Origin: Patescibacteria group bacterium
GTDB taxonomy: Bacteria; Patescibacteriota; Minisyncoccia; Phycocordibacterales; Phycocordibacteraceae
Direction of reading: 5' to 3'
DNA: 64,000 nt
Assembly (NCBI GenBank): GCA_040388985.1
Contig: JAZKAU010000002.1
Location: forward strand, 420,114 to 484,113
Shown: piece after piece, positions 1 to 64,000 of the stretch
Layout of the letters: each line of letters starts with the position of its first letter
Numbering within the stretch: the stretch's first letter is position 1
Position numbers and translations under genes: made by a program
The notes under the pieces: model-generated
Database searches by the model: none
Seen by the model: only the letters and a program-made list of their open reading frames with translations
Told to the model about the DNA's origin: nothing

Positions 1-485
1 CCATGCTTTCGCTCGCTTCGCGCAGCTCCGCCTTCTACGTGGCGAATCAGCTTATCGCCGCCGGTATCGTTTCCAAGGACAAGCAAGGCAAGCTCATCCC
101 GGCTGCGGGGCTTTATGCGGCACCCTTGCTCGGCCATATCCGCGCCGGCTTCGCAGCGCCTGCAGAGGAGGAGCTGGCTGACACCATTACGGTGGGGGAG
201 TATCTGCTGCCGCGTCCGGACGCGAGTTACCTCCTCACGGTCGAGGGGGACTCGATGATAGACGCGGGCATACAGTCGGGCGATATGGTGGTCTTCGAGC
301 GCACGAGCGACGTGAAGGTCGGCGATATCGTAGTCGCGCTCACCGAGGACGGGTACACACTCAAGTACCTGCGGCGCAAGGCCGGACGGTTGTGCCTGGA
401 GGCGGCCAACGATGCCTATCCTGATATACATCCCCGCGAAGGCGAAATCGTGGGGAAAGTGGTGTCGACCTTTAGAACATACTAA
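1..485 (+). CDS. lexA: LexA repressor, C-terminal S24 peptidase domain (5' end outside window)
   Basis: Translation carries the S24 autocleavage region (AAGxP linker; 'VEGDSM' Ser motif; downstream Lys 'TLKYLRRK'). Architecture matches the LexA C-terminal half. A Y-family polymerase gene follows immediately. Confidence 0.8.
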   Translation, partial: MLSLASRSSAFYVANQLIAAGIVSKDKQGKLIPAAGLYAAPLLGHIRAGFAAPAEEELADTITVGEYLLPRPDASYLLTVEGDSMIDAGIQSGDMVVFERTSDVKVGDIVVALTEDGYTLKYLRRKAGRLCLEAANDAYPDIHPREGEIVGKVVSTFRTY

Positions 486-487
486 AA

Positions 488-640
488 GTCCCATCTGCTT
501 TGTTACTCATTCCGGTGCCTCGTCACGTACGCCCCTGTTTACTTACGAGTCATCGAGTTAGTAAACAGGAAGTGCCCTTGGGGCGCAGCCCATACGGCTC
601 CTTCGGCTCCTCACTCGCGCCTCGCATCTGAGAGCTTTTA
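488..640 (+). repeat. Intergenic repeat family 1, copy H (contains an extra internal palindrome)
   Basis: 'gtcccatctgctttgtt...cgtcacgtacgcccc...cgcgcctcgcatctgagagctttta' aligns to copy G. Carries an inserted 10-bp-arm palindrome, cctgtttact-N16-agtaaacagg. Confidence 0.7.
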
Positions 641-677
641 GAGATGTTCTAACCTGCTTAGTACGCGCATTTCGTCT

Positions 678-1970
678 ATGAAAGAATACCCAAGAGCTAT
701 CGTGCATTTTGATGCGGATTCATTCTTCGCCTCCGTCGAGCAGACGATGGACTATCGGCTACGCGGGAAGGCGGTGGTGACGGGCGGCGAGCGCGGTGCC
801 GCTACCTCGGTCTCGAAAGAGGGGAAGAGACTCGGTCTCTATCGGGGCATGACGCTGCGCGAGATGAAGCGGGTCTGCCCGGACGTCGTGGTTGTGTCAT
901 CCGACTACACGAGCTACTCGCTCTACGCGCGAAGGATGTATGCCATAGCGCGGCAGTTCACTCCACTTGTCGAGGAATACAGCATCGACGAATGCTTCGC
1001 GGACATCACGGGCCTAGAAGAGAAATTCGGTATGTCCTACGAAGAGATCGCCCAGGCCATACAGAAGAAGCTGCATGCGGATCTCGGCATCACCTTCGGC
1101 GTGGGACTAGGACCGAGCAAGACGCTCGCCAAGATCGCAAGCAAGCTGGGTAAGCCGGCAGGCTTCGCGGCTATACCTGCCGATCGCATTCCTGAATTCA
1201 TCAAAGACGTACCCATCGGGAATATCTGGGGCATGGGCTTCCGTACGAGCCTGTACCTTGAGAAGCGCGGCGTGCATACGGCGCTCGACTTCGCGCGCAA
1301 GGACGACGGGTGGCTCAAAGAGCACAAGATGAGCAAGCCATACCGGGACATATGGCTCGAACTGAATGGTGCCTTCGTAAGGTCGCTTAATCTCGGCACA
1401 GACGACTCGATGGGTTCCATCCTTCAGTCGAGGACCTTTAAGCCGACGACAGATCGAGCCAGCATCCTCTCCTCACTCGCCAAGAATATCGAAGGCGCGT
1501 GTACGAAGGCCAGGAGGCACAAAGTGAAAGGAAGCTCTTGCCGCTTCTACCTTAAGACTCAGGAATTTACGTATGCGGGAAAGAATCTGAGTATGTCGGT
1601 GCCTCTCTCAGATCCACGAGAGTTCCTGCGGCTCGTAGAGGAGTATTTCGATGATGTATACGTTCCGGGAACGCTCTATCGCGCGAGTGGATTCGGACTC
1701 TATGGCATAACGCCCGACCGGGCGGGCATGAGGGATCTGTTCGGGGACAGCATCCGCGTAGAGCACGCATCTTCGCTCCTGTCAGTCGTGGACTCTATGA
1801 ACCGCAAGTACGGAAAGCAGACGCTTCACCTGGGAGCGAGTCTCGGCGCGATCGTGCGCGAGAACGCCTCGGACACCGAGCGCCGTAAACGTTCGCGAGC
1901 GCATATCAAGCTTGATATCGATAACCGCAAGAAGACGATAAATATTCCGTATCTGGGCGTCGCTCATTGA
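678..1970 (+). CDS. dinB: Y-family DNA polymerase (DinB/UmuC-like, catalytic residues intact)
   Basis: N-terminal 'HFDADSFFASVEQ' and 'SIDECFADIT' acidic catalytic motifs are present. 430 aa. Lies immediately downstream of lexA, the classic SOS pairing. Confidence 0.8.
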   Translation: MKEYPRAIVHFDADSFFASVEQTMDYRLRGKAVVTGGERGAATSVSKEGKRLGLYRGMTLREMKRVCPDVVVVSSDYTSYSLYARRMYAIARQFTPLVEEYSIDECFADITGLEEKFGMSYEEIAQAIQKKLHADLGITFGVGLGPSKTLAKIASKLGKPAGFAAIPADRIPEFIKDVPIGNIWGMGFRTSLYLEKRGVHTALDFARKDDGWLKEHKMSKPYRDIWLELNGAFVRSLNLGTDDSMGSILQSRTFKPTTDRASILSSLAKNIEGACTKARRHKVKGSSCRFYLKTQEFTYAGKNLSMSVPLSDPREFLRLVEEYFDDVYVPGTLYRASGFGLYGITPDRAGMRDLFGDSIRVEHASSLLSVVDSMNRKYGKQTLHLGASLGAIVRENASDTERRKRSRAHIKLDIDNRKKTINIPYLGVAH

Positions 1971-2124
1971 AATATGCAAAGGCTCGACCTTTGGCTTCCT
2001 AAACAAGAACAGGAGTACGAGATTTCTCGTTCTAATAAATAATTATGACTAGTCTTACGCACAATCACCTTAAGAAAGTAAAGGTCTGAAACTATACCCA
2101 GTCTTAGCTACTCAGTTAACTGAT

Positions 2125-2157
2125 CAGGCGTCGCGTTCCAGTGGAACGCGACGCCTG
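2125..2157. terminator. Bidirectional hairpin terminator (perfect 16-bp stem) between dinB and a convergent gene
   Basis: caggcgtcgcgttcca-g-tggaacgcgacgcctg sits between the convergent gene ends. Confidence 0.5.
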
Positions 2158-2179
2158 TGCGAATTTTGTCGCTCTCGGC

Positions 2180-2743
2180 TCAGCCGAGCCTTTCAATCCC
2201 TTCGAACCCGCCTGGAGGGTTTGTGCCACAATAGCCCCCGCCGAAGCTGCCGTCATCCGGGTGAAACCCGAAGACAATCCGATGGTTAGGCCCGCCCTTG
2301 CCAGTGCCGTAGAAGGCGATCTGAGCGTTCACGCTGGAATCGTGGCTGTCCACGATGAAGGTCGCGACGCGCACAGCCTTCGAGAAGCCGTGCTGGACGT
2401 TCTCGAACCAGACGAAGCCCGTGTGCAGGAACTCCTCCATGTGAGTAGGAGGACTTTCTCCCGTCCAGGGTCGTGGCACGAGATACGCGCAATACATCCG
2501 GGACGCGAACGTGAGCAATAACTCGAAATGCGGCATTGCCCGCTTTTCGTCGCTGACGTTCTTGTGAATGAGCGTTGTGAACTTGAGAGCACCTTTCACC
2601 GCGATTCTCCTTTTAAAAGATGGCTCGCTATGGCCGTATACCAGTTTCAAGCTGGAATAATGAACTATATAATCTAATAGCATCCGCGTCAAATTCATAG
2701 GTAGGAAATCCAAGGCAGACCGCCTCGAGGACTCGAGATACAA
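2180..2743 (-). CDS. Hypothetical protein; Cys..His(W)..Asp spacing loosely reminiscent of a transglutaminase/papain-fold peptidase (speculative); start uncertain
   Basis: Long minus-strand ORF in a GC-rich block flanked by AT-rich DNA. The downstream terminator hairpin fits this gene. The first ATG lies in AT-rich sequence; an alternative ATG is at 2536. Confidence 0.4.
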   Translation of the reverse strand: MYLESSRRSALDFLPMNLTRMLLDYIVHYSSLKLVYGHSEPSFKRRIAVKGALKFTTLIHKNVSDEKRAMPHFELLLTFASRMYCAYLVPRPWTGESPPTHMEEFLHTGFVWFENVQHGFSKAVRVATFIVDSHDSSVNAQIAFYGTGKGGPNHRIVFGFHPDDGSFGGGYCGTNPPGGFEGIERLG

Positions 2744-2772
2744 GGTAGGTTTTTAGTAACACCACTATAGAT

Positions 2773-4017
2773 TTAATGAACACGGCCACGTTCATGGAAG
2801 GTTATGAAGAAGACGCCGGCAATGCCGATGATGCCTGCGGCGAAGAGGATAGGGGTCGTGGGCGCGAATATGGCAGCGACGGCGCCCGCGAAAAGGGGAG
2901 GGATAGACTGCGCAAGCGACTGGATGCTCGAGTTTATGCCGAGCACGCTTCCTTGCTCGTCATCATCGGAGCCTGCGCTCACGAGTCCGGTAAGGTTCGC
3001 GCCGATGAGGCCGCAGCAAATGGCGACCGGAACGGTGAGGATGTAGAGCTGTATGGTATCGGTCACGAAGTACAGGCCGGTAAGCGAAGCGCTCATGATA
3101 AGAAGTCCTCCTGCAGCGATGGCATGCGGAGTGAATCTCTTCGATAGGGGTCCGGTCACCGCTACTTGCGTTATGGCGAGCAGAGCGCCCACGAAGGCGA
3201 AGATATATCCGATATCACCCTGCTCGAAATTGAATTTCGCCACGAGGTATACGCCGAAGAAGGTGATGATGAAGGCGAAGCCGCTCTGGAAGAGGAAGGC
3301 GGTAGCGTAGAGCGCGCGATGACCGTGCGAGACGAGTGCTTCTCGTATGTTCTGGAATCCTTGCCAGGCTCGGATGTACTCCTTGGTCTTTGTCTTGAGG
3401 GTCTCCGGCAAGAGAAAGATCACGAAGAGCATGTTAATGATGGAAAGTCCGGCAGCGAGCCAGAAGGGAGTTGGAGCGCCGAAGAACCATGCTACATGCG
3501 GGTCGGACAAGAAGGCGCCGAGCAGCGGACCGATGATGAACCCGATGCCGTTTGCGGCACCGAGCAGGCCGAAGCTGCGCACGCGCCGCGAGGCAGGCGT
3601 AGAATCCGCGATCGCAGCTTGCGCCACCGCCGTATTGCCGCCCGTAAGGCCGTCAATCAGGCGAGCAATAAAAAGAAGTGGGATGCTGCGCACGAGTATG
3701 CCGATAGCGAACAGGATATAGGCGATACCGGTGCCTAGCAGCGAGAGCGCGAGTATGGGTTTGCGACCGAAGGTATCGGAAAGCTGCCCGAGGATGGGTG
3801 TCGCAATGAACATCGCGAAGGGATAGAGCGCGGTGAGCGCGCCGAGCAGGAGGTAGCCGGTGTGCGCGTCTATGGGCAAGTGATACGGATAGGCCGGATC
3901 AGCGAACAAGAGCGGAATGACGGGTATGAGGATGCCCACGCCCAGCATGTCCACCAGCACGATGGCGAAGACGACCCACAGCACCTTTCTCTCGGTAGAC
4001 TCTGCGGACGTTGCCAT
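2773..4017 (-). CDS. MFS transporter (drug:H+ antiporter-like)
   Basis: About 12 predicted TM helices. MFS signature 'SDTFGRKPIL' is in loop 2-3. Last gene of the efflux operon. Confidence 0.8.
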   Translation of the reverse strand: MATSAESTERKVLWVVFAIVLVDMLGVGILIPVIPLLFADPAYPYHLPIDAHTGYLLLGALTALYPFAMFIATPILGQLSDTFGRKPILALSLLGTGIAYILFAIGILVRSIPLLFIARLIDGLTGGNTAVAQAAIADSTPASRRVRSFGLLGAANGIGFIIGPLLGAFLSDPHVAWFFGAPTPFWLAAGLSIINMLFVIFLLPETLKTKTKEYIRAWQGFQNIREALVSHGHRALYATAFLFQSGFAFIITFFGVYLVAKFNFEQGDIGYIFAFVGALLAITQVAVTGPLSKRFTPHAIAAGGLLIMSASLTGLYFVTDTIQLYILTVPVAICCGLIGANLTGLVSAGSDDDEQGSVLGINSSIQSLAQSIPPLFAGAVAAIFAPTTPILFAAGIIGIAGVFFITFHERGRVH

Positions 4018-4058
4018 AGTTGCTCAAAGTATACGATGTCTTCGCACGCATCGCGCAG

Positions 4059-7000
4059 TTATCCTACGCTATCTTTAGTGTACTGTGCGCGTATCTTTTT
4101 CCCTGGCCATCGGAAATACAGCATCGGAATAAGAACGAGGGTGAGGAGGAGCGAGAAGGCGAGACCGGACATGATGGCGAAGGCCAGCGGCGCCCAGAAG
4201 GCGGAGGCCAAGGTGAGCGGCACCATGCCGATGACGGTCACGATCGTCGTAAGCAGTATCGGACGCAGACGTGTGCTCGCCGCTTCGACGACGACTTCTT
4301 CGAGGCTGTAGTCAGCATGCTCCCGGTGAATGCGCGCGACGGAGTCCATGAGGATGATAGCGTGATTGATGATGACACCGGCTAGCGCGATGACGCCCAG
4401 CATGGAGGTCAGCGATAGCGGCTGACCTACGAGCGTAAGGCCGGCGAAGACTCCCACCAAAGAAAGCGGAATTATCAAGAGAAGGTAGAACGACTGGCGG
4501 AAGGAGTTGAATTCGAGGACGAGTATGGCGAGCATGAGCGCAGCGCCCGCGATGAGCGCGACGAAGAGCTGCGTGAAGGAGTCCGACACGTCTTCGGATG
4601 CTCCACCGACTTTCATGGTTACCCCTTTGCCGAGCATGTCGGGGGTGAAGCGCTTCTGGAACTCATTGCTAATCTGAATGGCATTCGCACTCGCTGCGAT
4701 ATCGGCAGTCACGGTCGAGATGCGGTTACCAGCTTCGTGGGAAATGGATGTCTGAGCTGGCTCATACGTGATGGTCGCGATACTCGAAAGCGGGACCGGA
4801 CCCGCGCTTCCCGGCACGGTAAGCGCCCGTACGGCGTCGATAGAGACGTCCGTCGTCTCGCTCGGATCCTTGTAGTTGGGGTTGAGGTTCAGCTTCGTGC
4901 GCACTTCGATATCGTCCTTGCCGGTGCGTATAGACGTAGCCTTGGTGCTGAAGAGCGCCGTGCGCAGCGTATCGGAGACGACGACAGGGGAGACACCGAG
5001 CTCGCTTGCTCGGCTCGGGTCAAGCGCGACTACGAACTCGCTGCTCGCATTCTTGGTGTCGGTGTTGACCGTGACGACGCCGGGAATGTCGTTCAATACG
5101 CGCGCGGCAGCGTCAGCGCTCCCCGAAAGCTCGCCGAGATCCTCGCCGGTGAAGGTGAGGGTGACGGGGGCCGCCGCAGGCGGCCCTCCCGCAGGCTCGC
5201 CTACGGTCACGGTAGCTGACGTGATAGGCGCGAGCTCCTTGCGCAGTTCTTCTACGAAGGCAGCGCTCGTCTCCTTGTGGCCTTTAGGAAGGTTGACCGT
5301 GATGTTCCCGATATTGCCGCCTCCCGCGCCCCCGCCGAACCCGCTTCCCGCGAACGACGAGCCAGAGCCCGTCTCGCTCACGAAGGAGGCTACGTGCGGA
5401 TTAGCGTATAGCACCTCCTCTACCTCGCGCATGGAAAGATCCGTGCCGCCGAGGTCGGTGCCTTGCGGCTTCTCGATCTGCACGTAGACGAAGTCGCTAT
5501 CGTCTGACGGGAAGAAGATCGACTTGAGCAGACCGGTCGCGGGAAGCGCGAGCGCTAGCACGAAGAGCAGGGCCATGGCGACGAGGAACCGATTCTGATT
5601 CTTTCTGTTCGCGAGGAATCGGTGCAGGAAGCCCTGATACCAGGTCTTAGCTGCCTGGTTATAGCGTTCCTGGCGCATCTCGAGCTTCCCATGGGTCGGG
5701 TGTACGAAATAGACGGCAAGCAGCGGAACGATGCCGAGCGCTACGAAGATGCTCGCGAGCAGGACGAAGATGACCGTGAACGGGATGCTTGCGAGGAACT
5801 TGCCGATGATGCCTGAGAGGAAGAAGAGCGGCACGAAGACGGCGATAGTGGTGAAAGTCCCGGCGAAGAGCGGCCAGGCATATTCCCGTATGGCCGCGAC
5901 GGCTGCCTCGTCCTTATTCCCGGTCTTTATAAGCCGGGTATGGAAGGCCTCGACCACGACGATGCCGGAGTCCACCAATATACCGATGGCAAGGATGAGG
6001 GAGAAAAGCGAAACATTATTGAGCGTGTTCCCGAAGGCGACCATGCCGATGAAGGCGATAAGGAAGGAAAGGGGGATGGAGGCCGCTGCGACTAGGGATT
6101 CGCGTAGGCCAAGCGTGAAGTACAGGACGATCATCACGAGGATGACGGTCTCGATACCCGCGCGCGTAAGCTCGACGAGGCTCTTGTTCACTTCCTGCGC
6201 GCCGTCGTAGGAGATGACGGTATTGGTGCCCGCAAGGATGCCGGTCTGAAGTTCCTTGAGCTTATTCTCAACTGCCTGGCCGGTGCGTACGATGTTGCCA
6301 CCGCGGCTCTTGAATACCGTAAGGGTGAGTGATGGCTGCGCTGGGGCGCCCGCGACTGAGACGCGCGAATACGTACTCGGGTCTTCAAGCCCGTCGACCA
6401 CGTCCGCCACGTCGCGCACATGGATGCTGCTACCTGCGGCCGAAGGAATGACGACATCCGCTACCTGATCGGTAGTGGTGACGGCTGATTCGAAGCGCAC
6501 CGCATACCGTACGCCATCTACCGTGATGTTGCCTGCAGGGGAGGCGACACCGGCAGCGCGGATGGCGTTAGTGACGTCCGATAGCGAGAGGTTGTACTGG
6601 CGCAAACTTTCCTGGCGGGCGATGACCTGCACCTGGCGCGCGCGTATGCCCGAGATGCTTACCTTCGAGACACCTGGCACACGCTTCACTTCATCGCTCA
6701 CTTGCTCGCTGAGCGCGGTCAGCTCTCCGGCAGCAAGGTTTCCGGATACGGAAATGATGAGAATAGGCTGGTCAGCGAAATTGACGTCCGAGACGGTGGG
6801 AGCGGTCGCTTCCGTAGGCAGATCGGGCCGTACTTTGTCGACGGCATCCTTGAGAAGTTGTATGGATTTATCGATGTTGGCAGAAGAATCGAATTCGACC
6901 GAGACTGAGGAGATGCCTGCGCCAGAGCTCGAAGTAACTTTCGAGACATGCTCGACGCCGAGCACGCCACTCTCGATCTTGTCGGTTACGAGGCGTTCGA

Positions 7001-7178
7001 CATCGCTTGCCGAGGCTCCGGGAAGCGCCGTCGTGACGATACCAAGCGGTATGGAAATATCCGGACTCGCTTCCTTAGGAATGCTAGCGACTGCATAGAA
7101 GCCCGCGATAAGCAGGACGATAACGAGGAATATCGTAAAGCTGCGCTTGCGAAGGAAGAAACTCCAGAAGGACGTCAT
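4059..7178 (-). CDS. RND superfamily efflux permease (AcrB/HAE-type)
   Basis: 1039 aa with two large periplasmic loops and 12 TM helices. AcrB-like N-terminus. Sits directly downstream of the MFP gene. Confidence 0.85.
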   Translation of the reverse strand: MTSFWSFFLRKRSFTIFLVIVLLIAGFYAVASIPKEASPDISIPLGIVTTALPGASASDVERLVTDKIESGVLGVEHVSKVTSSSGAGISSVSVEFDSSANIDKSIQLLKDAVDKVRPDLPTEATAPTVSDVNFADQPILIISVSGNLAAGELTALSEQVSDEVKRVPGVSKVSISGIRARQVQVIARQESLRQYNLSLSDVTNAIRAAGVASPAGNITVDGVRYAVRFESAVTTTDQVADVVIPSAAGSSIHVRDVADVVDGLEDPSTYSRVSVAGAPAQPSLTLTVFKSRGGNIVRTGQAVENKLKELQTGILAGTNTVISYDGAQEVNKSLVELTRAGIETVILVMIVLYFTLGLRESLVAAASIPLSFLIAFIGMVAFGNTLNNVSLFSLILAIGILVDSGIVVVEAFHTRLIKTGNKDEAAVAAIREYAWPLFAGTFTTIAVFVPLFFLSGIIGKFLASIPFTVIFVLLASIFVALGIVPLLAVYFVHPTHGKLEMRQERYNQAAKTWYQGFLHRFLANRKNQNRFLVAMALLFVLALALPATGLLKSIFFPSDDSDFVYVQIEKPQGTDLGGTDLSMREVEEVLYANPHVASFVSETGSGSSFAGSGFGGGAGGGNIGNITVNLPKGHKETSAAFVEELRKELAPITSATVTVGEPAGGPPAAAPVTLTFTGEDLGELSGSADAAARVLNDIPGVVTVNTDTKNASSEFVVALDPSRASELGVSPVVVSDTLRTALFSTKATSIRTGKDDIEVRTKLNLNPNYKDPSETTDVSIDAVRALTVPGSAGPVPLSSIATITYEPAQTSISHEAGNRISTVTADIAASANAIQISNEFQKRFTPDMLGKGVTMKVGGASEDVSDSFTQLFVALIAGAALMLAILVLEFNSFRQSFYLLLIIPLSLVGVFAGLTLVGQPLSLTSMLGVIALAGVIINHAIILMDSVARIHREHADYSLEEVVVEAASTRLRPILLTTIVTVIGMVPLTLASAFWAPLAFAIMSGLAFSLLLTLVLIPMLYFRWPGKKIRAQYTKDSVG

Positions 7179-7203
7179 GGTATGGGTGAGGCAGGGGGCC
7201 CTG

Positions 7204-8781
7204 CTACGAGTCGGTGGCGACGTTCACTTTCTGTCCCTCGGACAGGCCACGCACGTCGGTGACGATGCGCATATCGCCCGTGAGTCCCGTGAGTACTTCG
7301 ATGCGATCGCCACGTACCTCGCCGATGGTAACCGGATGCGCGACCAGACGTCCGTCACTCCCTACCGTGAAGACCGAGCGGGAGTTAGCCATGAGCTTTA
7401 CGGCAGTCAGTGGGATGAGTTGCACGGAGGATGTTGCGACAGGGGCGACTGCCGCTGCTGGTGCGCTATTGGGAAGCGTAATACGTACCGACTGGCCGTT
7501 CGTAAGCGCTGGCGTTCCCGAAGGCGCGCTCGCCGTATCAACCGCTATATCGACCTCTATCTGCTTCGTCGTCGGATCAAGGGCGGGAGCGACGGTAGTG
7601 ATGATGCCCGTATAGCCGCCTTCGACCTGTACCTTCATGCCAGCGGTAAGGTTCTGGCGATCGGATTCGGAGACGTACGCCACAATCTCGAGCGCGCCGT
7701 TCTGGGCCACGGTCGCCACGTGCGTGAAGGCCGTCACGTAGTCGCCCACATGCACCGATAGGAAGTTAACCGTTCCGCCGATGGTCGCGCGGATACGGGT
7801 CTTCTCTAAGTTGGCCTGCGCGCCACGCAGCACGCCGAGCGCCTGCTTCACGCTTGCGTCCGCGCTTGCGGTCGCTCCGACCGTGCCGGTACGAAGGCTT
7901 CCCTTGGCTGCAGCCAGTTTCGCAAGCGTAGCGTCAATGTTCGCTCGTGCACTGGCGAGCGCGGCGATCTGTTCGGGAGTGGCGCGGGAATCGCGGTCGT
8001 TTGCTGCTGCCGAGAGTTCGAGGAGGAATTCAGAGACTGCCTGGGTGTCGGTAGTGGCCTGGGCAAGCAGGGTAGCGGGATCGGCACTTGCGGCGCTCCC
8101 AAGCTTCTGCTGCCACGCTATGATGCGCTTACCGAGCGCATCGCGCTTGCGATCGAGGTCCTTACTCGGCCCTTGATTGATGAGCAGGCGCGGCCCCGTA
8201 GCGGTCGGTCCGCCGAAGAACTGGTCGATGTCGTTCTCAAGTATGGTATCGACCGTCGTGTATGCGGCTGCGTACGTATCGGCAGCCGAGGCTCGGGTAT
8301 CGGGAAGCGACTGCGCGCTGCGCGCTGCGATAGCGGCGTCATAGGCGCCTTCTGCCTGCAGCACTTGCGCCGCTTCGCTTGCGTTATCGAGTTCAGCGAT
8401 GACGGCGCCTGCGGATACGGAGGCGCCGAGCTTCGTATTCACGCTCCTCACCGTGCCGCCTGTCTGCGCGAGCAGATCCGCCTCGGTCACTGAGCGCACC
8501 GAGCCGAGTATCGAGACGCCGTCGCCGTTTCCAGAGAGAGAGGAGACGCTCGCGAGGGTCACGGTGCGCTCCTGCGGGCTCGCATCGGTGGCCTTTCCGC
8601 CGTGCGCAAGCGCAAAACCTGCGACGAGGAGAATAGCGACGAGAATGGCTATGGCCCACTGTAGCCATCGCTTGAGGCCCCGATACTTCTTCCACAAGGA
8701 AGAGAGGCGGGTTGTGATACCTATATAGAGGGAACGGAAGAAATTGCGCAGAGAAGTCATGAGACCTTGTTTATACAGCAT
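7204..8781 (-). CDS. Efflux RND periplasmic adaptor (membrane fusion protein, HlyD/AcrA family) with long coiled-coil
   Basis: N-terminal TM, long Ala/Gln-rich coiled coil, C-terminal beta-barrel/lipoyl-like motifs. First gene of the MFP-RND-MFS operon. Confidence 0.75.
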   Translation of the reverse strand: MLYKQGLMTSLRNFFRSLYIGITTRLSSLWKKYRGLKRWLQWAIAILVAILLVAGFALAHGGKATDASPQERTVTLASVSSLSGNGDGVSILGSVRSVTEADLLAQTGGTVRSVNTKLGASVSAGAVIAELDNASEAAQVLQAEGAYDAAIAARSAQSLPDTRASAADTYAAAYTTVDTILENDIDQFFGGPTATGPRLLINQGPSKDLDRKRDALGKRIIAWQQKLGSAASADPATLLAQATTDTQAVSEFLLELSAAANDRDSRATPEQIAALASARANIDATLAKLAAAKGSLRTGTVGATASADASVKQALGVLRGAQANLEKTRIRATIGGTVNFLSVHVGDYVTAFTHVATVAQNGALEIVAYVSESDRQNLTAGMKVQVEGGYTGIITTVAPALDPTTKQIEVDIAVDTASAPSGTPALTNGQSVRITLPNSAPAAAVAPVATSSVQLIPLTAVKLMANSRSVFTVGSDGRLVAHPVTIGEVRGDRIEVLTGLTGDMRIVTDVRGLSEGQKVNVATDS

Positions 8782-8884
8782 AATTTAAGCTGAGTCAAAA
8801 GATGTGCTGGGTGTTTCTTCTATACCAAGGGTCTGGATAGGGGTACGCACATGGCTGCGTCATGACCCCTTCACCTTAGGCTGG

Positions 8885-8890
8885 TATACT
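8885..8890 (+). promoter_or_regulatory. Extended -10 element (TGGTATACT) 6 nt before the ATG, which would give a leaderless transcript
   Basis: 'ctggtatacttcaccaATG'. The same TGgTATAMT box precedes rnpB and several other genes in the window. Confidence 0.4.
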
Positions 8891-8896
8891 TCACCA

Positions 8897-9772
8897 ATGA
8901 AAAAGACCTACACCATCATAGTGATCGTACTCGTGCTACTCATGCTCGCCGGTATATATGTCGTTTCGCACTACCGCGCAACGCCTCCTATACCCGCCCC
9001 GACCACGAGCGTCACTTATGCTTGTAACGACAATAAGACGATACAGGCCGGGTTTACGGACACGGATGCGGTACTTACGCTTTCTGATGGCCGCACGGTT
9101 ACGCTCCCGCACGTCATGTCAGGCTCCGGCATCCGCTATGAAGCGAACGGCATCGTGCTAGTGGGAAAGGGAGACAACGCCTTCCTCGAAGAGAATGGCA
9201 CGCAAACCTACGTGGATTGTATCGCCAATAGCAGTGCGGACGCACCCACTACCGGCGACGCCACACAATTTATGGATTCGGGAAAGACTTTCTCCTTCAG
9301 CTATCCGAAGGCGTTTACGCTCTCAGGCGGCGACCTAGGGTACACGCAGTCATGGATGGAGAACGCGACAACGAGCGGTCTCGTGCTTGCCAAAGTCACC
9401 CTTCCTAAATCCTTCCAGCCGAGCACGAACTTCAGCGAAGCAGTATTCACGGTCGGCACGAGTCCTGATCCGACCGCAGTCGCTACCTGCCTCACCTACA
9501 ATCCGTCGGGAGGTCCCGCTACGTCTTCGTCTTCTGAAACTATCAACGGCACGACCTATACGGTCTTGCATTCGAGCGACGCAGGAGCCGGAAACCTCTA
9601 CGAGACGACGAGCTATCGCACGATACGTAATAGCCAGTGCTATGCCATCGAATACACCATCCATTCGACTAACATCGGAAATTATTCTCCTGACCAGGGC
9701 ATAACCGCCTTCGATCGCGATTCGGTCGAAGGAGCGCTCAAGGGTATCGTGCAGAGCTTCAAATTCCTCTAG
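8897..9772 (+). CDS. Membrane-anchored protein with an MliC-like (lysozyme-inhibitor fold) N-terminal domain
   Basis: 'MKKTYTIIVIVLVLLMLAGIYV' signal/anchor. 'C..SGSGIRYEANGIVLVGKGDNAFLEENG...C' matches the MliC pattern (two Cys, SxSGxRY, KGDxA). Confidence 0.55.
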   Translation: MKKTYTIIVIVLVLLMLAGIYVVSHYRATPPIPAPTTSVTYACNDNKTIQAGFTDTDAVLTLSDGRTVTLPHVMSGSGIRYEANGIVLVGKGDNAFLEENGTQTYVDCIANSSADAPTTGDATQFMDSGKTFSFSYPKAFTLSGGDLGYTQSWMENATTSGLVLAKVTLPKSFQPSTNFSEAVFTVGTSPDPTAVATCLTYNPSGGPATSSSSETINGTTYTVLHSSDAGAGNLYETTSYRTIRNSQCYAIEYTIHSTNIGNYSPDQGITAFDRDSVEGALKGIVQSFKFL

Positions 9773-9782
9773 GCAGTTACGA

Positions 9783-9827
9783 GTAGTGGCAATGCCCGAC
9801 ATCCGATGTCGGGCATTGCCACTACTG
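9783..9827 (+). terminator. Strong hairpin (about 21-bp perfect stem) after the MliC-like gene
   Basis: agtagtggcaatgcccgacatc / gatgtcgggcattgccactact. Confidence 0.55.
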
Positions 9828-9831
9828 CTCT

Positions 9832-9889
9832 AAGAATCGAGACAAAAAACCACTATGATATATCATAGTGGTTTTTTGTCTCGATTCTT
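9832..9889. repeat. 58-bp perfect palindrome
   Basis: aagaatcgagacaaaaaaccactatgat|atcatagtggttttttgtctcgattctt is exactly self-complementary. Confidence 0.9.
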
Positions 9890-10115
9890 TCACGATATAT
9901 TCACCCCACCTTATATATGGTGTGCGGGTATGACGTACAGGACCTATCGGACAAGCAATCGGCACAGCCTGCGATTCAAGATGAAGCTGTTACTGCGCAG
10001 GACGCGTACCCGTATACTCACGAATCTCATAGAGCTTCTCGACACGGATACCCGCCTTGCGGCATAAGGCCGTAATCTATAGTGAACATATAGTGGTCCT
10101 GGCGCGGATGCTAGG

Positions 10116-11135
10116 ATGAGGGGAATGAAGATAGGTACGGTAGTTCGCAGCAGTATCCGGCATTGGAAACGCGCGATGAAATTCGCGCTGCTCGGAGCAG
10201 TCGCTCTCCTTATCCTGTTCGTCCTTGCCTATTCGCATTTTTTCGGGCCTGCGCAGAAATACGGTGCCACCGAGCAGTTCATTATCCAGCCGGGAACGAG
10301 CGTGGCGCAGGCCGCGGCAGCGCTCCGGACCCAAGGACTCATCCGCAGTACCTGGGCCGTGCGCTTCGCGCTCCTTGAGATGTCGGGCGGACGGGCGGTA
10401 CGCCCGGGCGGCTATGAGCTATCAGGCAGCATGGACGCGTGGACTATCGCGAAAGCTTTAGTAGGGCCGCCACAGCTGGTCTTCGTCACGTTCCCACCTT
10501 CGATTCGAAAAGAGCAGATGGGAGCTATCTTGGCTGACGCGCTTAACTGGAGCGACGACGAGAAGACGGAGTGGGATACGACGGCCACCGAACCCGACCC
10601 CGACTTCGCCGAAGGCGTCTATTATCCCGATACGTATCTCATCCCGGGCGATCAGACTCCTGCCCAGGTGGCTGCGCGCATGCGGGGCCGGTTCACGGAT
10701 GTCTTCGCGCCGTACGCGAAGGAAGCGCTCGCGAAGGGACTCAAGTGGACGGACGTGCTCACGCTCGCGAGCATCGTCGACCGCGAAGCCGGACACAGCG
10801 ATAAGGCGCTTGTCGCTGGCATTCTCTGGAATCGGATCCATCATCATATGCTGCTCCAGGCGGACGCGACACTGCAATATATAAAAGGGACAGAAGGGAA
10901 CTGGTGGCCTGTACCGACTGCCGCAGATAAGTATCTTGAGTCAGAATTCAATACATATAAGCACGTGGGACTTCCGCCGCATCCTATCGATAATCCGAGC
11001 CTCGACTCCATCGCCGCCGTGCTTGATCCCGAATCGACGAATTGTCTTTACTACCTACATGACGACAGTCACGGTATCCACTGCTCGCTTACCTATGCGG
11101 GGCAGAAATCGAACGTCGATAAGTATCTAAAATAA
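10116..11135 (+). CDS. mltG: Endolytic murein transglycosylase MltG (YceG family)
   Basis: N-terminal TM plus the YceG domain with the conserved '...YKHVGLPPHPIDNPSLDSI...' motif. Confidence 0.85.
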   Translation: MRGMKIGTVVRSSIRHWKRAMKFALLGAVALLILFVLAYSHFFGPAQKYGATEQFIIQPGTSVAQAAAALRTQGLIRSTWAVRFALLEMSGGRAVRPGGYELSGSMDAWTIAKALVGPPQLVFVTFPPSIRKEQMGAILADALNWSDDEKTEWDTTATEPDPDFAEGVYYPDTYLIPGDQTPAQVAARMRGRFTDVFAPYAKEALAKGLKWTDVLTLASIVDREAGHSDKALVAGILWNRIHHHMLLQADATLQYIKGTEGNWWPVPTAADKYLESEFNTYKHVGLPPHPIDNPSLDSIAAVLDPESTNCLYYLHDDSHGIHCSLTYAGQKSNVDKYLK

Positions 11136-11321
11136 TTCTAAACCTCCTTATGGGTACAAGACGCCATTAGCAGTGATTGGGAGGAGTGTTGCGTTTAAAG
11201 GTTGAATGTACCAGGTTCCAATGTCCCATACTGCCAGCAAAATACGCATAAAAGGTTCTTTGACGTTGCAATAAGAAGGAGTATGATGCATACGGGGACC
11301 ACGGCTATTAGGAGTACGGCC

Positions 11322-11594
11322 ATGTATCGTTCATCGCTTGTTGCATTGCTTCTGGCAGGCGCATGCTCTGCATCTTCGCCGGGCAGTACGCCGTCCACTT
11401 CAAACGCGGTCGGGTATAGCTTCACCATCACCGCCGATACCAGCGAGCAGGACATCGCGCTTCTCAACCAGATCGGATCGACCTGTGACAAGGAGCCGAA
11501 GACCGAAGACCGGCTGAAGTGCGTGACGCACCGGCTGGCCAAGGAGCAAGATACGGGGCGGCTCGTGGGTGTAAGCGTCCAGGCATGGATGTGA
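11322..11594 (+). CDS. Small lipoprotein (signal peptide with lipobox LLAGAC)
   Basis: 'MYRSSLVALLLAGAC'. RBS 'aggag' sits 8 nt upstream. A GC hairpin follows at 11620-11643. Confidence 0.5.
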   Translation: MYRSSLVALLLAGACSASSPGSTPSTSNAVGYSFTITADTSEQDIALLNQIGSTCDKEPKTEDRLKCVTHRLAKEQDTGRLVGVSVQAWM

Positions 11595-11801
11595 GTATCC
11601 GAATCCGAGCCTCGGAAGGGCCCGCGCGCAAGCGCGGGCCCGATCTGTGTACCTGTGTTCAGTCTCACAGTACCGAATCAACCGAGATCGCGTTCCGGTA
11701 ATTCTCGTTAGACAAGGATATAGAGCGTGGTAGGTTGAAGGCGGACGTTCTGTCCACGGAGTTGCGACTCCACCACATCAAGTATGAAAGGAGATTCCGT
11801 C

Positions 11802-12464
11802 ATGGTTGCGACCAACGGAAGAGTTGAAATGTCTATCCCTGACTTCGTGCAAGGGAAAAGAGCGATCGATCCCGCTACGATTCCGGCGCCTGTCTTCTTC
11901 CAGCTCATCTGGGACACGGTTGTTGGGCTCAAGCTCCTGAAACGCTCCAGCAGATTCATGTCAATAAAGAAGCTGCTCGAGGCTGGACGGGTGGCCACCT
12001 GCCAGATCGAGCGCATCATCGACCCCAGGGTCATTACGCACAAAGAGAAGGGGAACCCTAATCCTGCGAATACCTACGCGTTGCTTCACGGCACCGATCC
12101 GTTCGCCCGCTCGTGGGGAGAAGAGTCGAGGAAACCGGTTCAGTCGCAGCATGTCGTGATTTCGCCCGTAAACGACCTGTTCGTCTTGACGACGGACTGG
12201 AACGCGCGCGAGGAGCGGGATCCTGTCGGTGTCCGCAAGACAGTGACCAAGTTCTGGTATGAGGCCAGGCTGATCCTCATGCAAGACCAACACCAGCTGA
12301 TCGGGTACCTGGAACGGAATCCCGCGGCCGGCTCGGCGATTCTCAATGCGCTGCATACCATAGTTTCCGATGTCGAGAGAAGTCTGAAGCTCGAATATGA
12401 CACCGGCACCTCGCAGCGCAGGCAGCTCAAGGAACAGCTCAGGAGACTGAATCTCCGCTCCTGA
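11802..12464 (+). CDS. Hypothetical protein (no recognisable domain; atypical AGA/AGG Arg codon usage)
   Basis: ORF with RBS 'aaggag' before the ATG at 11802. A terminator follows. Codon usage differs from its neighbours. Confidence 0.55.
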   Translation: MVATNGRVEMSIPDFVQGKRAIDPATIPAPVFFQLIWDTVVGLKLLKRSSRFMSIKKLLEAGRVATCQIERIIDPRVITHKEKGNPNPANTYALLHGTDPFARSWGEESRKPVQSQHVVISPVNDLFVLTTDWNAREERDPVGVRKTVTKFWYEARLILMQDQHQLIGYLERNPAAGSAILNALHTIVSDVERSLKLEYDTGTSQRRQLKEQLRRLNLRS

Positions 12465-12472
12465 GGTCGAAG

Positions 12473-12498
12473 ATGGCCCGCACTTCGGTGCGGGCCAT
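12473..12498 (+). terminator. Hairpin terminator (atggcccgcac-ttcg-gtgcgggccat)
   Basis: Perfect 11-bp stem with a tetraloop, placed after the stop codon. Confidence 0.5.
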
Positions 12499-12608
12499 AC
12501 CTCTATCGCCGTACCTGGCCGAGAGTCGTTTGACCGAATACTCTATAATTAGTATGATATCCCTATCAGCCCTGTCGGGCATTTTTATTTCTATACCTCC
12601 GCATTCTC

Positions 12609-14393
12609 ATGGAAATCCGTAATATCGCGATCATCGCCCACGTGGACCACGGCAAGACCACGCTTACCGACGCCATCATGAAGCAGACAGGCGCTGCTCC
12701 TGAAGGCACGTCTATGGACAGCAACGCGCTCGAGCACGAGCGCGGCATCACTATCTATTCGAAGAACACGTCCATCGAGTACAAGGGTACGAAGATCAAC
12801 ATCGTCGATACCCCAGGCCACTCTGACTTCGGCTCTGAGGTAGAACGCGTGCTACGTTCCATCGACTCAGTACTCCTCATCGTCGACGCGCAGGAAGGCC
12901 CGATGCCGCAGACGCGCTTCGTGCTCAAGAAGTCGCTTGAGCTGGGCCTCAAGCCCATCGTCGTACTCAACAAGATAGATAAGCCTGCAGCCGACCCTGA
13001 TCGCGCTGAAGAGCAGGTCCTCGAACTCTTCCTCGAGCTCGGTGCTTCCGACGAACAGTCTGATTTCACTACGGTATACGCTATAGGCCGCGAAGGCGTC
13101 GCGATGCGTAAGCTCGATGACCCTCGTGTGGACCTCACCCCGCTCCTCGACGTCATCCTCGAGAATGTCGCCCCTACCTCAAGCGATGAGAGTTCAAGCA
13201 AGCCGCTCAAGCTTCAGACATTCAATCTCGCCTATGACAATTTCCTCGGACGTCTCGCCATCGGGCGCGTATACGAAGGCGTCGTAAAGGCTGGACAGGC
13301 AGTCATCGTGAAGAAGCCGGACGGCGAGGCTCGCAGCGCCAAGATCACGAAGGTCTTTACCTTTAAGGGTATCGAACGCGTTGAAGTGCCTGAGGCAGTA
13401 GCAGGAGATATCGTTATCGTCGCGGGTATCAGTGACGCATACATCGGTGAGACCATCACCACTGACGCATCGGTTGAACCGATGAGCGCCATCGCTATCG
13501 ACGAGCCGACGATCACCGTGAACTTCCTCGTGAACAACTCACCATTCGCAGGTCGCGAAGGAAAGTACGTGACGAGCCGCCAGCTCCGTGAATACCTTGA
13601 GAAGGAACTGGAAGTGAACGTAGGTCTCAAGGTAGATTTCGTCTCACCGGATGCCTTCAAGGTCTCCGGTCGCGGCGAACTCCATCTCGCCATCCTGCTC
13701 GAGAACATGCGTCGCGAAGGGTATGAGATGCAGGTCAGCCAGCCGCAGGTCATCATCCGCGAGGAGGAAGGACAGAAGCTCGAGCCGTATGAGGAGGTGA
13801 CTATCGATACGCCGAGCGAATACCAGGGCGCAATCATAGAGCGTCTCGGTACCCGCGCCTTCGTGCTCCAGAATCTCGTACAGCATGACAATTCGGTGCG
13901 TCTCACGCTCGAAGGTCCGACTCGCGGCCTCCTCGGCTATCGCAATCAGTTCGTCGTCGACACGAAGGGAGAGGGCATCCTTTCGACGCGCGTCGTGGGC
14001 TTCAAGCCGTACGCGGGAGAGATAAAGAAGCGTCAGGTGGGCTCCATGATCTCGATGGCAACCGGCAAGGCGCTCGGCTACGCGCTCTGGAGCATGCAGG
14101 AGCGCGGTACGCTCTATATCGTTCCGGCTACCGAAGTCTATGAAGGCATGGTCGTGGGGAACACGAGCAAGGGCGAGGAAATGGTCGTGAACCCGACCAA
14201 GGGCAAGAACCAGAGCAACGTCCGCTCTTCGGGCATGGACGAGGCTATCAACCTTGTTCCGGCCTTTACCCTCAGCATCGAGCGGGGTCTCGAGGTCATG
14301 ACCGATGATGAGTATCTCGAGATCACGCCCGTGTCAGTGCGTCTGCGCAAGCAGGGACTTACGGAAAGCGATCGCTCGAAAGCACGCCGATGA
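12609..14393 (+). CDS. typA: Translational GTPase TypA/BipA
   Basis: '[16 protein letters not shown]' G1 motif, EF-G-like domains, 594 aa. Confidence 0.9.
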
Positions 14394-14413
14394 TTTTAAT
14401 TCTTCGAAACGGA

Positions 14414-14445
14414 AAAGCCCGTATCCAGTGGATACGGGCTTTTTC
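14414..14445 (+). terminator. Rho-independent terminator after typA
   Basis: aaaagcccgtatc-cagtg-gatacgggctttttc. Confidence 0.7.
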
Positions 14446-14524
14446 ATGAATTCTTCAGATTCAGTAGGGTATAGTCGTTAGACCTTAAGCCTTGTCTTAA
14501 GCGCTTAACCCTAACTTTTCAATT

Positions 14525-14676
14525 ATGCTTACGACCATCGCAGTCATCCTCATCGTTCTCTGGGCCCTCGGCCTCGTGACGGCTTACACGCTCGGCGGCT
14601 TGATCCACATCCTCCTCGTCGTCGCCATCATCTTAATCCTGGTCCGTCTCATCCAGGGAAGGAATCCCATAGCCTA
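14525..14676 (+). CDS. lmo0937-family small membrane protein (50 aa)
   Basis: 'MLTTIAVILIVLWALGLVTAYTLGGLIHILLVVAIILILVRLIQGR' matches the widespread lmo0937-type two-TM micro-protein. Below the ORF-track size cutoff. Confidence 0.6.
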
Positions 14677-14689
14677 ACCTCGATGTCCT

Positions 14690-15022
14690 ATGCCTCGCGG
14701 TGAAAAAGGCGCATATACGGACAAACAGAAGCGCCAGGCGAAACACATAGAAGAAGGATATGAGAAGCGCGGAGTAGCGAAGTCGACTGCCGAAGCGCGC
14801 GCCTGGGCGACGGTAAATAAGGAAGACCACGGCGGAAAGAAATCCGGCAGCGGTCGCGGAACGAAGAAGGACACGAGTTCGTCCAAGAAACACCCCACAG
14901 TAGGAACTGCAGGGCATAAAGGCGGCGCGAAGGGAGGAGCCGCATCTGCTGCCCGCCCGAAGGCAGCTAGGAAGGCCTCAGCGAAAAAAGCTGCAGCGAC
15001 CCGGAAGCGTCGAGGAAACTGA
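14690..15022 (+). CDS. Conserved small basic protein (stress-induced KGG-like, Lys/Ala-rich tail)
   Basis: 'MPRGEKGAYTDKQKRQAKHIEEGYEKRGV...' conserved N-terminus plus a K/A/G-rich tail. A terminator hairpin lies at 15035-15067. Confidence 0.55.
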   Translation: MPRGEKGAYTDKQKRQAKHIEEGYEKRGVAKSTAEARAWATVNKEDHGGKKSGSGRGTKKDTSSSKKHPTVGTAGHKGGAKGGAASAARPKAARKASAKKAAATRKRRGN

Positions 15023-15138
15023 GTGTGTGTTTCAGAACAAGGCCGGCACGATGTGCCGGCCTTGTTCGTTGACATGCGTTCCGGAAATAGTATTGTGGGA
15101 ATCACCCGTCAGTACCTGACGGTAACAGGAGACTTGTC

Positions 15139-15249
15139 ATGGGGAAACCTCGAATCTTTGCGTCGCTCCTTCTGATCGCTGCGTGCCTCGCCACGTCCGC
15201 GTGTATGCCTGCAGACTGCAGGGGAGCTGATTGCCATGCCCGCAACTGA
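15139..15249 (+). CDS. Putative 36-aa Cys-rich secreted/lipo-peptide
   Basis: RBS 'aggag' sits 7 nt upstream. 'MGKPRIFASLLLIAACLATSACMPADCRGADCHARN'. A GC hairpin follows at 15281-15303. Confidence 0.25.
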   Translation: MGKPRIFASLLLIAACLATSACMPADCRGADCHARN

Positions 15250-15372
15250 GCGGCGTTCGTTCGTCCAACCGGACCAGTGCGTGCCCCTCCAGCGATGGAG
15301 GGGCTTCACTTTATCTTGAGAAGAATTCGTAGACTGTATACTGAGACATATATACTAAGTAATCTTTTACGT

Positions 15373-15771
15373 ATGAACCGACCTACGCATTTCGAGATAC
15401 AGGCTGAAGACCTAGAGCGAGCTGCGAAGTTCTATCGCGATGTGTTCGGATGGAGCATAGAGAAGTGGGAAGCCCCTGGCATGGAGTATTGGATGATCAT
15501 GACGGCACCCAAGGATAGTTCGGACGCAGGTATCAATGGCGGACTCCTGAAGCGTTCAGCGAAGACGCCGCCGCACGAGTTCGGGACGAACGCATATGTC
15601 TGCACAGTTGAAGTCGAGAATTTTGATGCGACAGCGCAGAAGATACTCGCAGGCGGCGGTATAGTCGCGATGCCGAAATTCGCTATGGCCGGCATGGCGT
15701 GGCAGGGATATTTCCTGGACACGGAAGGGAATACGTTCGGGCTGCATCAGACTGACAAAAGCGCTGCCTGA
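15373..15771 (+). CDS. VOC/glyoxalase-family protein
   Basis: Glyoxalase/bleomycin-resistance fold motifs ('HFEIQAEDLERAAKFYRDVFGW', C-terminal 'GNTFGLHQ'). Confidence 0.7.
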   Translation: MNRPTHFEIQAEDLERAAKFYRDVFGWSIEKWEAPGMEYWMIMTAPKDSSDAGINGGLLKRSAKTPPHEFGTNAYVCTVEVENFDATAQKILAGGGIVAMPKFAMAGMAWQGYFLDTEGNTFGLHQTDKSAA

Positions 15772-16046
15772 TATATGTCTAGGTGACACCTAGACAGCCT
15801 AGGTAAGTACCGCAGCCGTAAGGGCTGCGATACTTGCAATTTCTAAAAGAATCTGTCATACTGTCCTCACAACCGTTCTCCTAGTTTTGATCTGCGTGAT
15901 CCGCAGTATCGGGAATCCAGGCGCATCGCGCCCTTGCCCAAGAAACTCTTGAGACCGCTTGGGTCTGGATTTGACGCCAGAATTTATTCTGTCCGGCGCG
16001 CGCGATATTCTTTGCGTTCTTGTGCTGGATTTCACCAACATATCAA

Positions 16047-17339
16047 ATGGCAACAACGTATATACGCCGTACCGACGGCCGCCGCGCACCACAGACGCGC
16101 AGCAATTTCGGACGACCGAGCAGCGGGGGACCAAGCCGTGGAGGCTTCGACCGTGGACGCTCTTCATATGATACCCGTGGTAGTGGGGGAGGATCGCGCG
16201 GAGGCTCTAAGGGCAAGCGCGGACATCAGGAGATGGATGTCGATCTCAGCAAGCTCATCAATAAGGCGAAGCCTGCGGAGGATGTCGTGGCATACGTGCC
16301 GGACGTCGCCTTCATCGACTTTCCGATAGACGAGCAGCTCAAGCAGAACATCGTATCCAAGGGATACCTGCACCCGACTCCTATCCAGGACAAGGCCATT
16401 CCGCACGTCCTTAATGGCGAGGATATCGTCGGCATGGCGAACACCGGAACCGGCAAGACGGCGGCATTCCTCATTCCGCTCATTGATAAGGTCATTAAGG
16501 ATCGTACGCAGCGTGTGCTCATCATGGTGCCTACGCGCGAGCTCGCCATCCAGATAGAAGAGGAATTCTACGGCTTCGCCAAGCGTCTCAACGTGCACGC
16601 GGTAACCTGCGTCGGAGGAGCTGGCATCGAGCCTCAGATGCGCGGACTGCGTCGTAATCCGAACTTCGTCATCGGTACGCCGGGACGCCTCAAGGACCTC
16701 ATGGAGCGCCGTACGCTCTCGCTTTCGAACTTCAACACCGTCGTACTCGACGAGGCTGACCGCATGCTCGACATGGGATTCATCGGCGATATGCGCGAGA
16801 TCATGGGCACGATGCCTAAGGAGCGCCATACGCTCTTCTTCTCGGCGACCCTTTCGCGCGACATCGAAGCGCTCATCGGTGCCTTCCTGAATAATCCGGC
16901 TCGCGTATCGGTAAAGACTCGCGACACGGCGCACACCATCGACCAGGACGTCGTCCGCGTACGCTCGCAGGACAAGCTCACGAAGCTCGTAGAGCTCCTC
17001 TCGGACGCTGCCGAGTTCGACAAGGTGCTCGTCTTCGGCCGCACCAAGCACGGTGTCGAGCGTCTCACGAACGATCTCAACCGTGCGGGCGTTCCGTCTG
17101 AGAGCATCCATGGCGACAAGACCCATGGCCGCCGCCAGAAGGCGCTCGGGCTCTTCAAGCAGAATCACGTGCGCGTGCTGGTCGCTACCGACGTCGCTGC
17201 GCGCGGCCTCGATATCTCGGGCGTCTCGCACGTCATCAACTATGACCTGCCGGCGACCTACGAAGACTACACGCATCGTATCGGACGCACTGGTCGTGCT
17301 GGTAAAACAGGCAAAGCCCTTACGTTCATTGCTGAATAG
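16047..17339 (+). CDS. DEAD-box ATP-dependent RNA helicase with N-terminal RGG/RG-rich tail
   Basis: Q-motif, 'GTGKTAAF' (motif I), 'DEAD', 'SAT', 'HRIGRTGRAG' (motif VI). N-terminal 'RGGFDRGRSSYDTRGSGGGSRGGSKGKRG'. Confidence 0.9.
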   Translation: MATTYIRRTDGRRAPQTRSNFGRPSSGGPSRGGFDRGRSSYDTRGSGGGSRGGSKGKRGHQEMDVDLSKLINKAKPAEDVVAYVPDVAFIDFPIDEQLKQNIVSKGYLHPTPIQDKAIPHVLNGEDIVGMANTGTGKTAAFLIPLIDKVIKDRTQRVLIMVPTRELAIQIEEEFYGFAKRLNVHAVTCVGGAGIEPQMRGLRRNPNFVIGTPGRLKDLMERRTLSLSNFNTVVLDEADRMLDMGFIGDMREIMGTMPKERHTLFFSATLSRDIEALIGAFLNNPARVSVKTRDTAHTIDQDVVRVRSQDKLTKLVELLSDAAEFDKVLVFGRTKHGVERLTNDLNRAGVPSESIHGDKTHGRRQKALGLFKQNHVRVLVATDVAARGLDISGVSHVINYDLPATYEDYTHRIGRTGRAGKTGKALTFIAE

Positions 17340-17391
17340 CGAACGACCAGGCGAACTTCTTGTTTTCTAACTCGAGCACTCATAAGAAACA

Positions 17392-17517
17392 ATGTCGCGT
17401 ACTGGCCGCGCGGGGAAGACAGGTAAGGCAGTTACCTTCTTGCAGAGTAAGCAAGGACTCGTCTCGAGCGAGCAAATCCCAGAACATGTATGTTCTGGGA
17501 TTTGCTTTATATAAAGA
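17392..17517 (+). pseudogene. Relic fragment re-encoding helicase motif VI, plus a terminator hairpin
   Basis: Translates to 'RTGRAGKTGKAVTF', duplicating the 'RTGRAGKTGKALTF' found 70 nt upstream, but with diverged codons. Followed by hairpin caaatcccagaacat/atgttctgggatttg. Confidence 0.35.
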
Positions 17518-17552
17518 ATCATTGTATTATGCTCAGAGTTCTTTGAAACTCT

Positions 17553-17604
17553 ATTCGCCACAGCAGATAGCGGCTTAATCAGGCCATTCTCTGCTGTGGC
17601 GAAT
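17553..17604 (+). promoter_or_regulatory. Structured leader candidate: perfect 14-bp stem enclosing a 24-nt loop
   Basis: attcgccacagcag...ctgctgtggcgaat. No U-tract follows, so it is not a terminator. A second small hairpin (gggcaccgtagccc) abuts the RBS. Confidence 0.35.
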
Positions 17605-17670
17605 GCTTCACAGTCCTGCCTCGGGTTAGAGGAAAAGAGCCAGCGGGCACCGTAGCCCAAGGAGATACCC

Positions 17671-18429
17671 ATGACCGCAGATACGGAAGACTACTTTGCA
17701 AGTAAAGATTTCACAGCAGGCGAGCTCAACGCCCTCGTAAAGCTGATTGGTGGCGATCAAGCCGCCCGTCGCATGCTTCGCGGTGATCTCGTCGCCGTGC
17801 CGCCGGATGTCGCCGAGGTCGGCAAGCATTTCTGGAGTCGGCAAGGAGATGGCGGCGAACCGGTGTTTACCAAGAACTACGAGCGGCTTACGGCCGTTGA
17901 ATCGCTGATGATCGGTGGGGTAAGCAAACGAGAGCTTTACTCGCGCACTTACGCTATCGCTGCCAACCCAAGCGGTGGTCCTAGCGCTCTCACTCTGCTG
18001 CATAAGAGCCAGTTCGAGGTTGTGCGTAAGCAGCGCGAAATTAAGACCATCATCCTGAGCCCGATGGATATGGGTCGTACCGAAGTGGGAGCTCGCCAAT
18101 TGCTCAGATCCCGTCACCTCGATTATTGGAGTAGACAAAACGCGTACCGTCTTCCGGTGGGATATGTCGTTGACCTGCTTCCTCAAGAAGCCCTTTTCTG
18201 GAAAGCACTGAACCCCGGAAGTCTGGCGGGCAAAGGACCACTTTGGGCCGGCATGAAGCCTGTCGAAGAATTTGGCGAGCGCAAGATCCTTGCAATGGAT
18301 CAATTGCACGGCGATTCACGGTTGTACTCCGAATGGGTCAGCGGCCCCGGAGATCACGCAAATCACGAATACACGTTCAGGATGGGCCAGCCACTACTTT
18401 TCTGGCTTCGTGAAATAAGCGAAACCTGA
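17671..18429 (+). CDS. Hypothetical protein (252 aa, no recognisable domain; atypical codon usage)
   Basis: Strong RBS 'aaggagataccc ATG'. CGT/GGT-rich codon usage unlike neighbouring genes. Confidence 0.6.
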   Translation: MTADTEDYFASKDFTAGELNALVKLIGGDQAARRMLRGDLVAVPPDVAEVGKHFWSRQGDGGEPVFTKNYERLTAVESLMIGGVSKRELYSRTYAIAANPSGGPSALTLLHKSQFEVVRKQREIKTIILSPMDMGRTEVGARQLLRSRHLDYWSRQNAYRLPVGYVVDLLPQEALFWKALNPGSLAGKGPLWAGMKPVEEFGERKILAMDQLHGDSRLYSEWVSGPGDHANHEYTFRMGQPLLFWLREISET

Positions 18430-18578
18430 CCCGACGAATTCTTGGAATCCTCTGCTCCCATGTCGCTCGCGCGGCACTGGACAGAGGGTTTCTTTTTTAT
18501 ATTGATGCCCTAATTTCCGTGGCCATGTGTTGAAAACATTGACCGGGCACGGTGTATACTATAGGGGTTCCCAGACCT

Positions 18579-18866
18579 ATGGACCCGTTCCTGAAAATGG
18601 ATATCTTCTTCATCGCCGCTACGATCGCGCTTGTGATCGTGACGGTTCTTGCTGCGGTCGTCCTTATCTATCTCGCTCGCTTCCTTGCGACGCTCGACCG
18701 CATAGCGAACAACGCCCTGGAGGAAGCGGAAGCGATACGAGAGGATCTGGACGACATGCGCGAACGGATGAAGAAGAGCCGGCTCTGGTTTGTACCTTTG
18801 TTCTCGTTCTTCGGGAAAACGGCAAAACGTTTCTCCGCTCCGAAAAAGAAAGGCAAGAAGACTTAA
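18579..18866 (+). CDS. DUF948-like small membrane protein (TM plus coiled-coil)
   Basis: 'IFFIAATIALVIVTVLAAVVLIYLARFLATLDRIANNALEEAEAIREDLDDMRERM' matches the DUF948 architecture. Often paired with YtxH. Confidence 0.5.
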   Translation: MDPFLKMDIFFIAATIALVIVTVLAAVVLIYLARFLATLDRIANNALEEAEAIREDLDDMRERMKKSRLWFVPLFSFFGKTAKRFSAPKKKGKKT

Positions 18867-18883
18867 TCATCATTTGAAATACT

Positions 18884-19381
18884 ATGGCAACTAAGAAAGC
18901 TACCAAGAAAGGCAAGACGGGAGGACAGAGTGCGGCCGTAACGGCGATGGAGGTAGGTGCAGGCGTTCTCGCCGCAGCTGCGGCAGCAGGAGCAGGCTAT
19001 TACTTCTATGGCGACAAGAACGCGAAGAAGCATCGCGCTGCAGCCTCCAAGTGGGCGAAGGGCATGAAGGCTGACGTCGTTAAGGAGGCGAAGAAGCTGA
19101 AGAAGCTTGATCAGAAGGCGATGGCAGCCATCGTCGACCGCGCAGCGAGCGCATACAGCAGCATGAAGTCAGTAGACAAGGCAGACATCACGCGTGCAGC
19201 AGCTGAGCTCAAGAAGAACTGGCAGCACATCGAGCGCGAAGTGCGCGGCATGGCTGGCAAGGCACGCCCAGCTGCGAAGAAGGCTGTCACCAAAACTACG
19301 AAAGCAGTCAAGAAATCAGCAGGCGTAACCAAGAAAGCTGCGAAAAAGGCGGTCAAGCAGTCCACAAAGCGCTCTCGCTAG
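18884..19381 (+). CDS. YtxH-like protein with Lys-rich histone-like tail
   Basis: Gly/Ala zipper 'GAGVLAAAAAAGAGYYFYG', then coiled-coil, then K/A-rich C-terminus. Confidence 0.5.
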   Translation: MATKKATKKGKTGGQSAAVTAMEVGAGVLAAAAAAGAGYYFYGDKNAKKHRAAASKWAKGMKADVVKEAKKLKKLDQKAMAAIVDRAASAYSSMKSVDKADITRAAAELKKNWQHIEREVRGMAGKARPAAKKAVTKTTKAVKKSAGVTKKAAKKAVKQSTKRSR

Positions 19382-19425
19382 GGAGTGGTAGAATTGCAGG
19401 ATAGGAATAATCAGCAGGAAATTAC

Positions 19426-20148
19426 ATGGAAACTACGAAAGGAAATAACGTCTTTGTGGAACGCTACCTGACGCCGATAGCGGTCCTGCTCGCAGCAGTC
19501 ATCATCGCCTTCGCCTTCATCTTCGGGCGCGGAGCGGGCGCTCCGGCGACCCAGCCGGTAGGCACGGCGGCACAGCCTACGGTGAATATCGCGGACGTGA
19601 AGACGGATAATGAGCCATTCATCGGCGACAAGAATGCGCCGACGACTATGGCGCTCTACTACGACTATCAGTGCCCGTTCTGCAAGCAGTTCGAAGAAGG
19701 GGTAACGCCGCAGCTCATAGAGAAGTACGTGTCGACCGGAAAGACGAAGATCGTCTTCAAGGACTTCCAGTTCCTCGGGAATGACTCCATCGACGCTGCC
19801 GTATTCGGACGCGCGCTCTGGGAGAGTCAGCCGGATAAGTTCTATCCGTGGTTCGTCGCCATGTTCGGCGCCCAGGATGACGAGGGAGATAAAGGTTTCG
19901 GCGACATGGCTTCTATCGATAAGCTGGCCGCGACCGTTCCTGGCCTCGATGTCGCTAAGGTCGACGCGCTCATAGCGAAGAATCGTCCGGCATATGAAGC
20001 ACTCGCTGCCGCTGATCGCGCAGAAGGCGCATCGTTCGGCATCAACGGTACGCCGACCATCATCGTCGGGACGCAGATATTCTCGGGCATGTCTCCTGCG
20101 CAGTTCTACACGAGCATCGCAGGCGTTCTCGACTCCGAGTTGAAGTAA
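19426..20148 (+). CDS. DsbA-family thiol:disulfide oxidoreductase (membrane-anchored, CPFC active site)
   Basis: N-terminal TM. 'YYDYQCPFCKQFE' CxxC. 'GINGTPTIIVG' cis-Pro loop. Confidence 0.8.
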   Translation: METTKGNNVFVERYLTPIAVLLAAVIIAFAFIFGRGAGAPATQPVGTAAQPTVNIADVKTDNEPFIGDKNAPTTMALYYDYQCPFCKQFEEGVTPQLIEKYVSTGKTKIVFKDFQFLGNDSIDAAVFGRALWESQPDKFYPWFVAMFGAQDDEGDKGFGDMASIDKLAATVPGLDVAKVDALIAKNRPAYEALAAADRAEGASFGINGTPTIIVGTQIFSGMSPAQFYTSIAGVLDSELK

Positions 20149-20152
20149 GTCA

Positions 20153-20262
20153 CTTGAAATTCCCCGATCTGCTGCGTTGCTTATTCCGAGCCTCCTTCAC
20201 CGTACGCTCTAGTACGACTCAGTTCGGTTCTCATTCGCGCCTTGCATATCGGGTTTTTCAGG
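20153..20262 (+). repeat. Intergenic repeat family 1, copy A
   Basis: gaaattccccgatctgctgcgttgc...ccgtacgctctagtacgactc...gcgccttgcatatcgggtttttcag. Confidence 0.85.
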
Positions 20263-20290
20263 CGACTTAAGAAGTTGAAATCTCAAGTAC

Positions 20291-20323
20291 ACAACGGGCG
20301 CAGCCTTCGGCTGCGCCCGTTGT
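20291..20323 (+). terminator. Perfect 15-bp stem / ttcg tetraloop hairpin
   Basis: acaacgggcgcagcc-ttcg-gctgcgcccgttgt. Confidence 0.5.
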
Positions 20324-20342
20324 GTTGTATCCTAGAAGCATC

Positions 20343-20984
20343 ATGACCCATCGGACTTTAATCCCACGCGATCCATGGTGGCATGTAGCGGGCCTCCTAT
20401 CCGGTCTCGCCTTCGCGATGATGCTCGCCTTCGCACGCCTCGACATCGACGAGTTCGCTGCGATTGATCCGCTCGTCTCTCAGCATCTCATCGCGCTCCA
20501 GAATCTAGGGACGGTCGAGATATTCCTCGCGATCACCGTGCTCGGCAGTACGCTCGGCATACTCCTGGTCACGCTTGCCGTGGCGTATTTCCTCAGGCGT
20601 AACCTGAACGCAGTATTCAAGCTCTTCTTCCTCATCATAGGCGCAGGGGCAACTATGGGTATCGCGAAGACCTTCGTTGAGCGCGCGCGTCCTGACGTGC
20701 TGGCGTGGCTCGACCCGCTCTCATCCTTCTCTTTCCCGAGCGGGCACGCGACTCTTACAACCGCGCTCTATGGCTTCATCGCGGTAGAGTCATACCGGCG
20801 CGGGCGTGCGCGTACCGCCAAGAGTATCGGCGTCATCCTGCCGGTCTTCGTCATCATCCTGGTCGCGCTCAGCCGCATGGTGCTCAGCGCGCATTACTTC
20901 ACCGACGTCATTGCCGGAGTCCTGCTCGGCCTCTTCTGGCTCTCGGTCATATATATGCTGCCTCGCATACGTCTCGGTATCTGA
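20343..20984 (+). CDS. PAP2-family phosphatase (undecaprenyl-diphosphatase-like)
   Basis: PAP2 motifs 'KTFVERARP', 'SFPSGHAT', 'SRMVLSAHYFTDVIAG'. Start taken at ATG 20343; the ORF-track start is a GTG inside the upstream hairpin. Confidence 0.75.
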   Translation: MTHRTLIPRDPWWHVAGLLSGLAFAMMLAFARLDIDEFAAIDPLVSQHLIALQNLGTVEIFLAITVLGSTLGILLVTLAVAYFLRRNLNAVFKLFFLIIGAGATMGIAKTFVERARPDVLAWLDPLSSFSFPSGHATLTTALYGFIAVESYRRGRARTAKSIGVILPVFVIILVALSRMVLSAHYFTDVIAGVLLGLFWLSVIYMLPRIRLGI

Positions 20985-21077
20985 AGAAAAGCTTATTGAT
21001 ACCTCTTCGCACTATCCCCACCTAACCTTCATACCCGCTCTGGTATAAGGAGGTATAGCCTCTAACCTACTATCCCC

Positions 21078-21629
21078 ATGAATACCTACAATCTGCTCGC
21101 CATCTCCGGCAGTCTCCGTGAGAAGTCATATAACACGATGCTCGCGCATGCCTTCAAGGCGCTTGCGCCCGAAGGCGTCGATATCACGATAGCTGACATC
21201 AGTACGCTGCCTCTCTTCAATCAGGACCTGGAAGCAGACTTCCCGAAAGAGGCGAGCGACCTCAAGGCGCTCATATCAGGCGCTGATGGCATACTCGTCA
21301 TAACGCCTGAATACAACCGCGGCGTGCCGGGCGTCCTCAAGAACGCCATCGACTGGACGAGCCGTCCGTACGGGCAAGGCGCCTGGAACGGCAAGCCGGT
21401 ATTTGTCGCAGGAGCGTCTGTGGGTGCGGTAGGTACTGCACTCTCGCAAGCAAGCCTGCGCCAGTCGATGCTCTTCATGGGCGCGCTCGTGCTCGGACAG
21501 CCGGAATTCTATCTCGGCTCCGCACAGGATAAGTTTGCCGAGGACGGTACGCTCACGGACGAGAGTACGAAAGAGCATATCCGGGGCGCACTTTCCGCTT
21601 TCACGGCATTCATAGACAAGCTTCGATAG
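21078..21629 (+). CDS. NAD(P)H-dependent FMN reductase
   Basis: 'LLAISGSLREKSYNTML', 'ITPEYNRGVPGVLKNAIDW' flavodoxin-like motifs. Confidence 0.8.
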   Translation: MNTYNLLAISGSLREKSYNTMLAHAFKALAPEGVDITIADISTLPLFNQDLEADFPKEASDLKALISGADGILVITPEYNRGVPGVLKNAIDWTSRPYGQGAWNGKPVFVAGASVGAVGTALSQASLRQSMLFMGALVLGQPEFYLGSAQDKFAEDGTLTDESTKEHIRGALSAFTAFIDKLR

Positions 21630-21641
21630 GAACACCGGTGC

Positions 21642-21680
21642 GAACCACACATGCCTCACGGCGCGCGGCATGTGTGGTTC
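21642..21680. terminator. Bidirectional terminator hairpin (14-bp stem) between convergent genes
   Basis: gaaccacacatgcc...ggcatgtgtggttc. Confidence 0.5.
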
Positions 21681-21703
21681 CTAGCATGATCTTGCCCGAC
21701 CCA

Positions 21704-22753
21704 CTACTTGGCTTCCTTTGAATCCTGCGGCGCGTATATCGACAGAAGACCGATAAGCAGGCTCACGGTGAGCGGTCCCAAGAATACGCCGGCCGCGCCG
21801 AAGAGCGCGATGCCGCCGAGCACGGAAAGCAGGATGAGGAGAGGGTGGATGCTCGCGCGGCCTCCGACCAGCCGCGGATTGAGGAAGTTATCGATAAAGA
21901 CGACGACTATGACGCTCCAGATAAGTAGGCCGATGCCATGCACGGTGTGGCCCGCGACGAAGAGATAGATGATGGTCGGTATGAGCACGAGTGACGTGCC
22001 GACACCCGGAACGAGCGCCGCAAAGCCCGCCATGGTGCCCCACAGCAGGGCATTGGGTACGCCAAATATGGTGAAGCTCACGCAGGCAAGCACGCCTTGC
22101 AAGAAGGCCATGGTCAGGTGCCCCTTCACGACGGAGTCGACCGTGTGAGCCAGTCGGGTCAGCAGCGTGTCGGTCTCCTCATCGGTAAGTGGGGAGAGGC
22201 GCAGCAAGGCCGCATGCGTCGCATGCTCTTCCTTCAGGAAATAGTAGAGCGCCATGAGGAATATGAAGAAGTCTAGGAGAACTTCGAGAACGCGAGAGAA
22301 TGCGTCAGCTGCATGCGCGAGCAGCCAGGCAAGTGCCTGACGAGAATACCCTCGAACGTTCTGCGGGATGTTGCGGATGTAGTCGCCGGACCCTGGTGCC
22401 TTCCGGTCAAACGCGTCTGCCACGTGATCGGCCGCGCCTTGGATACGGACCAGGCTCGCCGGAGCCGCGACGGAAGAATAGACGTTCTGAGTCTGCGAGA
22501 AAAGTTCGATGCTGATGAAACTCACGGGCACCATGATGCATATCAGGCCGATAAGTAGTGAGAAGAAGGCCACGAGACCTCGCCACCGCGGCATCGCGCG
22601 CAGAAGGCGCTTGAAAAGAGGACGAAGGATGACGGAGAATATGGCGGCTAGCGCGAGCGCGACCAGGAACGGTCGGAAAAGCGAGAAGGTGAGCACGAGC
22701 ATGACCAGGATGACGGACGTCAGGAAGTACGGACGGATAGAGGCGTGATTCAT
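21704..22753 (-). CDS. AI-2E family transporter (PerM/UPF0118)
   Basis: Eight TM helices with AI-2E N- and C-terminal signature. Start at 22753 (MNHASIRPYF) preferred over 22819. Confidence 0.7.
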   Translation of the reverse strand: MNHASIRPYFLTSVILVMLVLTFSLFRPFLVALALAAIFSVILRPLFKRLLRAMPRWRGLVAFFSLLIGLICIMVPVSFISIELFSQTQNVYSSVAAPASLVRIQGAADHVADAFDRKAPGSGDYIRNIPQNVRGYSRQALAWLLAHAADAFSRVLEVLLDFFIFLMALYYFLKEEHATHAALLRLSPLTDEETDTLLTRLAHTVDSVVKGHLTMAFLQGVLACVSFTIFGVPNALLWGTMAGFAALVPGVGTSLVLIPTIIYLFVAGHTVHGIGLLIWSVIVVVFIDNFLNPRLVGGRASIHPLLILLSVLGGIALFGAAGVFLGPLTVSLLIGLLSIYAPQDSKEAK

Positions 22754-22913
22754 AGGAGAAGCATAGCCTGAAGGGCCTCGCAAAGCGAGGCCCTTCAGCC
22801 GCGTTGGTACTATCCACACTTATCTCTCGAATGGTCTTCCGTCCGATTTGCGACGCTATACTTATAGATGATAGGGCCGAGCGCCTGTATCAATCTAGTA
22901 ACCTCAATTCATT

Positions 22914-23309
22914 ATGGCTAAAAAGATTGCCGTGCTGTTCGGTGTCATCTTCGTACTCGTGGGAATCCTGGGCTTCATCCCGAACCCGCTCGTAGGCCCG
23001 ACCGGTCTCTTTGACACGGATACGGTGCATAACCTGATTCACCTCATCTTCGGTGTGATCTTGCTCATCGTCGCGATGTCTTCTCCGATGAAGTCCGCGC
23101 TCTGGCTGAAGATCCTCGGCATCGTATATCTGCTCCTCGCCATCATCGGCTTCCTGACCGTTCCGGATGGCGGTTCGCTGCTTGGCATCGCGATGACGAA
23201 TATGGCTGATCATTGGCTCCATATCGTCCTCGGTATCGTGCTTCTGGTCGCTGGCGTTGTTTCGAACAAGCCATCTGCACCAGCTCCTGTGCCTCCGACC
23301 TCGATGTAA
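22914..23309 (+). CDS. DUF4383 membrane protein
   Basis: 'MAKKIAVLFGVIFVLVGILGFIP...TDTVHNLIHLIFG' is the canonical DUF4383 N-terminus. Confidence 0.7.
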   Translation: MAKKIAVLFGVIFVLVGILGFIPNPLVGPTGLFDTDTVHNLIHLIFGVILLIVAMSSPMKSALWLKILGIVYLLLAIIGFLTVPDGGSLLGIAMTNMADHWLHIVLGIVLLVAGVVSNKPSAPAPVPPTSM

Positions 23310-23329
23310 TACCTGTTCGAGCATAGGTG

Positions 23330-23366
23330 AAAGAGCGCAGGGGCCTTCGGCCCCTGCGCTCTTTTC
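23330..23366 (+). terminator. Rho-independent terminator
   Basis: aaagagcgcaggggcc-ttcg-gcccctgcgctcttttct. Confidence 0.7.
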
Positions 23367-23857
23367 TACTTCGTATGAAAACAGTTGCCGAACAACAAGG
23401 TTGTTCGGCGGGCGGAAAGAGAGAGAATTACGGAAGGGAAGAGAGAGGTATCGAGGGAGCTTGCGGGAGCGAAAGAGAGGGATGGGATGAAAGCGAAACG
23501 GATGCGCTTCCTGCCGATCCAGCTAATTGTGCTGCGGCGTCTGCAGAGATGCGGGCGCCATGCAAGAACGATACGGCGGTCTGTTCACCTTCGGAAAGAA
23601 CGGAGGGAATCATGAGTCTGAGGATAATAAGAAGTATCCCGAAACCTATGGCGCGGAAGATAGGCATACGAGTAGGATTACGGTAGTAAGTCGCATGAGT
23701 CAGGCTCATAACGACGGAACAAGTGCGTGTTCCCAGTCGATGCATCTCTCCCTCCACTTCTTATAACTACGTTTTTCCGGGAAGGTTGCAATCCAGCATC
23801 CCTTATCCCCCTACCCTTCATGAAGGGATTACCACCCATAGGTGCTACTATCCGGGT

Positions 23858-24589
23858 ATGAAAGATACTACCTGGCACTCATTTATGGATAATCAGTTCG
23901 TGCGTCTTGCGGTCGTCCTCGGGCTCGCGCTTATCGTAACTGCCGTCATAGCAGCCGGAGTCGCGATAACGTTCCTGAATCAGCACAATACCGTTACGTC
24001 CTCAGGAGTCGCTCGAACTACCGTCCAGGCGGATTCCGCCTATCTTCTCGTTACCATCTCAACCGACTCGGCAGATGGCTCGGATAGTGGCGCGAATAAG
24101 AAGCTCGAAGCTGATACCAAGACCGTCACGGCATTCCTGGGGAAGCATGACGTACTCGATATGGAAATGACGGTCGAGCCCATTACCACGACCAATTCAT
24201 ACGAGGGAAGCAACGCAAGCGCTCGCGACATACAGATACGTTCGAGCCGCGTTTCCGATATGGCTGCGCTCGCCGGAGCCCTCTCGACCCTCTCAGTTGC
24301 GGGAGAAACTATCAGCGTCAGTACGCCGGAATACTATTACACGAAGATTCCTGAGCTACAGATTACCTTGGCAGGAGAAGCGCTCGCAAGTGCGCAAGCA
24401 CAGGCAAAGGCCATCGCACGCCAGAGCGGCCACTCGCTCGGCAGTCTCCAATCTTCGAGTTCGCGCGATCCGATCATACAGATACCGAATACGGAGGGTT
24501 CGTACTCGTACAACAGTAACGCTAACGAAATCAACATGATACAGAAGGAAGTCGTCATGACCGTGGATGCGACGTTCTATCTTAAGTAG
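23858..24589 (+). CDS. SIMPL-domain (DUF541) protein, membrane-anchored
   Basis: N-terminal TM. '...QAQAKAIARQSGHSLGSL...' SIMPL core. Confidence 0.6.
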   Translation: MKDTTWHSFMDNQFVRLAVVLGLALIVTAVIAAGVAITFLNQHNTVTSSGVARTTVQADSAYLLVTISTDSADGSDSGANKKLEADTKTVTAFLGKHDVLDMEMTVEPITTTNSYEGSNASARDIQIRSSRVSDMAALAGALSTLSVAGETISVSTPEYYYTKIPELQITLAGEALASAQAQAKAIARQSGHSLGSLQSSSSRDPIIQIPNTEGSYSYNSNANEINMIQKEVVMTVDATFYLK

Positions 24590-24600
24590 CTGATATGCAA

Positions 24601-24641
24601 GGTAAGAGGCGGCCCCCATGGGGCCGCCTCTTACCTTTTTA
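24601..24641 (+). terminator. Rho-independent terminator
   Basis: ggtaagaggcggcccc-catg-gggccgcctcttacc ttttta. Confidence 0.75.
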
Positions 24642-24675
24642 TTGAATGACCTTGTGCATACGGGTCGAGCGATAT

Positions 24676-24705
24676 CTTGACAAAAGAGCATATATAGTAG
24701 TATAA
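24676..24705 (+). promoter_or_regulatory. Sigma70-like promoter (TTGACA-18-TATAAT)
   Basis: 'atcTTGACAaaagagcatatatagtagTATAATac' lies upstream of the small-ORF pair. Confidence 0.4.
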
Positions 24706-24735
24706 TACACACAGGAAATCAAAGGAGAGATTCCG

Positions 24736-24936
24736 ATGTATAGCGGTCGTGAGTACCGGTCAGATCTCAAGCGAGCCTGGAAGCCGGTAGGGAAATCGAT
24801 CGCAGTCTTCGGGAAATCTCTCTCGCTACGCGATCCTTTCAATTCGTTCATGCCGTGCTGCCTGATGGTCGTCCGGTTGGTATGGTTTTTCTTTCAGCTC
24901 GCGTTCTTCACCGTTCGCAAGCTGCGCAACCCTTAG
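24736..24936 (+). CDS. Small hypothetical membrane protein (66 aa)
   Basis: RBS 'aaggagag' sits 6 nt upstream. Hydrophobic C-terminus. Confidence 0.4.
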   Translation: MYSGREYRSDLKRAWKPVGKSIAVFGKSLSLRDPFNSFMPCCLMVVRLVWFFFQLAFFTVRKLRNP

Positions 24937-24947
24937 GGAGGGAATCA

Positions 24948-25220
24948 ATGACTCATCTACTCCAACTCCTGCTCCGGATATTTCTCGGGACATGGCGCCG
25001 TGTCCTGGGGACGACAATTCTCGTTCTCCTCCATGTCCTTTTCCCGGAGCAGGCAAAGATCGCATGGGGGAATGTCTTGGACGTGATCGGCTACATCTTC
25101 GCCCGGTTCTTTGCTGTTATCGTTGAGGCTCTGGGACCGAGTGCCCCGGGACTCACCGGTATCGCGGTTGCGCTCGGGGCCATCTGGTTCGTGTTCCGCA
25201 AGCTCAAGCAGCAGAAGTAG
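24948..25220 (+). CDS. Small hypothetical membrane protein (90 aa)
   Basis: RBS 'gggaggg'. Two predicted TM helices. A terminator follows at 25259-25292. Confidence 0.45.
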   Translation: MTHLLQLLLRIFLGTWRRVLGTTILVLLHVLFPEQAKIAWGNVLDVIGYIFARFFAVIVEALGPSAPGLTGIAVALGAIWFVFRKLKQQK

Positions 25221-25296
25221 GGAAGAGGCGCGCGGTTACTGATCTTTCTGTCCGTTCACAAGCTCCACGCCAATCCGGGTGTGGAGCTTTTAGGTT

Positions 25297-25686
25297 TTAT
25301 GATTGCTTCTCGAAATCGAGACAGACGGAGTTAATGCAATATCGCTTGCCGCCCTTGTCAGCAGGTCCGTCATCGAAGACGTGACCCAGGTGGCTGCCGC
25401 AGTTCTTGCAGAAGACTTCGGTGCGCCGCATGCCGTGCGTGTCGTCGCTGCGAAGACCTACGTTCTCTGCGACGGCTGGGTCCGTGAACGACGGCCAGCC
25501 GCTTTTCGAGTCGAATTTCGCATCAGAGCTGAAGAGGGCAGTGCCGCAGACCTTGCAATGATACATACCGTCCTCGTGATTATTCACGTATTCTCCTTTG
25601 AAAGGCGCTTCCGTGCCGCCTTCGCGTAGCACCTGATATTCTTCGGGCGTAAGCCGTTTCTTGAGTTCTTCCTCGTTCATTTCCAT
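25297..25686 (-). CDS. msrB: Peptide-methionine (R)-S-oxide reductase MsrB
   Basis: 'YHCKVCGTALF', 'GWPSF', 'CKNCGSHLGHVFDDGP' are the zinc and catalytic motifs. Confidence 0.9.
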   Translation of the reverse strand: MEMNEEELKKRLTPEEYQVLREGGTEAPFKGEYVNNHEDGMYHCKVCGTALFSSDAKFDSKSGWPSFTDPAVAENVGLRSDDTHGMRRTEVFCKNCGSHLGHVFDDGPADKGGKRYCINSVCLDFEKQS

Positions 25687-25768
25687 GAATACAGTATACC
25701 ACCGGTCCTTTCTAGCGCCCGCGTCACGTCATGGACATCAAGAACTCAGGCAGTAGAATATAGAGACT

Positions 25769-26218
25769 ATGAGCCGAACGACTCTTCTCATCTCCATACT
25801 CGTACTTTCTTTCCTGGGACTTGCTGATGCTATCTATCTTGCGCACAGCGCACTCACGGGTTCAGCGCTCGCCTGCGGTATCACTGCGCTCGACGGGTGC
25901 AATGTCGTCGCGCAGAGCGCGTATTCACGGCTCTTCGGCATTCCTCTTGCCGTCTATGGCGTGGTCTTCTATACGTTCCTGCTCGCGCTTTCCGGCCTAC
26001 TGCTCGTCGTCTCTCGCCGGCATTTCTATCACGCATTATTCGTCGTCGCCATCCTCGGCATCCTCTCCTCGATATATTTCATCGCCTTGCAGATCTTCGT
26101 CATAAAGGCGCTCTGCATATACTGTCTCGGTTCCTTCCTTATCGCGCTACTTATCTTCCTGTGTGCGTATACGTTCTATCGGTCGCATTTGCCGCGGCAC
26201 TCGGTGCCCGCGCTATAA
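25769..26218 (+). CDS. Vitamin K epoxide reductase (VKOR) family protein, the DsbB analogue
   Basis: Loop Cys pair 'ACGITALDGC' and TM CxxC 'CIYC'. Partners the DsbA-like gene at 19426. Confidence 0.7.
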   Translation: MSRTTLLISILVLSFLGLADAIYLAHSALTGSALACGITALDGCNVVAQSAYSRLFGIPLAVYGVVFYTFLLALSGLLLVVSRRHFYHALFVVAILGILSSIYFIALQIFVIKALCIYCLGSFLIALLIFLCAYTFYRSHLPRHSVPAL

Positions 26219-26225
26219 TCTCGGT

Positions 26226-27410
26226 ATGATACGAACACTCCGCACGCTTTCGTTCCTCTTCCTTCTCGTAGGGTTAGTGACGCCCGGAGCAGGTTCGCAT
26301 GCGCATGCGGCGCAGGGGACGACGAGCGGTGCGACGACCACCTCACCTAACATCTACATCGCCGATACGCAGGTCGTCATCTCGACTCCCGTATCCGCTG
26401 ACCTTTCGGCGCTCGGTGGTTCCATCGATGTCTATGCGCCGGTCGCAGGTAATGTGCTCGCGCTCGGCGGCACGGTGCTGGTGGAGAAGCCAGTGGAGCA
26501 TAGCGTCCGGGCGGCGGGCGGACGCGTTATCGTGAGCGGGAGCGCAGGTGGCGACGTCGCAACTGCCGGCGGCTCTGTTACTATCACCGGCACGTCTTCA
26601 AATATCTTCGCGCTCGGCGGTACCGTGAATTCGACTGGCGGCTCCACGGGCGACGTAACGCTCTATGGCGCGAACGTGAACCTTGCGGGAACGTATGGTG
26701 GCAATGTCACGGTCATCGCCTCCAACCGCTTCACGCTTGGGGACGAAACGCATATCAAGGGCAATCTCCGGTATAACGCGCCGCAGCAGATTGTCGTTCC
26801 GGCCGGAAGCAGCATTGCGGGAGCGGTAACGTACACCGGCTCATACTCCTATGTCCCAACGAACGAAGAAGCGCGACGCTATGCAGTGGCCGGAGCAGGC
26901 ATTTTCTTCATCGTTCGGGTACTGGCGGGCATGATAGTGGCGGGACTCATCGCTGGGCTGTTCCCGCAATTTGCGAACGCCGTCATCGACTTCGTAGTTC
27001 CGCGCGGAGCAAGGCGTATCGTGCTTTCGGGACTCCTCGGCTTCGCGCTCTTCGTCGCGACGCCTATCTTGATATTGCTCCTCTTCATCTCATTCGTGGG
27101 CGCGGGCCTGGCCTTCGTCTTCGGACCGCTCTATCTCCTCCTTGCACTGCTCGCCTATGTGTTTGCCGGCATACTCGTGGGCGCTGTCCTGCGGAAATTC
27201 GTACTCTTCCGACTGCGCGGATATACGCTATTCACCTGGAAGGACGCCGTGATCGGAACTATCGTCCTTCACCTTATCGCCCTGATTCCCGTAGTCGGGC
27301 TCATACTCACGCTTCTGCTCACCGCTATCTCTGCGGGCAGCATCGCAGCGCTTAGCTACGGCTTTGCCTTCCGCGCGCGTGATACGTATAGCAGCGACTC
27401 ACTTGCCTAA
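26226..27410 (+). CDS. Secreted beta-helix-repeat protein with C-terminal multi-TM anchor (hypothetical)
   Basis: Signal peptide, ~10 degenerate 'GG.V.V.G...G' repeats, then 4 TM helices. Confidence 0.5.
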   Translation: MIRTLRTLSFLFLLVGLVTPGAGSHAHAAQGTTSGATTTSPNIYIADTQVVISTPVSADLSALGGSIDVYAPVAGNVLALGGTVLVEKPVEHSVRAAGGRVIVSGSAGGDVATAGGSVTITGTSSNIFALGGTVNSTGGSTGDVTLYGANVNLAGTYGGNVTVIASNRFTLGDETHIKGNLRYNAPQQIVVPAGSSIAGAVTYTGSYSYVPTNEEARRYAVAGAGIFFIVRVLAGMIVAGLIAGLFPQFANAVIDFVVPRGARRIVLSGLLGFALFVATPILILLLFISFVGAGLAFVFGPLYLLLALLAYVFAGILVGAVLRKFVLFRLRGYTLFTWKDAVIGTIVLHLIALIPVVGLILTLLLTAISAGSIAALSYGFAFRARDTYSSDSLA

Positions 27411-27412
27411 TA

Positions 27413-27879
27413 TGATGCCAATAATCGGACAGCACGCCCCTGACTTCACGCTTCTCGATCAGGATGGCGCCACGCGTACGCTCGAGGAATATCGCGGTCG
27501 CTACGTCCTTCTCTACTTCTATCCGAAAGATGATACTCCCGGCTGCACGAAGGAAGCCTGTGCCATTCGCGACGCCTTTCCGGATTTTACAGGCGCAAGC
27601 GCCGTCGTACTCGGCATCTCGCCTGATAGCGTGAAGAGCCATAAGAAGTTTACAGAGAAATACGAATTACCGTTTACGCTCCTGGCCGATGAGGGACATG
27701 CAATTGCAGATATGTATGGCGTATGGGGAAGGAAGAAGTTCATGGGGAAAGAGTATGATGGCGTCTTCCGCACATCATTTCTCATAGCGCCTGACGGCAC
27801 GATCGCCAAAGTCTACGAGAGCGTGAAGCCGGAGCTCCACGCAGCTGAAGTGCTCAAGGACCTGCAAGAACTATCATGA
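27413..27879 (+). CDS. bcp: Thiol peroxidase Bcp (peroxiredoxin)
   Basis: 'FYPKDDTPGCTKEAC' peroxidatic Cys motif. Confidence 0.85.
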
Positions 27880-28583
27880 CGTCGTTGCCCGTGCTGAGCA
27901 CCCCCGGATTACCTCCAGGCACAAGCACCCAGGAAGAACGCACACAACGCGCGGGGAAGATGGTCGCCTATCTGAAGCATGCGTATCCGGTGCCTTCGAC
28001 AGAGTTGCATTACCAGACTCCATTCCAGCTGGTGGTTGCCGTCATGCTCTCGGCGCAATGTACAGATAAGAAGGTGAACCAGGTGACAGATACGCTCTAT
28101 AAGAAATACAAGAACATAGAAGATTTTGCAGATGCCGATTGGGATACGCTTACCGAGGAAACGCAAGGCATCACCTTCCACAGGACGAAGACCAAGCACG
28201 TAATCGCGGCAGCGAAGCTGCTGCGGGATGAATTCGCGGGTACGGTGCCGCAGACAGAAGCAGAGCTCGTACGCCTTCCGGGTGTCGCGTACAAGACCGC
28301 GCATGTCATCATGGGCGAGCTCTATCAGATATGGGAGGGCATCCCGACCGATACGCACGTCAGGCGTTTCGCGTTACGGTTCGATCTCACCGGCAATACC
28401 GAGCTTACGAAGATATCAAAAGACTTGGAGGCGCTCATTCCAAAAGCTGACTGGAAATATGTAAATAACGGCCTCGTGCTCTACGGCCGGTATGTGTGCC
28501 CGGCGCGTCCGCATGACTGCGACGAGCATCCTCTGACCAAGATATGGCCGCCAGCAGCCCATCGCTGGCCGAAGGCGAAGTAG
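27876..28583 (+). CDS. nth: Endonuclease III-family DNA glycosylase (HhH-GPD); FeS-cluster loop apparently reduced to 2 Cys
   Basis: 'LLSAQCTDKKVN', HhH 'LVRLPGVAYKTAHVIMG', catalytic Asp region. C-terminus 'CPARPHDCDEHPL' lacks the 3rd and 4th Cys. Confidence 0.75.
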   Translation: MTSLPVLSTPGLPPGTSTQEERTQRAGKMVAYLKHAYPVPSTELHYQTPFQLVVAVMLSAQCTDKKVNQVTDTLYKKYKNIEDFADADWDTLTEETQGITFHRTKTKHVIAAAKLLRDEFAGTVPQTEAELVRLPGVAYKTAHVIMGELYQIWEGIPTDTHVRRFALRFDLTGNTELTKISKDLEALIPKADWKYVNNGLVLYGRYVCPARPHDCDEHPLTKIWPPAAHRWPKAK

Positions 28584-28902
28584 CTTGACTGAAAGGGAGG
28601 ATACAGATATAGTCTGTATGTTCTCGGCTCTCAGGAATGACGCGAGGAGCACATTAGGCGGATCAAGTTGCTGATATCCAGGTTCGGTTTCCGATTAGCT
28701 ACCGGAAAATCAATGAGCGGCGTCGACGATATATATCGACATCGATCAAAGAACCTGCGGGCCCATTAGCACGCGATCTTAACATGAAGCGACATGCGTC
28801 ATTCCTAGAGTCGAGGACACGAGTTCTTTCTTTTGCAGATTATGGCACTTCCAATCCGGGGAGTGTCTTTTGCTTTTATGGGGAAGATGTACCATAGAGA
28901 TA

Positions 28903-29594
28903 TGGAAGGGAAGCGGCCGGTAGCAGTGTTCGATATCGACGGGACGGTCTTTCGCTCGAGCTTGCTCATCGAGCTCGTTGACCGGCTTATCTTGCGTGAC
29001 GTCTTCCCCGAGACCGCTCGTACGGTTTATGAACGCGCGCAGGAAGAGTGGCTTGATCGTAAAGGCGACTATGAGGCATACGTCAAGAAGGTCGTCATGG
29101 CGTTCTTGAAACATATAAAAGGACTTCCGTACGGCGAAGTCGCGGATATCGCGGGAGAGATAATTGAAGAGATGCATAATCGAACCTATCGGTATACGCG
29201 CGACCTCATTCAAGAACTGAAGGGAAAGGGATACTTCATGCTTGCGGTCTCGCATTCGCCCAAGTTCATCGTGGATGGTTTCGCATACGAGCTCGGGTTT
29301 CATAAGTCGTACGGCACGTTCTTCGCAACAGGGGCTTCTGGTCGCTTCACGGGCGAGATAGAGGATGAACATATCATCATGAATAAGGCCACGACTCTAA
29401 ATCGAGCAATCGAGAAGGAGAATCTGACGCTCATCGGCTCGGTAGGGGTGGGTGACACGGAGAGCGATATCTCCATGCTGTCGCTAGTTGCAGAACCCAT
29501 TGCCTTCAATCCGAACCGTGTTCTCTATCGACATGCGCAACAAAATAACTGGAAGACGGTCGTCGAGCGCAAGGACGTGATATACGAGATTTGA
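28903..29594 (+). CDS. HAD-IB family hydrolase
   Basis: 'VAVFDIDGTVF' motif I. 'GVGDTESD' motif IV. Confidence 0.7.
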
Positions 29595-29606
29595 TATACT
29601 GGATAT

Positions 29607-29852
29607 ATGAAAAAGCTTACGCGCAGCAGGGATAATCGGGTGATCTGGGGCGTGCTCGGGGGAGTCGGCGAATACTTCAATATCGACCCCGTTATATGCC
29701 GTCTCATCTTCATACTCCTCACGCTTCCAAGCGGGCTCGTTCCAGGCATCCTTATCTACATCGTGGCGACCATCATCATTCCTGAAGAGCCGCTCGCCGT
29801 ACCCAACAACAAACCTGCATCGGGTACGACCACTAACGATGAGGCTGTGTAA
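29607..29852 (+). CDS. PspC-domain protein
   Basis: 'RSRDNRVIWGVLGGVGEYFNIDPVICRLIFILL' is the PspC signature. Confidence 0.7.
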   Translation: MKKLTRSRDNRVIWGVLGGVGEYFNIDPVICRLIFILLTLPSGLVPGILIYIVATIIIPEEPLAVPNNKPASGTTTNDEAV

Positions 29853-29861
29853 AAACGCCAA

Positions 29862-29960
29862 ATGCAAGGCGCTGAGGAGTGAAAGGCCGAGTCGTACTCA
29901 GGCGTACGGTGAGGCCTTGAACGACGAGAGCAACGCAGCAGTTGGTGGAATTTACGCAGT
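29862..29960 (-). repeat. Intergenic repeat family 1, copy D
   Basis: Reverse complement: ...ctgctgcgttgctctcgtcgttcaaggcctcaccgtacgcctgagtacgactcggcctttcactcctcagcgccttgcat... Confidence 0.85.
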
Positions 29961-29963
29961 CTC

Positions 29964-30773
29964 ATGACGATACAGCAGTTTAGGACAATAGTCTGGAAAC
30001 ACTATAAAGCCCACGGCAGGCACAGCCTGCCGTGGCGTGCTACGACTGATCCGTATCGTATACTCCTCTCGGAAGTGATGCTCCAGCAGACGCAGGTGGA
30101 ACGAGTCATCCCGTACTATCGCTCCTGGATGAAGGTGTATCCGACGCCGAGACGACTCGCCGGCGCATCGCTCGCTGATGTCCTTACGCATTGGCAAGGA
30201 CTCGGCTATAACCGCCGCGCGAAGATGCTGCATGAGGCGGCGAAGGCAATCGTGCGCGACTACGACGGAAAGATGCCAAAGTCGGTCGAGGAGCTAGAGT
30301 CCCTTCCCGGCATAGGACCGTACACGGCGCGCGCCGTAGCAGCCTTCGCCCATAATCAGGACGTTATTTTCATAGAGACGAATATCCGCACGGCTATCAT
30401 CCATCACTTCTTCAGAGCGCGAAAGATAGTCGACGATACGGAAATACAGAAAATTCTCGAGAAGGCCTTCCCGAAGGGAAAATCGCGGGAATGGTATGCC
30501 GCTCTCATGGACTACGGCGCCTCTCTCAAGCGCTCGGGCATTCGTCTGAACGATAAGAGCAAAGGACATATGAGGCAGTCAGCCTTCAAGGGCTCAGGCA
30601 GGGAGGTCCGGGGCGCGATACTGCGGGAACTCGCGCGAGGCTCTGCCTCGCGCGCAAAGCTCCTTTCGATACTTGGGCCCGCGCGCAAAGAACAAGCCAC
30701 CGAACAGTTGGAGAAGCTGCACCGTGAAGGCATGATCTGCAAAGAGGGACGTTCATATTCTCTACCTGCCTGA
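29964..30773 (+). CDS. HhH-GPD DNA glycosylase (MutY/EndoIII-like, no Cys cluster)
   Basis: 'SEVMLQQTQVERVIPYY', HhH 'LESLPGIGPYTARAVAAFA'. Short (269 aa), with no NUDIX-like C-terminal domain and no FeS Cys. Confidence 0.7.
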   Translation: MTIQQFRTIVWKHYKAHGRHSLPWRATTDPYRILLSEVMLQQTQVERVIPYYRSWMKVYPTPRRLAGASLADVLTHWQGLGYNRRAKMLHEAAKAIVRDYDGKMPKSVEELESLPGIGPYTARAVAAFAHNQDVIFIETNIRTAIIHHFFRARKIVDDTEIQKILEKAFPKGKSREWYAALMDYGASLKRSGIRLNDKSKGHMRQSAFKGSGREVRGAILRELARGSASRAKLLSILGPARKEQATEQLEKLHREGMICKEGRSYSLPA

Positions 30774-30795
30774 TTTGCTACACTGTCTGCCTATG

Positions 30796-30932
30796 CCCGG
30801 TATGACAACTTCGGATATATTTCTTTCTGCGCGACTCGATGCTGATAGTAATTTCTTCATTGCTACACTAACGGGCGATTTAGCAACTGGACCGCGAGAA
30901 ATCAAGCGCGATCCGAAGTTGTCATAACCGGG
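30796..30932. repeat. 137-bp element bounded by 21-bp inverted repeats, ending 1 nt before the alkB ATG
   Basis: cccggtatgacaacttcggat ... atccgaagttgtcataaccggg. Termini resemble those of the 42978-43100 element. Confidence 0.8.
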
Positions 30933-30933
30933 T

Positions 30934-31521
30934 ATGCGCGGACGTGGAGCGGATCAGTACCCTTTATTCGATTTCGGACAGGCATATCCTAACGGCTTCA
31001 CGTATCACTCGGAATTCATAACGGCTTCGGAAGAGGCGGCGCTTATCGCTTGCATCCAGAAGCTGGAACTTACTCCTGCACCCTTTCGCGAATACACCGC
31101 CAAGCGGCGCATCATGAGTTTCGGCTGGACCTATGATCCGGATACGCTCGTTCCGGTGCCCGGAGAGTCGCTTCCGGACTTTTTGCTGCCGCTCGCACAT
31201 AAGGTAGGGAATCTTGTGGGTATTGCGGGCGAACGCGTCGTCGAAGCGCTTATTACCGAATACCGCCCCGGTACCGGCGTCGGCTGGCACCGGGATAACG
31301 AATCGTTCGATAAGATCATCGGCATCTCGCTTGCCGGCTGGTGCAGATTCGACATGCGTCCATGGAGTGCGCGCGATGACACGGAAATGATATCAGTCAC
31401 GGTCGAACCGCGCTCAGCCTATGTCATGCAGGACGAGAGCCGCTGGGACTACAAGCACCGCGTCGCACCTACCAAGGGTCTGCGATATTCCATAACCTTC
31501 CGCACCCTCGCATCTCGATAA
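30934..31521 (+). CDS. alkB: AlkB-family Fe(II)/2OG dioxygenase (alkylated DNA repair)
   Basis: 'GWHRDNE' (HxD) and 'DYKHRV' (H) iron ligands. 'RYSITFR' 2OG-binding Arg. Confidence 0.8.
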   Translation: MRGRGADQYPLFDFGQAYPNGFTYHSEFITASEEAALIACIQKLELTPAPFREYTAKRRIMSFGWTYDPDTLVPVPGESLPDFLLPLAHKVGNLVGIAGERVVEALITEYRPGTGVGWHRDNESFDKIIGISLAGWCRFDMRPWSARDDTEMISVTVEPRSAYVMQDESRWDYKHRVAPTKGLRYSITFRTLASR

Positions 31522-31523
31522 CC

Positions 31524-31554
31524 AGGAACAGCCGCGCGAAGCGCGGCTGTTCCT
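31524..31554 (+). terminator. Hairpin terminator after alkB
   Basis: aggaacagccgcgc-gaa-gcgcggctgttcct. Confidence 0.55.
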
Positions 31555-31711
31555 ATATCTATCTATACACTCCCGACGAAGGAAAGAATCCTAGCGTAAA
31601 ATTCCCTAAGACGAGGCGCGGGAAAGCAATTTTTGAAAACGTACTGATCGTACGGTGGAAAAAATTGTAGGGGCCCGCAACGAAGTATTAGGGGATTTTA
31701 CGCGGATTCGT

Positions 31712-33715
31712 TCACACCCCGATAAGTACAGGGATAACCATCGGTGCCTTGTTAGTGCAATTGAACAGATACCCCGCCATCACATCCGTCAGATTGTTCT
31801 TCACGTAGTCGAGATCGACCGGATTCATACCTTGCGTCGAATCTTCCACGGTCTTCTTGATCAGAAGGCGCGCCTGGTTGAGAAGTTCCTGGCTCTCACG
31901 CAGATAGATGAAGCCGCGAGAGATGATGTCGGGCGACTTGCGGAGCTTTCCGGTCTTGAGGTTCACCGTCGCGATGATGACGAACATGCCGTCCTTCGCG
32001 AGCATCTGGCGGTCTCGGATGACTACTTCCTGCATATCGCCGATAGCGAAGCCGTCGACGACGAGTGGCGCTGATGGCACCTTCTCCTTATGTATGTTGA
32101 GCGTCGTGCCGTCGACGACGTCGATGACGGTGCCGTTATCCGCGAGGATGATGCTGTCGCGCGCTCTGCCTGCCTGCTCGACCGCTTTGGCGTGCGAGAA
32201 GGTCATGGAGTAATAGCCATAGCCAGGCATGAAGAACTTGGCATTCACCTGCTGATTTATCCAGACGAGCTCGCCTGAGTTACCATGGCCGGTCGAGTGC
32301 ACGTCGCTCGTGCGGTAGTTGATGATGGTCGCGCCGTTGCGATAGAGATTGTCTTTCAGCTTCTGTACGCTCACCTCGTTGCCTGGAATGACGGAAGACG
32401 AGAGGACGACGGTATCGCGAGCGGTGAGCGCTATGAACTTATGTTGTTTGGTAGCGATGCGCATGAGCGCGGCGAATTCCTCGCCCTGAGCGCCGGTCGA
32501 GAGGATGACGATCTTATCCGGAGGATAGTCGCCGATTTCCTGCGCTGAGATGATCGTCTCCTTCTTTACCGTGAGAAGCCCGGTCTTCTGTGCGATCTCG
32601 AGGTTCGTGCGAATGGAGCGTCCCTCGGTAACGATCTTCTTGCCCATGCTCTCGGCTATCTGGATGATGCGGATCATGCGCTCGAACTGCGAGGCGAAGG
32701 TACCGATGATAAGGCGGCCGGAGACGGTGCGCACTATTTCCTCGAGCGTAGTGTTCACGCGGCTCTCAGGAATGGAGAAACCGTCGCGCTCAGCGTTCGT
32801 CGAGTCGGCGATGAAGAAAAGGTTATTGTCTTTGGCGAGTTCGCCCCATACCCGCTTCTCCTTCTCGGACGGGATGCCGTCCTCATGCTCGAGCTTCAGG
32901 TCGCCGGTCACGACGACGTTGCCGTAGGGAGTCTCGACTGAGACGCCCATAGAGTCCGGAATAGAGTGCGTGACCGGGAAGAACTTCACGGTGGTCGAGC
33001 CGATTGAACGACTCGTACCGGTCTCGACGACGATGATCTCTGGCCTCGGCATGTCGGGATACTCTTCCTGGCGCTTTGCGATCATCACCGCGGTCAGGTT
33101 CTGGGTGTAGATAGGCGGATTGCCGAAGCGATTCATCAGGAAGGGGATGCCGCCGATGTGGTCGAGGTGCCCGTGCGTGATGATAGCTGCGCGTACGCGA
33201 TCCTTATTGTGTTCGAGATACGCGGTATTCGGAAGCATATAGTCGACGCCCGGTGTTGTCTCTTCCGAGACGAACTGGAAGCCGACATCGAAGATGAAGA
33301 TATCGTTTCCGACCTCGAGCGCGACCATGTTGCGGCCGACTTCTTCGACACCGCCGAGCGGGACGATACGCACGACGTTCGGCGCTACTGGCTCTGGGAA
33401 ATAATCGGCTCCTCGCTTCTGTGCGGGTGCAGGGCCGCGACGACCGCCGCCTCCGCCGCGACGCGCGTCACGCATGCCGCGATTACCTCCGCCGCCTCGT
33501 GGAGGACGGTTTGAGGATGAGGATCCGCTGTTCGGGCGTCCTGCGCCTTGCTGGCCTTGAGGACGCGACGCGGGTCGCGCGGGACCGGCAGATGCTCCCG
33601 GTGCGCGACGCGGGCCTTGGGGCCTGCCACTGCTACGCGGATGTGGTCGGTCTGATATGGGTTGCTCTCTGCGCGGCGACTGCGGCGCGGGTGCTGGAGC
33701 GGGTGCTGGAGACAT
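31712..33715 (-). CDS. rnj: Ribonuclease J (MBL/beta-CASP) with ~125-aa Arg/Gly/Pro-rich N-terminal extension
   Basis: 'IITHGHLDHIGGIP' MBL motif, beta-CASP and C-terminal domain. N-terminus 'APAPAPAPQSPRREQ...RPPRGGGGNRGMRDARRGGGGGRRG' is in-frame low-complexity sequence. Confidence 0.85.
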   Translation of the reverse strand: MSPAPAPAPAPQSPRREQPISDRPHPRSSGRPQGPRRAPGASAGPARPASRPQGQQGAGRPNSGSSSSNRPPRGGGGNRGMRDARRGGGGGRRGPAPAQKRGADYFPEPVAPNVVRIVPLGGVEEVGRNMVALEVGNDIFIFDVGFQFVSEETTPGVDYMLPNTAYLEHNKDRVRAAIITHGHLDHIGGIPFLMNRFGNPPIYTQNLTAVMIAKRQEEYPDMPRPEIIVVETGTSRSIGSTTVKFFPVTHSIPDSMGVSVETPYGNVVVTGDLKLEHEDGIPSEKEKRVWGELAKDNNLFFIADSTNAERDGFSIPESRVNTTLEEIVRTVSGRLIIGTFASQFERMIRIIQIAESMGKKIVTEGRSIRTNLEIAQKTGLLTVKKETIISAQEIGDYPPDKIVILSTGAQGEEFAALMRIATKQHKFIALTARDTVVLSSSVIPGNEVSVQKLKDNLYRNGATIINYRTSDVHSTGHGNSGELVWINQQVNAKFFMPGYGYYSMTFSHAKAVEQAGRARDSIILADNGTVIDVVDGTTLNIHKEKVPSAPLVVDGFAIGDMQEVVIRDRQMLAKDGMFVIIATVNLKTGKLRKSPDIISRGFIYLRESQELLNQARLLIKKTVEDSTQGMNPVDLDYVKNNLTDVMAGYLFNCTNKAPMVIPVLIGV

Positions 33716-33991
33716 ATGCTAGATGCTAATTGGGAGATTAATAGACTGAACTAAGAATGCACGAATTGCGTGCGTACGAAAACGAGGACGAACGGTCAGG
33801 AACGGGAATACCCAGGAACACAGATGAGGGAAGGCTTATATCCTTTATACACTATCTTTTACGACTTGCCAGCTCCCACGTCGTGGATAAGCCCGCTGAA
33901 AAACTCGGTATCCAAGGCGCGGGAAGGAATTTCAGGGGAGCGCGACGCATCGGAGTACCCGAAGGGGTGCAACGCAGGAGAGCGAGGAATT

Positions 33992-35716
33992 TCAGCGGGC
34001 GAACCATGGCCAGACGTGCTCCGTATACGTATACCAATGACTCACGTCCCAGAACCTGTCCGAAGGCGATCCGACGCGCGTGAGCGCGACTCCCGAAAGG
34101 GAAGAGGGCACAGAATACAGGAAATCAGGCGTATAGAGGAAGGCGGCCGGATAGTCGCTCGCGATGCGATCCTGTATCTGGTCAAGCGTTTCCAGCCGTC
34201 CCTGGCCGTCCGTTCCTGCGCGCACGCTCTCAAGAAGCGCATCCGTAGTCTTGTCAGCATAGCCGGTGATATTGAGTCCCGGATCTTTCTGCTCATTCGA
34301 GCTCCAGAAGGCGTAAAGGTCAGGATCGCTGCCGATGACTTCGCCGAAGAGGAGTGCGCCGTAGGCGCGCGGCCGGATGACCGTCTGCGTGAGCTCGTTC
34401 GGTTCATATAGCTTCAGCTCCGTCGGGATGCCGAGGGCCTGCCAGTCGCTCTGTACTGCCGCTGCTACTGATTTCAGTTCCGGCACGTTCGAAGTGGTAA
34501 GCGTGAGGTGTAATATCTCACCCTTCTTGCTCCATACGTTCTGGTCGGTATCGAATGTCCATCCCGCGCTCGTGAGTGTTTGCCGCGCTTCATCAAGCCT
34601 GGTCGCAGGATCCGGAAGCGGTACCGGATTCACGCCGCTGCCGCCTGGCAGCGGCCCCATGAGCGGCGTCGCGTAGTTGCCAAGGACATCTTTTACGAGC
34701 GCACTTCGATCGATGGCAAGCGAGAGCGCCTTGCGCACGCCTGCGTCCGTCAAGAGCGGTTCCTGCGTCTGGTTAAAGAAGACGCCGAAGATGCGGGAAT
34801 AGGGAACTGCGTGCGCATCCTTGCTTGCGATGCCGTACGCACTCGTAATGGTGCCTGATGCGAAGGCCTTCTTGAGCGATGCCTGGTCCGCGAAGAAGGA
34901 CATGGTGATATGCGCGAGATACGGCCGACCAGTCGCGAACGCTCCAAAGGCGGACAAGCGATAGCTGGTGATGACGCCGTTAGAAGCGCGCGTCACGGAA
35001 TCGACCTTGAACGGTCCTGCGCCGATAGGATTCGTGGCGTAGGGCGAGAACGGGAATTCCTCATTCGCGACATCACGCCACACATGCTGAGGCAATATGC
35101 CGAGCGTCGTGTCTTCAAGGAACGGAGCGTAGGCCTTCGGAAGGATGAAGCGCACCGTGCGTGCGTCTACCGTCTCGGCCCGTATGTTCGCCCAATTGGC
35201 GAGCAAAGGACTCTTAAGGCTCGGATCCTGCGCCTTCTCGACCGTATAGACTACGTCGTCTGCGGTCACGGGCGTGCCGTCCGAGAACGTCGCATTGGGC
35301 CGTAGCGCGAAGGTATAGGTAGTGCCGTCTTCGGAGACCGTATACGACTGCGCGAGCACGGGCACGAGCGCGCCGGCCCCGTCATGGCCCATGAGGCCTG
35401 CGTAGGTGAGCGCGACCAGATCCCGGTCAGTATCAGATATGGCCAAGAGAGGATTCACGAAGCGCGGAGCTCCTACTACTCCTTCCCTCAGCGTCCCGCC
35501 ATAAGCAGGCACGACGACCTGATGCGCTCTGGCAAGGGCGAAAAGGCCGACTAAGCTCGTCAGTATGACGAGCACGCCGAGAACCAGGGCTATGAACTGG
35601 TCGCCCGGCGAGAGTTGCCTGACGAATCCTCGTACTCCGGAAAAGACCGAATCTGCTCGCAGACTGAGCCTGCGACTCTCGTGCAACTGGGTAGAAGGGA
35701 AGGATGAAGGGGACAT
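33992..35716 (-). CDS. ABC transporter substrate-binding protein, family 5 (oligopeptide/nickel type), orphan
   Basis: N-terminal TM anchor and SBP_bac_5-like length and motifs. No adjacent permease or ATPase genes. Confidence 0.75.
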   Translation of the reverse strand: MSPSSFPSTQLHESRRLSLRADSVFSGVRGFVRQLSPGDQFIALVLGVLVILTSLVGLFALARAHQVVVPAYGGTLREGVVGAPRFVNPLLAISDTDRDLVALTYAGLMGHDGAGALVPVLAQSYTVSEDGTTYTFALRPNATFSDGTPVTADDVVYTVEKAQDPSLKSPLLANWANIRAETVDARTVRFILPKAYAPFLEDTTLGILPQHVWRDVANEEFPFSPYATNPIGAGPFKVDSVTRASNGVITSYRLSAFGAFATGRPYLAHITMSFFADQASLKKAFASGTITSAYGIASKDAHAVPYSRIFGVFFNQTQEPLLTDAGVRKALSLAIDRSALVKDVLGNYATPLMGPLPGGSGVNPVPLPDPATRLDEARQTLTSAGWTFDTDQNVWSKKGEILHLTLTTSNVPELKSVAAAVQSDWQALGIPTELKLYEPNELTQTVIRPRAYGALLFGEVIGSDPDLYAFWSSNEQKDPGLNITGYADKTTDALLESVRAGTDGQGRLETLDQIQDRIASDYPAAFLYTPDFLYSVPSSLSGVALTRVGSPSDRFWDVSHWYTYTEHVWPWFAR

Positions 35717-35788
35717 GTGCCGTATGCCGTTGCGCTCCAGGAGCGCCCTATACAGATGCAGAACCCGCAGGCAGTACTGCCGTGCGGC

Positions 35789-36025
35789 CTATGGCGCGAG
35801 AACGAGGCTGGCGAGCGCGGCAATCACGAAAAGAATCGCGATCACGATAGTCGCTCGGAACAGGAACTTCTCCGCGCCTCGGCGCTTATAGAACGTCGAT
35901 GCGAAATTGTCGCCTCCGAAGGCTCCTCCGAGCGAAGCGCCGCGCTGCTGAAGCACGATGCCTAGTATAAGGAGGAGGGAGAGGACTATTTGAATGTAGG
36001 GCAGTGCTGCCGTGAGTTTCTCCAT
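35789..36025 (-). CDS. secG: Preprotein translocase subunit SecG
   Basis: 'MEKLTAALPYIQIVLSLLLILGIVLQQRGASLGGAFGG' is the canonical SecG N-terminus. Confidence 0.75.
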   Translation of the reverse strand: MEKLTAALPYIQIVLSLLLILGIVLQQRGASLGGAFGGDNFASTFYKRRGAEKFLFRATIVIAILFVIAALASLVLAP

Positions 36026-37038
36026 CTGTAGGCGCCAGGATAGCACGGATGTGGAAAGAGAACAATGTAGTAATGCTAAACCCCCGAAGTCTGGGGACCT
36101 CAGGGGCGGATTGGGTATGCAGCGTGCTGCTGCCAGCTAACGGCCAGAACACATAGGACTGAGGCGCTCGACGAACTTCAATGAGCTCGGAGCGTGACTT
36201 GAGTCCAGCGTGTCGTGGCAAGTATAGTCGGCAGGGCAGCTGCACGTATATATTTGGGTGCATTTCTCATCGAATCGCACGCCTACGTCTGTCGAAGAGC
36301 GTTTCAGTATGGTGCGCTAGCGTACCTTTCAAATCCCACTGTGCAGCAAGCTGCAGATGGAGCGAGAATCTCGACCGGGAACTACGTTCCGAACCAAGAT
36401 GCTGGCAGATTCTCAAGATAACGCTTCCGCAAGACATACTGATAGCTCGTCAAGCACGATCGCGGGCACTCGCGTCACGGACTGCCTGGCTCCCTTCAAG
36501 TTTTACTCGCTTGAGTAGACGGGAAGCTATAGGCAATCGTTACGTCAGCTGAACTCGACTGGCGAAGGCAATTCGGAATGCTGCTCATGCGGAACCGTCT
36601 CGGAAAATCCGAGCAGGGCTCCCAGAGGGCTTCGAATCAAGCCTTCGAAGAAGAGGTCGCTGGCGTTCCGGACGTCAAAGCGGGTCTTCCGATGGAAAAA
36701 TGCGGGTAGAAAACGGCGCATGGCCTGTCTCCTGCCGCAGTCGTTTTGGGAATCACCCCGAATATCTGCGGCCCTATCCAAGGGCAATCCGCCAGCTTCA
36801 TCCGGGCGCGCAGGACAGGGAAGTCGAGCGGGAATGAAGGCAATGGATTGCCCTTGACGCATTGAACAATGGTCCGTCTATTACCATAACATCTTTCACA
36901 CTTGTGGTCAAAATCCTGTCAGCTGAATTAGCAGTCAAACAGCATGTATGGCTCCATTCACTCGATAGTAAACGAAAAGCCGCAGGAGAAGAGAATAAAT
37001 CCCTTGCCTGCGGCTTCGGTCGTCTTCCTGCTGGCAGT

Positions 37039-37284
37039 TCAGCCGAGCAGATTCTTGACCGTGATTCGGTCCTGAGTGCGGACGCATTCGTCGATCGCCT
37101 TGGCGTGCTCGGCGCGGATGAAAGCGCTCGAACTCGGCGTGAGGCCGGCGATGCTCTTCTCGCACTGCGCGACGGTCGCCATGTGCTGATTGGCCGACGC
37201 GTATCGCGTGCCGGGCTGGGCGAGCCCATTGCCGTTGGCGGAGACGAAAACCAGGAATCCGAGACCGAAAAGAGCGCGTTTCAT
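37039..37284 (-). CDS. Small secreted protein (signal peptide, 81 aa)
   Basis: 'MKRALFGLGFLVFVSANG' signal peptide. A hairpin follows downstream (aagccgcagg...cctgcggctt). Confidence 0.45.
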   Translation of the reverse strand: MKRALFGLGFLVFVSANGNGLAQPGTRYASANQHMATVAQCEKSIAGLTPSSSAFIRAEHAKAIDECVRTQDRITVKNLLG

Positions 37285-37575
37285 TGCGGGGTACCCCTTC
37301 TGAAGCTGATTAAACGTAACATACCTAATAATACAGAAATATGTGATTCTGTCAACTCTCTAGATTCGAGCAAGGGAATCGTCATATGGCGAACGAATAT
37401 AGTGAATCCGGGTAGCAGTTTCCGCAGAAGCAGCAGGTAGCTAGGATTTCTATGACTTGAAGCGATTTTCTGGGCGAGCTATACTGTGGATAACTTTTGC
37501 GGGAGGGAAGTCGCTCTCGCAAAAAGCAAAGGAATACGTGCGATCTTTATTCGTCTGTAAGAACGCTCATTTTCT

Positions 37576-37881
37576 ATGGCACTATCAAAAAACAAACTGT
37601 CAATATCTCCGCTCGGCGACCGCGTCGTAGTTAAGCCTGCTTCGGGCGACGAAGTGTCGGTCTCAGGCATCATCATCCCGGACACGGCCAGCCGAGAAAA
37701 GCCGGAACGCGGGACGGTCGTAGCAGTAGGTCCCGGCAAGTACGATGACGGCGCTCTCGTGCCCATGACCGTGAAGCCCGGCGATACCGTCCTCTTCTCC
37801 AAATATGGCTATGACGAGGTGAAGATCGACGGCCAGGAATACTTCATCCTTTCTGAGTCGAGCATCCTCGCGATCATTTAG
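37576..37881 (+). CDS. groES: Co-chaperonin GroES
   Basis: 'LSISPLGDRVVVKP...GIIIPDTA...GTVVAVGPG' is GroES. Confidence 0.9.
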   Translation: MALSKNKLSISPLGDRVVVKPASGDEVSVSGIIIPDTASREKPERGTVVAVGPGKYDDGALVPMTVKPGDTVLFSKYGYDEVKIDGQEYFILSESSILAII

Positions 37882-39576
<1,695 letters not shown>

Positions 39577-39672
39577 ATAAGAGTTCGGGAATTCACTTCC
39601 CTGTTTTATACAAGGGGTCGCACGAAGTGCGGCCCCTTGTATTTACTTCGCGTTGTCCTACACTATACCTAT

Positions 39673-40233
39673 ATGACACCACTATATATCGTGATCGGCA
39701 TTCTCGTTCTTATCGTGCTCTACGTGATCGCAGCCTATAACGGTTTCGTCTCGAAGGTGAACCGTACCAAGGAAGCATGGGCCGATATCGACGTGCAGTT
39801 GAAGCGCCGCTATGACCTCATCCCGAACCTCGTCGAGACCGTGAAGGGCTACGCCGCGCACGAGAATGCGGCTTTCGAGAACGTCACGAAAGCCCGCAGT
39901 GAGGCTATGCAGGCAGGAACTCCGGCCGCAAAGGCTGACGCTGAGAATCAGCTCACCGGTACCCTCAAGACGCTGTTCGCGGTCGCTGAAGCCTATCCGG
40001 ACCTCAAGGCCAATCAGAACTTCCTGCAGCTCCAGCAAGAGCTCGGCAATACCGAAGACAAGATCCAGGCTGCTCGTCGCTTCTACAACGGCAACGTGCA
40101 GGAACTCACTACTTCCATGCAGTCATTCCCGGGCAATATCATCGCGAATTCCTTCCACTTCCAGAAGATGGACCTCTTCGAGCTTGCAGACAGCGATGCA
40201 GCTGCGCGCGAACCGGTGAAGGTCTCGTTCTAG
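39673..40233 (+). CDS. LemA family protein
   Basis: N-terminal TM plus 'NRTKEAWADIDVQLKRRYDLIPNLVETVKGYAAHE'. Confidence 0.8.
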   Translation: MTPLYIVIGILVLIVLYVIAAYNGFVSKVNRTKEAWADIDVQLKRRYDLIPNLVETVKGYAAHENAAFENVTKARSEAMQAGTPAAKADAENQLTGTLKTLFAVAEAYPDLKANQNFLQLQQELGNTEDKIQAARRFYNGNVQELTTSMQSFPGNIIANSFHFQKMDLFELADSDAAAREPVKVSF

Positions 40234-40244
40234 CCATTCGCTTC

Positions 40245-40556
40245 ATGTTCAAGGACGCGCAGAAGAAGCTCGACGACTGGGCGCAGACGCTTGAAGAGCC
40301 GTATTGGCCGCCCTTGTCAGAACTCGCTGCGCTTACGGAGGAAGTGGGCGAAGTCGCCCGCCTCCTGAACCACATGTACGGCAGCAAGCCTAAGAAAGTC
40401 GAAGAGGCGCAACAGGAACTGGGCGGCGAACTCATGGACGTCATCTTCGCGACCATGTGTATCGCAAACAGCCACGGCATCGATCTCGATCCGGAATTCG
40501 AGAAGATGATGGACAAATGCTACGGCAGGGATAAGGACCGCTTCGCGAAGAAATAG
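40245..40556 (+). CDS. MazG-like nucleotide pyrophosphohydrolase
   Basis: 'LTEEVGEVARL' and 'ELGGELMDVIFATMCIANSHGIDL' EExxE/D motifs. Confidence 0.7.
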   Translation: MFKDAQKKLDDWAQTLEEPYWPPLSELAALTEEVGEVARLLNHMYGSKPKKVEEAQQELGGELMDVIFATMCIANSHGIDLDPEFEKMMDKCYGRDKDRFAKK

Positions 40557-40559
40557 TCT

Positions 40560-41456
40560 ATGGCAACCCTCTATCAAGAACGCTCACATAATGTCTGGCG
40601 GACGGCTTTGCTCATGGCTGTCTTCTTGGCGATAGTAGTCGCTATCGGCTACTTCGCGTCCTATTACTACCAGAGCCCCGTCATCCTCTACGTCGCGCTC
40701 CTGTTCGCGGTGTTCATGAATTTCTATAGCTACTGGTTCAGCGACCGTCAGGTGCTCCGAATGACGAACGCGCGCCCCGCTTCCCGCGAGGAGTTCTTCG
40801 ACTTCTATACCGTGACCGAGAACCTCTCCATCACGGCAGGCATTCAGATGCCCAAGCTCTATGTACTCGACGATCCCGCACCGAACGCCTTCGCGACCGG
40901 CCGCAATGAGAAACATGCCGTAGTAGCGGCGACTACGGGTCTTCTCTCCATGATGACCCGTCCGGAACTTGAAGGCGTCATCGCCCACGAGCTCTCGCAT
41001 GTGCGCAATCGCGATATCCTTCTCATGACCGTAGCAGTTGTCCTGGCCGGCTTCATCGCTATCATCGCCGACATCTTCCTGCGCATGTCGATGTGGGGCG
41101 GCGGGAGGCGTGACGATAATAATCAGGGCGGCGGCCTGCTGCTCGTGCTCGGCATAGTAGCGCTTGTCCTCGCGCCCATCGCCGCGCAACTCATCCAGCT
41201 CGCCATCTCCCGCAGGCGCGAGTTCCTTGCGGACGCCTCTGGCGCCTTGCTTACGCGCTACCCGGAGGGTCTGGCCTCGGCGCTTGAGAAGATCGAAGGA
41301 TTTGGCCGTCCGATGCAGAAGGTGAGTCACGCCACCGCGCACCTCTTTATCGGCGACCCGTACGGCGCCAAAGCCACCGGCTGGATCAACCGCCTTTTCT
41401 CTACCCATCCTCCGACCGCCGATCGCATCCGCGCGCTACTCGGTCGTTCTTCATAA
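40560..41456 (+). CDS. htpX: Zinc metalloprotease HtpX homologue (M48)
   Basis: 'HELSHVRNRD' HExxH. Four TM helices. Lies downstream of lemA. Confidence 0.8.
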   Translation: MATLYQERSHNVWRTALLMAVFLAIVVAIGYFASYYYQSPVILYVALLFAVFMNFYSYWFSDRQVLRMTNARPASREEFFDFYTVTENLSITAGIQMPKLYVLDDPAPNAFATGRNEKHAVVAATTGLLSMMTRPELEGVIAHELSHVRNRDILLMTVAVVLAGFIAIIADIFLRMSMWGGGRRDDNNQGGGLLLVLGIVALVLAPIAAQLIQLAISRRREFLADASGALLTRYPEGLASALEKIEGFGRPMQKVSHATAHLFIGDPYGAKATGWINRLFSTHPPTADRIRALLGRSS

Positions 41457-41530
41457 TTAAAAATAAAAGGGAAGTTGGGGGAGCCAGAATTGAGCCTCTG
41501 CTTCCCTTTTGTGCTATAACAATCAATAAC

Positions 41531-41615
41531 GGAGGCGTCGCATAGTGGTCTAGTGCGCACGCTTGGAAAGCGTGTGAACCGCAAGGTTCCGAGAGTTCGA
41601 ATCTCTCCGCCTCCG
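41531..41615 (+). tRNA. tRNA-Ser (GGA)
   Basis: Cloverleaf with 7-bp acceptor (ggaggcg/cgcctcc), anticodon loop ttGGAaa, long variable arm, T-loop ttcgaat. No encoded CCA. Confidence 0.85.
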
Positions 41616-41657
41616 CAGATGTCAAAGAAGGCGCGAGAGCGCCTGATTTGCTACAGC

Positions 41658-41788
41658 TGCGAGAGGCGGAGAGATTCGAAAGCCGGAGGCGCGAAGCCGA
41701 ATCAAGTCTTCGAGATTCGTTGCCGAGGCGTGGTCAAGCGCACTTAGCGAGTCTTCGAGCTTAGTGACGAGTGACCGAATCTCTCCGC
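41658..41788. repeat. Inverted plus direct partial copies of the tRNA-Ser 3' end downstream of the tRNA
   Basis: 'gagaggcggagagattcgaa' (the reverse complement of the tRNA 3' end) at 41658-41679, and 'gaatctctccgcc' (direct copy) at 41776-41788. Confidence 0.6.
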
Positions 41789-41895
41789 CGCTAAACAGCA
41801 GGTGAGCTTTGCAACTATGTTTTAGCAGGATGCCGAGTAATCTCGGCGCCGCTAAGACTTTAGATTCCATGCCAAATTGTAGGGTAGTATTGAAT

Positions 41896-42633
41896 ATGCC
41901 CATGGACAGACAGCCGACCATCTCCGTCATCATCATCGCCCATAACGAGGAGGAGCATATCGGCGCATGCATAGAGCATATCTTGCATCAGACCAAGAAG
42001 GCTGATGAGATAGTAGTCATCGTGCATAACAGCACGGACAGAACGCGGGAGATCGCAGAGTCATATCCGGTCACGGTCGTGTCGTACGAAGGACCGGTAG
42101 GTATCACCTATGCGCGCCTCAAAGGCCTACAGTCCGTTTCCGGGGATATCATCCTATGCACTGACGGTGATTCTCGCGCGAAAGTCGATTGGGTAGAGAC
42201 TCTCGCACGTCTTCTTGGGGCTCGCGATAATAGGCTGGTCGGGTCATACGTACGCCTCGAAGGGAACTTGTTCGTACGGTTGTTCAGCATCGTGCATAAG
42301 TACTCGTGCGCCCGGAAGGACGCCGCAGCCGCTTCGTGGGTGTGGGGCGCGAGCATGGGATTCTGGGGGAAAGATATCGGGCGAGTACGACCGATCTTCG
42401 AACAGGGCAGTTCCCTGTCGAAAGAAATCGGACTATCGCGTAATCCTGAAGATTACTGGCTCGCCCTATTCATGAGTCGGGCAGGAAATATCGAAGTGAC
42501 GAATCACACCTACGTCGCAGTCCGAGCGAAAGAGACGTCATTCTGGCACGGACTCAAGCGAAATCGTGAAAATATCGGTAACGGGGAGCGGATGCTCAAA
42601 TATTTCAAAGAGCATCCCGAGCTTACGTCTTAG
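41896..42633 (+). CDS. Family 2 glycosyltransferase
   Basis: 'ISVIIIAHNEEEHI' and the 'TDGDS' DxD motif. Confidence 0.75.
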   Translation: MPMDRQPTISVIIIAHNEEEHIGACIEHILHQTKKADEIVVIVHNSTDRTREIAESYPVTVVSYEGPVGITYARLKGLQSVSGDIILCTDGDSRAKVDWVETLARLLGARDNRLVGSYVRLEGNLFVRLFSIVHKYSCARKDAAAASWVWGASMGFWGKDIGRVRPIFEQGSSLSKEIGLSRNPEDYWLALFMSRAGNIEVTNHTYVAVRAKETSFWHGLKRNRENIGNGERMLKYFKEHPELTS

Positions 42634-42937
42634 GAATCCACTGGGACTCCTTGAGATCGACTTTCTCACCGCGGAAGATGACTCCTTCCTTCCGAAGCAT
42701 CAGACCCTTAGTCTTGGTACCGTCACCGTAAGCATAGCCCGCAAGGGCTCCAGTAGAACCCACGACCCGGTGGCACGGTACCGCCTCAGTATCCTTATTC
42801 GTGCTCATACAGGTACCCACCGCACGCGCGGCTCCCGGCCTTCCCGCGAGTGCTGCGACTTGGCCGTAGGTTGCGACCTTGCCTTTGGGAATGCTCGCGA
42901 CAACCGCATATACCGTCTGTTTGAAATTGCTTTTCAT
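42623..42937 (-). CDS. ogt: Methylated-DNA--protein-cysteine methyltransferase (Ogt/MGMT, DNA-binding domain only)
   Basis: 'PCHRVVGSTG' active site. 'YGQVAALAGRPGAARAVG' HTH. Confidence 0.85.
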   Translation of the reverse strand: MKSNFKQTVYAVVASIPKGKVATYGQVAALAGRPGAARAVGTCMSTNKDTEAVPCHRVVGSTGALAGYAYGDGTKTKGLMLRKEGVIFRGEKVDLKESQWIPKT

Positions 42938-42977
42938 ATGAAGGCAGTATAGCGCAGACTGAACGATCGCAGCTAGG

Positions 42978-43100
42978 TAGTATACCCCGTATGACAGCTA
43001 GGACTGAAGATAACGAATGCCAGACGTGCAGGTTCACGTGCCCAAGTCTTTCATTTCAGGAATGCCTCTATACGTTGAGGCTGTCATACGGGGTATACTG
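42978..43100. repeat. ~120-bp element bounded by a 20-bp perfect inverted repeat, in the ogt/DUF192 divergent promoter region
   Basis: gtagtataccccgtatgacagc ... gctgtcatacggggtatact. The right arm carries a TATACT -10 six nt before the DUF192 ATG. Confidence 0.8.
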
Positions 43101-43105
43101 AGCAT

Positions 43106-43630
43106 ATGAACCTTAAGAGACATTATGTCCTTTATGGGCTGCTCGCGCTTATCCTCATCGTCGGACTACTACTCCTTCTGTTCCCAAGGCCCGAATTCAT
43201 GTCCTTTACGGCACCCGCGCCTACTAGCGGCGTAGCTACCAGCAGCCCCGGATTACTTCCGGCTACAAATACTCAATCGCTTCAGCCAGCCATGCATTTC
43301 GAGGTAGTGACGAGTACTTCTTCCCAAGCCCTGGGTCTTGGTGGCCGCGCTGATGTGCCCCAGGACTACGGCATGCTCTTCGTCTTCGCAAAACCTGACC
43401 GCTACGGATTCTGGATGAAGGATATGCTGGTACCTATCGATATGATCTGGCTTTCGGACACCGGAACGATACTTTCCATCGACAGCTCGGTAGCACCAAG
43501 CACCTACCCGAAGTCATTCTACCCGCCCGTGCCGGTGCGCTATGTCCTTGAGACCAGGGCAGGCGAGGCAGCTCGCCGCGGATGGAGGGTGGGCACCTAC
43601 GTTGATCTCCCCATCCCATACGGGAAGTAA
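43106..43630 (+). CDS. DUF192 domain protein (secreted/anchored)
   Basis: N-terminal TM. 'DYGMLFVF...YGFWMKDMLVPIDMIWL' is the DUF192 core. Confidence 0.7.
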   Translation: MNLKRHYVLYGLLALILIVGLLLLLFPRPEFMSFTAPAPTSGVATSSPGLLPATNTQSLQPAMHFEVVTSTSSQALGLGGRADVPQDYGMLFVFAKPDRYGFWMKDMLVPIDMIWLSDTGTILSIDSSVAPSTYPKSFYPPVPVRYVLETRAGEAARRGWRVGTYVDLPIPYGK

Positions 43631-43783
43631 CTCCTCTATTCCATCTTGCTCCATCGTCGGAATGAGCAAGTCGCGCGAAGGACAATAGTTCCCGAGAAGG
43701 GCGAGGTCGTGCAGGCCTCGATGCGAGCACTTTGCAAGGAAGCTATTGTCGCATCAAGGCGTAGCGAATGGAGAGTTTCGTGG

Positions 43784-43789
43784 TATAAT
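43784..43789 (+). promoter_or_regulatory. Extended -10 promoter (TGGTATAAT) for rnpB
   Basis: 'cgTGGTATAATgcaactcgg' lies 7 nt upstream of the predicted P1 start. Confidence 0.55.
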
Positions 43790-43795
43790 GCAACT

Positions 43796-44160
43796 CGGAC
43801 CGGCACAGACGATCGCTCGGTCGCAAGATCGAGAGGAAAGTCCGAACACAGGCCAGGGCGCAAGTCCTGGCAGCAGGGTAGCGGGTAACGCCCGTCCGCA
43901 GCGATGCGCGAGGTGCGAGCAGAAACGTTCGATTCCGAAAGGATAGAAGCTCTCCAGCAGAGCGTTCTGGCGGCGACGCCAGAGTGAAACGGCTAAATCC
44001 TTACCTCTGTGCAAGGCCGTGCCGAGCCTATTCTTTAGAATAGGCTCGGAGCGCCGCTTGAATCTTCTAGTAATAGAAGATCTTAGATAGATGGTCGTCT
44101 CCGTCATCCGCCAGCTGGCGGATAGCGGAACAGAATTCGGCTTATCGTGCCGATCCGAAC
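43796..44160 (+). ncRNA. rnpB: RNase P RNA, bacterial type A
   Basis: 'GAGGAAAGTCCGaacACAGgCCAGGGcGCaAGtcCTGGcagcAGGGTAgCgGGTAACGCCcG' matches the conserved P4/P7-P10 core. The 3' 'ACAGAAttCGGCTTA' pairs with 5' 'AGTCCGAA' (P4). P1 pairs 43793-43804 with 44147-44158. A terminator follows. Confidence 0.85.
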
Positions 44161-44165
44161 ATGCG

Positions 44166-44187
44166 AAAACCGCCTTACGGCGGTTTT
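44166..44187 (+). terminator. Terminator after rnpB
   Basis: aaaaccgcc-ttac-ggcggtttt. Confidence 0.65.
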
Positions 44188-44318
44188 CGCTCATTCATCT
44201 GTGAGATGAAATCTGCACGTTCTCCCCACCATATGTGCTATACGGGCGCGATTCCTGGGTATACTTCATAGGTACTTATTAGGTTCAGGGTTAATCCCGT
44301 AATTACGGAGTAAAAAAT

Positions 44319-46754
44319 ATGAACGATACACCAATCGTACCTTCTGCGTCACACCCGCGACGCGTAACGTTCGACATGCTTGCCATCTGGGCACTCTCGC
44401 TTACTGCGGCGGTGGCTGTCTTGGCTTTTATCCCTTCGGCAACGATTCCCTTCATCTATAGCAAGGTATCTCTTATCGCTATAGGCGGACTCATATCGCT
44501 TGTCCTCTATATACTGGCGCGACTCACTCGCGGCAATATAATCGTCCCGCCGGTGGCGCTCGTAGGCGCGTTCTGGCTCGTTCCGCTCGCCTACGCCTTA
44601 TCGACGCTCTTCTCGGGTGCCGGCATGCGCAGCGCACTGCTTGGAACTGAGCTCGAATCCGATACGTTCGGATTCATGCTCATCCTCGCGGTTTTCGCGA
44701 CGATCGTCGCGCTCGCATTCCGCAGGTCAGCTCAGTACCGCCTCTTCTTCAAGATAGGGGGTATCGTGCTTGCTATCGCGCTCGCGCTTCAAGTGCTCTT
44801 TATCATCATAGGTCATGTGACCAGCACGTTTGCCGTAACGACGAACGTCGTCGGCTCATTCGCTGACATGGGTATGCTGGTCGGGCTTGGCGTCACATTG
44901 TCCTTGCTCGCGCTCCGCTTCCTTACCGTAAGCAACCGCAACCGCAAGTTCCTCTGGGCGCTTATCGTCGCCGGACTCGTCGCCCTCGCCCTCGTTAACT
45001 CGGGTCTCATATGGGGCCTCGTCGGTCTTACGGCGCTCGGTCTCTTCATAGAAGCCATCATGCGCAGGCGGGTGGGATCAGTCGACGAAGATTTCGACGG
45101 CGTCGCGACGAGTATCTCAACAGAATCTGAAGCGAGAAATGACGGAGAAACGCAGGGCCTGGGAGCGCCGCTCGCCGTGCTAGTAATCGCGCTCTTCTTT
45201 ATCATCGGCGGAAGCACCATCGGCGCATCCTTGGTCAATGCCTTCGGCGCTAATTACCTGGATGTCCGTCCGTCATGGCAGTCTACTTTCGACGTAGGAA
45301 GCCATACGTACGCTTCTTCGCCGCTCTTCGGTTCCGGGCCCGGTACCTTCGGTACTCAGTGGCTCGCCTTCCGTGATCAGAGCCTCAATAACACCGTATT
45401 CTGGAACGTCGACTTCACGTCAGGCGTGGGCTTCATCCCGACGTCCTTCGTGACCACCGGCATCGCAGGCGCGCTTGCCTGGATCGCCTTCCTCGTCCTC
45501 TTCCTCTATATCGGCATCCGAGCGCTTCTGTTCCGGGCGCCTGAGGAGCCGTTCGTGCGGTACGTATCCATCGCGACGTTCGTAGGCAGCATCTATGTCT
45601 TCACGCTCGCCTTCTTCACGATTCCGGGCCCTGTCGTCTTATTGACCGGATTCGTGTTCGCCGGACTCTTCGTGTCGAGCTTGCGCTATGGCGGAAGCCG
45701 CCGCGAGTGGGGCATCGTCTTCTCGAAGAATCCTCGGGTCGGCTTCGTCATCGTATTCGGCCTTACTCTGCTCCTGCTTGCAAGCGTACTCTCTGCCTAT
45801 GTCGTCATCGAGCGGTATCTGGGCAGCGTCGCGTACGCTGAAGCGGCACAGGCACTCCAGGCAGGGAATATAGCGAAGGCTGAGACCGACATACAGCGCT
45901 CGATACTGTTCGCTCCGAGCGACCGCGCGTATCAGCTGCTCGCGACCGCGAGCGTCATGCAGATGAATGCGATAGCGAATAACTCGACCCTGAGCCCGTC
46001 GGAAGCGCAGCAACAGTTCCAGGCAGCGCTCTCGAACGGCATCTCAGCCGCGACGCTCGCCACGCAGATAGCGCCGCGTAACTATCAGAATTGGGTGGTT
46101 CTCGGCAACGTATATCAATCAGTCGTTCCCTTCAAGATAGCGGGCGCCTACGATAACGCGAAGGCAGCCTTTACCCAGGCCGTGAAGCTCAATCCGACGA
46201 ATCCGACGCTTCCGTTCGCCCTCGCGCAGCTCGAGATAGCGCAGGGTAACGCCGCCGCCGCTGAGACGGATCTGGCGACCGCCATCGGACTCAAGCGCGA
46301 CTACACGCAGGCCATCCTGGTCCTGTCGCAGCTCCAGGTATCCGAAGGTAAGGCTGCCGAGGCGCTCCAGGCTGCTGAAGCTGCCATGTACTTCGCGCCA
46401 AACGACGCGAACGTCCTCTTCCAGGTCGGTATCCTGAAGCTCGGTACCGGTGACGCCGCTGGCGCCGTACAGGTACTGACCGCAGCGGTCAATCAGAACG
46501 CGCAGTATGCGAACGCTCGCTTCTTCCTCGCCGTCGCACTTGCGACCACCGGAAAGAATCCTGAGGCGCTCGCGCAGCTCGAAGCTATCGCCGCGCTCTC
46601 TCCCGAGAACGCACAGGCTGTAGCTGCTGATATCGCGAGTCTCAAGGCAGGAAAGAATCCGTTCACGGCCATCCGCCAAGGAGCGCTCGGTATCCCACAG
46701 ACTCCGGTGAAGGACGCTCCGAAAGCAGGTACCGCTCCGGTTCCGGCTCAGTAG
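44319..46754 (+). CDS. Large polytopic membrane protein: O-antigen ligase/polymerase-like (Wzy_C) domain plus C-terminal TPR repeats
   Basis: At least 12 TM helices, with a large loop characteristic of the RfaL/Wzy family. The C-terminal 300 aa is Ala-rich TPR-like repeats. Confidence 0.6.
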   Translation: MNDTPIVPSASHPRRVTFDMLAIWALSLTAAVAVLAFIPSATIPFIYSKVSLIAIGGLISLVLYILARLTRGNIIVPPVALVGAFWLVPLAYALSTLFSGAGMRSALLGTELESDTFGFMLILAVFATIVALAFRRSAQYRLFFKIGGIVLAIALALQVLFIIIGHVTSTFAVTTNVVGSFADMGMLVGLGVTLSLLALRFLTVSNRNRKFLWALIVAGLVALALVNSGLIWGLVGLTALGLFIEAIMRRRVGSVDEDFDGVATSISTESEARNDGETQGLGAPLAVLVIALFFIIGGSTIGASLVNAFGANYLDVRPSWQSTFDVGSHTYASSPLFGSGPGTFGTQWLAFRDQSLNNTVFWNVDFTSGVGFIPTSFVTTGIAGALAWIAFLVLFLYIGIRALLFRAPEEPFVRYVSIATFVGSIYVFTLAFFTIPGPVVLLTGFVFAGLFVSSLRYGGSRREWGIVFSKNPRVGFVIVFGLTLLLLASVLSAYVVIERYLGSVAYAEAAQALQAGNIAKAETDIQRSILFAPSDRAYQLLATASVMQMNAIANNSTLSPSEAQQQFQAALSNGISAATLATQIAPRNYQNWVVLGNVYQSVVPFKIAGAYDNAKAAFTQAVKLNPTNPTLPFALAQLEIAQGNAAAAETDLATAIGLKRDYTQAILVLSQLQVSEGKAAEALQAAEAAMYFAPNDANVLFQVGILKLGTGDAAGAVQVLTAAVNQNAQYANARFFLAVALATTGKNPEALAQLEAIAALSPENAQAVAADIASLKAGKNPFTAIRQGALGIPQTPVKDAPKAGTAPVPAQ

Positions 46755-46770
46755 CGTACAATAGAGCGTA

Positions 46771-48483
46771 ATGGTGCGTCGCATCCTCACCCGAATCACG
46801 GCGCCCGTGCGCAGCATTACCCGACCGATACGCGGCCTGCATCAGGCCGCGTATCTGCTTGCCGGGCTCACGCTTGCCTCGCAAGCGCTCGCCCTGCTGC
46901 GCGATCGCATCTTCGCGCACATGTTCGGTGCAGGCCAGGTGCTCGACCTCTATTACGCTGCCTTCAAGGTCCCTGACCTGGTGTATGCGCTGGTCGTATC
47001 GCTCGTGTCGGCTTACGTGCTCATCCCGAAACTATCTGAACGTATAGAACGTGAAGGGAAGCCGTCGGCGCAGAAGCTCATCTCGCAGGCGGCCACCTTC
47101 CTGCTCGCCTTCGGCGGCATCGTCTGCATCGTCTTCGCGCTCTTCGCGCCGTTCTTCCTCTTCAAGCTCTTCCCGACGTTCCAGGCGTCCGCGCACCGCG
47201 GGGAATTCATCTTCCTGGCGCGACTGCTACTCATCCAGCCAATCTTGCTCGGACTCTCGAGCGTGCTCTCAAGCGTCACGCAGATAGAGCGTCGGTTCTT
47301 CCTCTTCGCCATGTCCCCGGTCCTCTATAACCTGGGCATCATCCTCGGGACCGTCTTGCTCTATCCGAGCCTCGGGCTTGTCGGTATCGGTATCGGGGTA
47401 GTCATAGGCGCTCTCGTGCACCTGCTGCTGCACGTGCCGGTGGTGGTGCGCGCAGGCCTCATGCCGCGACTCACGCTTCCGAACATGCGGGAACTGCTCG
47501 CGCTCTTCAAGGACTCGCTACCGCGCTCGCTCGCGCTCGCTATGGGTTCGCTCACGACGCTCCTGCTGATATCGCTCGCTTCGCGCGAAGGGGAAGGCGG
47601 CGTGGCCGTATACACGCTTGCGGGGAATCTCGAAGCGGTACCGCTCTCGCTCATAGCGGCGTCGTACGTTACTGCCGCCTTCCCGGTCATGGCCGAGCAA
47701 GCGGGCGCGGCTCGGTTCGATGCATTCAAGGAAACCGTGACGGTGGCCGCGCGTCACATCATCTTCTGGTCGTCGGTCGTGACGGTCCTTGCCGTGGTGC
47801 TGCGCGCTCACATCGTACGTATCGTGCTCGGCTCCGGACAGTTCAACTGGGACGATACGCGTCTCACCGCAGCGATTCTCGCCGTGCTGGTCATGGGACT
47901 TCTCGCGCAGGGAATCATCCTCCTGTGTTCGCGCGCTTTCTACGCGGCGGGACGCTCGTGGAACCCGCTGCTCGTGCAGCTCGGGGATGCGGGCATATCG
48001 GTGGCTATCGCCTACGGCCTCGTGCATCTTGCGCGCGCCGAACCGATGATCCGCTACTTCATGGAGGCGCTGCTTCGTGTCGAAGACGTGCCGGGAGCCT
48101 CCGTGCTCTTCATCGCGCTCGGCTATACCATCGGCCAGTTCGTGATGGTTACGGTCGCGCTCTGCACGCTCAAGGTTGTGGCGGGCGGCGTCGCACGTTC
48201 GCTTACCAGATCCTTGTTCGAAGGACTCGGCGCAGCCATACTCGGCGGCGCGGCCAGCTACGGCGTGCTCACCTTCGTGGGTACTATCGCGCCGCTTACG
48301 CGGGTAGGGACCGTCTTTGCGGACGGTGCCCTTGCTGGTATGGTAGGACTTATAGTGGCTGGTAGCGTGCTCGCCCTCCTTGAGAACCGGGAATTCCGCG
48401 ACCTCGTCGACTCCCTAAAGCGCCTCACTTCGACCAAGGCTCTCCAACCATTCAGTCCTATTCATGACCGCACGGATCCGTAA
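46771..48483 (+). CDS. murJ: Lipid II flippase MurJ (MviN)
   Basis: N-terminal 'LLRDRIFAHMFGAGQVLDLYYAAFKVPDL' signature. 14 TM helices. Confidence 0.85.
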   Translation: MVRRILTRITAPVRSITRPIRGLHQAAYLLAGLTLASQALALLRDRIFAHMFGAGQVLDLYYAAFKVPDLVYALVVSLVSAYVLIPKLSERIEREGKPSAQKLISQAATFLLAFGGIVCIVFALFAPFFLFKLFPTFQASAHRGEFIFLARLLLIQPILLGLSSVLSSVTQIERRFFLFAMSPVLYNLGIILGTVLLYPSLGLVGIGIGVVIGALVHLLLHVPVVVRAGLMPRLTLPNMRELLALFKDSLPRSLALAMGSLTTLLLISLASREGEGGVAVYTLAGNLEAVPLSLIAASYVTAAFPVMAEQAGAARFDAFKETVTVAARHIIFWSSVVTVLAVVLRAHIVRIVLGSGQFNWDDTRLTAAILAVLVMGLLAQGIILLCSRAFYAAGRSWNPLLVQLGDAGISVAIAYGLVHLARAEPMIRYFMEALLRVEDVPGASVLFIALGYTIGQFVMVTVALCTLKVVAGGVARSLTRSLFEGLGAAILGGAASYGVLTFVGTIAPLTRVGTVFADGALAGMVGLIVAGSVLALLENREFRDLVDSLKRLTSTKALQPFSPIHDRTDP

Positions 48484-48537
48484 TTTTAGTTATCTATTAT
48501 AGCTCCACTAGCTCACGTCATGATATAGTATGAGGGT

Positions 48538-49374
48538 ATGGGAAGATCCAAAGTCCTTATACCTGAGGACGACTTGAAGCGACTGTATATTAGTGAGCAT
48601 TGGTCACCCGCAAAAATTGGTGATACATATGGTTGCAATTCCATCACTGTACGTTCCCGCCTGATTGAAGCCGGAATCCCATTGAAGACAAAAAGCGCCG
48701 CCCATACGCGGTATCCTAAAAGCGATTTCAATGGATCAGATATTGAAAAAGCATATATGCTGGGTTTTCGATACGGAGATTTGAACGTCTACTTGCCTCG
48801 AGGAAAATCAGAAACCATAGTCGTGCGTTCGCATTCGACGCTTGCCGTGCAAGGAAATTTGTTCAAGAGACTTTTTGAGTCCTACGGAACGATTACTGTT
48901 TCTAAGAATGTAAGAAGTACTCAAATGACTACATATCTGAATATGAGCTTCAGCTTTCTTCTCGGTAAGTATCCGACTGAAATGCGAGAATGGCTTGCCT
49001 CGTCCAATGAAAGACTTTGGTCATTTGCAGCGGGGTACATAGATGCGGAAGGAACATTCGGACTAAATCAAGGTAAGGGTAGGTTCAAGATAGACGCATA
49101 CGATTACGAAATTCTATTCGACATACATTCTCTTTTTCTTCACTCAGGCATCAATAGCAAATTTCGCGTCATTGCTCGAAAAGGAGAGAATGATTATGGT
49201 TGGATATGGAAACATGACCTTTGGAGGATCTCCGTGAATGAAGCGAAATCAATCGAAACGCTGATACACAAAAGCAAACCTTACATGCTTCACGAAAAGC
49301 GCATTACTGACGCAAATATGGTATTACAGAATATAGCTGAACGCAGAGTACATGGAACCATTGCATATCACTAG
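48538..49374 (+). mobile_element. Free-standing LAGLIDADG homing endonuclease gene (two motifs, N-terminal HTH-like region); GC ~45% versus ~60% for the flanks
   Basis: 'YMLGFRYGDLNVY' and 'AAGYIDAEGTFGL' LAGLIDADG motifs. Sharp GC drop across 48490-49380. The 3' end overlaps the lepA start by 23 nt. Confidence 0.75.
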
Positions 49375-51160
49375 TATCAGGAATTTTAGTATTGTGGCGC
49401 ATGTGGACCACGGAAAATCGACCCTCGCGGATCGCATGCTTGAACATACCGGTACGATTGAAGTACGTCATATGAAAGATCAGGTGCTTGACCGCATGGA
49501 TCTTGAGCGCGAGCGGGGCATTACTATCAAGATGCAGCCGGTGCGCATGAAGTTCAAAGCCAAGGACAGTCAGGAGTACACTCTGAATTTGATTGATACG
49601 CCAGGCCATATTGATTTTGCCTATGAGGTTTCAAGGTCCCTCTCGGCCGTCGAGGGCGTCATTCTGCTCGTCGACTCGACCCAGGGCATCCAGGCGCAGA
49701 CCCTTACCACGCTCGGTATGGCGCGTGAGGCTGGCTGCGTAATCATTCCGGTCATCTCGAAGATAGACGCGCCGGCGAGTCGCCCGGACGACGTCATCCT
49801 GGAACTCTCCGCGCTCCTTGACGTCGATCCGTCGAGCGTACTCGCGGTATCGGGTCGTACCGGTGCGGGCGTCGAGGAACTGCTCGAAGCCGTGGTCTCC
49901 CGAGTTCCTGCGCCGCGGGCGAGCGAAGGCACCGACTCGCGCGCGCTCATTTTCGATTTTTCCTTCTCAAGCCATCGCGGTATCGCCGTTTTCGCGCGCG
50001 TATTCGACGGCTCCTTCAAGAAAGGGGACGTGCTCAGGTTCTCAGCCGCTGGAGAGCGATTTACGGCCCTTGAAACGGGTGTCTTCATGCCTGACGAGAC
50101 ACCTACCGAGACGCTTGGCGCCGGCGAGATAGGCTACATCGTGACGGGCGTGAAGGAGGCGGGTGTCGTTGCCGTGGGAGACACTATACTGACCGACCGC
50201 GGCTCGCGCGAGCCGCTCGCAGGCTTCGAGCTGCCGCGTCCGGTCGTCTGGGCCTCCGTCTATCCTGAGAGCCAGGACGATCTTACGGAGCTACGCCAGT
50301 CGCTCGAGCGTCTGCGTCTTTCGGACTCCTCGCTCTCCTTCGAGGAGGAGTCCTCCGGCGTGCTCGGCCGTGGTTTTCGCTGCGGCTTCCTCGGCATGCT
50401 GCATCTGGAAATCGTCACTGAACGCTTGAAGCGTGAATTCAATCTCGAGCTCATCGTGACCATCCCGACAATCGCCTACAACGTGACGACCAAGGACGGC
50501 AAGCGCGAGACTATCTATACGCCGTCCAGGTTCCCGGCCTTCGGGGACGTCGTGAGCATCGAGGAGCCCTGGGTGAAGGTCGTGCTCATGACCCCGAACG
50601 AGTCCCTATCCGGCATGATGCAGCTTTTCCATGACCATGAGGGAGACGTAAAAGACACCGAGACACATCTGGATGGCCGTATCGAGCTTACCGCCGAGAT
50701 GCCGCTGCGCGAGCTCATGCGCGGCTTCTTCGATAAGGTGAAGAACGCCTCGAGCGGGTACGCATCCCTTTCCTACGAATTCCTTGACGAGCGTCCGGCG
50801 GACGTCGTGAAGCTCGAGATATATGTGGCTGAAGAGCCTGTGCCAGCGTTTGCGCGCGTGGTAGCGCGTCGTCGCGTCGAGATAGAAGGGGAGAAGATGG
50901 TCGAGAAGCTCGAGAAGATCCTGCCACGGCAGATGTTCGTGCTCAAGATCCAGGCGCATGCGCTCGGCCGCATCATCGCGAGTAAGTCCATCTCGGCGCT
51001 CCGCAAAGACGTCACGGGATACCTCTATGGAGGCGATATAACGCGCAAGATGAAGCTGCTTGAGAAGCAGAAGAAGGGGAAGAAGAGACGCGGTGCTCAC
51101 GCAAAAATGGATATACCGCAGGATGTTTTTATGAAAATGGTCCAGGACTCCGAGCGTTGA
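49352..51160 (+). CDS. lepA: Elongation factor 4 (LepA)
   Basis: 'IRNFSIVAHVDHGKSTLADRML', 'DTPGHIDF', and the LepA-specific C-terminal domain. Confidence 0.95.
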   Translation: MEPLHITSIRNFSIVAHVDHGKSTLADRMLEHTGTIEVRHMKDQVLDRMDLERERGITIKMQPVRMKFKAKDSQEYTLNLIDTPGHIDFAYEVSRSLSAVEGVILLVDSTQGIQAQTLTTLGMAREAGCVIIPVISKIDAPASRPDDVILELSALLDVDPSSVLAVSGRTGAGVEELLEAVVSRVPAPRASEGTDSRALIFDFSFSSHRGIAVFARVFDGSFKKGDVLRFSAAGERFTALETGVFMPDETPTETLGAGEIGYIVTGVKEAGVVAVGDTILTDRGSREPLAGFELPRPVVWASVYPESQDDLTELRQSLERLRLSDSSLSFEEESSGVLGRGFRCGFLGMLHLEIVTERLKREFNLELIVTIPTIAYNVTTKDGKRETIYTPSRFPAFGDVVSIEEPWVKVVLMTPNESLSGMMQLFHDHEGDVKDTETHLDGRIELTAEMPLRELMRGFFDKVKNASSGYASLSYEFLDERPADVVKLEIYVAEEPVPAFARVVARRRVEIEGEKMVEKLEKILPRQMFVLKIQAHALGRIIASKSISALRKDVTGYLYGGDITRKMKLLEKQKKGKKRRGAHAKMDIPQDVFMKMVQDSER

Positions 51161-51164
51161 CCGA

Positions 51165-51285
51165 CCTCTAAAAGACCTCATCTGCGTTGTTGCAGCTTCA
51201 AGAATTTCTTCCGCCGTACGCTTCAGTACGTTTCCAGAAATTCTTTCGCTGCGCCTAGCACCTGAAGCCTTTTTAAAGGCCGTTC
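51165..51285 (+). repeat. Intergenic repeat family 1, copy E
   Basis: ...catctgcgttgttgc...ccgccgtacgcttcagtacgtttcc...gctgcgcctagcacctgaagccttttta. Confidence 0.75.
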
Positions 51286-51337
51286 AGTTGGTCAAACGAA
51301 CGTTACGAGTTGCCGAGACTTGCTATACTGAAGGACA

Positions 51338-51697
51338 ATGGCACGGCACCCAGCACCACGGAATCGTATGAAGGAATTGGTAACGGCAGTGATACTGTCG
51401 TTCGCCATCGTCTGGCTGGTCTTCCTGGTCGTAAGCATCTTTCGGAAGGAGGAGATAGCGCGTAAGACGGTAGCCGGGACGAAGGTCGAGCTTGCGGCAC
51501 TCGATACGCGTAAGAACGACCTCTCGAAGACCGTAAGCGACATGGATACCGAGCGCGGTCAGGAGGCATCACTGCGCGAGACGTTCGGGGTTGCGCGGCC
51601 GGGCGAGGACGTTATCATCGTAGTGCCGAAGACCGAGACAGCGCCTCCGCCGCAGCTCACGCTTTGGCAGCGGATCAAAGGCTTCTTCGGGCTCTAG
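51338..51697 (+). CDS. Septum formation initiator family protein (FtsB/DivIC-like)
   Basis: TM followed by a coiled-coil ('ELAALDTRKNDLSKTVSDMDTERGQEASLRE'). Confidence 0.55.
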   Translation: MARHPAPRNRMKELVTAVILSFAIVWLVFLVVSIFRKEEIARKTVAGTKVELAALDTRKNDLSKTVSDMDTERGQEASLRETFGVARPGEDVIIVVPKTETAPPPQLTLWQRIKGFFGL

Positions 51698-51821
51698 AGT
51701 GCGTCTAGAATCTCCATCTGCTGCGTTACGGGTCCCTGCTCGTTTCTCCGCCGTACGCCCTAGTACGTCTACGAAACTCGCTGTCCCGCGCCTTGCATAT
51801 GAAAATTCTAGACGCACTCTT
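51695..51821 (+). repeat. Intergenic repeat family 1, copy F (flanked by a 16-bp perfect inverted repeat)
   Basis: tagagtgcgtctagaat-[ctccatctgctgcgtt...ccgccgtacgccctagtacgtc...cgcgccttgcatatg]-aaaattctagacgcactct. Confidence 0.85.
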
Positions 51822-51831
51822 AATTACCGTT

Positions 51832-51902
51832 GCGGGTATAGTTTAGTGGTAAAATGGGACCTTCCCAAGGTTCAGATCGGGGTTCGATTCCCCGTACCCG
51901 CA
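51832..51902 (+). tRNA. tRNA-Gly (CCC)
   Basis: Acceptor gcgggta/tacccgc. Anticodon loop ttCCCaa. T-arm ggggttcgattcccc. 71 nt, no encoded CCA. Confidence 0.85.
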
Positions 51903-51954
51903 CAAAATAAGGAAAAGGATATGTAAATATCCGATGACTATATTTTGTGACGTA

Positions 51955-52082
51955 GGTACGGGGAATCGAACGGCGGAGCCGGTATACAAGACGAGTCCTC
52001 GAGTGCTTGTCGGCGAGCCGCGGCCAGCGTTCTTAGGAGCGCAGCGAGTTAGAAAAAGCGGGCCGATTCCCCGTACCCGCAC
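51955..52082. repeat. Chimeric repeat: inverted tRNA-Gly 3'-end copy, a ~60-bp core that recurs at 62427-62487, and a direct tRNA-Gly 3'-end copy
   Basis: 'gtacggggaatcgaac' is the reverse complement of the tRNA-Gly 3' end. The core 'ggcggagccggtatacaagacgagtcctcgagtgcttgtcggcgagccg' is identical to the reverse complement of 62427-62474. 'gattccccgtacccgcaca' is repeated at 52065-52083. Confidence 0.8.
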
Positions 52083-52125
52083 AGGTAGGGCTGGGAAAGT
52101 AGATTACTATTCCAGCTATAAGCAA

Positions 52126-52782
52126 TTAATCCGAGAGATATCTCACTACGGAACTGCAATAGTCCTCGAACGAATCTCCGTTTGGAGAGAAGAATCCGTA
52201 TCCGTGTTCTTTAGCGATGCGCTCGACTCTCTTATTCTTTATGACCTCGTCCGCAAACCATTTTCGAACGGCAGAGTCGTCACCGCCGTCTTCCTCAACT
52301 ATCTTCTTGTAGACCCAGTCTTTCTTCGCATGCGCATATCCAAGGATCGTATTCAAATATGAATCATCCGTAAAGCCTACAAAGACAGCCTTTAATACTA
52401 GATGCTTGAGCGACAAGCTGTTTACGAGTTCGGGCGTTATGGCCATCCCTTCAATAGCTAAAGATGCAGTTCCCGCCTTTCGATCGTAATAATTGATTAA
52501 TCCTACGATTGTCTTCCAGGTCAGGTCCTCTTGCGTTATTTCCTGCCGAAAATGTTTCGTGTGAGATTCGTCCTTACTTTCTCCCGAACGATGGAACGAC
52601 ACATCGCCTTCGAAAGATAGGTGATTAACGTTTATGAAAGATTCGTCTGTGAGCGTGTATCTCGCAGCCTCTCGCAAAGCATCCGAGGAAATAGCGGTCA
52701 TGGGGTTTTGCCGTATCAGTTCATTGAAAATAATAGTCTTTCCTGAGCGAGGAGACCCGCCGATGAGGTATAGAGTAGTCAT
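52126..52782 (-). CDS. P-loop NTPase/kinase-like protein (Walker A 'GGSPRSGKT'), low-GC
   Basis: Walker A at residues 8-16, about 218 aa. AT-rich relative to the genome. Confidence 0.6.
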   Translation of the reverse strand: MTTLYLIGGSPRSGKTIIFNELIRQNPMTAISSDALREAARYTLTDESFINVNHLSFEGDVSFHRSGESKDESHTKHFRQEITQEDLTWKTIVGLINYYDRKAGTASLAIEGMAITPELVNSLSLKHLVLKAVFVGFTDDSYLNTILGYAHAKKDWVYKKIVEEDGGDDSAVRKWFADEVIKNKRVERIAKEHGYGFFSPNGDSFEDYCSSVVRYLSD

Positions 52783-52849
52783 GTCAATTTAGTATACGAC
52801 AGTATTTCCTGCCACTGAGGCGTCCTGATTCCAGGGTATACTTCTCATA

Positions 52850-53410
52850 ATGGAACATCGCGAAGTCGAGGTGCGCTTCCTTGAGATAGATAAAGAGCAG
52901 CTAATCGCAAAGCTGCGAGATCTGGGCGCCAAAGATTTGGGTGAGGATATGCTAGAAGAGGTGATTCTCTACGACAAGCCAATGACTTGGCAGGAGAAGG
53001 GTGGGAAAGTGCTCCGTCTGCGCACACGGCAAGGGAAGACGGTGTTGACCTATAAGCATCATGAGAAAGCATCAGTAGGAGGGACTGAGGAGATAGAATT
53101 CGAGGTCAGTGATCCTCACAAAGCCGAAGTTTTGTTAGACCGGCTCGGATATGAAGTATATAGACATCAACAGAAGAAACGACACACATTCGAGCTGGGA
53201 AGCGTAGTCGTCGATATTGATACCTGGCCCAAGATACCTACCTACGTGGAACTCGAAGGCGTCGATGAAGAGTCACTGAAAGCGACAGCTATGGCTCTCG
53301 ATCTTGACTGGAAAGACGTCGAATTGCGAAACCCACGGCTGGTGTTGGAAGAGAAGTACGGAATCCCGATCGCGACCATGCGCTGGTTTACGTTTGATGG
53401 GTTCGAGTAG
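52850..53410 (+). CDS. CYTH-domain protein (triphosphate tunnel metalloenzyme / CyaB-like)
   Basis: N-terminal 'EVEVRFLEI' (ExExK-type start) and conserved acidic and Lys/Arg tunnel residues through the length. Confidence 0.6.
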   Translation: MEHREVEVRFLEIDKEQLIAKLRDLGAKDLGEDMLEEVILYDKPMTWQEKGGKVLRLRTRQGKTVLTYKHHEKASVGGTEEIEFEVSDPHKAEVLLDRLGYEVYRHQQKKRHTFELGSVVVDIDTWPKIPTYVELEGVDEESLKATAMALDLDWKDVELRNPRLVLEEKYGIPIATMRWFTFDGFE

Positions 53411-53447
53411 GGTAGGACATTCGCCGTACCTGTTGATAACTGAAAAT

Positions 53448-53456
53448 GGTATACTG
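53448..53456 (+). promoter_or_regulatory. Extended -10 (TGGTATACT) upstream of the glutaredoxin gene
   Basis: 'aaaaTGGTATACTgag'. The same 'ggtatactgag' string occurs at the DUF192 promoter. Confidence 0.4.
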
Positions 53457-53480
53457 AGAACATAGTAAGAACCTATCTAT

Positions 53481-53723
53481 ATGGATACGAACATCACCAT
53501 CTACAGCACCCCTACCTGCCACTTCTGCCACATGGCTAAGGATTTCCTGACCGAACACAAGGTCCCGTTCACTGACTACGACGTGCAGTCGAACCTCGAG
53601 AAGCGCCAGGAGATGATCGAGAAGAGTGGCCAGATGGGCGTACCTGTCATCTTCGTGGGCGACGAGATGATCATCGGCTTCGATAAGGAGAAGCTCTCCA
53701 CTCTTGCGGGCATAACGGCATAA
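53481..53723 (+). CDS. NrdH/glutaredoxin-like small redoxin (CHFC)
   Basis: 'ITIYSTPTCHFCHMAKDFL...GVPVIFVGDEMIIGF' thioredoxin-fold CxxC. Confidence 0.8.
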   Translation: MDTNITIYSTPTCHFCHMAKDFLTEHKVPFTDYDVQSNLEKRQEMIEKSGQMGVPVIFVGDEMIIGFDKEKLSTLAGITA

Positions 53724-53736
53724 GGGCACGCAACAT

Positions 53737-53765
53737 GAAACCGCCCTCCATCGGAGGGCGGTTTC
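53737..53765 (+). terminator. Rho-independent terminator
   Basis: gaaaccgccctcc-atcg-gagggcggtttc. Confidence 0.7.
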
Positions 53766-53900
53766 ATGTTAGTCTCCAAATGCAGGTACACGTGTAGTGC
53801 CTCGCTTGCCCTTGTAAGCAGTTCTCCATGAGTCGACTGCTTGCTCGGACTTCGCTCGGCGTGATAGTAACATGAATACTTGTTCCTCTCAGCCTCGCTC

Positions 53901-53972
53901 GCCCTTGTAGTTCAATGGATAGAACGGAAGTTTCCTAAATTTCTGATCCAGGTCCGATTCCTGGCAAGGGCA
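53901..53972 (+). tRNA. tRNA-Arg (CCT)
   Basis: Acceptor gcccttg/caagggc. Anticodon loop ttCCTaa. T-arm ccaggtccgattcctgg. A partial copy of the 5' end ('cctcgcttgcccttgta') lies 90 bp upstream. Confidence 0.8.
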
Positions 53973-54029
53973 CAATCCTGAAGTTCCAATATGGCTGTAA
54001 GCATAGCTATAACGAGGTATAATGTAGAT

Positions 54030-54770
54030 ATGCAAAAGAAAGAACTTGTCATCCCGCTCGTAGCGATAGTGCTTATTGTCCTTATAGCTGTTCTGCTGGT
54101 CTGGCACAGCGCAGGTCCGGAGAACGGATCGCCTGTCTTAGGAACTTCAGCAACGACATCCATTGCTTTGCCCGCGACATCTACGATCACGCAGAGCACG
54201 ACGATCGTATCTACGTCTGAGACCTATTATCCCTATGGTTCCGTCACGCTTAGCTTGAACGAGCCAGCGGGTTTCAAGGACGGTTTCTCCATTCGCCCTA
54301 CAGCGATACTTGAAGACAGCCGATGCCCGGAGGATGTCGAGTGCATTCAAGCGGGAACCGTGCGAATCTCGCTCAAGGCAAGTTCACCAAAGGACTCGAG
54401 TACGGTACAAGTCAGTCTCGGCAAGAGTATCACGGTAGGCAGCGAGACGATTACCTTCGAATCCGTAGTGCCTGCGCGCGCCGAAGGCGTGCGCATCGCT
54501 GACAGCGCATATCGCTTCACGCTGCGTGTTGAGAAGACTGCAGTAAGTTCCGGTCCGCCTCCCGTGGTTACCACTAAGCCCTGCTACATCGGCGGCTGTT
54601 CCTCCGAGCTCTGCACTGACGCGCCGGGCGGCGTCTCGAGCTGCATCTACCGCTCGGAGTATGCCTGTTATCGAGGAGCGACATGCGCGCGCCAATCTGA
54701 CGGGAAATGCGGATGGACGCCAACGCCTGAACTTAAGTCGTGCTTAGCCAATCCTCCGGCTCTTCAGTAG
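54030..54770 (+). CDS. Membrane-anchored secreted protein with C-terminal 8-Cys domain (hypothetical)
   Basis: TATAAT sits 6 nt before the ATG. N-terminal TM. C-terminal 'CYIGGCSSELC...CIYRSEYACYRGATCARQSDGKCGW'. Confidence 0.5.
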   Translation: MQKKELVIPLVAIVLIVLIAVLLVWHSAGPENGSPVLGTSATTSIALPATSTITQSTTIVSTSETYYPYGSVTLSLNEPAGFKDGFSIRPTAILEDSRCPEDVECIQAGTVRISLKASSPKDSSTVQVSLGKSITVGSETITFESVVPARAEGVRIADSAYRFTLRVEKTAVSSGPPPVVTTKPCYIGGCSSELCTDAPGGVSSCIYRSEYACYRGATCARQSDGKCGWTPTPELKSCLANPPALQ

Positions 54771-54789
54771 CATATCGTTGCCTCCTGCC

Positions 54790-55092
54790 ATGACTGACGA
54801 AGCATCTATCTCGCGCATCGAGCAGCTCCTTGAAGAGACGAAGGAGCTTGCCGAAGAGAATAATCGCTTGCTGCGGGACATACGGCGCACGAATCGCATC
54901 TCTTTCTGGTCCAAGGTCATACTCTGGACAGTAGTCCTTATCCTTCCGTTCATCTTCCTCGGCCCATTGCTTCGCGCCCTCGTGCCAGCTACAGGCACCG
55001 GAGTCGGTGGCGGGACCCTTTTCGGTCTTCCATCTCCGACTGAATTCCAGAAGATAATTGATACCTATCGGGCCGGTAATACGAGCCAATAA
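54790..55092 (+). CDS. Small hypothetical membrane protein
   Basis: Coiled-coil N-terminus, one TM, Gly-rich tail. Confidence 0.4.
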   Translation: MTDEASISRIEQLLEETKELAEENNRLLRDIRRTNRISFWSKVILWTVVLILPFIFLGPLLRALVPATGTGVGGGTLFGLPSPTEFQKIIDTYRAGNTSQ

Positions 55093-55172
55093 TAAGGGCT
55101 TTTACATGGGCTGAAAGAATTTCCGACCCATGGTAGGATAGCCTTACTACTCGGTGCTAGAGTGGACATATC

Positions 55173-55245
55173 GCTTGGATAGCTCAGTTGGTAGAGCGCG
55201 CCCCTGAAGAGGGTGAGGTCGCCGGTTCGACCCCGGCTCCAAGCA
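55173..55245 (+). tRNA. tRNA-Phe (GAA)
   Basis: Acceptor gcttgga/tccaagc. D-arm gctcagttggtagagc. Anticodon loop ctGAAga. T-arm gccggttcgaccccggc. Confidence 0.9.
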
Positions 55246-55320
55246 CAAAACAGAGTCTTGGGATTGAGAAGAGGCTGCGGGGCAGCCTCTGTCCGGGCGT
55301 AGATTTCGTTACCAGTTCTT

Positions 55321-56466
55321 ATGGGTCAGGAAATCAAGTGTAGAGCTTCGAAGGCCAAGGTATTGTTGTCAGGTTATAGTAAATCTATGTGGAAATCTCA
55401 CCTCGAAACTATATTAGCGTGGCTGAAACGCTACGAGCGGCCGTTGGCCACAGCATTGTTCGTCTTCGGTTTCATTGGAGACGTTCTCACCTTCGGTCTG
55501 CTTGATCTATCAAGCGTGACTATCCTGTTTGCGGCCTATATCGCCATCGTTATCATCACGACGGTCGTCGCCCATGCGACCTTTGATCGACAGGATCGAC
55601 CTTTTATCCGCATCATAGGCGCCCTCGCGCCGCTTGCGGCGCAGTTCGTCTTCGGAAGCCTCCTGTCCGGATTCCTCATCTTCTTTACGAAAAGCGCCGT
55701 GCTTTCGATATCCTGGCCTTTCATCATCGTGCTTCTGATACTCTTCTTCGGGAATGAAGTCTTCCGCCAGTACCGCGACAGCCTCATCTTCCAGGTATTC
55801 CTCGTTTATTTCTCTATATATGCTTTCGCGCTCTTCGCGCTCCCGATTGCTATAGGGAAGCTCACTGAAGTTACGTTCTTTGAGAGTACGATCGCTGCGC
55901 TTATCGCCTTCGCGCTTTATATCGGCCTGCTCGCTGCTACCGGCTGGGCCCGTTTCAAACAATATCTTGTTCCAATCATCGTTAGCAGTGCGCTTATAAC
56001 CGCGATCATCGTCGGCTCGTACTTTGCCGGCCTTCTGCCACCCATACCGCTTACCCTCAAGCAGGGAGGCATATACCACGACATAACGCGCACAGCTGGC
56101 GCGTACGTGGTGCAAGGCGAATCTGTGCGAGCCTGGTGGGATCCGCGCGAACAGGTAGTCCACCACGCTCCCGGCACGCCGCTCTATGCCTATAGCGCCA
56201 TATCAGCGCCCCAAGCCTTCTCAGCCGGTATCATGCACGTCTGGCAGTACCAGGATCATGGAAAGTGGAGTACCCGCTCGACCGTAGCATTCGTCGTCTC
56301 AGGCGGCCGCAAAGAAGGCTACCGAGGCTACTCCATCGTTGATAATCCTGCTGCCGGCAATTGGCGTGTCCTCGTCCAGACTATCGACGGTCAGACTATC
56401 GGTAAGTTCTCATTTGTTGTTCAGAACGTCTCCCAAGAACCAGTATTAACTACCCAAAATCTCTAG
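55321..56466 (+). CDS. Polytopic membrane protein with C-terminal soluble beta-rich domain (DUF2914-like, hypothetical)
   Basis: 6-7 TM helices, then a ~130-aa domain. The start may be at 55384. Confidence 0.5.
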   Translation: MGQEIKCRASKAKVLLSGYSKSMWKSHLETILAWLKRYERPLATALFVFGFIGDVLTFGLLDLSSVTILFAAYIAIVIITTVVAHATFDRQDRPFIRIIGALAPLAAQFVFGSLLSGFLIFFTKSAVLSISWPFIIVLLILFFGNEVFRQYRDSLIFQVFLVYFSIYAFALFALPIAIGKLTEVTFFESTIAALIAFALYIGLLAATGWARFKQYLVPIIVSSALITAIIVGSYFAGLLPPIPLTLKQGGIYHDITRTAGAYVVQGESVRAWWDPREQVVHHAPGTPLYAYSAISAPQAFSAGIMHVWQYQDHGKWSTRSTVAFVVSGGRKEGYRGYSIVDNPAAGNWRVLVQTIDGQTIGKFSFVVQNVSQEPVLTTQNL

Positions 56467-56497
56467 CTCCCTCCACTTGAGTGGCACGCAGAGAGGT

Positions 56498-56612
56498 TTC
56501 TGAAAAACTCGATATGCAAGGCGCTGAGGAGTGAAAGGCAGAGTCGTACTTAGGCGTACGGTGAGGTCTTGAGCGACGAGAGCAACGCAGCAGATCGGGG
56601 AATTTCAGGAAG
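56498..56612 (-). repeat. Intergenic repeat family 1, copy C
   Basis: Reverse complement: gcttcctgaaattccccgatctgctgcgttgc...caccgtacgcctaagtacgactc...gcgccttgcatatcgagtttttcag. Confidence 0.85.
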
Positions 56613-56617
56613 CTCCG

Positions 56618-57115
56618 TTAGCCGGCCTTTACGCGCAGCTTAGTCTGCTTAGCCTTATCAAGCTTCGGAAGGACGAGGGTCAGGAGACCGTCCTTGGCGG
56701 TCGCGCTCGAGGCGTCGACATCGACTTCCTGCGGAAGCAGGATGGTGCGCGAGAAGGAGCCCCAGAAGAGTTCGCGTATGAAATACTCTGAGTCCGAGAC
56801 GCTGTCGCGCTCGGCGCGTGCGCCGTCTATGACGACCATGTCGCGGCTTATGGAGAGGTTAATCTCATCCGGCCGTACGCCTGCGATGAACGTACGGATG
56901 ACTATTTCGCCGGCAGTCTGATAGACGTCAACCGGAAGTTGCCCCTCGCTCGGCTCTTCTTCTGCCTCAGCGAATGCTGCGTGCGTTTGCGTGCTGCTTA
57001 CCTGCACCTGGGGAGATACGCGGCGGGCAGGTGTGACGTCGTCCTCGAAGGCGTCGTAGTCGTCAGTGACCGGGACGGAGCCGGAGAGTCGTTCGAAGAA
57101 AGAGCGCTTTTTCAT
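56618..57115 (-). CDS. Hsp20/alpha-crystallin small heat-shock protein
   Basis: 'PVDVYQTAGEIVIRTFIAGVRPDEINLSI' and 'AKDGLLTLVLPK' are the ACD motifs. Confidence 0.85.
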   Translation of the reverse strand: MKKRSFFERLSGSVPVTDDYDAFEDDVTPARRVSPQVQVSSTQTHAAFAEAEEEPSEGQLPVDVYQTAGEIVIRTFIAGVRPDEINLSISRDMVVIDGARAERDSVSDSEYFIRELFWGSFSRTILLPQEVDVDASSATAKDGLLTLVLPKLDKAKQTKLRVKAG

Positions 57116-57133
57116 AGGGTAAGGATAAGTTCG

Positions 57134-57883
57134 TTAGGCCGTGGGTTGGACTTCGGCGCGATACTGGAAATACTTTAATAGTTCGAAGAGTGCAAAGAAG
57201 ATGGCGGCTCCGCCCCAGACGAAGAGGAAGGCAGTCAGGATGCTGTGCGAGTCGTCTCGAGGAATTATAAGGAAATTAAAGGTGGTGTGCAATCCGATGG
57301 CGAGGATAAGTCCGCCGCTTGCGACGAGCGCGCGCCATCTCCGTCGCATGCGGAAGGAGAAGGCGAGTGAGAATCCGATGGCACTCGAAGCGATGACGTG
57401 CAGCAGCGTCGAACCGACGAAGCGCAGGTTGTCGGTGGCGAGCGCTGCGAGGAAATCATGGGTCGCGAACGGTTCGACGAGGAAGAGCATGTTCTCAAGC
57501 GCCGCAAAGCCGAGCGCGACCGTGAGCATGTAAATGACGAGATCGATGGACTCGTCGACGTCGCGCCGCCAGAGTACGAAGAGCGCGGCAAGGCCGTACT
57601 TGAGCGTCTCTTCGACGACGGCCCAGCCGGTGATGATAGGAAGGCAGAGCGTCGAGTACGCAGAGCAGCCGAGCGAGGCGTACGCATAGTCCCTGAAATA
57701 GGACTCAAGCGGCACCGCAAGAGGCACCGCCGCCATACCGGCCACGAAGGCGATAAGGAGCACCGTACGCGGCTCAGGATGCTTGTAGTCTTCCTTGAGG
57801 AGGAAATAGAGCCACATGAGCGCCGGGAGCATCCCGCCTATGAAGGCGTAGCCGACGGTCTGCATGGAAATGGAATCGAGCAT
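57134..57883 (-). CDS. PrsW-like intramembrane protease family protein
   Basis: Seven TM helices. 'VVEETLKY' (EExxK) and 'FxxxH'-type motifs. Confidence 0.5.
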   Translation of the reverse strand: MLDSISMQTVGYAFIGGMLPALMWLYFLLKEDYKHPEPRTVLLIAFVAGMAAVPLAVPLESYFRDYAYASLGCSAYSTLCLPIITGWAVVEETLKYGLAALFVLWRRDVDESIDLVIYMLTVALGFAALENMLFLVEPFATHDFLAALATDNLRFVGSTLLHVIASSAIGFSLAFSFRMRRRWRALVASGGLILAIGLHTTFNFLIIPRDDSHSILTAFLFVWGGAAIFFALFELLKYFQYRAEVQPTA

Positions 57884-57885
57884 GG

Positions 57886-60003
57886 CTACGGTGCTTTAGC
57901 GGTCTGTCCGGGCCACGGAGCTATCATGAGTAGCCCTTCGGTCTCCGGAAGACTCTGCCAGATCTCTTCGGTGACAAACGGCATGAACGGATGCAGGACG
58001 GCAAGCACGTCGCGCAACAGGGAACGCAAGAGCGCCTTGCGTGATGCTATCGCTGCGCTATCGTTCCCGGTGAATATCGGTTTTGATTCCTCGAGGAGCT
58101 CGTCGGCGAGGCGGTGCCAGGCGTAGTGATATATCTTCTCGGCGGCGAGGTAGATGCGATAGGCTTCCATATCGGAGGTAATGTCAGTGATAAGCGCATC
58201 AAGCTCAGTACGAAGCTCCTGGTCAGAAGGCGTAAGTTCAGCCATCTGATCAGCGCCGCTCGTATTCTCAAGTACGAAACGCGTGATGTTCCAGACCTTA
58301 TTCGCGAAGTTCTTGTATCCCTTTATCTTATCCTCGCGAAGCGCAAGATCGGTACCGGGCGTATTGCCAACGATGAGTCCTATACGTAGTGCATCAGTAC
58401 CGAATTTCTCCGTAAGCTCAAGGGGGTTGATGACGTTGCCTTTAGACTTAGACATCTTCTTATTATTCGCATCATTCACGAGGCCGTGCAGATAAACCGT
58501 GTGGAAAGGCGCCTTACCGCTCAGGTACAGGCCGAAACAGATCATGCGCGCAACCCAGAAGAAGATAATGTCGCGACCGGTCTCCATGACATCGGTCGGG
58601 TAGTGGGTAGCAAAGTCTTTTCCGTCGGGGTACCCGGTCGTCACGAGCGGCCATTGGCCGGAGGAGAACCACGTGTCGAACGTATCGGCGTCCTGGACCC
58701 ATCCTTCGCCCGGAGATTCAAGGCTCGCTATAGCATCGCCGTCCTTGAACCAGGCCGGTATCGGAATGCCCCAGATGATCTGTCGAGAGATATTCCAGTC
58801 GAGCGTATTCTCCATCCAGTGTCGGAATATCTTCTCCTCATGATCGGGAATGAAGCGCACGTTGCCTGCGTTCACCGCTTCGATAGCTTTCTTGGCAAGC
58901 GGCGCCATCTTCACGAACCACTGATCTTTCACTTGCGGCTCTATCATGGTCGAGCACTTATAGCAGCGCTTCACGACGTTCTGATATTTTTCATCGGTCG
59001 ATACGAGAAGTCCCTTGTTCGCGAGTTTCTCAAGTATCTTCCCGCGCGCTTCAGTTATCTTCATGCCTTCGAATTCGCCGGCAATGGGGAGAAGCTTCCC
59101 GCGCCAGTCGATGATCTGCTCCATATCAAGCCCGTGACGCTTGGCGATCTCGAAGTCCACCTGACTGTGCCAAGGCGTGATAGTCATGACACCCGTCCCG
59201 AATTCCATCTCTACGGCAGAGTCCTTGATGACGGTCGCGGTTATCGGACCATTTATCCACTCCAGCTCGAATGTGTCGCCATGCGCGTACTTCGCGTAAC
59301 GCTCATCTTCCGGATGCATGACCACGTATTTGTCGCCGAATTTTGTTTCCGGACGCACGGTACCTATCTCAAAAGGACCGTATTTCATCGTATAGAAAGG
59401 AGTGTTCTCTTCTACGCTCTCAGTCTCGATATCGGACAGGGAGGTCTGATGCTTCGGGCACCAGTTCACGGTACGCTTGCCGCGATAGACTAGGCCGTCA
59501 GCAAACATCTTTATGAATGTCTGCTGCACACGCTCGACCACATCCGGGTCAAGGGTGAATTTCTCGCGCGACCAATCGCAGGAGGCGCCGAGCGCTTTGA
59601 CCTGGCTTTCCATATTCGACTTGTTAGCGAGCGTGAAGGCGAGTATCTCCGCATAGAGCTCTTTCGGGTCCATGCCGAAGCGCGAACGTCCTTCCTTCTC
59701 AAGCTGCTTCTCATACACCACCTGGGTCTCGAAGCCTGCGTGGTCGGCGCCCGGTATCCAGAGCGCCCGGTATCCGCGCATGCGCTTGTAGCGTGTCATG
59801 AGGTCCTGAAGCGCCACGAAGAGCGCGTGGCCGGCGTGCAGGTTGCCGTTGGCGTTGGGCGGCGGCATCACGATGGTGAACGGCTCGCGAGACTCGGCAT
59901 CCGGCAGATTGTCGGGGTTAAAATACCCGCTTTCTTCCCACGCCGTATATATGCGCTGCTCGGTGTCGGCGGGATTGTAGGGTTTTAAAAATTTCTCATC
60001 CAT
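57886..60003 (-). CDS. valS: Valine--tRNA ligase (short form lacking C-terminal coiled-coil)
   Basis: 'PPPNANGNLHAGHAL' HIGH and 'KMSKSKGN' KMSKS motifs. Start taken at 'MDEKFLKPYNP' (60003) because the upstream in-frame extension runs into a repeat element. Confidence 0.9.
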   Translation of the reverse strand: MDEKFLKPYNPADTEQRIYTAWEESGYFNPDNLPDAESREPFTIVMPPPNANGNLHAGHALFVALQDLMTRYKRMRGYRALWIPGADHAGFETQVVYEKQLEKEGRSRFGMDPKELYAEILAFTLANKSNMESQVKALGASCDWSREKFTLDPDVVERVQQTFIKMFADGLVYRGKRTVNWCPKHQTSLSDIETESVEENTPFYTMKYGPFEIGTVRPETKFGDKYVVMHPEDERYAKYAHGDTFELEWINGPITATVIKDSAVEMEFGTGVMTITPWHSQVDFEIAKRHGLDMEQIIDWRGKLLPIAGEFEGMKITEARGKILEKLANKGLLVSTDEKYQNVVKRCYKCSTMIEPQVKDQWFVKMAPLAKKAIEAVNAGNVRFIPDHEEKIFRHWMENTLDWNISRQIIWGIPIPAWFKDGDAIASLESPGEGWVQDADTFDTWFSSGQWPLVTTGYPDGKDFATHYPTDVMETGRDIIFFWVARMICFGLYLSGKAPFHTVYLHGLVNDANNKKMSKSKGNVINPLELTEKFGTDALRIGLIVGNTPGTDLALREDKIKGYKNFANKVWNITRFVLENTSGADQMAELTPSDQELRTELDALITDITSDMEAYRIYLAAEKIYHYAWHRLADELLEESKPIFTGNDSAAIASRKALLRSLLRDVLAVLHPFMPFVTEEIWQSLPETEGLLMIAPWPGQTAKAP

Positions 60004-60020
60004 AGTGAAGCGTCCTAAAA

Positions 60021-60120
60021 CGTCCATCTGCTTTGTTATGGGTCCCGCTTCGCATCTGCGTCGTACGCCCAAGTACGCCTACAAAGCTTAGCTTCCCATG
60101 CCTCGCATCTGGAGCCTTTT
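60021..60120 (+). repeat. Intergenic repeat family 1, copy G
   Basis: cgtccatctgctttgttatgggtcccgcttcgcatctgcgtcgtacgcccaagtacgcc...cctcgcatctggagcctttta. Confidence 0.8.
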
Positions 60121-60183
60121 AGACTCGCTTCATCAAATATAGCAAATATAAGCTTAATTTTCCGCCCCGACCTGTTAGTTAGA

Positions 60184-60297
60184 GCTTCCTGAAATTTCCC
60201 GATCTGCCGCGTTGTCGCTATCGCTCAAGTCCTCATCGTACGCTCAAGTACGACTCGGCCTTTCGCTCTGCTACGCCTTGCATATCGGGTTTTTCAG
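60184..60297 (+). repeat. Intergenic repeat family 1, copy B (overlaps the tsaD stop codon)
   Basis: cttcctgaaatttcccgatctgccgcgttg...tcgtacgctcaagtacgactc...acgccttgcatatcgggtttttcag. Confidence 0.85.
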
Positions 60298-61487
60298 AAA
60301 CCTCTATTCATGAGTCTCAGATTCCCGTCCGCACGCAATTCTTGAGGGTCCGCAAACTCTTTTCGAAGGGCATGAAAATAGCCCGCAAGACCTATCATCA
60401 CGGCATTATCGGTCGCAAGATTAAAAGGAGGTATACGGAGCGCCACGTCAGGATGTTCGTCCTTAATCTTCTCTTCGAATACGCGCCGTATATGGAGATT
60501 CGCAGAGACCCCGCCGCTTACCACGAGTGTTTTCGCCCCGGTCTCTCTCAGGGCAGCATCTGTCTTTGACCAGAGTACGTCAGCAGCTGCGTCTTCGAAT
60601 TCAAGAGCCATGTATTCTTTATCGGTCTGGCTGATGTCCGGATTCTTCTTAAGAAGATAGAGTACGGCAGTCTTGAGACCCGAGAAGGAAAAGTCATTCG
60701 TTCCGGACTTGATCATCGGACGCGGAAGCGTATACGGATTCTCTCCGCCTCTCCCACGTGCCACCTCTGCCAGCCGCGATATCTCAGGACCTCCGGGATA
60801 GGGGAGTCCGAGCATCCGGGCTACCTTATCGAAGGCTTCGCCAACGGAGTCGTCGAGCGTGCCGCCGATAGTCGCATACGAGAGCCAGTCGCTCATGAGT
60901 ACGAGATCCGTGTGGCCGCCTGCGATGCCGAGCGCGAGCAGAGGAAGTCTAGGCTCTTCGACAAACAGGTCTCCGTCCTCGTCTTTCGCGATCGCGGAGA
61001 CGATATGTCCTTCAAGGTGATTCACCGCTATGAGCGGCTTGTTCCAGGCGAGTGCGAGCGCCTTCGCGAAATTCACGCCTACCCAGAGCGCAGGTTCAAG
61101 ACCGGGGCCTGCCGTGACGGCGATAGTATCGATATCCGGCGTTTCCATCTCGAGGACTGACGCGAAGAAAAGTTCCGTAAGGCCGGGCTCGCGCTCAAGC
61201 ACGGTCGCGATAGCCTCATGTACTACTTCTGGCATGCTCTGCGTATCTTCGCGTAGCATCTGTGCTTCCGCGAGCGCGGCTTCAAGGAGCGGCACCAGAT
61301 TCTTCGCGTGTTCGCGCTTGGCCATCATCGGGTAGACGCCGCCGTACTGGGCGTGCAGCTCTATCTGCGAGAGCAGCGCATTTCCGAGCACGGCGAAGCG
61401 CGCAGCATTTCCTTCACCCGTTGATTCGCATTCCAGTAGTGCGACCGCGGTCTCATCACACGAAGTCTCTATCGCAAGGAGTTTCAT
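60294..61487 (-). CDS. tsaD: tRNA N6-adenosine threonylcarbamoyltransferase TsaD (Kae1/Gcp)
   Basis: 'LAIETSCDETAVAL', 'GGV..N' motifs, ~60-aa insertion. The stop codon lies inside the terminal 'tttttcag' of repeat copy B. Confidence 0.85.
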   Translation of the reverse strand: MKLLAIETSCDETAVALLECESTGEGNAARFAVLGNALLSQIELHAQYGGVYPMMAKREHAKNLVPLLEAALAEAQMLREDTQSMPEVVHEAIATVLEREPGLTELFFASVLEMETPDIDTIAVTAGPGLEPALWVGVNFAKALALAWNKPLIAVNHLEGHIVSAIAKDEDGDLFVEEPRLPLLALGIAGGHTDLVLMSDWLSYATIGGTLDDSVGEAFDKVARMLGLPYPGGPEISRLAEVARGRGGENPYTLPRPMIKSGTNDFSFSGLKTAVLYLLKKNPDISQTDKEYMALEFEDAAADVLWSKTDAALRETGAKTLVVSGGVSANLHIRRVFEEKIKDEHPDVALRIPPFNLATDNAVMIGLAGYFHALRKEFADPQELRADGNLRLMNRGF

Positions 61488-61490
61488 CAG

Positions 61491-62330
61491 CTACGACTTA
61501 GATTTCCAGGGTATGGGAGTTCCCCATAGTAGAGAGAAGGCCGCCGCATAGGGATGGCCGTTGCCGCCGTACTTGCGCGCAAGCGCCGACACATCGGTAG
61601 TGCCGTCGCTCCGCAACGAGACGCGGACTCCCCAGGTATGTACGCTTGCGATAAGCGCTATAGGCGGGAGTTTTAATGATAGTTTATTTCCTACCGGCGA
61701 GACGAACTGTTTCGAGCATGAAGCGAGATAACACTCATATCCTTCAAATTCGATAAGCTCGGCCTGCGCCATGATCTGTGCGACGATTATCGATTTGTAT
61801 TCGGCATATACTCGCCCGTGCTCTATGATAGTCTCTCGTTCATGAGGATCCTCCATCTGAGCCTCGAGCGATTCCCACTCAAAGAATGTCTGAGGCCGCG
61901 TATAGAGATATGCGAGCGCTGATTCCGTATCGGGAAGGTCGGATCGATAGAGATCGCCCTGCTCTACGTACTGCAAGAGCATCGGTACGTTCGATTCAGG
62001 ATGGAAGTATTTCCAAGATATGACTGCGCCTGAGTGATCGCTCGTATACCGGTACTCTGGCATAGAAATAATGACATCTTCCACACCCTCGTGATGATCG
62101 AGTACGGTAACCGAAGCAGCCTCAGCTATATAGCGATCCATGATATCTTTCGGGTAGCAGAAGTCGACGAAGTAGAGATGGGCTCCTTCGAAGCCGGTAG
62201 GCGGTTCGATATCCCGCGACAAGGGAATATACTCAGCGCTATCGCCGAGCTTCTTCCAGGCAGCGTAGGCGCCGCCGAAGCCGTCAGGACAGTTGCCGTG
62301 ATAGAGGATGACGGTGCGGGGAGGTTCCAT
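61491..62330 (-). CDS. DHH-family phosphoesterase (NrnA-like)
   Basis: 'HGNCPDGFGGAYA', 'VLDHHEG' (DHH), 'YGGNGHPYAAAF' (GGGH). Confidence 0.65.
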   Translation of the reverse strand: MEPPRTVILYHGNCPDGFGGAYAAWKKLGDSAEYIPLSRDIEPPTGFEGAHLYFVDFCYPKDIMDRYIAEAASVTVLDHHEGVEDVIISMPEYRYTSDHSGAVISWKYFHPESNVPMLLQYVEQGDLYRSDLPDTESALAYLYTRPQTFFEWESLEAQMEDPHERETIIEHGRVYAEYKSIIVAQIMAQAELIEFEGYECYLASCSKQFVSPVGNKLSLKLPPIALIASVHTWGVRVSLRSDGTTDVSALARKYGGNGHPYAAAFSLLWGTPIPWKSKS

Positions 62331-62412
62331 AGGTTTACTGTATCGGTTTCAAAGTATAGTGGAAAGAGGACGGGATTCAGCCGCAGTCACTAACTCGCTA
62401 CGCTCCTAAGTG

Positions 62413-62495
62413 CTGCCGGCCCCGGCTCGCCGACAAGCACTCGAGGACTCGTCTTGTATACCGGCTCCGCCGTTCGAATCCCTCACCGCTGGTAA
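62413..62495. repeat. Second copy of the chimeric tRNA-end repeat (reverse orientation), fused to a tRNA-Val 3'-end fragment
   Basis: The reverse complement of 62427-62474 is identical to 51976-52023. 'gttcgaatccctcaccgc' (62475-62492) is an inverted copy of the tRNA-Val 3' end at 62541-62558. Confidence 0.8.
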
Positions 62496-62537
62496 AACAA
62501 TACTCGAAAACGGTTCCCGTTTTCTCGTTTGTTTTTG

Positions 62538-62610
62538 TGCGCGGTGAGGGATTCGAACCCCCGACATCGTCAACGTCAATGACGCGCTCTACCAACTGAG
62601 CTAACCGCGC
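62538..62610 (-). tRNA. tRNA-Val (GAC)
   Basis: Minus-strand gcgcggttagctcagttggtagagcgcgtcaTTGACGTtgacgatgtcgggggttcgaatccctcaccgcgca. Anticodon GAC. A terminator hairpin lies downstream at 62500-62535. Confidence 0.85.
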
Positions 62611-62738
62611 TGTAAGAGCCAGGATACCGCATATCGTCTCCATTTTCAATTCAACGGAAGGGTTCTCAAGGTCGCTTGCAATACCGGCTGATTGCGATAC
62701 ACCTAATAGCAGGAAACCTGTTCTGAGAGGAATTGTTC

Positions 62739-63029
62739 ATGAACGCGATGCTGCTTTTGTGCCGTCTGCGGCGCATGAGTATCGCGCTCATCGACGCGAT
62801 ACTCTGGATGCTCGGTCCTCCTTCCGGTGCCTTCTTCGCGATTGGAGGCTTGATGCTTTTCGGTAAGCGATACGACATCACGTTGTATATGACTTTCACG
62901 AGGAATGCATACGAGCGGATATATATCCTCATGGGCGCGCTGTACGTCCTGTGGATCACTGCTCTGGGCTGCTGGCTGCTCTCGCGGATATTGCGTCGAA
63001 TGACCGGAGGAAGACTGAACGGGAAATAG
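62739..63029 (+). CDS. Small hypothetical membrane protein (97 aa)
   Basis: RBS 'gagagg'. Two or three TM helices. A terminator follows at 63029-63054. Confidence 0.4.
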   Translation: MNAMLLLCRLRRMSIALIDAILWMLGPPSGAFFAIGGLMLFGKRYDITLYMTFTRNAYERIYILMGALYVLWITALGCWLLSRILRRMTGGRLNGK

Positions 63030-63116
63030 CCGCTGGTCCAGCGTGACCAGCGGCTTCGGCGTATCGTATCTTTTCCACACCGTCCTCCTTAGGGTGGTGC
63101 GGTATACCTAACCTAT

Positions 63117-63818
63117 ATGCAAACCATCATCCATCATGCAGAAGACCGCGGAAAAGGCGACTACGCTTGGCTTACTACGCGGTACAGCTTCAGCTTCGCT
63201 AACTGGTACGACCCGAAGCGGCTTGGCTTCGGGGCACTCCTCGTGATAAACGACGACCGTATCGAGCCCGAGCAGGGCTTCGGTACGCATCAGCACGAGA
63301 ATATGGAAATAATCACCATAGTTACCAGCGGTACGCTTACGCACAAGGACAGTATGGGGAATGTCGGCACTATAGGCGCAGGAGAAGTACAGGTCATGTC
63401 TGCCGGTACGGGCGTCGCGCATTCCGAATATAATGCGTCCGAGACTGAGCCGCTCATGCTCTTCCAGATATGGATTCGTCCGAACGTCCGAGACGTAGAG
63501 CCGCGCTACGACCAGAAGCAATTCCCGACAGATACCCGAGGCTTCACGAAGCTCGTGGGGCCCGTCGGAAGTAGCGACAGTCTCGGTATCCATCAGGACG
63601 CCTATATAACGAGCGCGACCTTGGCAGCGGGTGATTCGCATACCTATGACATCCGTAAGGAGGGGAACGGCATATATGCCTTTGTCGTCTCAGGCACGCC
63701 TGCTATCGCAGGCGTGCCGCTCCGCGCGCGCGACGCACTTGGTATTACCGAAACCGACTCGTTTGAGCTTACAGCAGATACTCCGGCCCAAGTATTGCTT
63801 ATAGAAGTCCCTATATAA
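63117..63818 (+). CDS. Pirin-family protein (bicupin)
   Basis: 'FGTHQHENMEIITIVTSGTLTHKDSMGN' His-rich cupin motif. Confidence 0.8.
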   Translation: MQTIIHHAEDRGKGDYAWLTTRYSFSFANWYDPKRLGFGALLVINDDRIEPEQGFGTHQHENMEIITIVTSGTLTHKDSMGNVGTIGAGEVQVMSAGTGVAHSEYNASETEPLMLFQIWIRPNVRDVEPRYDQKQFPTDTRGFTKLVGPVGSSDSLGIHQDAYITSATLAAGDSHTYDIRKEGNGIYAFVVSGTPAIAGVPLRARDALGITETDSFELTADTPAQVLLIEVPI

Positions 63819-63868
63819 ATAGTGAAGACGCGGCTTGTGGCCGCGCCTCCAGGTTTTGTAGTCGCCGT

Positions 63869-64000
63869 TATGGTTCGGCGTCCTGTTTCTTGAGCCATCG
63901 CGAGAGATGCCACGCCCCGTAGAGGGCAAGAGCGACTCCCAGCCATTGGACCGGCGTGAGGTGTTCTCCGAGCAGAAGCGCAGCGCCCAGGATGACCGCG
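63869..64000 (-). CDS. DMT/EamA-family transporter, 3' end only (gene continues beyond the window)
   Basis: The minus-strand frame translates to '...AVILGAALLLGEHLTPVQWLGVALALYGAWHLSRWLKKQDAEP*', which is EamA C-terminal helix-like. Confidence 0.45.

Follow-up and report, generated by a model that had tools for sequence, protein, structure and literature searches.

A family of long hairpin repeats with a conserved core, placed close to stop codons in Patescibacteria and other phyla

Repeat copies in the window

The 64-kb stretch of DNA analysed here, called the window throughout, comes from a member of the Patescibacteria and is collinear with a Saccharibacteria MAG (L033) and with a second MAG (L037), so that it probably belongs to a Saccharibacteria genome. 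The window contains ten copies (Table 1), about one per 6 kb, of a repeat that is non-coding, about 125 bases long and able to form a hairpin. The neighbours of the copies are unrelated housekeeping genes, such as lepA and the genes for RNase J, TsaD and a tRNA synthetase. According to a covariance model the copies measure 110-181 nt and score 31-98 bits on the model strand, but less than 8 bits on the opposite strand. An HMM and the covariance model with filters off agree on exactly ten copies, and besides these no match in the window has an E-value below 0.01. The strict core, CGTACGC-N4-GTACG-N22-GCCTNGCA, is matched seven times in the window and not once in 100 shuffles.

The first-pass annotation had listed eight copies with a common architecture. 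All eight are valid and fit one architecture in the alignment, but the models add two more (c9 and c10), and the positions given at first, although they mark the right sites, are slightly short of the full hairpins. A same-strand gene lies upstream of five of the eight, as stated, and of seven of the ten once the new copies are added. Closer inspection also bore out three details: the 51.7-kb copy is bracketed by a perfect 16-bp inverted repeat, a tandem pair of copies separates the TsaD gene from a class I tRNA synthetase gene, and the TsaD stop codon (TCA on the plus strand, 60294-60296) falls inside the 3' arm of the 60.2-kb copy.

Table 1 Copies of the repeat in the window, in order of position
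Feature	Position	Strand	Context and remarks
c1	472..652	+	Between umuD-like and umuC-like genes; hairpin length 181 nt, or 126 nt if a 55-nt insertion is left out
Hairpin nested in c1 apical loop	535..568	+	Perfect, CTGTTTACT..AGTAAACAG, 9-bp stem
c2 (focal copy)	20146..20269	+	Stop TAA of DsbA-like gene (20146-20148) forms hairpin bases 1-3; CTGC at 20169-20172, TGCGTTGC at 20173-20180, central CGTACGCTCTAGTACG at 20201-20216; 3' arm with GCCTTGCA at 20239-20246 and T5 run at 20254-20258
c3	29839..29965	-	5' base overlaps start codon of divergent endonuclease III-like gene (29964-30773, +)
c9 (new)	31586..31709	-	Starts 2 nt past stop of RNase J gene (31712-33715, -)
c10 (new, degenerate)	33891..34000	-	Outer stem and both conserved arm motifs kept, central CGTAC hairpin gone; 5' arm contains stop TGA (33992-33994) of solute-binding protein gene
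c4	51158..51286	+	lepA stop TGA (51158-51160) forms hairpin bases 1-3
c5	51696..51820	+	Begins at AG of the stop TAG of a DivIC-like gene; ends 11 nt before tRNA (51832-51902)
c6	56493..56615	-	Starts 2 nt past hsp20 stop (56618-56620)
c7	60006..60132	+	Antisense to flanking genes; 5' base 2 nt from start codon of minus-strand class I tRNA synthetase gene (start codon and hairpin base within 60001-60006)
c8	60180..60306	+	Antisense to flanking genes; 3' arm holds TsaD stop and last three TsaD codons

Several copies depart from the common form or intrude on their neighbours. In c1, the 5' arm includes the umuD stop TAA, and the four final codons of umuD pair with the 3' flank; such pairing of the stem into the last codons of an upstream gene is also seen at a locus outside the window (L050). 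The hairpin nested in c1 is part of the 55-nt insertion in the apical loop. With one occurrence where 0 are expected, it is unique within the window, and it may represent another small element inserted into c1. The apical loop of c9 has 5 nt, compared with the usual 6. The inner element of c5 has CTAG on both sides (CTAG..CTAG) and is centred in the perfect palindrome AGAGTGCGT-CTAG-ACGCACTCT. An arm of c7 provides an AGGA 10 nt upstream of the tRNA synthetase start; in the related MAG L037, this site carries no element.

At gathering threshold, Rfam 15 identifies only RNase P and five tRNAs in the window. The RNase P RNA (class A, 43797-44160) scores only 119.8 bits against a threshold of 100 and contains extra inserted stretches; a 146-aa ORF opposite to it is probably spurious. 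The ORF at 48538-49374 (+), which runs 23 nt into the start of lepA, has a LAGLIDADG-like domain (E = 3e-7) and looks like a free-standing relative of homing endonucleases. Saccharibacteria are not usually associated with RND efflux pumps. The window, otherwise collinear with Saccharibacteria MAGs, encodes an AcrB-type RND transporter (1039 aa) and a HlyD-type membrane-fusion protein at 4059-8781 (-). Conventional short terminator-like hairpins are found at 20290-20325, which is 20 nt past the focal copy, at 24599-24637 and at 62506-62524, the last being bidirectional and adjoining a tRNA. Their presence indicates that the genome also uses ordinary terminators.

Fold, conserved core and distribution

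Each copy corresponds to one long, irregular, rod-like hairpin of about 45 bp. Full hairpins in the window measure 123-129 nt (181 nt in c1), even though their outer 8-10 bp differ completely between copies. The conserved order is CUGC-NN-CGUUGC, CGUACGC-N4-GUACG, exactly 22 nt, and GCCUNGCA; the spacing from GUACG to GCCU is exactly 22 nt in every strict copy. The outer stem comprises 20-27 nt per arm in most copies, with an A-run in its 5' side and a T-run in its 3' side. Inward of the outer stem there is a 2x2 mismatch, where CAUCUG is read on both arms, and further in follow a 3-bp helix (UGC/GCA), a 3x3 loop (NNC / CUN) and the helix GU(U)R / YGC, in which one U is bulged. Next to it are the inner stems, which are variable, and an internal loop rich in pyrimidines (..CUC.. 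on either side); the apex is a 5-bp helix CGUAC/GUACG with a 6-nt loop starting GC. The best-conserved positions are mostly unpaired or non-canonical and lie in the internal loops and short helices. Conserved loops of this kind imply a sequence-specific partner, which may be a protein or a fold of RNA or single-stranded DNA.

The fold suspected at first from the palindromic letters is borne out by compensatory changes: in 93 copies aligned to the model, the stems covary around the conserved loops. Standard pairs make up 89.2% of the cells, as against 75.9% after shuffling and at most 54% with slid partners. There are 239 double-sided changes where 87 are expected, and the observed covariation score was reached by none of 500 shuffles. 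The pair formed by columns 32 and 95 alternates between GC, AU and UA. The copies carry no ORF signal, and conservation tracks base pairing. When wide flanks were included, MFE folding yielded additional outer pairs that are spurious.

The two strands are not equivalent. On the model strand the unpaired bases are pyrimidines, and in 77 of the 93 copies the complementary strand has a predicted fold that is better by about 8 kcal/mol. The strand that usually matches the upstream gene is thus the one with the weaker predicted fold, and this tempers a reading of the repeat as RNA. In the outer stems of representatives, A.C mismatches outnumber G.T mismatches by 35:4, and pyrimidine-pyrimidine mismatches are far more frequent than purine-purine ones. 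The A.C excess does not fix the strand, because most of these mismatches sit at one homologous position and are not independent events. A choice of strand from the counts of G.U versus A.C (initially 60:7) was dropped; the inner stems lean the opposite way (17:9).

The resemblance among copies is not specific to the window, as relatives elsewhere share both core and ends. When 185,579 species-representative genomes were scanned once for the strict pattern, 74 loci emerged, of which about 69 are taken as real, since they also carry the upstream ATCTGC-NN-CGTTGC that was absent from the query. By record title, the carriers include Saccharibacteria, Kaiserbacteria, Paceibacteria and Peribacteria within the Patescibacteria, and outside them Syntrophaceae and Smithella, Nitrospirota, Betaproteobacteria, Clostridia, Verrucomicrobiia and Negativicutes, the last including an isolate, Sporomusa sp. 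KB1. The idea that the repeat might turn out to be a family of this one lineage therefore fails: the core is found in at least six phyla (Patescibacteria, Desulfobacterota, Nitrospirota, Betaproteobacteria, Bacillota and Verrucomicrobiota). A metagenome scan yielded 91 loci, and all 80 of those searched (80/80) match the covariance model at 55-109 bits. Genome and metagenome loci together hold more than 170 copies. With seven strict matches in 64 kb, the window is far denser than any scanned genome, the maximum being ten per whole MAG.

Some of these loci have features of their own. A copy in a MAG labelled Spirochaetota (L005, 1706-1828) is nearly identical to Syntrophaceae copies, flanks included, and the label could reflect a binning error rather than a separate phylum. 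One locus contains a tandem pair of copies (L140, 290-470), and two others contain back-to-back copies from two different sub-lineages (L099, 135-340; L106, 3936-4141).

The first-pass annotation did not recognise the repeat as a described element. Consistent with this, two copies have no match in Rfam 15 at E<=10. Two copies also gave no BLAST match among 72,556 plasmids and 50,697 phage records, and a pattern scan of IMG/VR gave 0 matches. In the searchable literature, the conserved strings led to one unrelated eukaryotic paper and keywords to general MITE/REP papers only.

When 1.4 million prokaryotic MITEs were clustered at 95% identity, 98.2% of the clusters fell within one genus (PMC11602168). 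Correia/CREE elements of Neisseria, ERIC/IRU of enterobacteria and RUP of pneumococcus resemble the present family in being intergenic palindromes of 100-160 nt without coding capacity that are co-transcribed with their neighbours, form RNA hairpins and have TA-containing targets. In contrast to this family, which has a fixed core in at least six phyla, they are confined to a genus or family. Homology to Correia elements was considered and rejected, as nhmmer with an HMM of this family, at maximum sensitivity, found no match to a Correia sequence whose ends were checked against PMC5039591.

Position relative to genes and stop codons

In the window and in the loci of relatives, the genes upstream of the copies share nothing with one another. 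The hairpin base is tightly linked to the stop codon of the upstream gene, a link that the first-pass annotation overlooked. From the stop of a co-oriented upstream gene to the first paired base, the median distance is 0 nt (IQR -2.5 to +7). The gap lies within -12..+6 in 26/35 cases, and the stop is often the first triplet of the stem itself. This result was replicated in an independent metagenome set. The remaining three kinds of gene boundary lie about 50 nt from the hairpin. Even where no gene ends, a stop-like triplet may mark the 5' boundary, as it does in c3, c7 and c8.

Between convergent genes the gap is 9 nt or less on the 5' side in 12/19 cases and on the 3' side in 2/19. The asymmetry arises in part because several lineages carry a 3' tail, in which a spacer of a constant 12-15 nt leads to another 3' arm, external to the first and truly complementary to the 5' arm. 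As to orientation, 56 copies are co-oriented with their neighbours and 30 are antisense, and few lie between divergent genes.

Some sites are occupied in more than one genome: hsp20 is followed by a copy in the window (c6), in L033 and in L037, and lepA by one in the window (c4) and in L033. The stems of these same-site copies are unrelated, and copies within a genome are more alike than same-site copies from different genomes. This fits turnover at preferred sites or concerted evolution. The copy 3' of lepA in L033 (3950-4160) is degenerate, having lost everything from the central CGTACG through the right end, and it keeps a perfect 21-bp outer inverted repeat. Two metagenome contigs (L095, ~2035-2040; L145, ~445-450) share an insertion site and differ solely in the boundary stop, which is TAA in one and TGA in the other.

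Origin and possible role

Our data support the initial description of a dispersed, non-coding, palindromic repeat of the MITE/REP type. The mobile origin proposed with it is supported too, by evidence that comes entirely from relatives of the window copies. Near-identical copies occur at unrelated sites in single MAGs, with many such copies in the Bacillota MAG BA1A108, in Syntrophaceae UBA5744 and in the betaproteobacterial MAG palsa_1005, and nearly all copies have terminal inverted repeats in the form of the complementary outer stem of 20-27 nt. In addition, 4-bp duplications are found. They were counted in a proteobacterial lineage with the ends CAGG..CCTG, taking the external 3' arm as the right end; identical flanking 4-mers (CTAG, CTAA, TCAG) are present in 6/13 non-redundant copies, compared with a control rate of 0.12. 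In a second lineage, with the ends TGATGG..CCATCA, four copies have 4-mers, recognized by eye, of which none is a YTAR (GGAG, ATGA, AAGC, AGCA). Despite these non-YTAR 4-mers, the copies lie at most 4 nt from the original stop. Bare hairpin ends, including those of the window copies, show no target duplication (observed 2.83, control 2.90).

The target duplication of IS5 is a 4-bp YTAR (PMC5009759). The CTAG/CTAA pairs conform to it, in the CAGG..CCTG lineage only and not in the window copies. CTAR has a stop triplet on both strands, so that an insertion into a stop codon restores the stop, and this explains the stop-codon link in that lineage. In several proteobacterial copies TA..TA occurs at equal offsets, but a 4-bp CTAR duplication fits the same data better, and there is no overall TA enrichment on the right flank. 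Counting TA..TA by regex does not give reliable numbers, since the sequence of the internal 3' arm departs from the true complement.

No transposase or autonomous element with matching ends was found in the window or in about 1.1 Mb of loci. Clustering of ORFs from 74 and then about 165 loci returned only housekeeping families and no partner protein, and the loci contain no isolated half-elements flanking a gene and no extra copies of lineage-specific ends. One example of the element ends is CAGGCTGTTGAAAAAC ... TTCAACACCCTG, the first of which may resemble the end of IS903.

On balance, we favour the view that the family consists of MITE-like interspersed hairpin repeats with an unusually conserved structured core, mobilised in trans and co-transcribed after genes. 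A DDE-type (cut-and-paste) transposase, supplied in trans, would spread the copies. Where the target is CTAR, as in at least one lineage, it would contain a stop triplet, and insertions at stops would then do no damage to the gene and would persist. After insertion, the element would be transcribed together with the flanking genes, and the transcript would fold as a long hairpin, either past the stop codon or between cistrons. Its position and shape suggest that the hairpin would most likely act on transcript ends, through termination, 3'-end protection or processing, and that it may also affect terminating ribosomes.

The closest parallel among transposon derivatives is only partial. Like IS5-derived MITEs, the repeats are short, non-coding and multi-copy and have terminal inverted repeats, and the CAGG..CCTG lineage has CTAG/CTAA repeats (PMC5009759). 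In contrast to those MITEs, no partner IS was found for the family in the window or the ~1.1 Mb of loci, its best conservation lies in the internal cross-phylum core and not in the ends, and the window copies have no recognisable duplication, while the second lineage duplicates non-YTAR 4-mers. A DDE transposase needs only the ends, which leaves the superior conservation of internal loops across phyla unexplained. Nor does a transposase explain why the asymmetric loops are conserved, why the length stays fixed although the outer pairs are copy-specific, or why pairing extends into the last codons of upstream genes. It is conceivable, if unlikely, that the core of about 80 nt is a functional structured module, either the binding site of a widely conserved protein or a catalytic or self-acting RNA, carried as cargo in transposon shells whose ends and target duplications vary among lineages; its stop-codon placement would then stem from a mechanism or from selection linked to translation termination and not just from the target sequence.

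Conserved loops and covarying stems are the usual signature of a functional RNA, and the repeats could be host cis-acting structures that do not move: a 3'-UTR or intercistronic domain at stop codons, bound by a conserved protein such as a ribonuclease or a ribosome-associated factor, kept by selection and distributed by ancient spread or gene transfer. Such a domain would account for the tight position relative to stop codons, the 56:30 bias to the mRNA strand, the presence of copies after hsp20 and lepA in genomes whose lepA DNA is only ~74% identical, and the persistence of copies in an apparently small, compact genome whose 64-kb window shows no transposase. However, 30/86 copies run antisense to the genes on either side, some are located between divergent genes, and near-identical copies with target duplications elsewhere indicate recent transposition. 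A host RNA is also at odds with the greater likeness of copies within one genome than at the same site across genomes, with upstream genes that share nothing, and with an mRNA-sense strand that has pyrimidine unpaired bases and a weaker predicted fold. We therefore consider this explanation distinctly unlikely.

A single-strand DNA element of the REP/REPIN-RAYT or IS200/IS605 (PATE) type, is more improbable still; here one DNA strand would form the hairpin during replication, and an HUH tyrosine (Y1) transposase would cut it and paste it beside a short target without duplication. Such an element would agree with the lack of duplication at bare hairpin ends, the strand-asymmetric outer-stem mismatches of the representatives (A.C 35, G.T 4), the biased orientation and the stop-like triplet at 5' boundaries without a gene end (c3, c7, c8). 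REPs, too, are abundant hairpins at gene 3' ends, often near stops and with compensating stem changes; in E. coli they reportedly cluster within 15 nt of stop codons, a result that Liang, Rudd and Deutscher are said to have obtained in 2015. HUH elements, however, make no direct repeats, whereas relatives of this family show 4-bp target duplications once the right end is placed at the external 3' arm, and most A.C mismatches sit at one homologous position. The repeats are 125 nt long, compared with REP units of 20-40 nt, their arms are not themselves palindromes, and REPs are species-specific. They have no conserved GTAG or CGTC tag of the kind described for REPs (PMC3733652). No RAYT gene or Y1 transposase was found in the 64-kb window, and no Y1 transposase among the ORFs of the loci.

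Ordinary intrinsic terminators that have become alike by convergence or through base composition are barely credible as an explanation. About half of the copies have a U-run of 4-5 after a G+C-rich inner stem, on both strands, and seven of the ten window copies follow a same-strand gene; as in bidirectional terminators, a 5' A-run and a 3' T-run surround the inner stem. In this family, however, the runs are internal to a longer stem: the T-run sits inside the 3' arm, with 8-10 further paired bases after it, and its length is equal on both strands and bears no relation to the direction of transcription. The conserved core sequence contradicts this reading, with 80 nt and an invariant 22-nt spacing common to several phyla, as do the far longer hairpin of ~45 bp with its conserved internal loops, the copies antisense to or upstream of genes, and the presence of conventional short terminators beside them in the window. 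A simple terminator scan did not flag the copies. We give equally little credence to integron attC-like recombination sites placed after each cassette ORF. These are also imperfect palindromes of similar length (~125 nt here) that begin right at the upstream ORF stop and are recognised by structure and unpaired bases, with conserved unpaired features and variable stems, but context and motif content speak against them: the base of the hairpin varies in sequence and lacks the RYYYAAC/GTTRRRY (R''/R') and L boxes, conservation lies at centre and apex, and the copies are scattered among housekeeping genes with no cassette array and no integrase.

As MITE-like hairpin repeats, the copies belong to a known kind of element (hairpin MITE/REP-like repeats). 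What is unusual is the fixed structured core across phyla and the precise placement at stop codons. Hairpin repeats are usually limited to one genus, whereas here a fixed core with exact spacing and covarying stems runs from Saccharibacteria to Syntrophaceae, Nitrospirota and Negativicutes, and in the window the copies are dense in an apparently small, streamlined genome. The cross-phylum core points to an interaction, so far unrecognised, with some component that all of the carrier bacteria share. It also provides a searchable motif for the study of hairpins at stop codons and of their relation to termination, mRNA ends and ribosome release. If the core were only a relic, the family would still mark horizontal transfer between distant phyla.

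Follow-up and report, generated by a model that had tools for sequence, protein, structure and literature searches.

Two small inverted-repeat elements at alkB and DUF192 of a patescibacterium, best explained as MITE-like insertions

Inverted-repeat elements before alkB and between ogt and DUF192

The window, that is, the whole 64-kb stretch of DNA that we analyzed from an uncultured patescibacterium, carries two short elements bounded by inverted repeats, one directly before an alkB gene and the other in the divergent spacer between an ogt-like gene and a DUF192 gene (Table 1). Such paired inverted repeats had been reported at these two places in the first-pass annotation, and both were recovered there. 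The gene identities given with them also hold, by Pfam, by the AlkB invariant residues and by the PCHRV motif. In particular, the AlkB ORF matches the 2OG-Fe(II) oxygenase family in Pfam and, in an alignment, retains all family-invariant AlkB residues.

Table 1. Coordinates of the genes, promoters and element parts at the two loci (window positions)
Feature	Position	Strand	Remarks
HhH-GPD glycosylase gene	29964-30773		Pfam
Native alkB extended -10 promoter, TTGCTACACT	30775-30784	+	-10 is TACACT, 30779-30784
Target duplication TATG, left copy	30792-30795	+	holds old start codon position, ATG 30793-30795
Read-through ORF, 44 codons	30793-30927	+	runs from duplicated old start codon across alkB element
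alkB element	30796-30932		137 bp
alkB element, left terminal inverted repeat, CCCGGTATGACAACTTCGGAT	30796-30816	+
alkB element, interior	30817-30910	+	non-coding in its own right
Second TTGCTACACT, inside alkB element	30860-30869		points to alkB; possible internal promoter
alkB element, right terminal inverted repeat, ATCCGAAGTTGTCATAACCGGG	30911-30932	+	one extra A relative to left arm
Target duplication TATG, right copy	30933-30936	+	ATG 30934-30936 is the present alkB start codon
alkB	30934-31521	+	195 aa, 2OG-Fe(II) oxygenase, intact
ogt-like gene	42623-42937	-	single-domain MGMT, 104 aa, PCHRV active site
ogt own -10 box, TATACT on minus strand	42946-42951	-	8 nt from ogt ATG, outside element
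Target duplication TATA, left copy	42981-42984	+	palindromic
ogt/DUF192 element	42985-43093		109 bp
ogt/DUF192 element, left terminal inverted repeat, CCCCGTATGACAGC	42985-42998	+
ogt/DUF192 element, interior	42999-43079	+	unlike alkB element interior
ogt/DUF192 element, right terminal inverted repeat, GCTGTCATACGGGG	43080-43093	+
DUF192 -10 box, TATACT	43094-43099	+	ends 6 nt before ATG at 43106
DUF192 gene	43106-43630	+	Pfam; its promoter took the insertion

At alkB, the insertion now separates the native extended -10 promoter from the alkB ATG, and the two TATG copies that flank it form a direct repeat, not a palindrome. The sole ORF in either element is the 44-codon read-through from the old alkB start, which stops at a TAA 6 nt ahead of the present alkB ATG. 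The element interior also holds a second TTGCTACACT. Because a 10-mer match to the flank within 200 bp has a chance probability of ~0.1, we kept this match as a weak candidate promoter and, for the same reason, dropped it as proof of promoter capture.

At the second locus, a perfect 20-nt inverted repeat (42979-42998 and 43080-43099) encloses 81 nt between its arms. The first four bases of the DUF192 TATACT box are the right target copy (43094-43097), and its last two belong to the original flank. Given that TATA is palindromic, its left copy could by itself be either half of a direct repeat or a continuation of the inverted repeat, so that an unambiguous target duplication is seen at alkB only. 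The element sits 29 bp beyond the ogt -10 box and interrupts the -10 box of DUF192. The earlier statement that both alkylation genes carry the same upstream signature is thus correct for alkB and not for ogt, since the second element lies in the DUF192 -10 box.

What the two elements share is limited to their 14-nt ends, CCCSGTATGACARC, in inverted orientation. All four ends carry this block, one of the arms with a single indel. The relatedness of the arm cores, already pointed out in the first-pass annotation, proved larger than claimed, with the arms of both elements agreeing at 12/14 positions over CCCSGTATGACARC and one copy having a terminal repeat as long as 21 nt. The inner edge of the TATR flanking repeat is, in either copy, exactly where the shared block begins, and each insertion falls at the -10 box or the start of a leaderless gene. 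A 17-mer version of the arm, searched across the 64-kb window with up to 3 mismatches, gave 3 matches against 0.31 expected, a count reached in 0/100 shuffles, and it matched nothing in the 64 kb other than these arms; the 11-mer arm core, with 1 mismatch allowed, gave 4 matches against 1.37 expected. The interiors, which had been described as different, are unrelated by alignment, showing no similarity in either orientation and a local alignment score below the shuffle mean. With only two copies known and nothing shared between their interiors, the family rests on these 14 nt and on the flanking repeats. Single-strand folding was stronger than in shuffled sequences for both regions (z = -6.6 and -6.4), with predicted stems of -58 and -56 kcal/mol.

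Promoter habit of the host and empty sites in relatives

Using a crude gene map of the window, we found a TANNNT motif 4-10 nt before the start codon in 18/64 genes, against a background of 6.3%, and a Shine-Dalgarno-like motif in only 4/64. The TATACT-type boxes are frequently preceded by TGn or TTGn. Judged from these motifs, many mRNAs in this organism are leaderless and are predicted to be made from extended -10 promoters, examples being the genes at 25297-25686(-), 29607-29852, 51338-51697, 52126-52782(-) and 52850-53410. A scan for the sigma-70 -35/-10 consensus found nothing, because promoters here are of the extended -10/leaderless type. The window thus documents a Patescibacteria lineage that relies largely on leaderless TGnTAtACT-type promoters placed 6-10 nt before the ATG.

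We then excised both elements in silico, removing each element together with one copy of its repeat. The excised alkB front reads TGATTTGCTACACTGTCTGCCTATGCGC, that is, the extended -10 box TTGCTACACT, 8 nt and the ATG, and the excised DUF192 front reads GGTAGTATACTGAGCATATG, that is, TATACT, 6 nt and the ATG. Given that the host uses leaderless promoters, both excised sites display the normal architecture of this genome.

Orthologous loci were available for comparison on both sides. A metagenome scan with an AlkB alignment yielded 80 alkB loci, of which the closest (L008) encodes a protein of 62% identity; the nearest AlkB homologues, at 60-68% protein identity, belong to Paceibacterota/Parcubacteria. 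In L008 and in L099, a Paceibacterota MAG that keeps the window gene order around alkB across a 20-kb locus, ATTTGCTACAAT followed by N8 and the ATG stands directly before alkB. The excised window sequence GATTTGCTACACTGTCTGCCTATG is identical to GATTTGCTACAATACCCGCCTATG of L008 at 19/24 bases and resembles the end of the L099 spacer, AATTTGCTACAATGCCTGACTATG, and the empty alkB sites of the relatives end in ...CCTATG or ...ACTATG. In agreement with this, the nth-alkB spacer measures 160 bp in the window, against 44 bp in L099 and 31 bp in the P0002 contig. The ogt/DUF192 divergent spacer measures 168 bp in the window (55 bp once excised), against 34, 52, 41 and 42 bp in relatives, three of which have conserved gene order (L092, L093 and L094) while the fourth (L089) is on a short contig. 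The window and these four relatives (5/5 genomes) all keep an AGTATA(C) box at a distance of 6-8 nt from the start of ogt, and the excised window sequence is similar to the promoter on the DUF192 side of the L093 spacer (GGTAGAATATAC...). Within the 34-42 bp spacers of L089 (422-463), L092 (9967-10000) and L094 (9960-10000), we observed a single palindromic AGTATACT, which, by its sequence, could be the -10 box for both strands.

Since the orthologous sites of the relatives are uninterrupted, this comparison shows both elements to be insertions in this lineage, relative to the ancestral arrangement; at a protein identity of only 60-68%, what the empty sites of the relatives show is that the elements were absent ancestrally, not that they moved recently. 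Both insertions are carried by every assembly of the population, including GCA_040384165.1 and the Logan assembly SRR26324622. As the contigs of these two come from the same population as the window and differ from it by assembly artefacts only, they give no presence/absence information.

We also searched for further copies and for partner genes. The two copies seen in the 64 kb are accompanied in the window by no full-length element with the same ends and by no detected transposase or recombinase gene, and following the edge genes a few kb past the window edges gave no new copy. Save for scattered 2-mismatch matches, the arm motif was absent from ~0.7 Mb of related loci, including the 80 alkB loci, and it was not found in the ogt/DUF192 loci of the four relatives. 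A paired-arm scan of 185,579 species genomes, among which the source genome is not included, returned 5 matches against ~8 expected by chance, none of them related. Three of these (L003, L005 and L007, from Ruminococcus, Clostridiaceae and Clostridium) are one homologous Clostridia-type stretch, whose likeness to the arms is one of pattern only. A fourth (L004), also unrelated, precedes a gene whose N terminus looks by eye like a LacI-type helix-turn-helix. The remaining match (L006, Caenimonas sp. SL110) is a different, unrelated repeat array, picked up only because its repeat contains the searched 14-mer; this tandem array occupies positions 2300-2560 of its locus and is built from a repeat of ~95-120 bp containing GGCTGTCATRCCGGGCTYGACCCGGYATCC. 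Scans of viral contigs gave no paired-arm match and one single-arm match without an inverted partner, a plasmid BLAST with both elements retrieved no homologue, and Rfam 15 gave no covariance-model match up to E = 1 at either locus.

A proposed MITE-like insertion and its alternatives

We consider it likely that the two elements are copies of a small, non-coding, non-autonomous MITE-like transposon, one at alkB and one at DUF192; the data are best explained by a low-copy element whose terminal repeats measure 14-21 bp and whose insertion duplicates a 4-bp TATR target. Both elements are well within the size of MITEs (137 bp and 109 bp, below ~500 bp) and lack a transposase gene of their own, they share terminal inverted repeats, they are flanked by a target duplication of fixed length (of which the TATA copy is palindromic), and their orthologous sites are empty in distant relatives. 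Other spaced inverted-repeat families also occur in the window, and the relatives are without them in the regions sampled. A MITE family had in fact been offered earlier as a second possibility, with the right end of the element bringing the TATACT box to the downstream gene. We retain the MITE and discard the imported box, because TATACT is the pre-existing DUF192 -10 box, rebuilt from the target TATA and the flanking CT.

According to this model, the shared 14-nt ends would be recognized by a transposase supplied in trans, presumably a DDE transposase, which would have mobilized both elements. Each insertion would have taken a TATR tetranucleotide as its target and left it duplicated. One copy would have entered the -10 box (AGTATACT) of the leaderless DUF192 promoter, where the duplication would have rebuilt TATACT at the proper distance from the DUF192 ATG, and the other would have entered the TATG that holds the alkB start codon, rebuilding an ATG for alkB and moving the native promoter 141 bp upstream. 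The nearness to two alkylation-repair genes is best read as a coincidence, which may have been aided by a preference for TAT-rich promoter and start sites and by the tolerance of insertions at non-essential genes, since promoter insertions at dispensable genes would be the likeliest to survive in a reduced genome. Moreover, with the second insertion assigned to DUF192, only 1 of the 2 copies is at an alkylation-repair gene, which is unremarkable in a window that encodes DinB (PF00817), two HhH-GPD glycosylases, AlkB and Ogt.

The shared surroundings had originally suggested a common operator for an Ada-like response, in which the arms would be looped paired sites ~100 bp apart that co-induce alkB and ogt. 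Both copies in the 64 kb do adjoin alkylation-repair genes, and within the window the arm core marks these sites specifically, but we regard this explanation as very improbable, given that the motif is absent upstream of the 80 alkB homologues and in the ogt/DUF192 loci of four relatives, and that the elements are insertions, absent from those relatives and flanked by duplications. The placement of the elements argues in the same direction. The second insertion leaves intact the conserved -10 box of ogt along with the adjacent 29 bp on its upstream side, splits the DUF192 -10 box and lies beyond the ogt promoter. At alkB the insertion falls after the -10 box and before the ATG, the wrong place for an activator or repressor site; a regulator would be expected to act from a site at or upstream of the -35 element. 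In addition, no Ada/AraC-type regulator was found encoded in the 64-kb window, neither arm is a palindrome in itself, and operators are not typically spaced 81-108 bp apart around unrelated interiors. The tempting notion of a conserved operator for the alkylation response in a bacterium of the candidate phyla radiation is thus, in all likelihood, a mistaken one. A site-specific recombinase that flips the segment between the arms, switching the adjacent genes, would also account for 14-21 nt inverted repeats bracketing ~100 bp beside gene starts, and the promoter-like TTGCTACACT in the alkB element is aimed at alkB as such a switch would have it. We nevertheless give this inverton little credence: the 4-bp direct repeats and the restored promoters indicate transposition, only one orientation occurs in three independent assemblies of the population, all with uninterrupted contigs, the two alkB arms are set apart by an indel, nothing convincing as a promoter was seen inside the ogt/DUF192 element, and the 64-kb window has no recombinase or invertase gene.

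Two further explanations accept the elements and question what unites or maintains them. They could be two unrelated insertions or palindromes, of no common family, whose ends are alike by chance, as might be argued from there being only two copies, with unrelated interiors and a shared stretch as short as 12/14 nt. We hold this to be unlikely, because an agreement of 12/14 has an estimated probability of ~3e-6 per comparison and of ~0.03 after a generous correction for inverted-repeat pairs and offsets, and because a chance likeness would have to start at the TATR repeat edge in both copies and to recur in the -10/start region of a leaderless gene. Alternatively, whatever the mobile origin of the elements, their selected function could be that of a cis-acting RNA hairpin in processing, stability or translational control. 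The predicted stems are indeed very stable (z ~-6.5), the base of the alkB stem includes the AUG, and RNase III is documented to cut Correia elements at their terminal repeats (PMC10969869). Such a function seems improbable to us, in that no homologues were found among the 80 alkB loci or in Rfam, and the ogt/DUF192 element, lying upstream of both predicted leaderless starts, may not be transcribed at all. Integron attC sites were also considered and rejected: the arms, ...GACAAC/GTTGTC... and ...GACAGC/GCTGTC..., misfit the RYYYAAC ... GTTRRRY core sites, the window has no integrase, and the context is core chromosome.

Within the MITE-like interpretation, the terminal repeats might have been co-opted as sites for a transposase or a domesticated protein, joining alkB and ogt/DUF192 in a regulon distributed by the MITE, a proposal to which we attach a very low probability. 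In a milder version, the element may target the -10 or start-codon TATR of leaderless genes and survive there since the duplication rebuilds the gene-side signal.

As a kind of element, a small non-autonomous transposon is well known and ordinary, and its closest described analogue is the Correia element (CREE) of Neisseria, the first prokaryotic MITE. Correia elements are inserted just upstream of genes, display -10 boxes at their junctions and form RNase III-sensitive hairpins (PMC2649163, PMC10969869). Like the window elements, they measure ~100-150 bp, are non-coding, have terminal inverted repeats and a short A/T-rich target duplication, and are mostly inserted directly 5′ of genes, where a -10 box can arise across the element-target junction. 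They differ in duplicating TA, in carrying promoter parts within conserved 26-bp repeats, and in having a conserved core and >100 copies per genome, whereas the window elements show a 4-bp TATR duplication, a -10 box derived from the target, unrelated interiors and two visible copies, and belong to a Patescibacteria MAG whose promoters are leaderless. No MITE from Patescibacteria is listed in a 2024 review of prokaryotic MITEs (PMC10969869), and a full-text literature search combining MITE terms with Patescibacteria returned nothing on the subject by title or abstract.

As to the source of the transposase, almost all members of the IS701 family duplicate exactly 4 bp of target (PMC2266710). 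This duplication fits the window elements, but the published IS701 end consensus (---YACT-Y--YR-) misfits CCCSGTATGACARC, and no IS701-like transposase was seen in the window. IS1380 elements have ends in CC and duplicate 4-5 bp, and an IS5 subgroup duplicates 4 bp. As a lead only, IS1380 or the IS5 subgroup would be as possible a source as IS701. Ada boxes, in turn, are short sites that occur singly, immediately 5′ of the -35 element, and are bound by Ada in its methylated form. Those before ada-alkB, alkA and aidB in E. coli are like the window sites in lying upstream of alkylation-repair genes; the window sites, in contrast, are the paired ends of an inserted segment, unconserved in relatives and located in or after the -10 box. 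REP/REPIN sequences mobilized by RAYTs are likewise short intergenic hairpin-forming repeats. Their unit is itself a small palindrome, they reach high copy numbers, they have no target duplication, and a RAYT gene is present. We rejected them, as none of these features (palindromic unit, high copy number, missing duplication, RAYT gene) is seen here.

Predicted consequences for expression and other mobile or regulatory features

If the model is correct, the two insertions would have had unequal consequences. DUF192 would keep its -10 box and spacing, the change being limited to sequence upstream of the -10 box, and ogt should be unaffected. alkB, on the other hand, appears to have lost contact with its native promoter. 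Transcription from that promoter would begin at the duplicated ATG (30793), giving an RNA that encodes the 44-codon ORF through the element; the end of this ORF, 6 nt before the alkB ATG, would allow termination-reinitiation and may couple its translation to that of alkB. In the predicted fold of such an RNA, the terminal repeats would pair into a stable hairpin burying both AUGs. As a weak possibility, the internal TTGCTACACT could replace the promoter, with a leader of ~57 nt. Since the invariant residues of AlkB are all kept, either the insertion is recent or expression persists. alkB is thus a clean natural example of a leaderless gene parted from its promoter, for which the possible outcomes are a new 5′ hairpin, a read-through small ORF or a loss of expression, and the two loci together document small mobile elements landing exactly in leaderless promoters.

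Several other repeats were noted in the window. One family is linked to tRNA genes, with copies at 51904-52082 (after tRNA-Gly), 41617-41792 (after tRNA-Ser) and 62370-62536 (after tRNA-Val, on the minus strand). Each copy opens with an inverted copy of the 3′ end of its own tRNA (51955-51971, 41663-41680 and 62472-62490, respectively), followed by a common body of ~85 nt, GGCGGAGCCGGTATACAAGACGAGTCCTCGAGTGCTTGTCGGCGAGCC...TTAGGAGCG.AGCGAGTTAG, and the Gly and Ser copies close with a direct copy of the tRNA 3′ end (52062-52082 and 41776-41792). The bodies of the Gly and Val copies are alike at almost all aligned positions, and that of the Ser copy is much more diverged. With tRNA-specific ends and a shared body, this family resembles either a miniature integrative element whose att site was duplicated or an element for which tRNA 3′ ends served as template. 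A second family of spaced inverted repeats is present at 31594-31703, between the convergent alkB and RNase J genes, and in opposite orientation at 51696-51820, just upstream of tRNA-Gly; it has a central CGTAC...GTACG palindrome, and its copy at 31594-31703 has no match in Rfam. A free-standing ORF with a LAGLIDADG domain (48538-49374) lies between murJ and lepA, two genes that are adjacent and overlapping in the relative L093, and by this comparison it looks like another lineage-specific mobile insertion.

Finally, among the alkB loci collected in the metagenome scan, four higher-GC loci without the leaderless layout (L059, L075, L085 and L087) display LexA-type CTGT-N8-ACAG-like boxes (e.g., ACTGTATATATTTACAG) right before the alkB start codon. 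This sequence pattern suggests that the AlkB clade of these organisms is under SOS rather than Ada control.

What the first reader, a model, noticed from the sequence alone, without database searches (positions are those of the whole stretch)
48490..49380. Low-GC free-standing LAGLIDADG homing-endonuclease gene inserted between murJ and lepA
The gene is a two-motif LAGLIDADG ORF with an HTH-like N-terminus, at ~45% GC in a ~60% GC chromosome. It is not inside an obvious intron or intein and does not interrupt another coding sequence. Its last 23 nt overlap the lepA start codon. Free-standing chromosomal LAGLIDADG genes are uncommon in bacteria and mark a recent mobile-DNA acquisition. The overlap suggests it targeted a site at the 5' edge of lepA.
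Basis: partly seen in the sequence, partly recalled or inferred. Interest (0 to 1): 0.55.

Follow-up and report, generated by a model that had tools for sequence, protein, structure and literature searches.

The report
Homing endonuclease cassette replacing lepA start
A selfish DNA-cutting-enzyme gene has inserted into the first dozen codons of the conserved translation-factor gene lepA in this Patescibacteria genome and keeps lepA working by carrying its own re-coded copy of the gene's beginning, an arrangement I found described only for the tail ends of fungal mitochondrial genes.

Summary
The ORF is real: 48538-49374, 278 aa, GC 0.42 against ~0.6 flanks, and a 23-nt overlap with the lepA start. 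It is a confident single-chain LAGLIDADG fold with an N-terminal HTH. Both catalytic acids are invariant in 112 relatives.

It belongs to a Patescibacteria family whose members lie immediately 5' of lepA in 93 of 93 informative loci. Yet it is absent from all 80 closest lepA loci of species-representative genomes. These include relatives with LepA 87% and 82% identical, where murJ abuts lepA (empty sites). One 95%-identical pair differs by a clean ~890-bp indel. One pair shares a 94-100% identical cassette while the rest of lepA is ~70% identical.

The gene is not simply intergenic. Upstream of it lies a decayed relic of the lepA 5' end (IRNFSIIAH, window 48476-48516). The cassette's 3' end supplies a new, re-coded lepA start. 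No HEG-linked lepA keeps the canonical P-loop stretch IIAHIDH (0/66 against 67/80).

Best reading: a free-standing homing endonuclease that targets the lepA P-loop codons and spreads with a replacement gene end. Low GC is a family trait, not proof of recent arrival. A sister subfamily does the same at metG. Cleavage activity is untested.

The parts
46771..48483 (+). murJ (lipid II flippase), the upstream neighbour. Its last codons and stop (48481-48483) now lie inside the lepA relic. It is context, not part of the mobile cassette.
   Evidence: Pfam MurJ E 8.4e-49. In the HEG-less relatives L016 and L017, murJ abuts or overlaps the lepA start.
48476..48516 (+). Decayed relic of the original lepA 5' coding end. 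ATCCGTAATTTTAGT encodes I-R-N-F-S; degenerate I-I-A-H codons follow, then the clade-conserved TAGCTCAC. It has no start codon and contains stops. It marks the left junction of the insertion at the His codon of AH|IDHGKST.
   Evidence: It aligns with the lepA 5' ends of HEG-less relatives. Window ATCCGTAATTTTAG against L028 ATCCGTAATTTCAG, and it matches the relics of clade members L099, L097, L007 and L177. Family-wide, a 21-nt lepA pattern occurs with <=3 mismatches upstream of the HEG in 39/63 loci, against 1.1% of shuffles and 0/189 control windows. The window copy alone has 5 mismatches, so on its own it is weak.
48521..48531 (+). Extended -10-like promoter element (TGaTATAGT, overlapping TAGTAT) ending 6-8 nt before the HEG ATG. 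This suggests the cassette has its own promoter and a leaderless or near-leaderless HEG mRNA (inferred).
   Evidence: TAnnnT ends exactly 6 nt before the start codon in 41/53 distinct loci, 30 of them with a TGn extension. The two-hexamer sigma-70 scan found nothing here, so this rests on cross-locus conservation only.
48538..49374 (+). Free-standing single-chain LAGLIDADG homing endonuclease gene, 278 aa. N-terminal HTH is about aa 9-45 (48562-48672). Motif 1 is aa 72-84 with D81 (codon 48778-48780). Motif 2 is aa 163-174 with E171 (codon 49048-49050).
   Evidence: D81 and E171 are invariant in 112/112 relatives. dN/dS is 0.04-0.17 among relatives. The HTH matches DNA-binding modules of phage HNH endonucleases (PHROG E 1.6e-4).
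49352..49402 (+). Replacement lepA 5' end carried by the cassette. A new start codon sits inside the HEG 3' end, followed by codons M1-H17 (MEPLHITSIRNFSIVAH).
   Evidence: The start codon lies in the conserved HEG C-terminal ..HGTI.. codons in clade members. Relic and replacement copies flank the HEG in many loci. In L012 against the empty-site L059, substitutions cluster in the first ~60 nt of lepA.
49382..49414 (+). Variant (presumed uncleavable) version of the inferred target site. The lepA codons N11-G21 read NFSIVAHVDHG instead of the canonical NFSIIAHIDHG.
   Evidence: Canonical IIAHIDH occurs in 0/66 distinct HEG-linked lepA alleles against 67/80 HEG-less alleles (Fisher p 9e-29). The largest base-frequency shifts lie within an 18-bp stretch.
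49403..49621 (+). Possible co-conversion tract in lepA, with lower GC3 than the rest of the gene.
   Evidence: GC3 is 0.50-0.63 in the first three 30-codon blocks against about 0.75 afterwards. The first 80 codons give 0.59 against 0.75 for the rest, whereas typical loci show no such deficit. Suggestive only.
49352..51160 (+). lepA (EF4), the host gene whose 5' end is targeted. It is intact and full length (602 aa).
   Evidence: Pfam GTP_EFTU, EFG_III, EFG_C and LepA_C.

Best explanation
The ORF is the endonuclease gene of a site-specific selfish cassette that colonises the 5' end of lepA in Patescibacteria.

Proposed mechanism:
1. The single-chain LAGLIDADG enzyme, helped by its N-terminal HTH, recognises about 20 bp of lepA that encode the P-loop stretch (S/C)IIAHIDHG. 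It cuts at or next to the His codon. This step is inferred.
2. The break in a cassette-free chromosome is repaired from a cassette-bearing copy taken up from a relative. The left homology is upstream sequence plus the lepA relic carried by the cassette. The right homology is the conserved body of lepA.
3. The transferred cassette consists of the relic of the lepA 5' end, a -10 promoter, the endonuclease gene and a re-coded replacement lepA 5' end. The new start codon overlaps the endonuclease stop.
4. lepA therefore stays intact without any intron or intein. The re-coding (IIAHIDH to IVAHVDH in the window) makes the carrier allele resistant to its own enzyme.

Shown: the anatomy, the site specificity, the empty sites, the horizontal transfer of the cassette with flanking conversion, the purifying selection and the intact active-site residues.

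Inferred: cleavage activity, the exact target and cut position, immunity, the promoter with a leaderless transcript, and the route of DNA entry.
For: 1. Enzyme: a LAGLIDADG_3 hit above the curated cut-off. The fold model has pLDDT 92.4 and matches PI-PfuI, I-DmoI and I-AniI. Catalytic D81 and E171 are invariant in 112/112 relatives. 65 of 66 distinct copies are intact. dN/dS is 0.04-0.17.
2. Site specificity: lepA lies immediately 3' in 93/93 loci with room, across HEGs 41-74% identical, while the upstream gene varies.
3. Patchiness and empty sites: 0 of the 80 best lepA loci from species-representative genomes carry it. These include L016 and L017 (LepA 87% and 82% identical), where murJ abuts lepA. 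HEG+ and HEG- loci interleave on the LepA tree. L012 and L059 are about 95% identical on both flanks and differ by a clean ~890-bp indel.
4. Horizontal transfer: L153 and L156 share a 94-100% identical block. It runs from about 70 nt 5' of the HEG to about 100 nt into lepA. The rest of lepA is ~70% identical and the upstream region ~55%. HEG dS is 0.10 against lepA dS 1.9 for this pair.
5. Insertion inside lepA: relics such as MSNLSKIRNFVIIAH (L144), MNPENIRNFVIIAH (L115) and MENIRNFCIISH (L153) lie just 5' of the HEG. The signal is far above shuffles. The window relic aligns with lepA 5' ends of relatives.
6. Re-coded target: canonical IIAHIDH in 0/66 HEG+ alleles against 67/80 HEG- alleles, with 24 different variants.
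7. No intron: Rfam is negative in the window and in 7 other loci.
Against: - No biochemical evidence exists for cleavage, target or immunity.
- HEG and LepA distances are correlated (Mantel r 0.71). Most history is therefore vertical, or transfer is between close relatives. In the window's own clade the HEG tree mirrors the LepA tree, and no near-identical donor is known (best 74% identity).
- The window's relic is weak on its own (5 of 21 mismatches, about the shuffle mean).
- Re-coding of the replacement end could also serve to avoid recombination with the relic, rather than to confer immunity.
- The variants could partly reflect descent from one re-coded ancestor.
- The promoter is supported only by a conserved -10; the two-hexamer scan found none.
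- Nearly all copies are intact, which is also what a host-beneficial gene would show.
Confidence: 0.8

Rival explanations
1. It is a domesticated LAGLIDADG/HTH protein with a host function, such as a DNA-binding regulator or an RNA chaperone co-expressed with lepA. On this view it was inherited vertically from an ancient ancestor and lost many times. The analogy is WhiA or the LAGLIDADG maturases.
For: - Strong purifying selection, with 65/66 copies intact.
- Conserved position and translational overlap with lepA.
- HEG and LepA distances are correlated, Mantel r 0.71.
- The low GC is a stable family trait that partly tracks host GC, slope 0.46.
Against: - Both catalytic acids are invariant in 112/112 relatives. 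From background knowledge, domesticated relatives usually lose them.
- It is absent from all 80 nearest lepA loci, including sister lineages.
- The identity block is limited to the cassette, and HEG dS is 18-fold lower than lepA dS in L153/L156.
- The relic and the re-coded target are hallmarks of invasion.
- A host function and selfish spread are not mutually exclusive.
Confidence: 0.1
2. It is an intron- or intein-encoded endonuclease. On this view the upstream 'relic' is the true 5' exon of lepA, or the protein is an intein, and the element is removed by splicing.
For: - In a few loci the relic is a perfect in-frame lepA N-terminus ending exactly at the junction (L144, L115), as an exon would.
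- LAGLIDADG_3 is the Pfam family typical of intein and archaeal-intron enzymes.
Against: - No Rfam intron model hits the window at E<=10, nor 7 other loci at E<=1.
- Most relics, including the window's, lack a start codon or contain stops and frameshifts.
- Every locus has an intact replacement 5' end with its own start codon.
- There is no Hint/intein domain. The HEG is a separate ORF in another frame.
Confidence: 0.02
3. It is a one-off recent acquisition of foreign, phage-derived low-GC DNA that landed between murJ and lepA by chance, with no relation to lepA as a target.
For: - GC is 0.42 against about 0.6 in the flanks.
- A distant relative (about 30% identity) sits free-standing in a 111-kb viral contig.
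- The HTH resembles phage endonuclease DNA-binding modules.
Against: - The same position next to lepA is found in 93/93 loci from many lineages.
- The low GC is family-wide.
- There is no hit in 50,697 phage genomes and only one weak hit in IMG/VR.
- The lepA relic and the re-coded lepA end tie the element to lepA itself.
Confidence: 0.03
4. The window's copy is an inactive, fixed remnant at the late stage of the homing cycle. It would be retained only because the cassette supplies the lepA promoter and start codon.
For: - The window relic is heavily decayed.
- No close donor is known.
- Within the clade the HEG co-diverges with the host.
- Deleting the cassette would remove the lepA start.
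Against: - The ORF is full length and retains every invariant and nearly invariant family residue, including D81 and E171.
- Family-wide dN/dS is 0.04-0.17. A remnant kept only for its ends would accumulate stops in the middle.
Confidence: 0.07

Closest known systems
Mobile endonuclease ORFs (mORFs) of fungal mitochondria that create 'gene hybrids': Allomyces macrogynus atp6; Glomus atp6, atp9, cox2 and nad3; Rhizopus atp9; Mortierella cox2 (PMC3630166)
   Same: A free-standing LAGLIDADG (or GIY-YIG) endonuclease ORF inserts into a conserved protein-coding gene. It carries a foreign, diverged copy of the displaced gene end that stays in frame with the host gene. The native end is left behind as an unexpressed relic. 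The elements are patchy and horizontally transferred.
   Different: There the 3' (C-terminal) end is replaced and the relic lies downstream. Here the 5' end is replaced, so the cassette must also bring a start codon and apparently a promoter, and the relic lies upstream. The host here is a bacterial chromosome, not an organelle genome. The target here is a catalytic signature motif (the P-loop).
Free-standing homing endonucleases of T-even phages (Seg and Mob; 'intronless homing') (PMC2988022)
   Same: The endonuclease gene lies outside any intron or intein and next to the gene it cuts. It spreads by double-strand-break repair with co-conversion of flanking markers. The carrier allele differs from the susceptible allele at the target.
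   Different: Those are GIY-YIG or HNH enzymes in phage genomes. They sit between genes and cut at a distance. They act during mixed infection. They carry no relic or replacement gene end. Here a LAGLIDADG enzyme sits in a cellular chromosome, with the insertion point inside the target gene.
Single-chain LAGLIDADG endonucleases I-DmoI, PI-PfuI endonuclease domain, I-AniI (PDB 1b24, 1dq3, 1p8k)
   Same: The same two-domain alpha-beta fold with two LAGLIDADG helices, each ending in an acidic residue (Foldseek E 2e-8 to 3e-6; TM normalised to target up to 0.71).
   Different: Sequence identity is only 13-17%. Those enzymes are intron- or intein-encoded and lack the N-terminal HTH module. Their targets are rRNA or the host gene at the intron or intein site.
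LAGLIDADG endonucleases in rRNA insertion sequences of CPR bacteria (PMC11270868)
   Same: The same phylum and the same enzyme superfamily. They also target highly conserved sequence and are thought to spread by homing.
   Different: Those lie inside intron-like insertions in rRNA genes and are removed from the transcript. This one is in a protein-coding gene with no splicing element.
WhiA (a domesticated LAGLIDADG plus HTH regulator of Gram-positive bacteria). From background knowledge, not tested here.
   Same: It combines a LAGLIDADG scaffold with an HTH domain in a bacterial chromosome.
   Different: WhiA has the HTH at the C-terminus, lacks the catalytic acids, and is universally and vertically inherited. 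The present family keeps both acids, has the HTH at the N-terminus, and is patchy and mobile.

Membership tests
LAGLIDADG homing endonuclease (single-chain, two-motif) | Significant match to a LAGLIDADG profile | tested here: met
   PF14528 LAGLIDADG_3, E 3.2e-7, 30.9 bits against a cut-off of 22.5.
LAGLIDADG homing endonuclease (single-chain, two-motif) | Two LAGLIDADG helices, each ending in a conserved acidic residue | tested here: met
   GFRYGD81 and GYIDAE171. D81 and E171 are invariant in 112/112 relatives.
LAGLIDADG homing endonuclease (single-chain, two-motif) | Pseudo-dimeric alpha-beta-beta-alpha-beta-beta-alpha fold | tested here: met
   AlphaFold pLDDT 92.4 and pTM 0.81. Foldseek top hits are PI-PfuI, E-DreI, I-AniI and I-DmoI.
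LAGLIDADG homing endonuclease (single-chain, two-motif) | Site-specific double-strand cleavage of a roughly 20-bp target | not testable with these tools
   The target is inferred from the insertion junction and from the re-coded lepA alleles only.
Free-standing (intronless) homing endonuclease gene | Not embedded in a self-splicing intron | tested here: met
   No Rfam family at E<=10 in 47900-50000. None in 7 further loci. The relic is non-functional as an exon in most loci.
Free-standing (intronless) homing endonuclease gene | Not part of an intein | tested here: met
   It is a separate ORF with its own start and stop and has no Hint domain. LepA is collinear with HEG-less orthologues.
Free-standing (intronless) homing endonuclease gene | Presence/absence polymorphism at one homologous site, with empty sites in relatives | tested here: met
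   L016, L017 and L059 are empty. 0/80 nearest lepA loci carry it. HEG+ and HEG- interleave on the LepA tree.
Free-standing (intronless) homing endonuclease gene | Horizontal spread with co-conversion of flanking sequence | tested here: met
   L153/L156 share a cassette-limited 94-100% identity block that extends about 100 nt into lepA. HEG dS is 0.10 against lepA dS 1.9. For the window's own copy the result is inconclusive: there is only a low-GC3 tract.
Gene-end-replacing mobile endonuclease ORF (mitochondrial mORF type) | The endonuclease ORF is flanked by a diverged functional copy and a non-functional native copy of the same gene end | tested here: met
   The relic lies 5' of the HEG and the re-coded functional 5' end lies 3' of it. 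The orientation is the mirror image of the mitochondrial cases (5' end rather than 3').
Gene-end-replacing mobile endonuclease ORF (mitochondrial mORF type) | The hybrid gene is expressed and functional | not testable with these tools
   The lepA ORF is intact in all loci. The P-loop variants (V for I, A or S for H) are residues found in paralogous translational GTPases (background knowledge). There are no expression data.
Domesticated LAGLIDADG protein (WhiA or maturase type) | Loss of catalytic acids and uniform vertical inheritance | tested here: not met
   The acids are invariant. The distribution is patchy and the cassette has been transferred.

The most novel reading that the evidence does not exclude
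Replacing a gene's 5' end is a general third way for homing endonucleases to colonise essential coding sequence in cellular chromosomes, alongside introns and inteins. On this reading it is used by a large HTH-LAGLIDADG superfamily in the ultrasmall Patescibacteria and DPANN archaea. Different subfamilies would be aimed at N-terminal catalytic signature motifs of different housekeeping genes: the lepA P-loop here, and the metG HIGH region in a sister subfamily. If so, these elements are natural markers of homologous DNA exchange between uncultured lineages, and they continually re-code catalytic motifs of their host genes.
Probability: 0.45. Interest if true: 0.8.

Novelty: new variant of a known kind. 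Interest (0 to 1): 0.68.

Why it matters
It shows how a homing endonuclease can invade one of the most conserved stretches of a bacterial housekeeping gene, the P-loop codons of lepA, without any splicing element. The cassette carries a re-coded replacement of the gene's start.

My literature searches found this described only for the 3' ends of fungal mitochondrial genes. They found no report of a lepA-associated or free-standing LAGLIDADG element in Patescibacteria.

The family has several uses:
- It traces recombination-mediated gene flow among uncultured Patescibacteria.
- It explains otherwise puzzling substitutions in the LepA P-loop.
- It offers a set of natural meganucleases whose roughly 20-bp target can be predicted from sequence alone.
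- It warns annotators that 'hypothetical' low-GC genes fused to the starts of conserved genes may be such cassettes.

Tried and rejected
- Group I/II intron around the ORF: rejected. Rfam was negative at E<=10 in the window and at E<=1 in 7 other loci.
- Intein: rejected. It is a separate ORF with no Hint domain.
- Sequence search of the PDB: only marginal hits, E about 0.7. The fold search was needed instead.
- Second copy of the gene in the 64-kb window, or degenerate remnants in the 80 HEG-less loci: none found.
- Phage origin: no tblastn hit in 50,697 phage records, and only one hit of about 30% identity in IMG/VR.
- Standard two-hexamer sigma-70 promoter upstream: none found. Only a conserved extended -10 is seen across loci.
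- 'Truncated' 203-aa relatives as evidence of decay: rejected. L177 is full length with a GTG start that the gene caller missed. Most 'internal stops' in my own extraction were over-extension artefacts. Only L129 has a real premature stop.
- Low GC as a sign of recent arrival: rejected as a general argument, because it is a family-wide trait.
- Nearest-neighbour identity along the window's lepA 5' tract, to identify a donor: uninformative.
- The first attempt at a LepA tree with Biopython's BLOSUM distance calculator timed out. It was redone with Kimura distances.
Full report
**1. The observation**

The window encodes a 278-aa ORF at 48538-49374 on the + strand. It lies between murJ (46771-48483) and lepA (49352-51160).
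- The ORF has GC 0.422 and GC3 0.412. murJ has 0.626/0.767 and lepA 0.583/0.720.
- The last 23 nt of the ORF overlap the lepA ATG.
- Pfam gives LAGLIDADG_3 above its curated cut-off (E 3.2e-7). Both motifs are visible in the sequence.
- An AlphaFold model built on 42 relatives has mean pLDDT 92.4. It shows a three-helix HTH followed by a two-domain LAGLIDADG core.
- The best solved-structure matches are PI-PfuI, E-DreI, I-AniI and I-DmoI. Sequence-only comparison with the PDB was uninformative.
- No Rfam family matches the region even at E<=10, and there is no intein domain.
- An identical protein is annotated in a Patescibacteria MAG.

**2. A family tied to lepA**

The protein search returned 147 relatives, nearly all 275-280 aa and 41-74% identical.

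Context look-ups in seven lineages placed every one immediately upstream of lepA, overlapping its start by 4-23 nt. murJ lay upstream in most of them but not in L014/L015.

A metagenome scan with the family alignment gave 80 more loci. In total, 93 of 93 loci with enough downstream sequence have lepA directly 3' of the gene. murJ is upstream in only about half. The constant partner is lepA.

**3. Patchy distribution and empty sites**

A scan of species-representative genomes with the window's LepA returned the 80 best lepA loci. None contains the gene, and no degenerate remnants were detectable.

In the two closest loci, L016 (LepA 87% identical) and L017 (82%), murJ is followed by lepA after 6 nt or with an ATGA overlap.

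On a LepA distance tree the carriers and non-carriers interleave. The window is sister to L016, and L012 is sister to L059. L012 and L059 are about 93-97% identical on both flanks and differ by a clean ~890-bp indel. Substitutions are concentrated in the first ~60 nt of lepA.

**4. Evidence of horizontal movement**

HEG and LepA distances are correlated overall (Mantel r 0.71). There are clear exceptions.

The clearest is L153 against L156:
- 94-100% nucleotide identity from about 70 nt upstream of the HEG start to about 100 nt past its stop;
- about 70% identity in the rest of lepA;
- about 55% identity upstream.

For this pair, synonymous divergence is 0.10 in the HEG against 1.9 in lepA. 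Several other pairs show the same direction. This is the footprint of a recently transferred cassette with flanking co-conversion.

**5. The enzyme looks active**

- D81 and E171, the acidic residues ending the two LAGLIDADG helices, are invariant in 112 of 112 relatives.
- 65 of 66 distinct copies are intact.
- dN/dS is 0.04-0.17.
- The apparent 203-aa 'truncated' relatives are gene-calling artefacts of a GTG start.

**6. The insertion is inside lepA**

The 60-120 nt upstream of the HEG start contain a relic of the lepA 5' coding end. Examples are:
- L144: MSNLSKIRNFVIIAH
- L115: MNPENIRNFVIIAH
- L153: MENIRNFCIISH
- L136: MNQDHIRNFAIIAQ*

All stop at the His codon of the P-loop stretch AH|IDHGKST.

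A 21-nt degenerate lepA pattern occurs with at most 3 mismatches in 39 of 63 distinct loci. The same criterion is met by 1.1% of shuffles and by 0 of 189 control windows inside the HEG ORF.

In the window the relic is decayed but recognisable (48476-48516). ATCCGTAATTTTAGT encodes IRNFS and matches L028's ATCCGTAATTTCAGC. Degenerate IIAH codons follow, and the region aligns with the relics of clade members. The murJ stop codon now lies inside this relic.

Downstream, the functional lepA begins at a start codon embedded in the HEG's conserved C-terminal codons. It continues through a second, diverged copy of the same about 15 codons.

The cassette is therefore:
- the relic;
- a conserved TGnTAnnnT -10 element ending 6 nt before the HEG start (41 of 53 loci);
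- the HEG;
- a replacement lepA 5' end.

**7. The replacement end is re-coded at the presumed target**

The heptapeptide IIAHIDH is canonical in 67 of 80 HEG-less lepA genes. It is never canonical in 66 distinct HEG-linked genes (Fisher p 9e-29).

The HEG-linked genes show 24 different variants, including IVAHVDH (the window), IIAHVDH, IISHVDH, VVAHIDH, ILAHIDH, IVAHIDS and IIAHIDA. The base-frequency shifts fall within an 18-bp stretch.

From background knowledge, the substituted residues occur at these positions in paralogous translational GTPases: V in EF-Tu and A in EF-G. They are therefore plausibly tolerated.

I infer that the enzyme recognises the canonical sequence around the His codon, and that the variants protect carrier alleles. 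They may also reduce recombination with the relic.

Five HEG-less loci carry IIAHVDH. These could be scars of cassette loss by recombination between the relic and the replacement copy. This is speculative.

**8. How recent is the window's copy?**

Low GC is not diagnostic. HEG GC3 is below lepA GC3 in 43 of 44 lineages and tracks host GC3 with slope 0.46.

Three further points argue against a demonstrably recent arrival:
- In the window's clade the HEG tree mirrors the LepA tree.
- The nearest HEG is 74% identical.
- The relic is decayed.

One hint of import from a lower-GC donor remains. The first about 270 nt of the window's lepA have GC3 0.50-0.63 against about 0.75 for the rest. Typical loci do not show this deficit.

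**9. Comparison with known systems**

The closest precedent is the mobile endonuclease ORFs of fungal mitochondria. They replace the C-terminal end of atp6, atp9, cox2 or nad3 and leave the native end as a relic (PMC3630166). The present case is the mirror image, at a 5' end, in a bacterial chromosome.

The mode of spread corresponds to the intronless homing of phage T4 Seg and Mob endonucleases (PMC2988022). Here, however, the enzyme is a LAGLIDADG type and the insertion point is inside the target gene.

CPR bacteria are known for LAGLIDADG genes in rRNA insertions (PMC11270868). Searches combining LAGLIDADG with lepA, candidate phyla radiation or free-standing bacterial elements found no description of this family.

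**10. Wider family**

A profile search of 1.84 billion representatives found 415 clusters at E<=1e-30 and 2309 at E<=1e-10. Many carry 2-5 N-terminal HTH repeats.

A triple-HTH subfamily has more than 322 members in Patescibacteria and DPANN archaea. It lies immediately 5' of metG in the two loci I could inspect, L181 and L184.
- Both have an upstream relic of the MetRS N-terminus: MQKKFCITAAIDYVN* in L181 and ..LIPAIDYINYF* in L184.
- In both, the functional metG has a non-canonical HIGH motif: SVGS in L181 and HLGT in L184.

This suggests the strategy is general, but it rests on two loci.

**11. Verdict**

The finding is real.

Two parts need correcting. 'Recent acquisition' is unproven. The element is not intergenic; it is a cassette inserted in the lepA P-loop codons that carries a replacement gene start.

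Cleavage, the exact target and immunity remain to be shown experimentally.

Noticed in passing
L181 1500-2700 and 2688-4199; L184 2330-3604 and 3613-5064: A triple-HTH LAGLIDADG subfamily (P0269, P0320; more than 322 members in Patescibacteria and DPANN archaea) sits directly 5' of metG. Upstream lies a relic of the MetRS N-terminus (MQKKFCITAAIDYVN*; ..LIPAIDYINYF*). The functional metG has an altered HIGH motif (SVGS; HLGT). The architecture matches the lepA element.
   Followed up: partly
L176 2683-3855: A 390-aa protein with several HTH repeats plus a LAGLIDADG core is about 30% identical to the window protein. It lies free-standing among structural-looking genes of a 111-kb high-GC viral contig, the only IMG/VR relative found.
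   Followed up: partly
L008 about 4925-5000; L134 about 2925-3000: Two tandem lepA relics (for example HIRNFCIIA* followed by ..FCIISH) precede the HEG in the L008/L134 clade. This suggests successive invasions or relic import.
   Followed up: no
L019, L020, L021, L044, L067 (lepA 5' ends): These HEG-less lepA alleles carry IIAHVDH instead of IIAHIDH. They may be resistant 'scar' alleles left after cassette loss by recombination between the relic and the replacement copy.
   Followed up: no
L129 (HEG codon 10): This is the only HEG copy of 66 with a genuine premature stop (MGRKKIFLK*). It may be a degenerating copy or a sequencing error.
   Followed up: no
L182 2880-3717 / 3727-5061; L180 3001-3825 / 3868-4791: Further distant relatives lie just 5' of a miaB-like radical-SAM gene and of a corrinoid methyltransferase gene. 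I saw no clear relic. The L182 gene call misses about 40 N-terminal codons.
   Followed up: partly
window 43797-44160; L001 392-708; L153 531-923; L008 1614-2031: RNase P RNA lies a few kb upstream of the TPR-protein/murJ/lepA cluster in the window and in several distant relatives, so this is a conserved neighbourhood.
   Followed up: no
window 52100-53450: A second lower-GC stretch (0.44-0.50) holds a 218-aa P-loop kinase-like ORF (weak AAA_33 hit, minus strand) and a CYTH-domain ORF. It is flanked by tRNA-Gly (51832-51903) and tRNA-Arg (53901-53973).
   Followed up: no
L016 against the window (lepA): The LepA proteins are 87% identical, but lepA GC3 is 0.43 in L016 against 0.75 in the window. 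This is a very large compositional shift between close relatives.
   Followed up: no

Follow-up and report, generated by a model that had tools for sequence, protein, structure and literature searches.

A variable slot between tRNA genes in a Parcubacteria backbone, with a structured element that copies part of its own tRNA

The 2-kb segment between a tRNA-Gly and a tRNA-Arg gene described here is probably a variable slot in the conserved housekeeping backbone of a Parcubacteria genome, with tRNA genes as the integration sites that seed it. The slot would hold four independent things: a mini-element, a kinase gene, a CYTH gene and a resident glutaredoxin gene. The segment was studied within a stretch of 64 kb, referred to below as the window, and the features are listed in Table 1. 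As a preliminary description of this DNA had stated, the segment lies between two tRNA genes, both called intact on the plus strand; partial self-copies near both were likewise found (a 20-nt direct and a 17-nt inverted copy for tRNA-Gly, a 17/18 match for tRNA-Arg). No integrase or recombinase was detected in the islet ORFs or among the 20 large ORFs of the 64-kb window, in agreement with that description, so that no enzyme encoded here can be linked to the activity or origin of the mini-elements.

Table 1. Positions of the features discussed, numbered from the first letter of the window
Feature	Positions	Strand	Remarks
Structured element, copy Ser	41660..41795	+	126 bits; 46 nt downstream of tRNA-Ser(GGA), 41531-41616
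MITE-like 123-nt insert	51697..51819		Perfect 15-nt terminal inverted repeats (GAGTGCGTCTAGAAT); between the stop of the DivIC-like gene and tRNA-Gly
tRNA-Gly(CCC), intact	51832-51903	+	ARAGORN; Rfam tRNA 68.2 bits
Palindromic trailer, small central hairpin	51904..51954	+	A-tract, GGATAT..ATATCC, T-tract
Structured element, copy Gly, ~135 nt	51951..52084	+	Covariance model 142 bits
P-loop kinase-like protein, 218 aa	52126-52782	-	Walker A GGSPRSGKT; invariant D34, E111, G112
Divergent spacer, 67 bp	52783..52849		Between kinase (-) and CYTH (+)
CYTH/triphosphate-tunnel protein, SaTTM-like, 186 aa	52850-53410	+	PF01928
Extended -10 box TGGTATACT	53447-53455	+	Upstream of glutaredoxin gene
Glutaredoxin-like protein, YruB-type, 80 aa	53481-53723	+	CHFC
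Perfect 18-bp hairpin after glutaredoxin gene	53732..53770	+	Terminator-like, no clean T-run
93-bp insertion scar, 5' end of tRNA-Arg	53799..53909	+	
tRNA-Arg(CCT), intact	53901-53973	+	ARAGORN, Rfam; syntenic in L024, L025, L026
Structured element, copy Val	62359..62493	-	125 bits; downstream of tRNA-Val(GAC), 62537-62610 (-)

For comparison of the site, we used the three closest LepA relatives found, L024 (91% LepA identity) and L025 and L026 (86-87%), all of which were collinear with the window on both flanks of the slot. Gene order is conserved from MurJ and LepA through a DivIC-like gene, (tRNA-Gly), glutaredoxin, tRNA-Arg, small ORFs, tRNA-Phe and DUF2914 to HSP20. Between the DivIC-like gene and the glutaredoxin gene, L024 carries a 113-aa ORF, L025 an NTPase_I-T gene and L026 no gene (61 bp); the kinase and CYTH genes (~1.4 kb) are the sole genes inserted in the slot relative to these three. 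The glutaredoxin, 62-83% identical at the syntenic position in all of them, is a resident backbone gene and not cargo. Smaller insertions flank these genes. The MITE-like insert had a DNA fold z of -5.6, and L024 has only 5 nt at its position. The scar at tRNA-Arg comprises an 18-nt duplication (53799-53816 and 53892-53909, 17/18 identical) that covers tRNA positions -9 to +9, i.e., the 5' start plus 9 upstream bases, and the distance from the glutaredoxin stop to tRNA-Arg is 177 nt in the window versus 62-68 nt in the relatives.

The AT richness claimed earlier was borne out for the segment as a whole, with a GC content of 0.489 for 51904-53900 versus 0.561 for the whole window; 0.8% of equal-sized windows had GC as low, and the lowest-GC window starts at 52101. 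By gene, the composition is uneven. Among the 64 ORFs of the window, GC3 of the kinase gene was third lowest (0.50, z -1.95), that of CYTH was unremarkable (0.57, z -1.13), and that of the glutaredoxin gene was native-like or higher (0.815).

A structured element was found downstream of three of the five tRNA genes of the window (Ser, Gly and Val), and the closing stem of each copy duplicates the 3' part of its own tRNA. The Gly copy consists of an exact 17-nt inverted copy of tRNA-Gly positions 53-69 (51955-51971), a ~92-nt core (51972-52063) and an exact direct copy (20/20) of the tRNA 3' part from C56 (52064-52083); the 17-mer of the tRNA-Gly 3' end had 3 matches versus 0.19 expected by chance. 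Together, the trailer, the tRNA-Gly 3' end and the inverted copy form a long hairpin (51882-51971; -54.1 kcal/mol, z -9.0), and matches to microRNA models in Rfam were rejected as spurious reflections of it. In the Ser copy, a 17/17 inverted and a 14-nt direct copy of the tRNA-Ser 3' part surround a diverged core, while the core of the Val copy is 92.5% identical to that of the Gly copy, with 53 nt shared identically. Compared with L026, where the next gene directly adjoins the tRNA, the Val copy is inserted. Of the 50 tRNAs examined in 106 other loci, none was followed by this architecture.

At tRNA-Gly, a distance of 179 bp separates the 20/20 direct repeat from the tRNA copy, so that the repeats bracket the mini-element and not the kinase or CYTH gene, and a candidate for a third repeat beyond these two genes (53417-53434) matched at 12/18 positions, which is not significant. 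The preliminary description had treated the islet as one unit; this did not hold, and the tRNA-Gly repeats enclose only ~180 bp of it. For a tRNA-integrated island made of the kinase and CYTH genes, no significant bounding direct repeat and no recombinase inside were found, although the pair is absent from the relatives' site. The ~180 bp after tRNA-Gly would instead be what remains of a tRNA-integrating mobile element, or a miniature form of one, without cargo; they are built of the palindromic trailer, the inverted tRNA 3' copy, the structured core and the direct tRNA 3' copy. Such mini-elements may be decayed integrants, or may have been mobilised in trans. A simple attachment-site model does not account for the inverted tRNA copy, and large serine recombinases are not known to require extended stretches of identity or a structured arm.

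A covariance model of the Ser, Gly and Val copies had only two other matches in ~840 kb, at 9816-9974 of L012 and 8742-8832 of L002, which belong to two other Parcubacteria species. After each match comes a duplicate of the 3' part of a tRNA-Gln gene in the same locus; this duplicate matches at 20/20 and lies 6.9 kb from the tRNA in L012, and matches at 19/20 and lies 905 bp from it in L002. The matches thus sit at the distal ends of elements integrated at tRNA-Gln. In L002, the closing stem of the element is missing or weak. The repeat-bounded interval of L012, a full-length relative of the element, has a GC content of 0.41 versus 0.53 in its flanks and encodes a large serine recombinase (Resolvase, Recombinase and Zn_ribbon_recom domains). 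Moreover, a kinase-family gene adjoins the element in all three genomes: it lies inside the repeat-bounded 905-bp interval in L002, in L012 it begins 26 nt past the distal repeat, and in the window its stop comes 42 nt past that repeat. In four other close kinase loci (L003, L004, L107 and L108), neither a tRNA nor an element was found near the kinase gene. Furthermore, L002 and L012 may share the tRNA-Gln-kinase adjacency by descent, so that the link between kinase and element amounts to about two independent observations.

The kinase homologs were AT-richer than their host loci in all six other genomes checked, and the GC content of the gene stays at ~0.39-0.42 regardless of host GC. Being AT-rich in every host and repeatedly adjoining element ends, the kinase gene most likely arrived as mobile cargo; it would be an accessory gene with its own leaderless-type promoter. 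As the composition of CYTH is ordinary (z -1.1), this gene could equally well have moved within the genome or have come from outside it. We also considered that no horizontal transfer took place, with both genes being old residents that were rearranged into the slot or lost in the relatives, and with low GC reflecting weak selection or amino-acid composition. This is unlikely overall, albeit the most serious competitor. CYTH orthologs occur in many contexts, and their composition is ordinary for most hosts (z -2.2 to +1.2), gene order outside the backbone is poorly kept in these genomes, both genes follow the genome's own promoter style, and GC3 of CYTH is within ~1 sd of the window mean. Against it stand the absence of both genes at the site in three relatives that each have different content there, the constant AT richness of the kinase gene across hosts and its position at integrative-element ends in three genomes. 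The earlier claim of horizontal acquisition survives in part: it is favoured by the absence of the two genes at the site in the relatives, by the AT-rich kinase homologs and by the element end that tRNA-Gly bears, and it fails for the resident glutaredoxin and is weakened for CYTH, which is widespread in Patescibacteria.

The mini-elements could also be more than passive scars. The ~135-nt element may work as a structured RNA, or as single-stranded DNA folded into a site like the attC of integrons, and its closing helix would match the target tRNA and help to choose or process the integration site; we consider this reading, as a whole, doubtful. Across the five copies, 87% of cells were paired, compared to 65% after shuffling and 34-39% in slid controls, and 28 of 42 pairs showed compensatory changes; these statistics draw on only five copies from three genomes, with two of the copies aligned by the covariance model itself. 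A MAFFT-based alignment of the three window copies already gave 16 of 42 compensatory pairs, and pairing of the closing stem is kept with four tRNA-specific sequences (Ser, Gly, Val and, in L012, Gln). A search of 51500-54300 and 62250-62700 against Rfam 15 (E <= 10) returned no family for the element, only tRNAs and hairpin noise. On the other hand, G-U and A-C counts (9 versus 6) revealed no strand preference and therefore indicate no RNA strand, no promoter or terminator points to a transcript of its own, and the L002 copy does not keep a strong closing stem. We know of no recombinase that uses such a site. Integron attC sites carry the terminal core sites RYYYAAC and GTTRRRY; an attC-type site was rejected here, as no conserved AAC/GTT pair occurs at the element junctions (slashes mark the junction: left, TCGAAC/GG in Gly and Val and TCGAAA/GCC in Ser; right, GTGAC/CGA). 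If functional, the element would be loosely comparable to attC sites or to guide-bearing element ends. It is conceivable, though improbable, that the three-helix element is the target-matching component of an integrative element of serine-recombinase type with the kinase as habitual cargo.

As a tRNA-seeded variable slot, the segment resembles the tycheposon islands of Prochlorococcus, which are seeded by tRNAs through successive integrations and include some elements with large serine recombinases (bioRxiv 10.1101/2020.12.28.424599). The two share a streamlined genome with variable accessory genes gathered beside its tRNA genes, partial tRNA copies that mark past integrations, and degraded remnants beside intact tRNAs; L012 likewise has a large serine recombinase, and the window has three remnant-bearing tRNAs. 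They differ in that genes for an integrase or for replication are absent from the window, its remnants are only ~180 bp and cargo-less, and the phylum is Patescibacteria. The inverted tRNA 3' copy and the conserved base-paired core are additions that the passages of that report drawn on here do not describe for tycheposons. The segment is thus an ordinary tRNA-seeded hotspot, and the structured element is its part of most interest. A base-paired ~135-nt end signature with a copy of its own tRNA offers a handle on the mobile DNA of the candidate phyla radiation, and may be used to find integrative elements and their decayed remnants in poorly annotated genomes.

The preliminary description had recognised a P-loop NTPase by its Walker A motif, and this motif is present in the minus-strand ORF together with a kinase-type P-loop fold (P-loop small-molecule kinase, NMP-kinase-like fold). 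No Pfam family reached its threshold for the protein. Among 19 kinase-family members, 14 matched the mevalonate-3-phosphate 5-kinase model (best E 9e-10) and 13 a 2-phosphoglycerate kinase model (best E 3e-11). The window protein appears distantly related to these kinases; membership in either family was rejected, as it scored 19.4 bits versus a cutoff of 250 and 15.6 versus 603 with the curated models of these families. Also among the closest known systems is the gluconate/shikimate kinase fold group, and the structure model has a beta-hairpin insertion (residues 55-82) without a match in the top structures. We describe the protein as a predicted small-molecule P-loop kinase. Among 5.8 billion proteins, its family forms only 19 clusters, all of Parcubacteria-type origin. 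The GenBank protein record holds 191 of the 218 residues; its N-terminus was probably annotated too short, which may cost it the Walker A motif.

The CYTH assignment made earlier was confirmed by a match to PF01928 (E 3.5e-12, 46.9 bits, cutoff 23.2). The best solved relative is SaTTM (Saci_0718; E 6e-14), which was shown to act as a triphosphatase and not to form cyclic nucleotides (PMC8233210). Class IV adenylate cyclases are defined by an HF motif four residues before ExExK (HFxxxxExExK), and in them the central arginine of the xRxR strand is replaced by a small neutral residue; lack of the HF motif and retention of this arginine are features of phosphatases (PMC8233210). The window protein starts MEHREVEVRF, with only four residues before the motif and no HF, as is the case across the orthologs, and in its LRLR strand the central arginine is kept and conserved (R56, R58). 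The opposed acidic and basic tunnel residues (R56, R58, K69, E81, E83, R105, K109, R111, D122, D124, E134 and E136) were invariant or nearly so among 27 orthologs. The N-terminal motif is E5-V-E7-V-R9, i.e., ExExR for ExExK; as E5, E7 and R9 are invariant in the 27 orthologs, the lysine was conservatively replaced by arginine. The protein thus resembles SaTTM in its PF01928 domain, conserved tunnel residues, missing HF motif and retained central arginine, and differs in that the ExExK hallmark is invariantly ExExR in its Patescibacteria clade. Public records call it a class IV adenylate cyclase, a name that likely stems from a marginal pass of the NCBIfam cyaB model TIGR00318 (58.6 bits, cutoff 57.95). 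Despite that pass, the missing HF motif and the retained central arginine speak against a CyaB-type cyclase. The protein is most likely a metal-dependent triphosphatase acting on tri- or polyphosphate or NTP, and the common CYTH proteins of Patescibacteria are, judging from these residues, probably triphosphatases and not the cyclases of their public names.

The divergent arrangement of the kinase and CYTH ORFs reported earlier stands. Each gene has a GTATACT box, 7 nt and then ATG, and these spacings point to leaderless starts for both; the boxes are their putative promoters. The pattern TGnTATACT, 6-8 nt and ATG is the usual leaderless style genome-wide, and a -35/-10 consensus scan gave no match. 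Strong extended -10 promoters had been claimed for the islet. This applies to the glutaredoxin gene alone, where a true extended -10 precedes the gene; the kinase and CYTH boxes have no TG before them.

It had further been proposed that kinase and CYTH form a small metabolic or signalling module, i.e., a jointly acquired two-gene nucleotide or polyphosphate unit in which CYTH hydrolyses or cyclises the (tri)phosphorylated product of the kinase. We regard this as very improbable, in spite of the shared 67-bp spacer between divergent genes and their similar -10 boxes. No CYTH gene occurred within up to 10 kb of a kinase homolog in eight distinct loci, nor beside the homologs of L107 and L108 (0/10 distinct kinase loci in total); in L107, the closest homolog (77%) instead has the gene for ribosomal protein S20 adjoining upstream. 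Conversely, hmmsearch (E <= 0.01) found no kinase-family match in 80 metagenomic CYTH loci (492 kb; flanks of at least 3 kb in 47; L027 and L028 repeat contigs of L007 and L006), and none was found in CYTH loci L006-L010 (3 orthologs), giving 0/84 fetched CYTH loci. The two were therefore never syntenic in the sampled loci, the outcome that the preliminary description had itself named as counting against its proposal. The genes are also unequal in GC3, and the close kinase clade is rare while CYTH is widespread in Patescibacteria. The precedent behind the idea lies in plant TTM1 and TTM2, in which a P-loop kinase is fused to a TTM domain (PMC9582702). Compared to these, the genes here are separate and divergent and are paired in no other sampled genome, the plant kinase domain is uridine/cytidine-kinase-like and the window kinase is not, and the plant TTM domain is catalytically inactive, whereas the window CYTH keeps all catalytic residues. 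Also in favour of a module, an NDK-like gene adjoins CYTH orthologs in 8 of the 80 loci, and NUDIX fusions do so in 4, one of them with a different, AAA_33-type kinase domain. With no detectable link between kinase and CYTH, the proposed module is not supported, and the case illustrates how a shared insertion hotspot alone can give neighbouring enzyme genes the appearance of a module.

A resident gene can similarly be miscounted as island cargo, as the glutaredoxin illustrates. It is a small CxxC protein of thioredoxin fold (PF00462, E 1e-21) with the CHFC motif noted earlier. The NrdH-like label given to it was loose: NrdH identity was rejected (TIGR02194, 49.5 bits versus a cutoff of 85.75; PRK10329, 19.2 versus 131), and the best model was the YruB family TIGR02196, at 86.2 bits just under its cutoff of 88.55, so that YruB-type glutaredoxin-like is the better name. 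The gene would be served by an extended -10 promoter and a terminator of its own. L024 carries the equivalent box TGCTATACT, and L025 has an equivalent hairpin at the same position as that after the window gene.

The preliminary description had outlined an islet between tRNA-Gly(CCC) and tRNA-Arg(CCT), and the features that it listed (two tRNAs, three intervening ORFs, partial tRNA copies, and low GC) are all present. The window comes from a Parcubacteria (candidate phyla radiation) genome, judging by the names and sources of the homologs. GC content is 0.489 in the islet segment and 0.561 across the window; of all 2-kb stretches in the 64 kb, the one with the lowest GC lies in this segment. 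The signal is uneven from gene to gene: among 64 ORFs, GC3 is 0.50 for the P-loop protein, hereafter the kinase (z -1.95), 0.57 for the CYTH gene (z -1.13), and 0.815 for the glutaredoxin gene, similar to the adjoining LepA and DivIC-like genes. All kinase homologs start with M-x-x-L-Y-L-I-G-G-S-P-R-S-G-K-T, but the GenBank protein for the kinase gene is 191 aa long, 88% of the ORF length, so its annotated start probably cuts off N-terminal residues including the Walker A motif (ORF start, 52702-52782).

Coordinates of the features discussed (window positions unless a locus is named)
Feature	Position	Strand	Remarks
Ser copy of the structured element	41660-41795	+	
LAGLIDADG homing-endonuclease-like ORF	48538-49374	+	PF14528, E 3e-7
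MITE-like insert, 123 nt	51697-51819		Perfect 15-nt terminal inverted repeats (GAGTGCGTCTAGAAT), DNA fold z -5.6
tRNA-Gly(CCC)	51832-51903	+	ARAGORN and Rfam
Gly copy of the structured element	51951-52084	+	
P-loop protein (kinase), 218 aa	52126-52782	-	Walker A GGSPRSGKT
CYTH protein, 186 aa	52850-53410		
CxxC glutaredoxin, 80 aa	53481-53723		Perfect 18-bp hairpin after gene
Insertion scar, 93 bp	53799-53909		5' end of tRNA-Arg; 18-nt duplication (17/18)
tRNA-Arg(CCT)	53901-53973	+	ARAGORN and Rfam
Val copy of the structured element	62359-62493	-	
Structured element in L012	9816-9974		Covariance model; ends 26 nt upstream of kinase
Structured element in L002	8728-8851		Covariance-model match 8742-8832, starting 88 nt downstream of kinase

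Using LepA as the anchor, we fetched the three closest relatives with sufficient flanking DNA, L024 (91% LepA identity to the window) and L025 and L026 (86-87%). The window and all three relatives share the order MurJ, LepA, DivIC-like, glutaredoxin, tRNA-Arg, small ORFs, tRNA-Phe, DUF2914, HSP20, and further genes. The glutaredoxin gene is a resident: it occupies the identical position in the three relatives, with 62-83% identity; the extended -10 box before it is of the same kind in L024 (TGCTATACT) and in the window (TGGTATACT). The gap between the DivIC-like and glutaredoxin genes measures 61 bp in L026, is filled by an NTPase_I-T gene (12176-12718) in L025, and holds tRNA-Gly and a 113-aa ORF in L024 and tRNA-Gly, the kinase, and CYTH in the window. 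The content of this gap differs across the relatives; only ~1.4 kb is thus inserted relative to them, and the islet is not one unit. The proposed acquisition at a tRNA is partly supported: it is likely for the kinase and uncertain for CYTH, and it does not extend to the glutaredoxin gene.

The kinase and CYTH genes had been read as a functional module, a reading that our data do not support: in the sampled kinase loci (n = 10, from a genome collection and look-ups) and CYTH loci (from a metagenome collection and look-ups), the pair was never syntenic. A search of 5.8 billion clustered proteins returned 19 kinase relatives at E <= 1e-3, and no CYTH gene was found in eight distinct kinase-homolog loci drawn from the genome collection and look-ups, with flanks of up to 10 kb. 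The closest homolog, in L107 (77% identity), is preceded by the gene for ribosomal protein S20, L108 likewise has no CYTH gene, and no kinase neighbor recurred across 10 loci. CYTH itself is common across Patescibacteria, with 458 clusters at E <= 1e-5, many at 55-70% identity; hmmsearch and tblastn detected no kinase-family member in 80 metagenomic CYTH loci (492 kb) or in the looked-up CYTH loci L006-L010. Within the 80 loci, an NDK-like gene adjoins CYTH in the same direction in eight (L064, L066, L074, L084-L086, L097, and L100), a PEBP gene recurs nearby in seven, and NUDIX fusions recur as neighbors in four (L039, L043, L045, and L046). A large serine recombinase gene lies 1.5 kb from CYTH in one of the 80 (L054), with no tRNA, and was regarded as a coincidence. 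NUDIX genes also adjoin the kinase homologs in L002 and L108, and the NDK-like, NUDIX, and NTPase_I-T (L025 slot) neighbors share a loose theme of nucleotide house-cleaning. The literature precedent for the pairing is the plant TTM1/2 fusion, whose kinase domain belongs to the uridine/cytidine-kinase type (PMC9582702); the window kinase differs from it in type.

Despite its public name, the CYTH protein is predicted to be a metal-dependent tri/polyphosphate or NTP triphosphatase. Among solved structures, SaTTM of Sulfolobus acidocaldarius is the best relative (E 6e-14), a triphosphatase that produces no cyclic nucleotide (PMC8233210). True class IV cyclases have an HF motif placed four residues ahead of ExExK and have lost the central arginine (PMC8233210), whereas the window protein shows neither trait: its N terminus (MEHREVEVRF) has no HF, and LRLR is retained. 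Every tunnel residue is conserved in 27 orthologs, with ExExR replacing ExExK. The prediction follows from these features and is made despite a marginal pass of TIGR00318 by the protein (58.6 bits versus 57.95). For the kinase, a profile search retrieved 1245 representative proteins at E <= 1e-3, and neither the window kinase nor 10 sampled representatives matched a Pfam family above its cutoff. Models for mevalonate-3-phosphate 5-kinase and 2-phosphoglycerate kinase matched 14 (weakly) and 13 of 19 family members, respectively, far under their cutoffs. It appears to be an uncharacterized kinase of small molecules, whose substrate might reasonably be guessed to be a phosphorylated organic acid. 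A phage or defense origin was rejected: the sole PHROGs match was a weak ATPase match of the P-loop protein, PADLOC returned no match, and viral contigs yielded neither kinase relatives nor the core 24-mer of the structured element described below.

The partial copies of tRNA-Gly are real, and they mark an element remnant of ~180 bp in its own right, not the borders of the islet. When the 155 bp separating tRNA-Gly from its direct copy were used as a BLAST query, a second site emerged beside tRNA-Val on the opposite strand; the Gly and Val copies match at 92.5% across 93 nt and share 53 identical nt. A scan of 55 tRNAs found the same arrangement at tRNA-Ser, and none of 50 tRNAs in 106 other loci had it. 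In tRNA orientation, each tRNA is followed first by a palindromic trailer of 46-49 nt that contains a small terminator-like hairpin. Next come an exact inverted copy of positions 53-69 of that tRNA, a homologous core of ~92 nt, and a direct copy of its 3' part from C56. Two partners are available to the inverted copy: it can form a hairpin with the tRNA 3' end (z -9), or it can pair with the direct copy and so close a three-helix structure. RNAalifold on the three window copies gave compensatory changes at 16 of 42 pairs. At tRNA-Val, comparison with L026 shows the element to be an insertion, since there the tRNA directly adjoins the following gene.

Several other readings of this element were considered. 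A guide-RNA-like remnant (Cas12k/TnpB style, with a GTT motif before the copied block) was dropped: the "guide" lies sequestered in the closing stem, and the 20 large ORFs of the window include no TnpB, Cas, or Tn7-like gene. An integron attC site was dismissed on its core-site consensus, which the element does not match. Neither ARAGORN nor Rfam detected a degraded tRNA or tmRNA at 51904-52083, where microRNA-model matches reflected the long hairpin, and Rfam contained no family matching the element. A putative third, decayed tRNA-Gly repeat (53417-53434), which would put the kinase and CYTH between repeats, agreed at only 12 of 18 bases, past the scan's 6-mismatch limit, and was discarded as insignificant.

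When the three window copies of the structured element were used to build a covariance model, it produced only two other matches in ~840 kb of Patescibacteria DNA, and both adjoin kinase homologs, in L012 and L002. Across the five copies, 87% of cells were paired (shuffles, 65%; slid controls, 34-39%), and 28 of 42 pairs changed on both sides, counts that are biased towards structure since two of the five rows were aligned by the model itself. G-U versus A-C counts (9 versus 6) gave no strand preference. In both L012 and L002, a copy of the 3' part of a tRNA-Gln from the same locus comes after the core, beginning again with C56 and matching at 20/20 positions over a distance of 6.9 kb and at 19/20 over 905 bp, respectively; the closing stem in L012 copies the 3' part of the tRNA-Gln 6.9 kb away, and that in L002 is weak. 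The L012 interval (3068-9954, 6.9 kb, in tRNA-Gln) has a GC content of 0.41 versus 0.53 in its flanks and codes for a large serine recombinase, an AAA ATPase next to an S8 subtilase, and a DUF5681 protein, with a ~16-nt motif (GACCTAGACGGGTCAG) near both ends. This interval is a bona fide integrated element, of which the structured core forms the distal end. The 905-bp interval in L002 holds nothing but the kinase and the core.

The kinase thus lies within ~100 nt of such an element end in three genomes (the window, L012, and L002). In each of six other genomes examined, the kinase homolog exceeded its host locus in AT content, and four other close kinase loci had no element or tRNA nearby. 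The kinase is likely, but not proven, to be a frequent cargo of the element; the L002 and L012 arrangement may be common by descent. The closest described analogue of this locus is the Prochlorococcus tycheposons, in which a tRNA-seeded island carries stacked elements and remnants. The islet as submitted is ordinary and the interest rests with the structured tRNA-matching element, the part of an otherwise ordinary hotspot that deserves follow-up.

The locus is an insertion hotspot, as is underlined by the MITE-like insert, the tRNA-Arg scar, and the LAGLIDADG gene. The MITE-like insert, between the DivIC-like stop and tRNA-Gly, occurs once in the window; at this position L024 has 5 nt. The scar duplication covers tRNA-Arg positions -9 to +9; the glutaredoxin stop lies 62-68 nt from tRNA-Arg in the relatives versus 177 in the window. 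At 0.42, the GC of the free-standing LAGLIDADG ORF is the lowest in the window (GC3 z -3.1); the ORF is inserted between MurJ and LepA, two genes that abut or overlap in L024, L025, and L026. An L024 ORF (13089-13742) was discarded as its relative, having no similarity to it and no Pfam match.

Promoter-like TGnTATACT sites occur at 8882, 25693 (-), 29592, 51321, and 53447, with an ATG 6-8 nt downstream at four of them; at 53447, which precedes the glutaredoxin gene, the spacing is 25 nt. The extended -10 promoters noted in the islet hold for this last site; the kinase and CYTH boxes, in the spacer 52783-52849, keep the same 6-8-nt spacing but do not have the TG. From this pattern, leaderless mRNAs driven by extended -10 promoters may be widespread. 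A cysteine-rich, secreted-looking PF27854 (Heavy_Cys_CGP) protein is encoded 3' of tRNA-Arg in the window (53991-54770, +) and also after tRNA-Arg in L024, and L012 carries a homolog (515-1255, -) upstream of tRNA-Gln.
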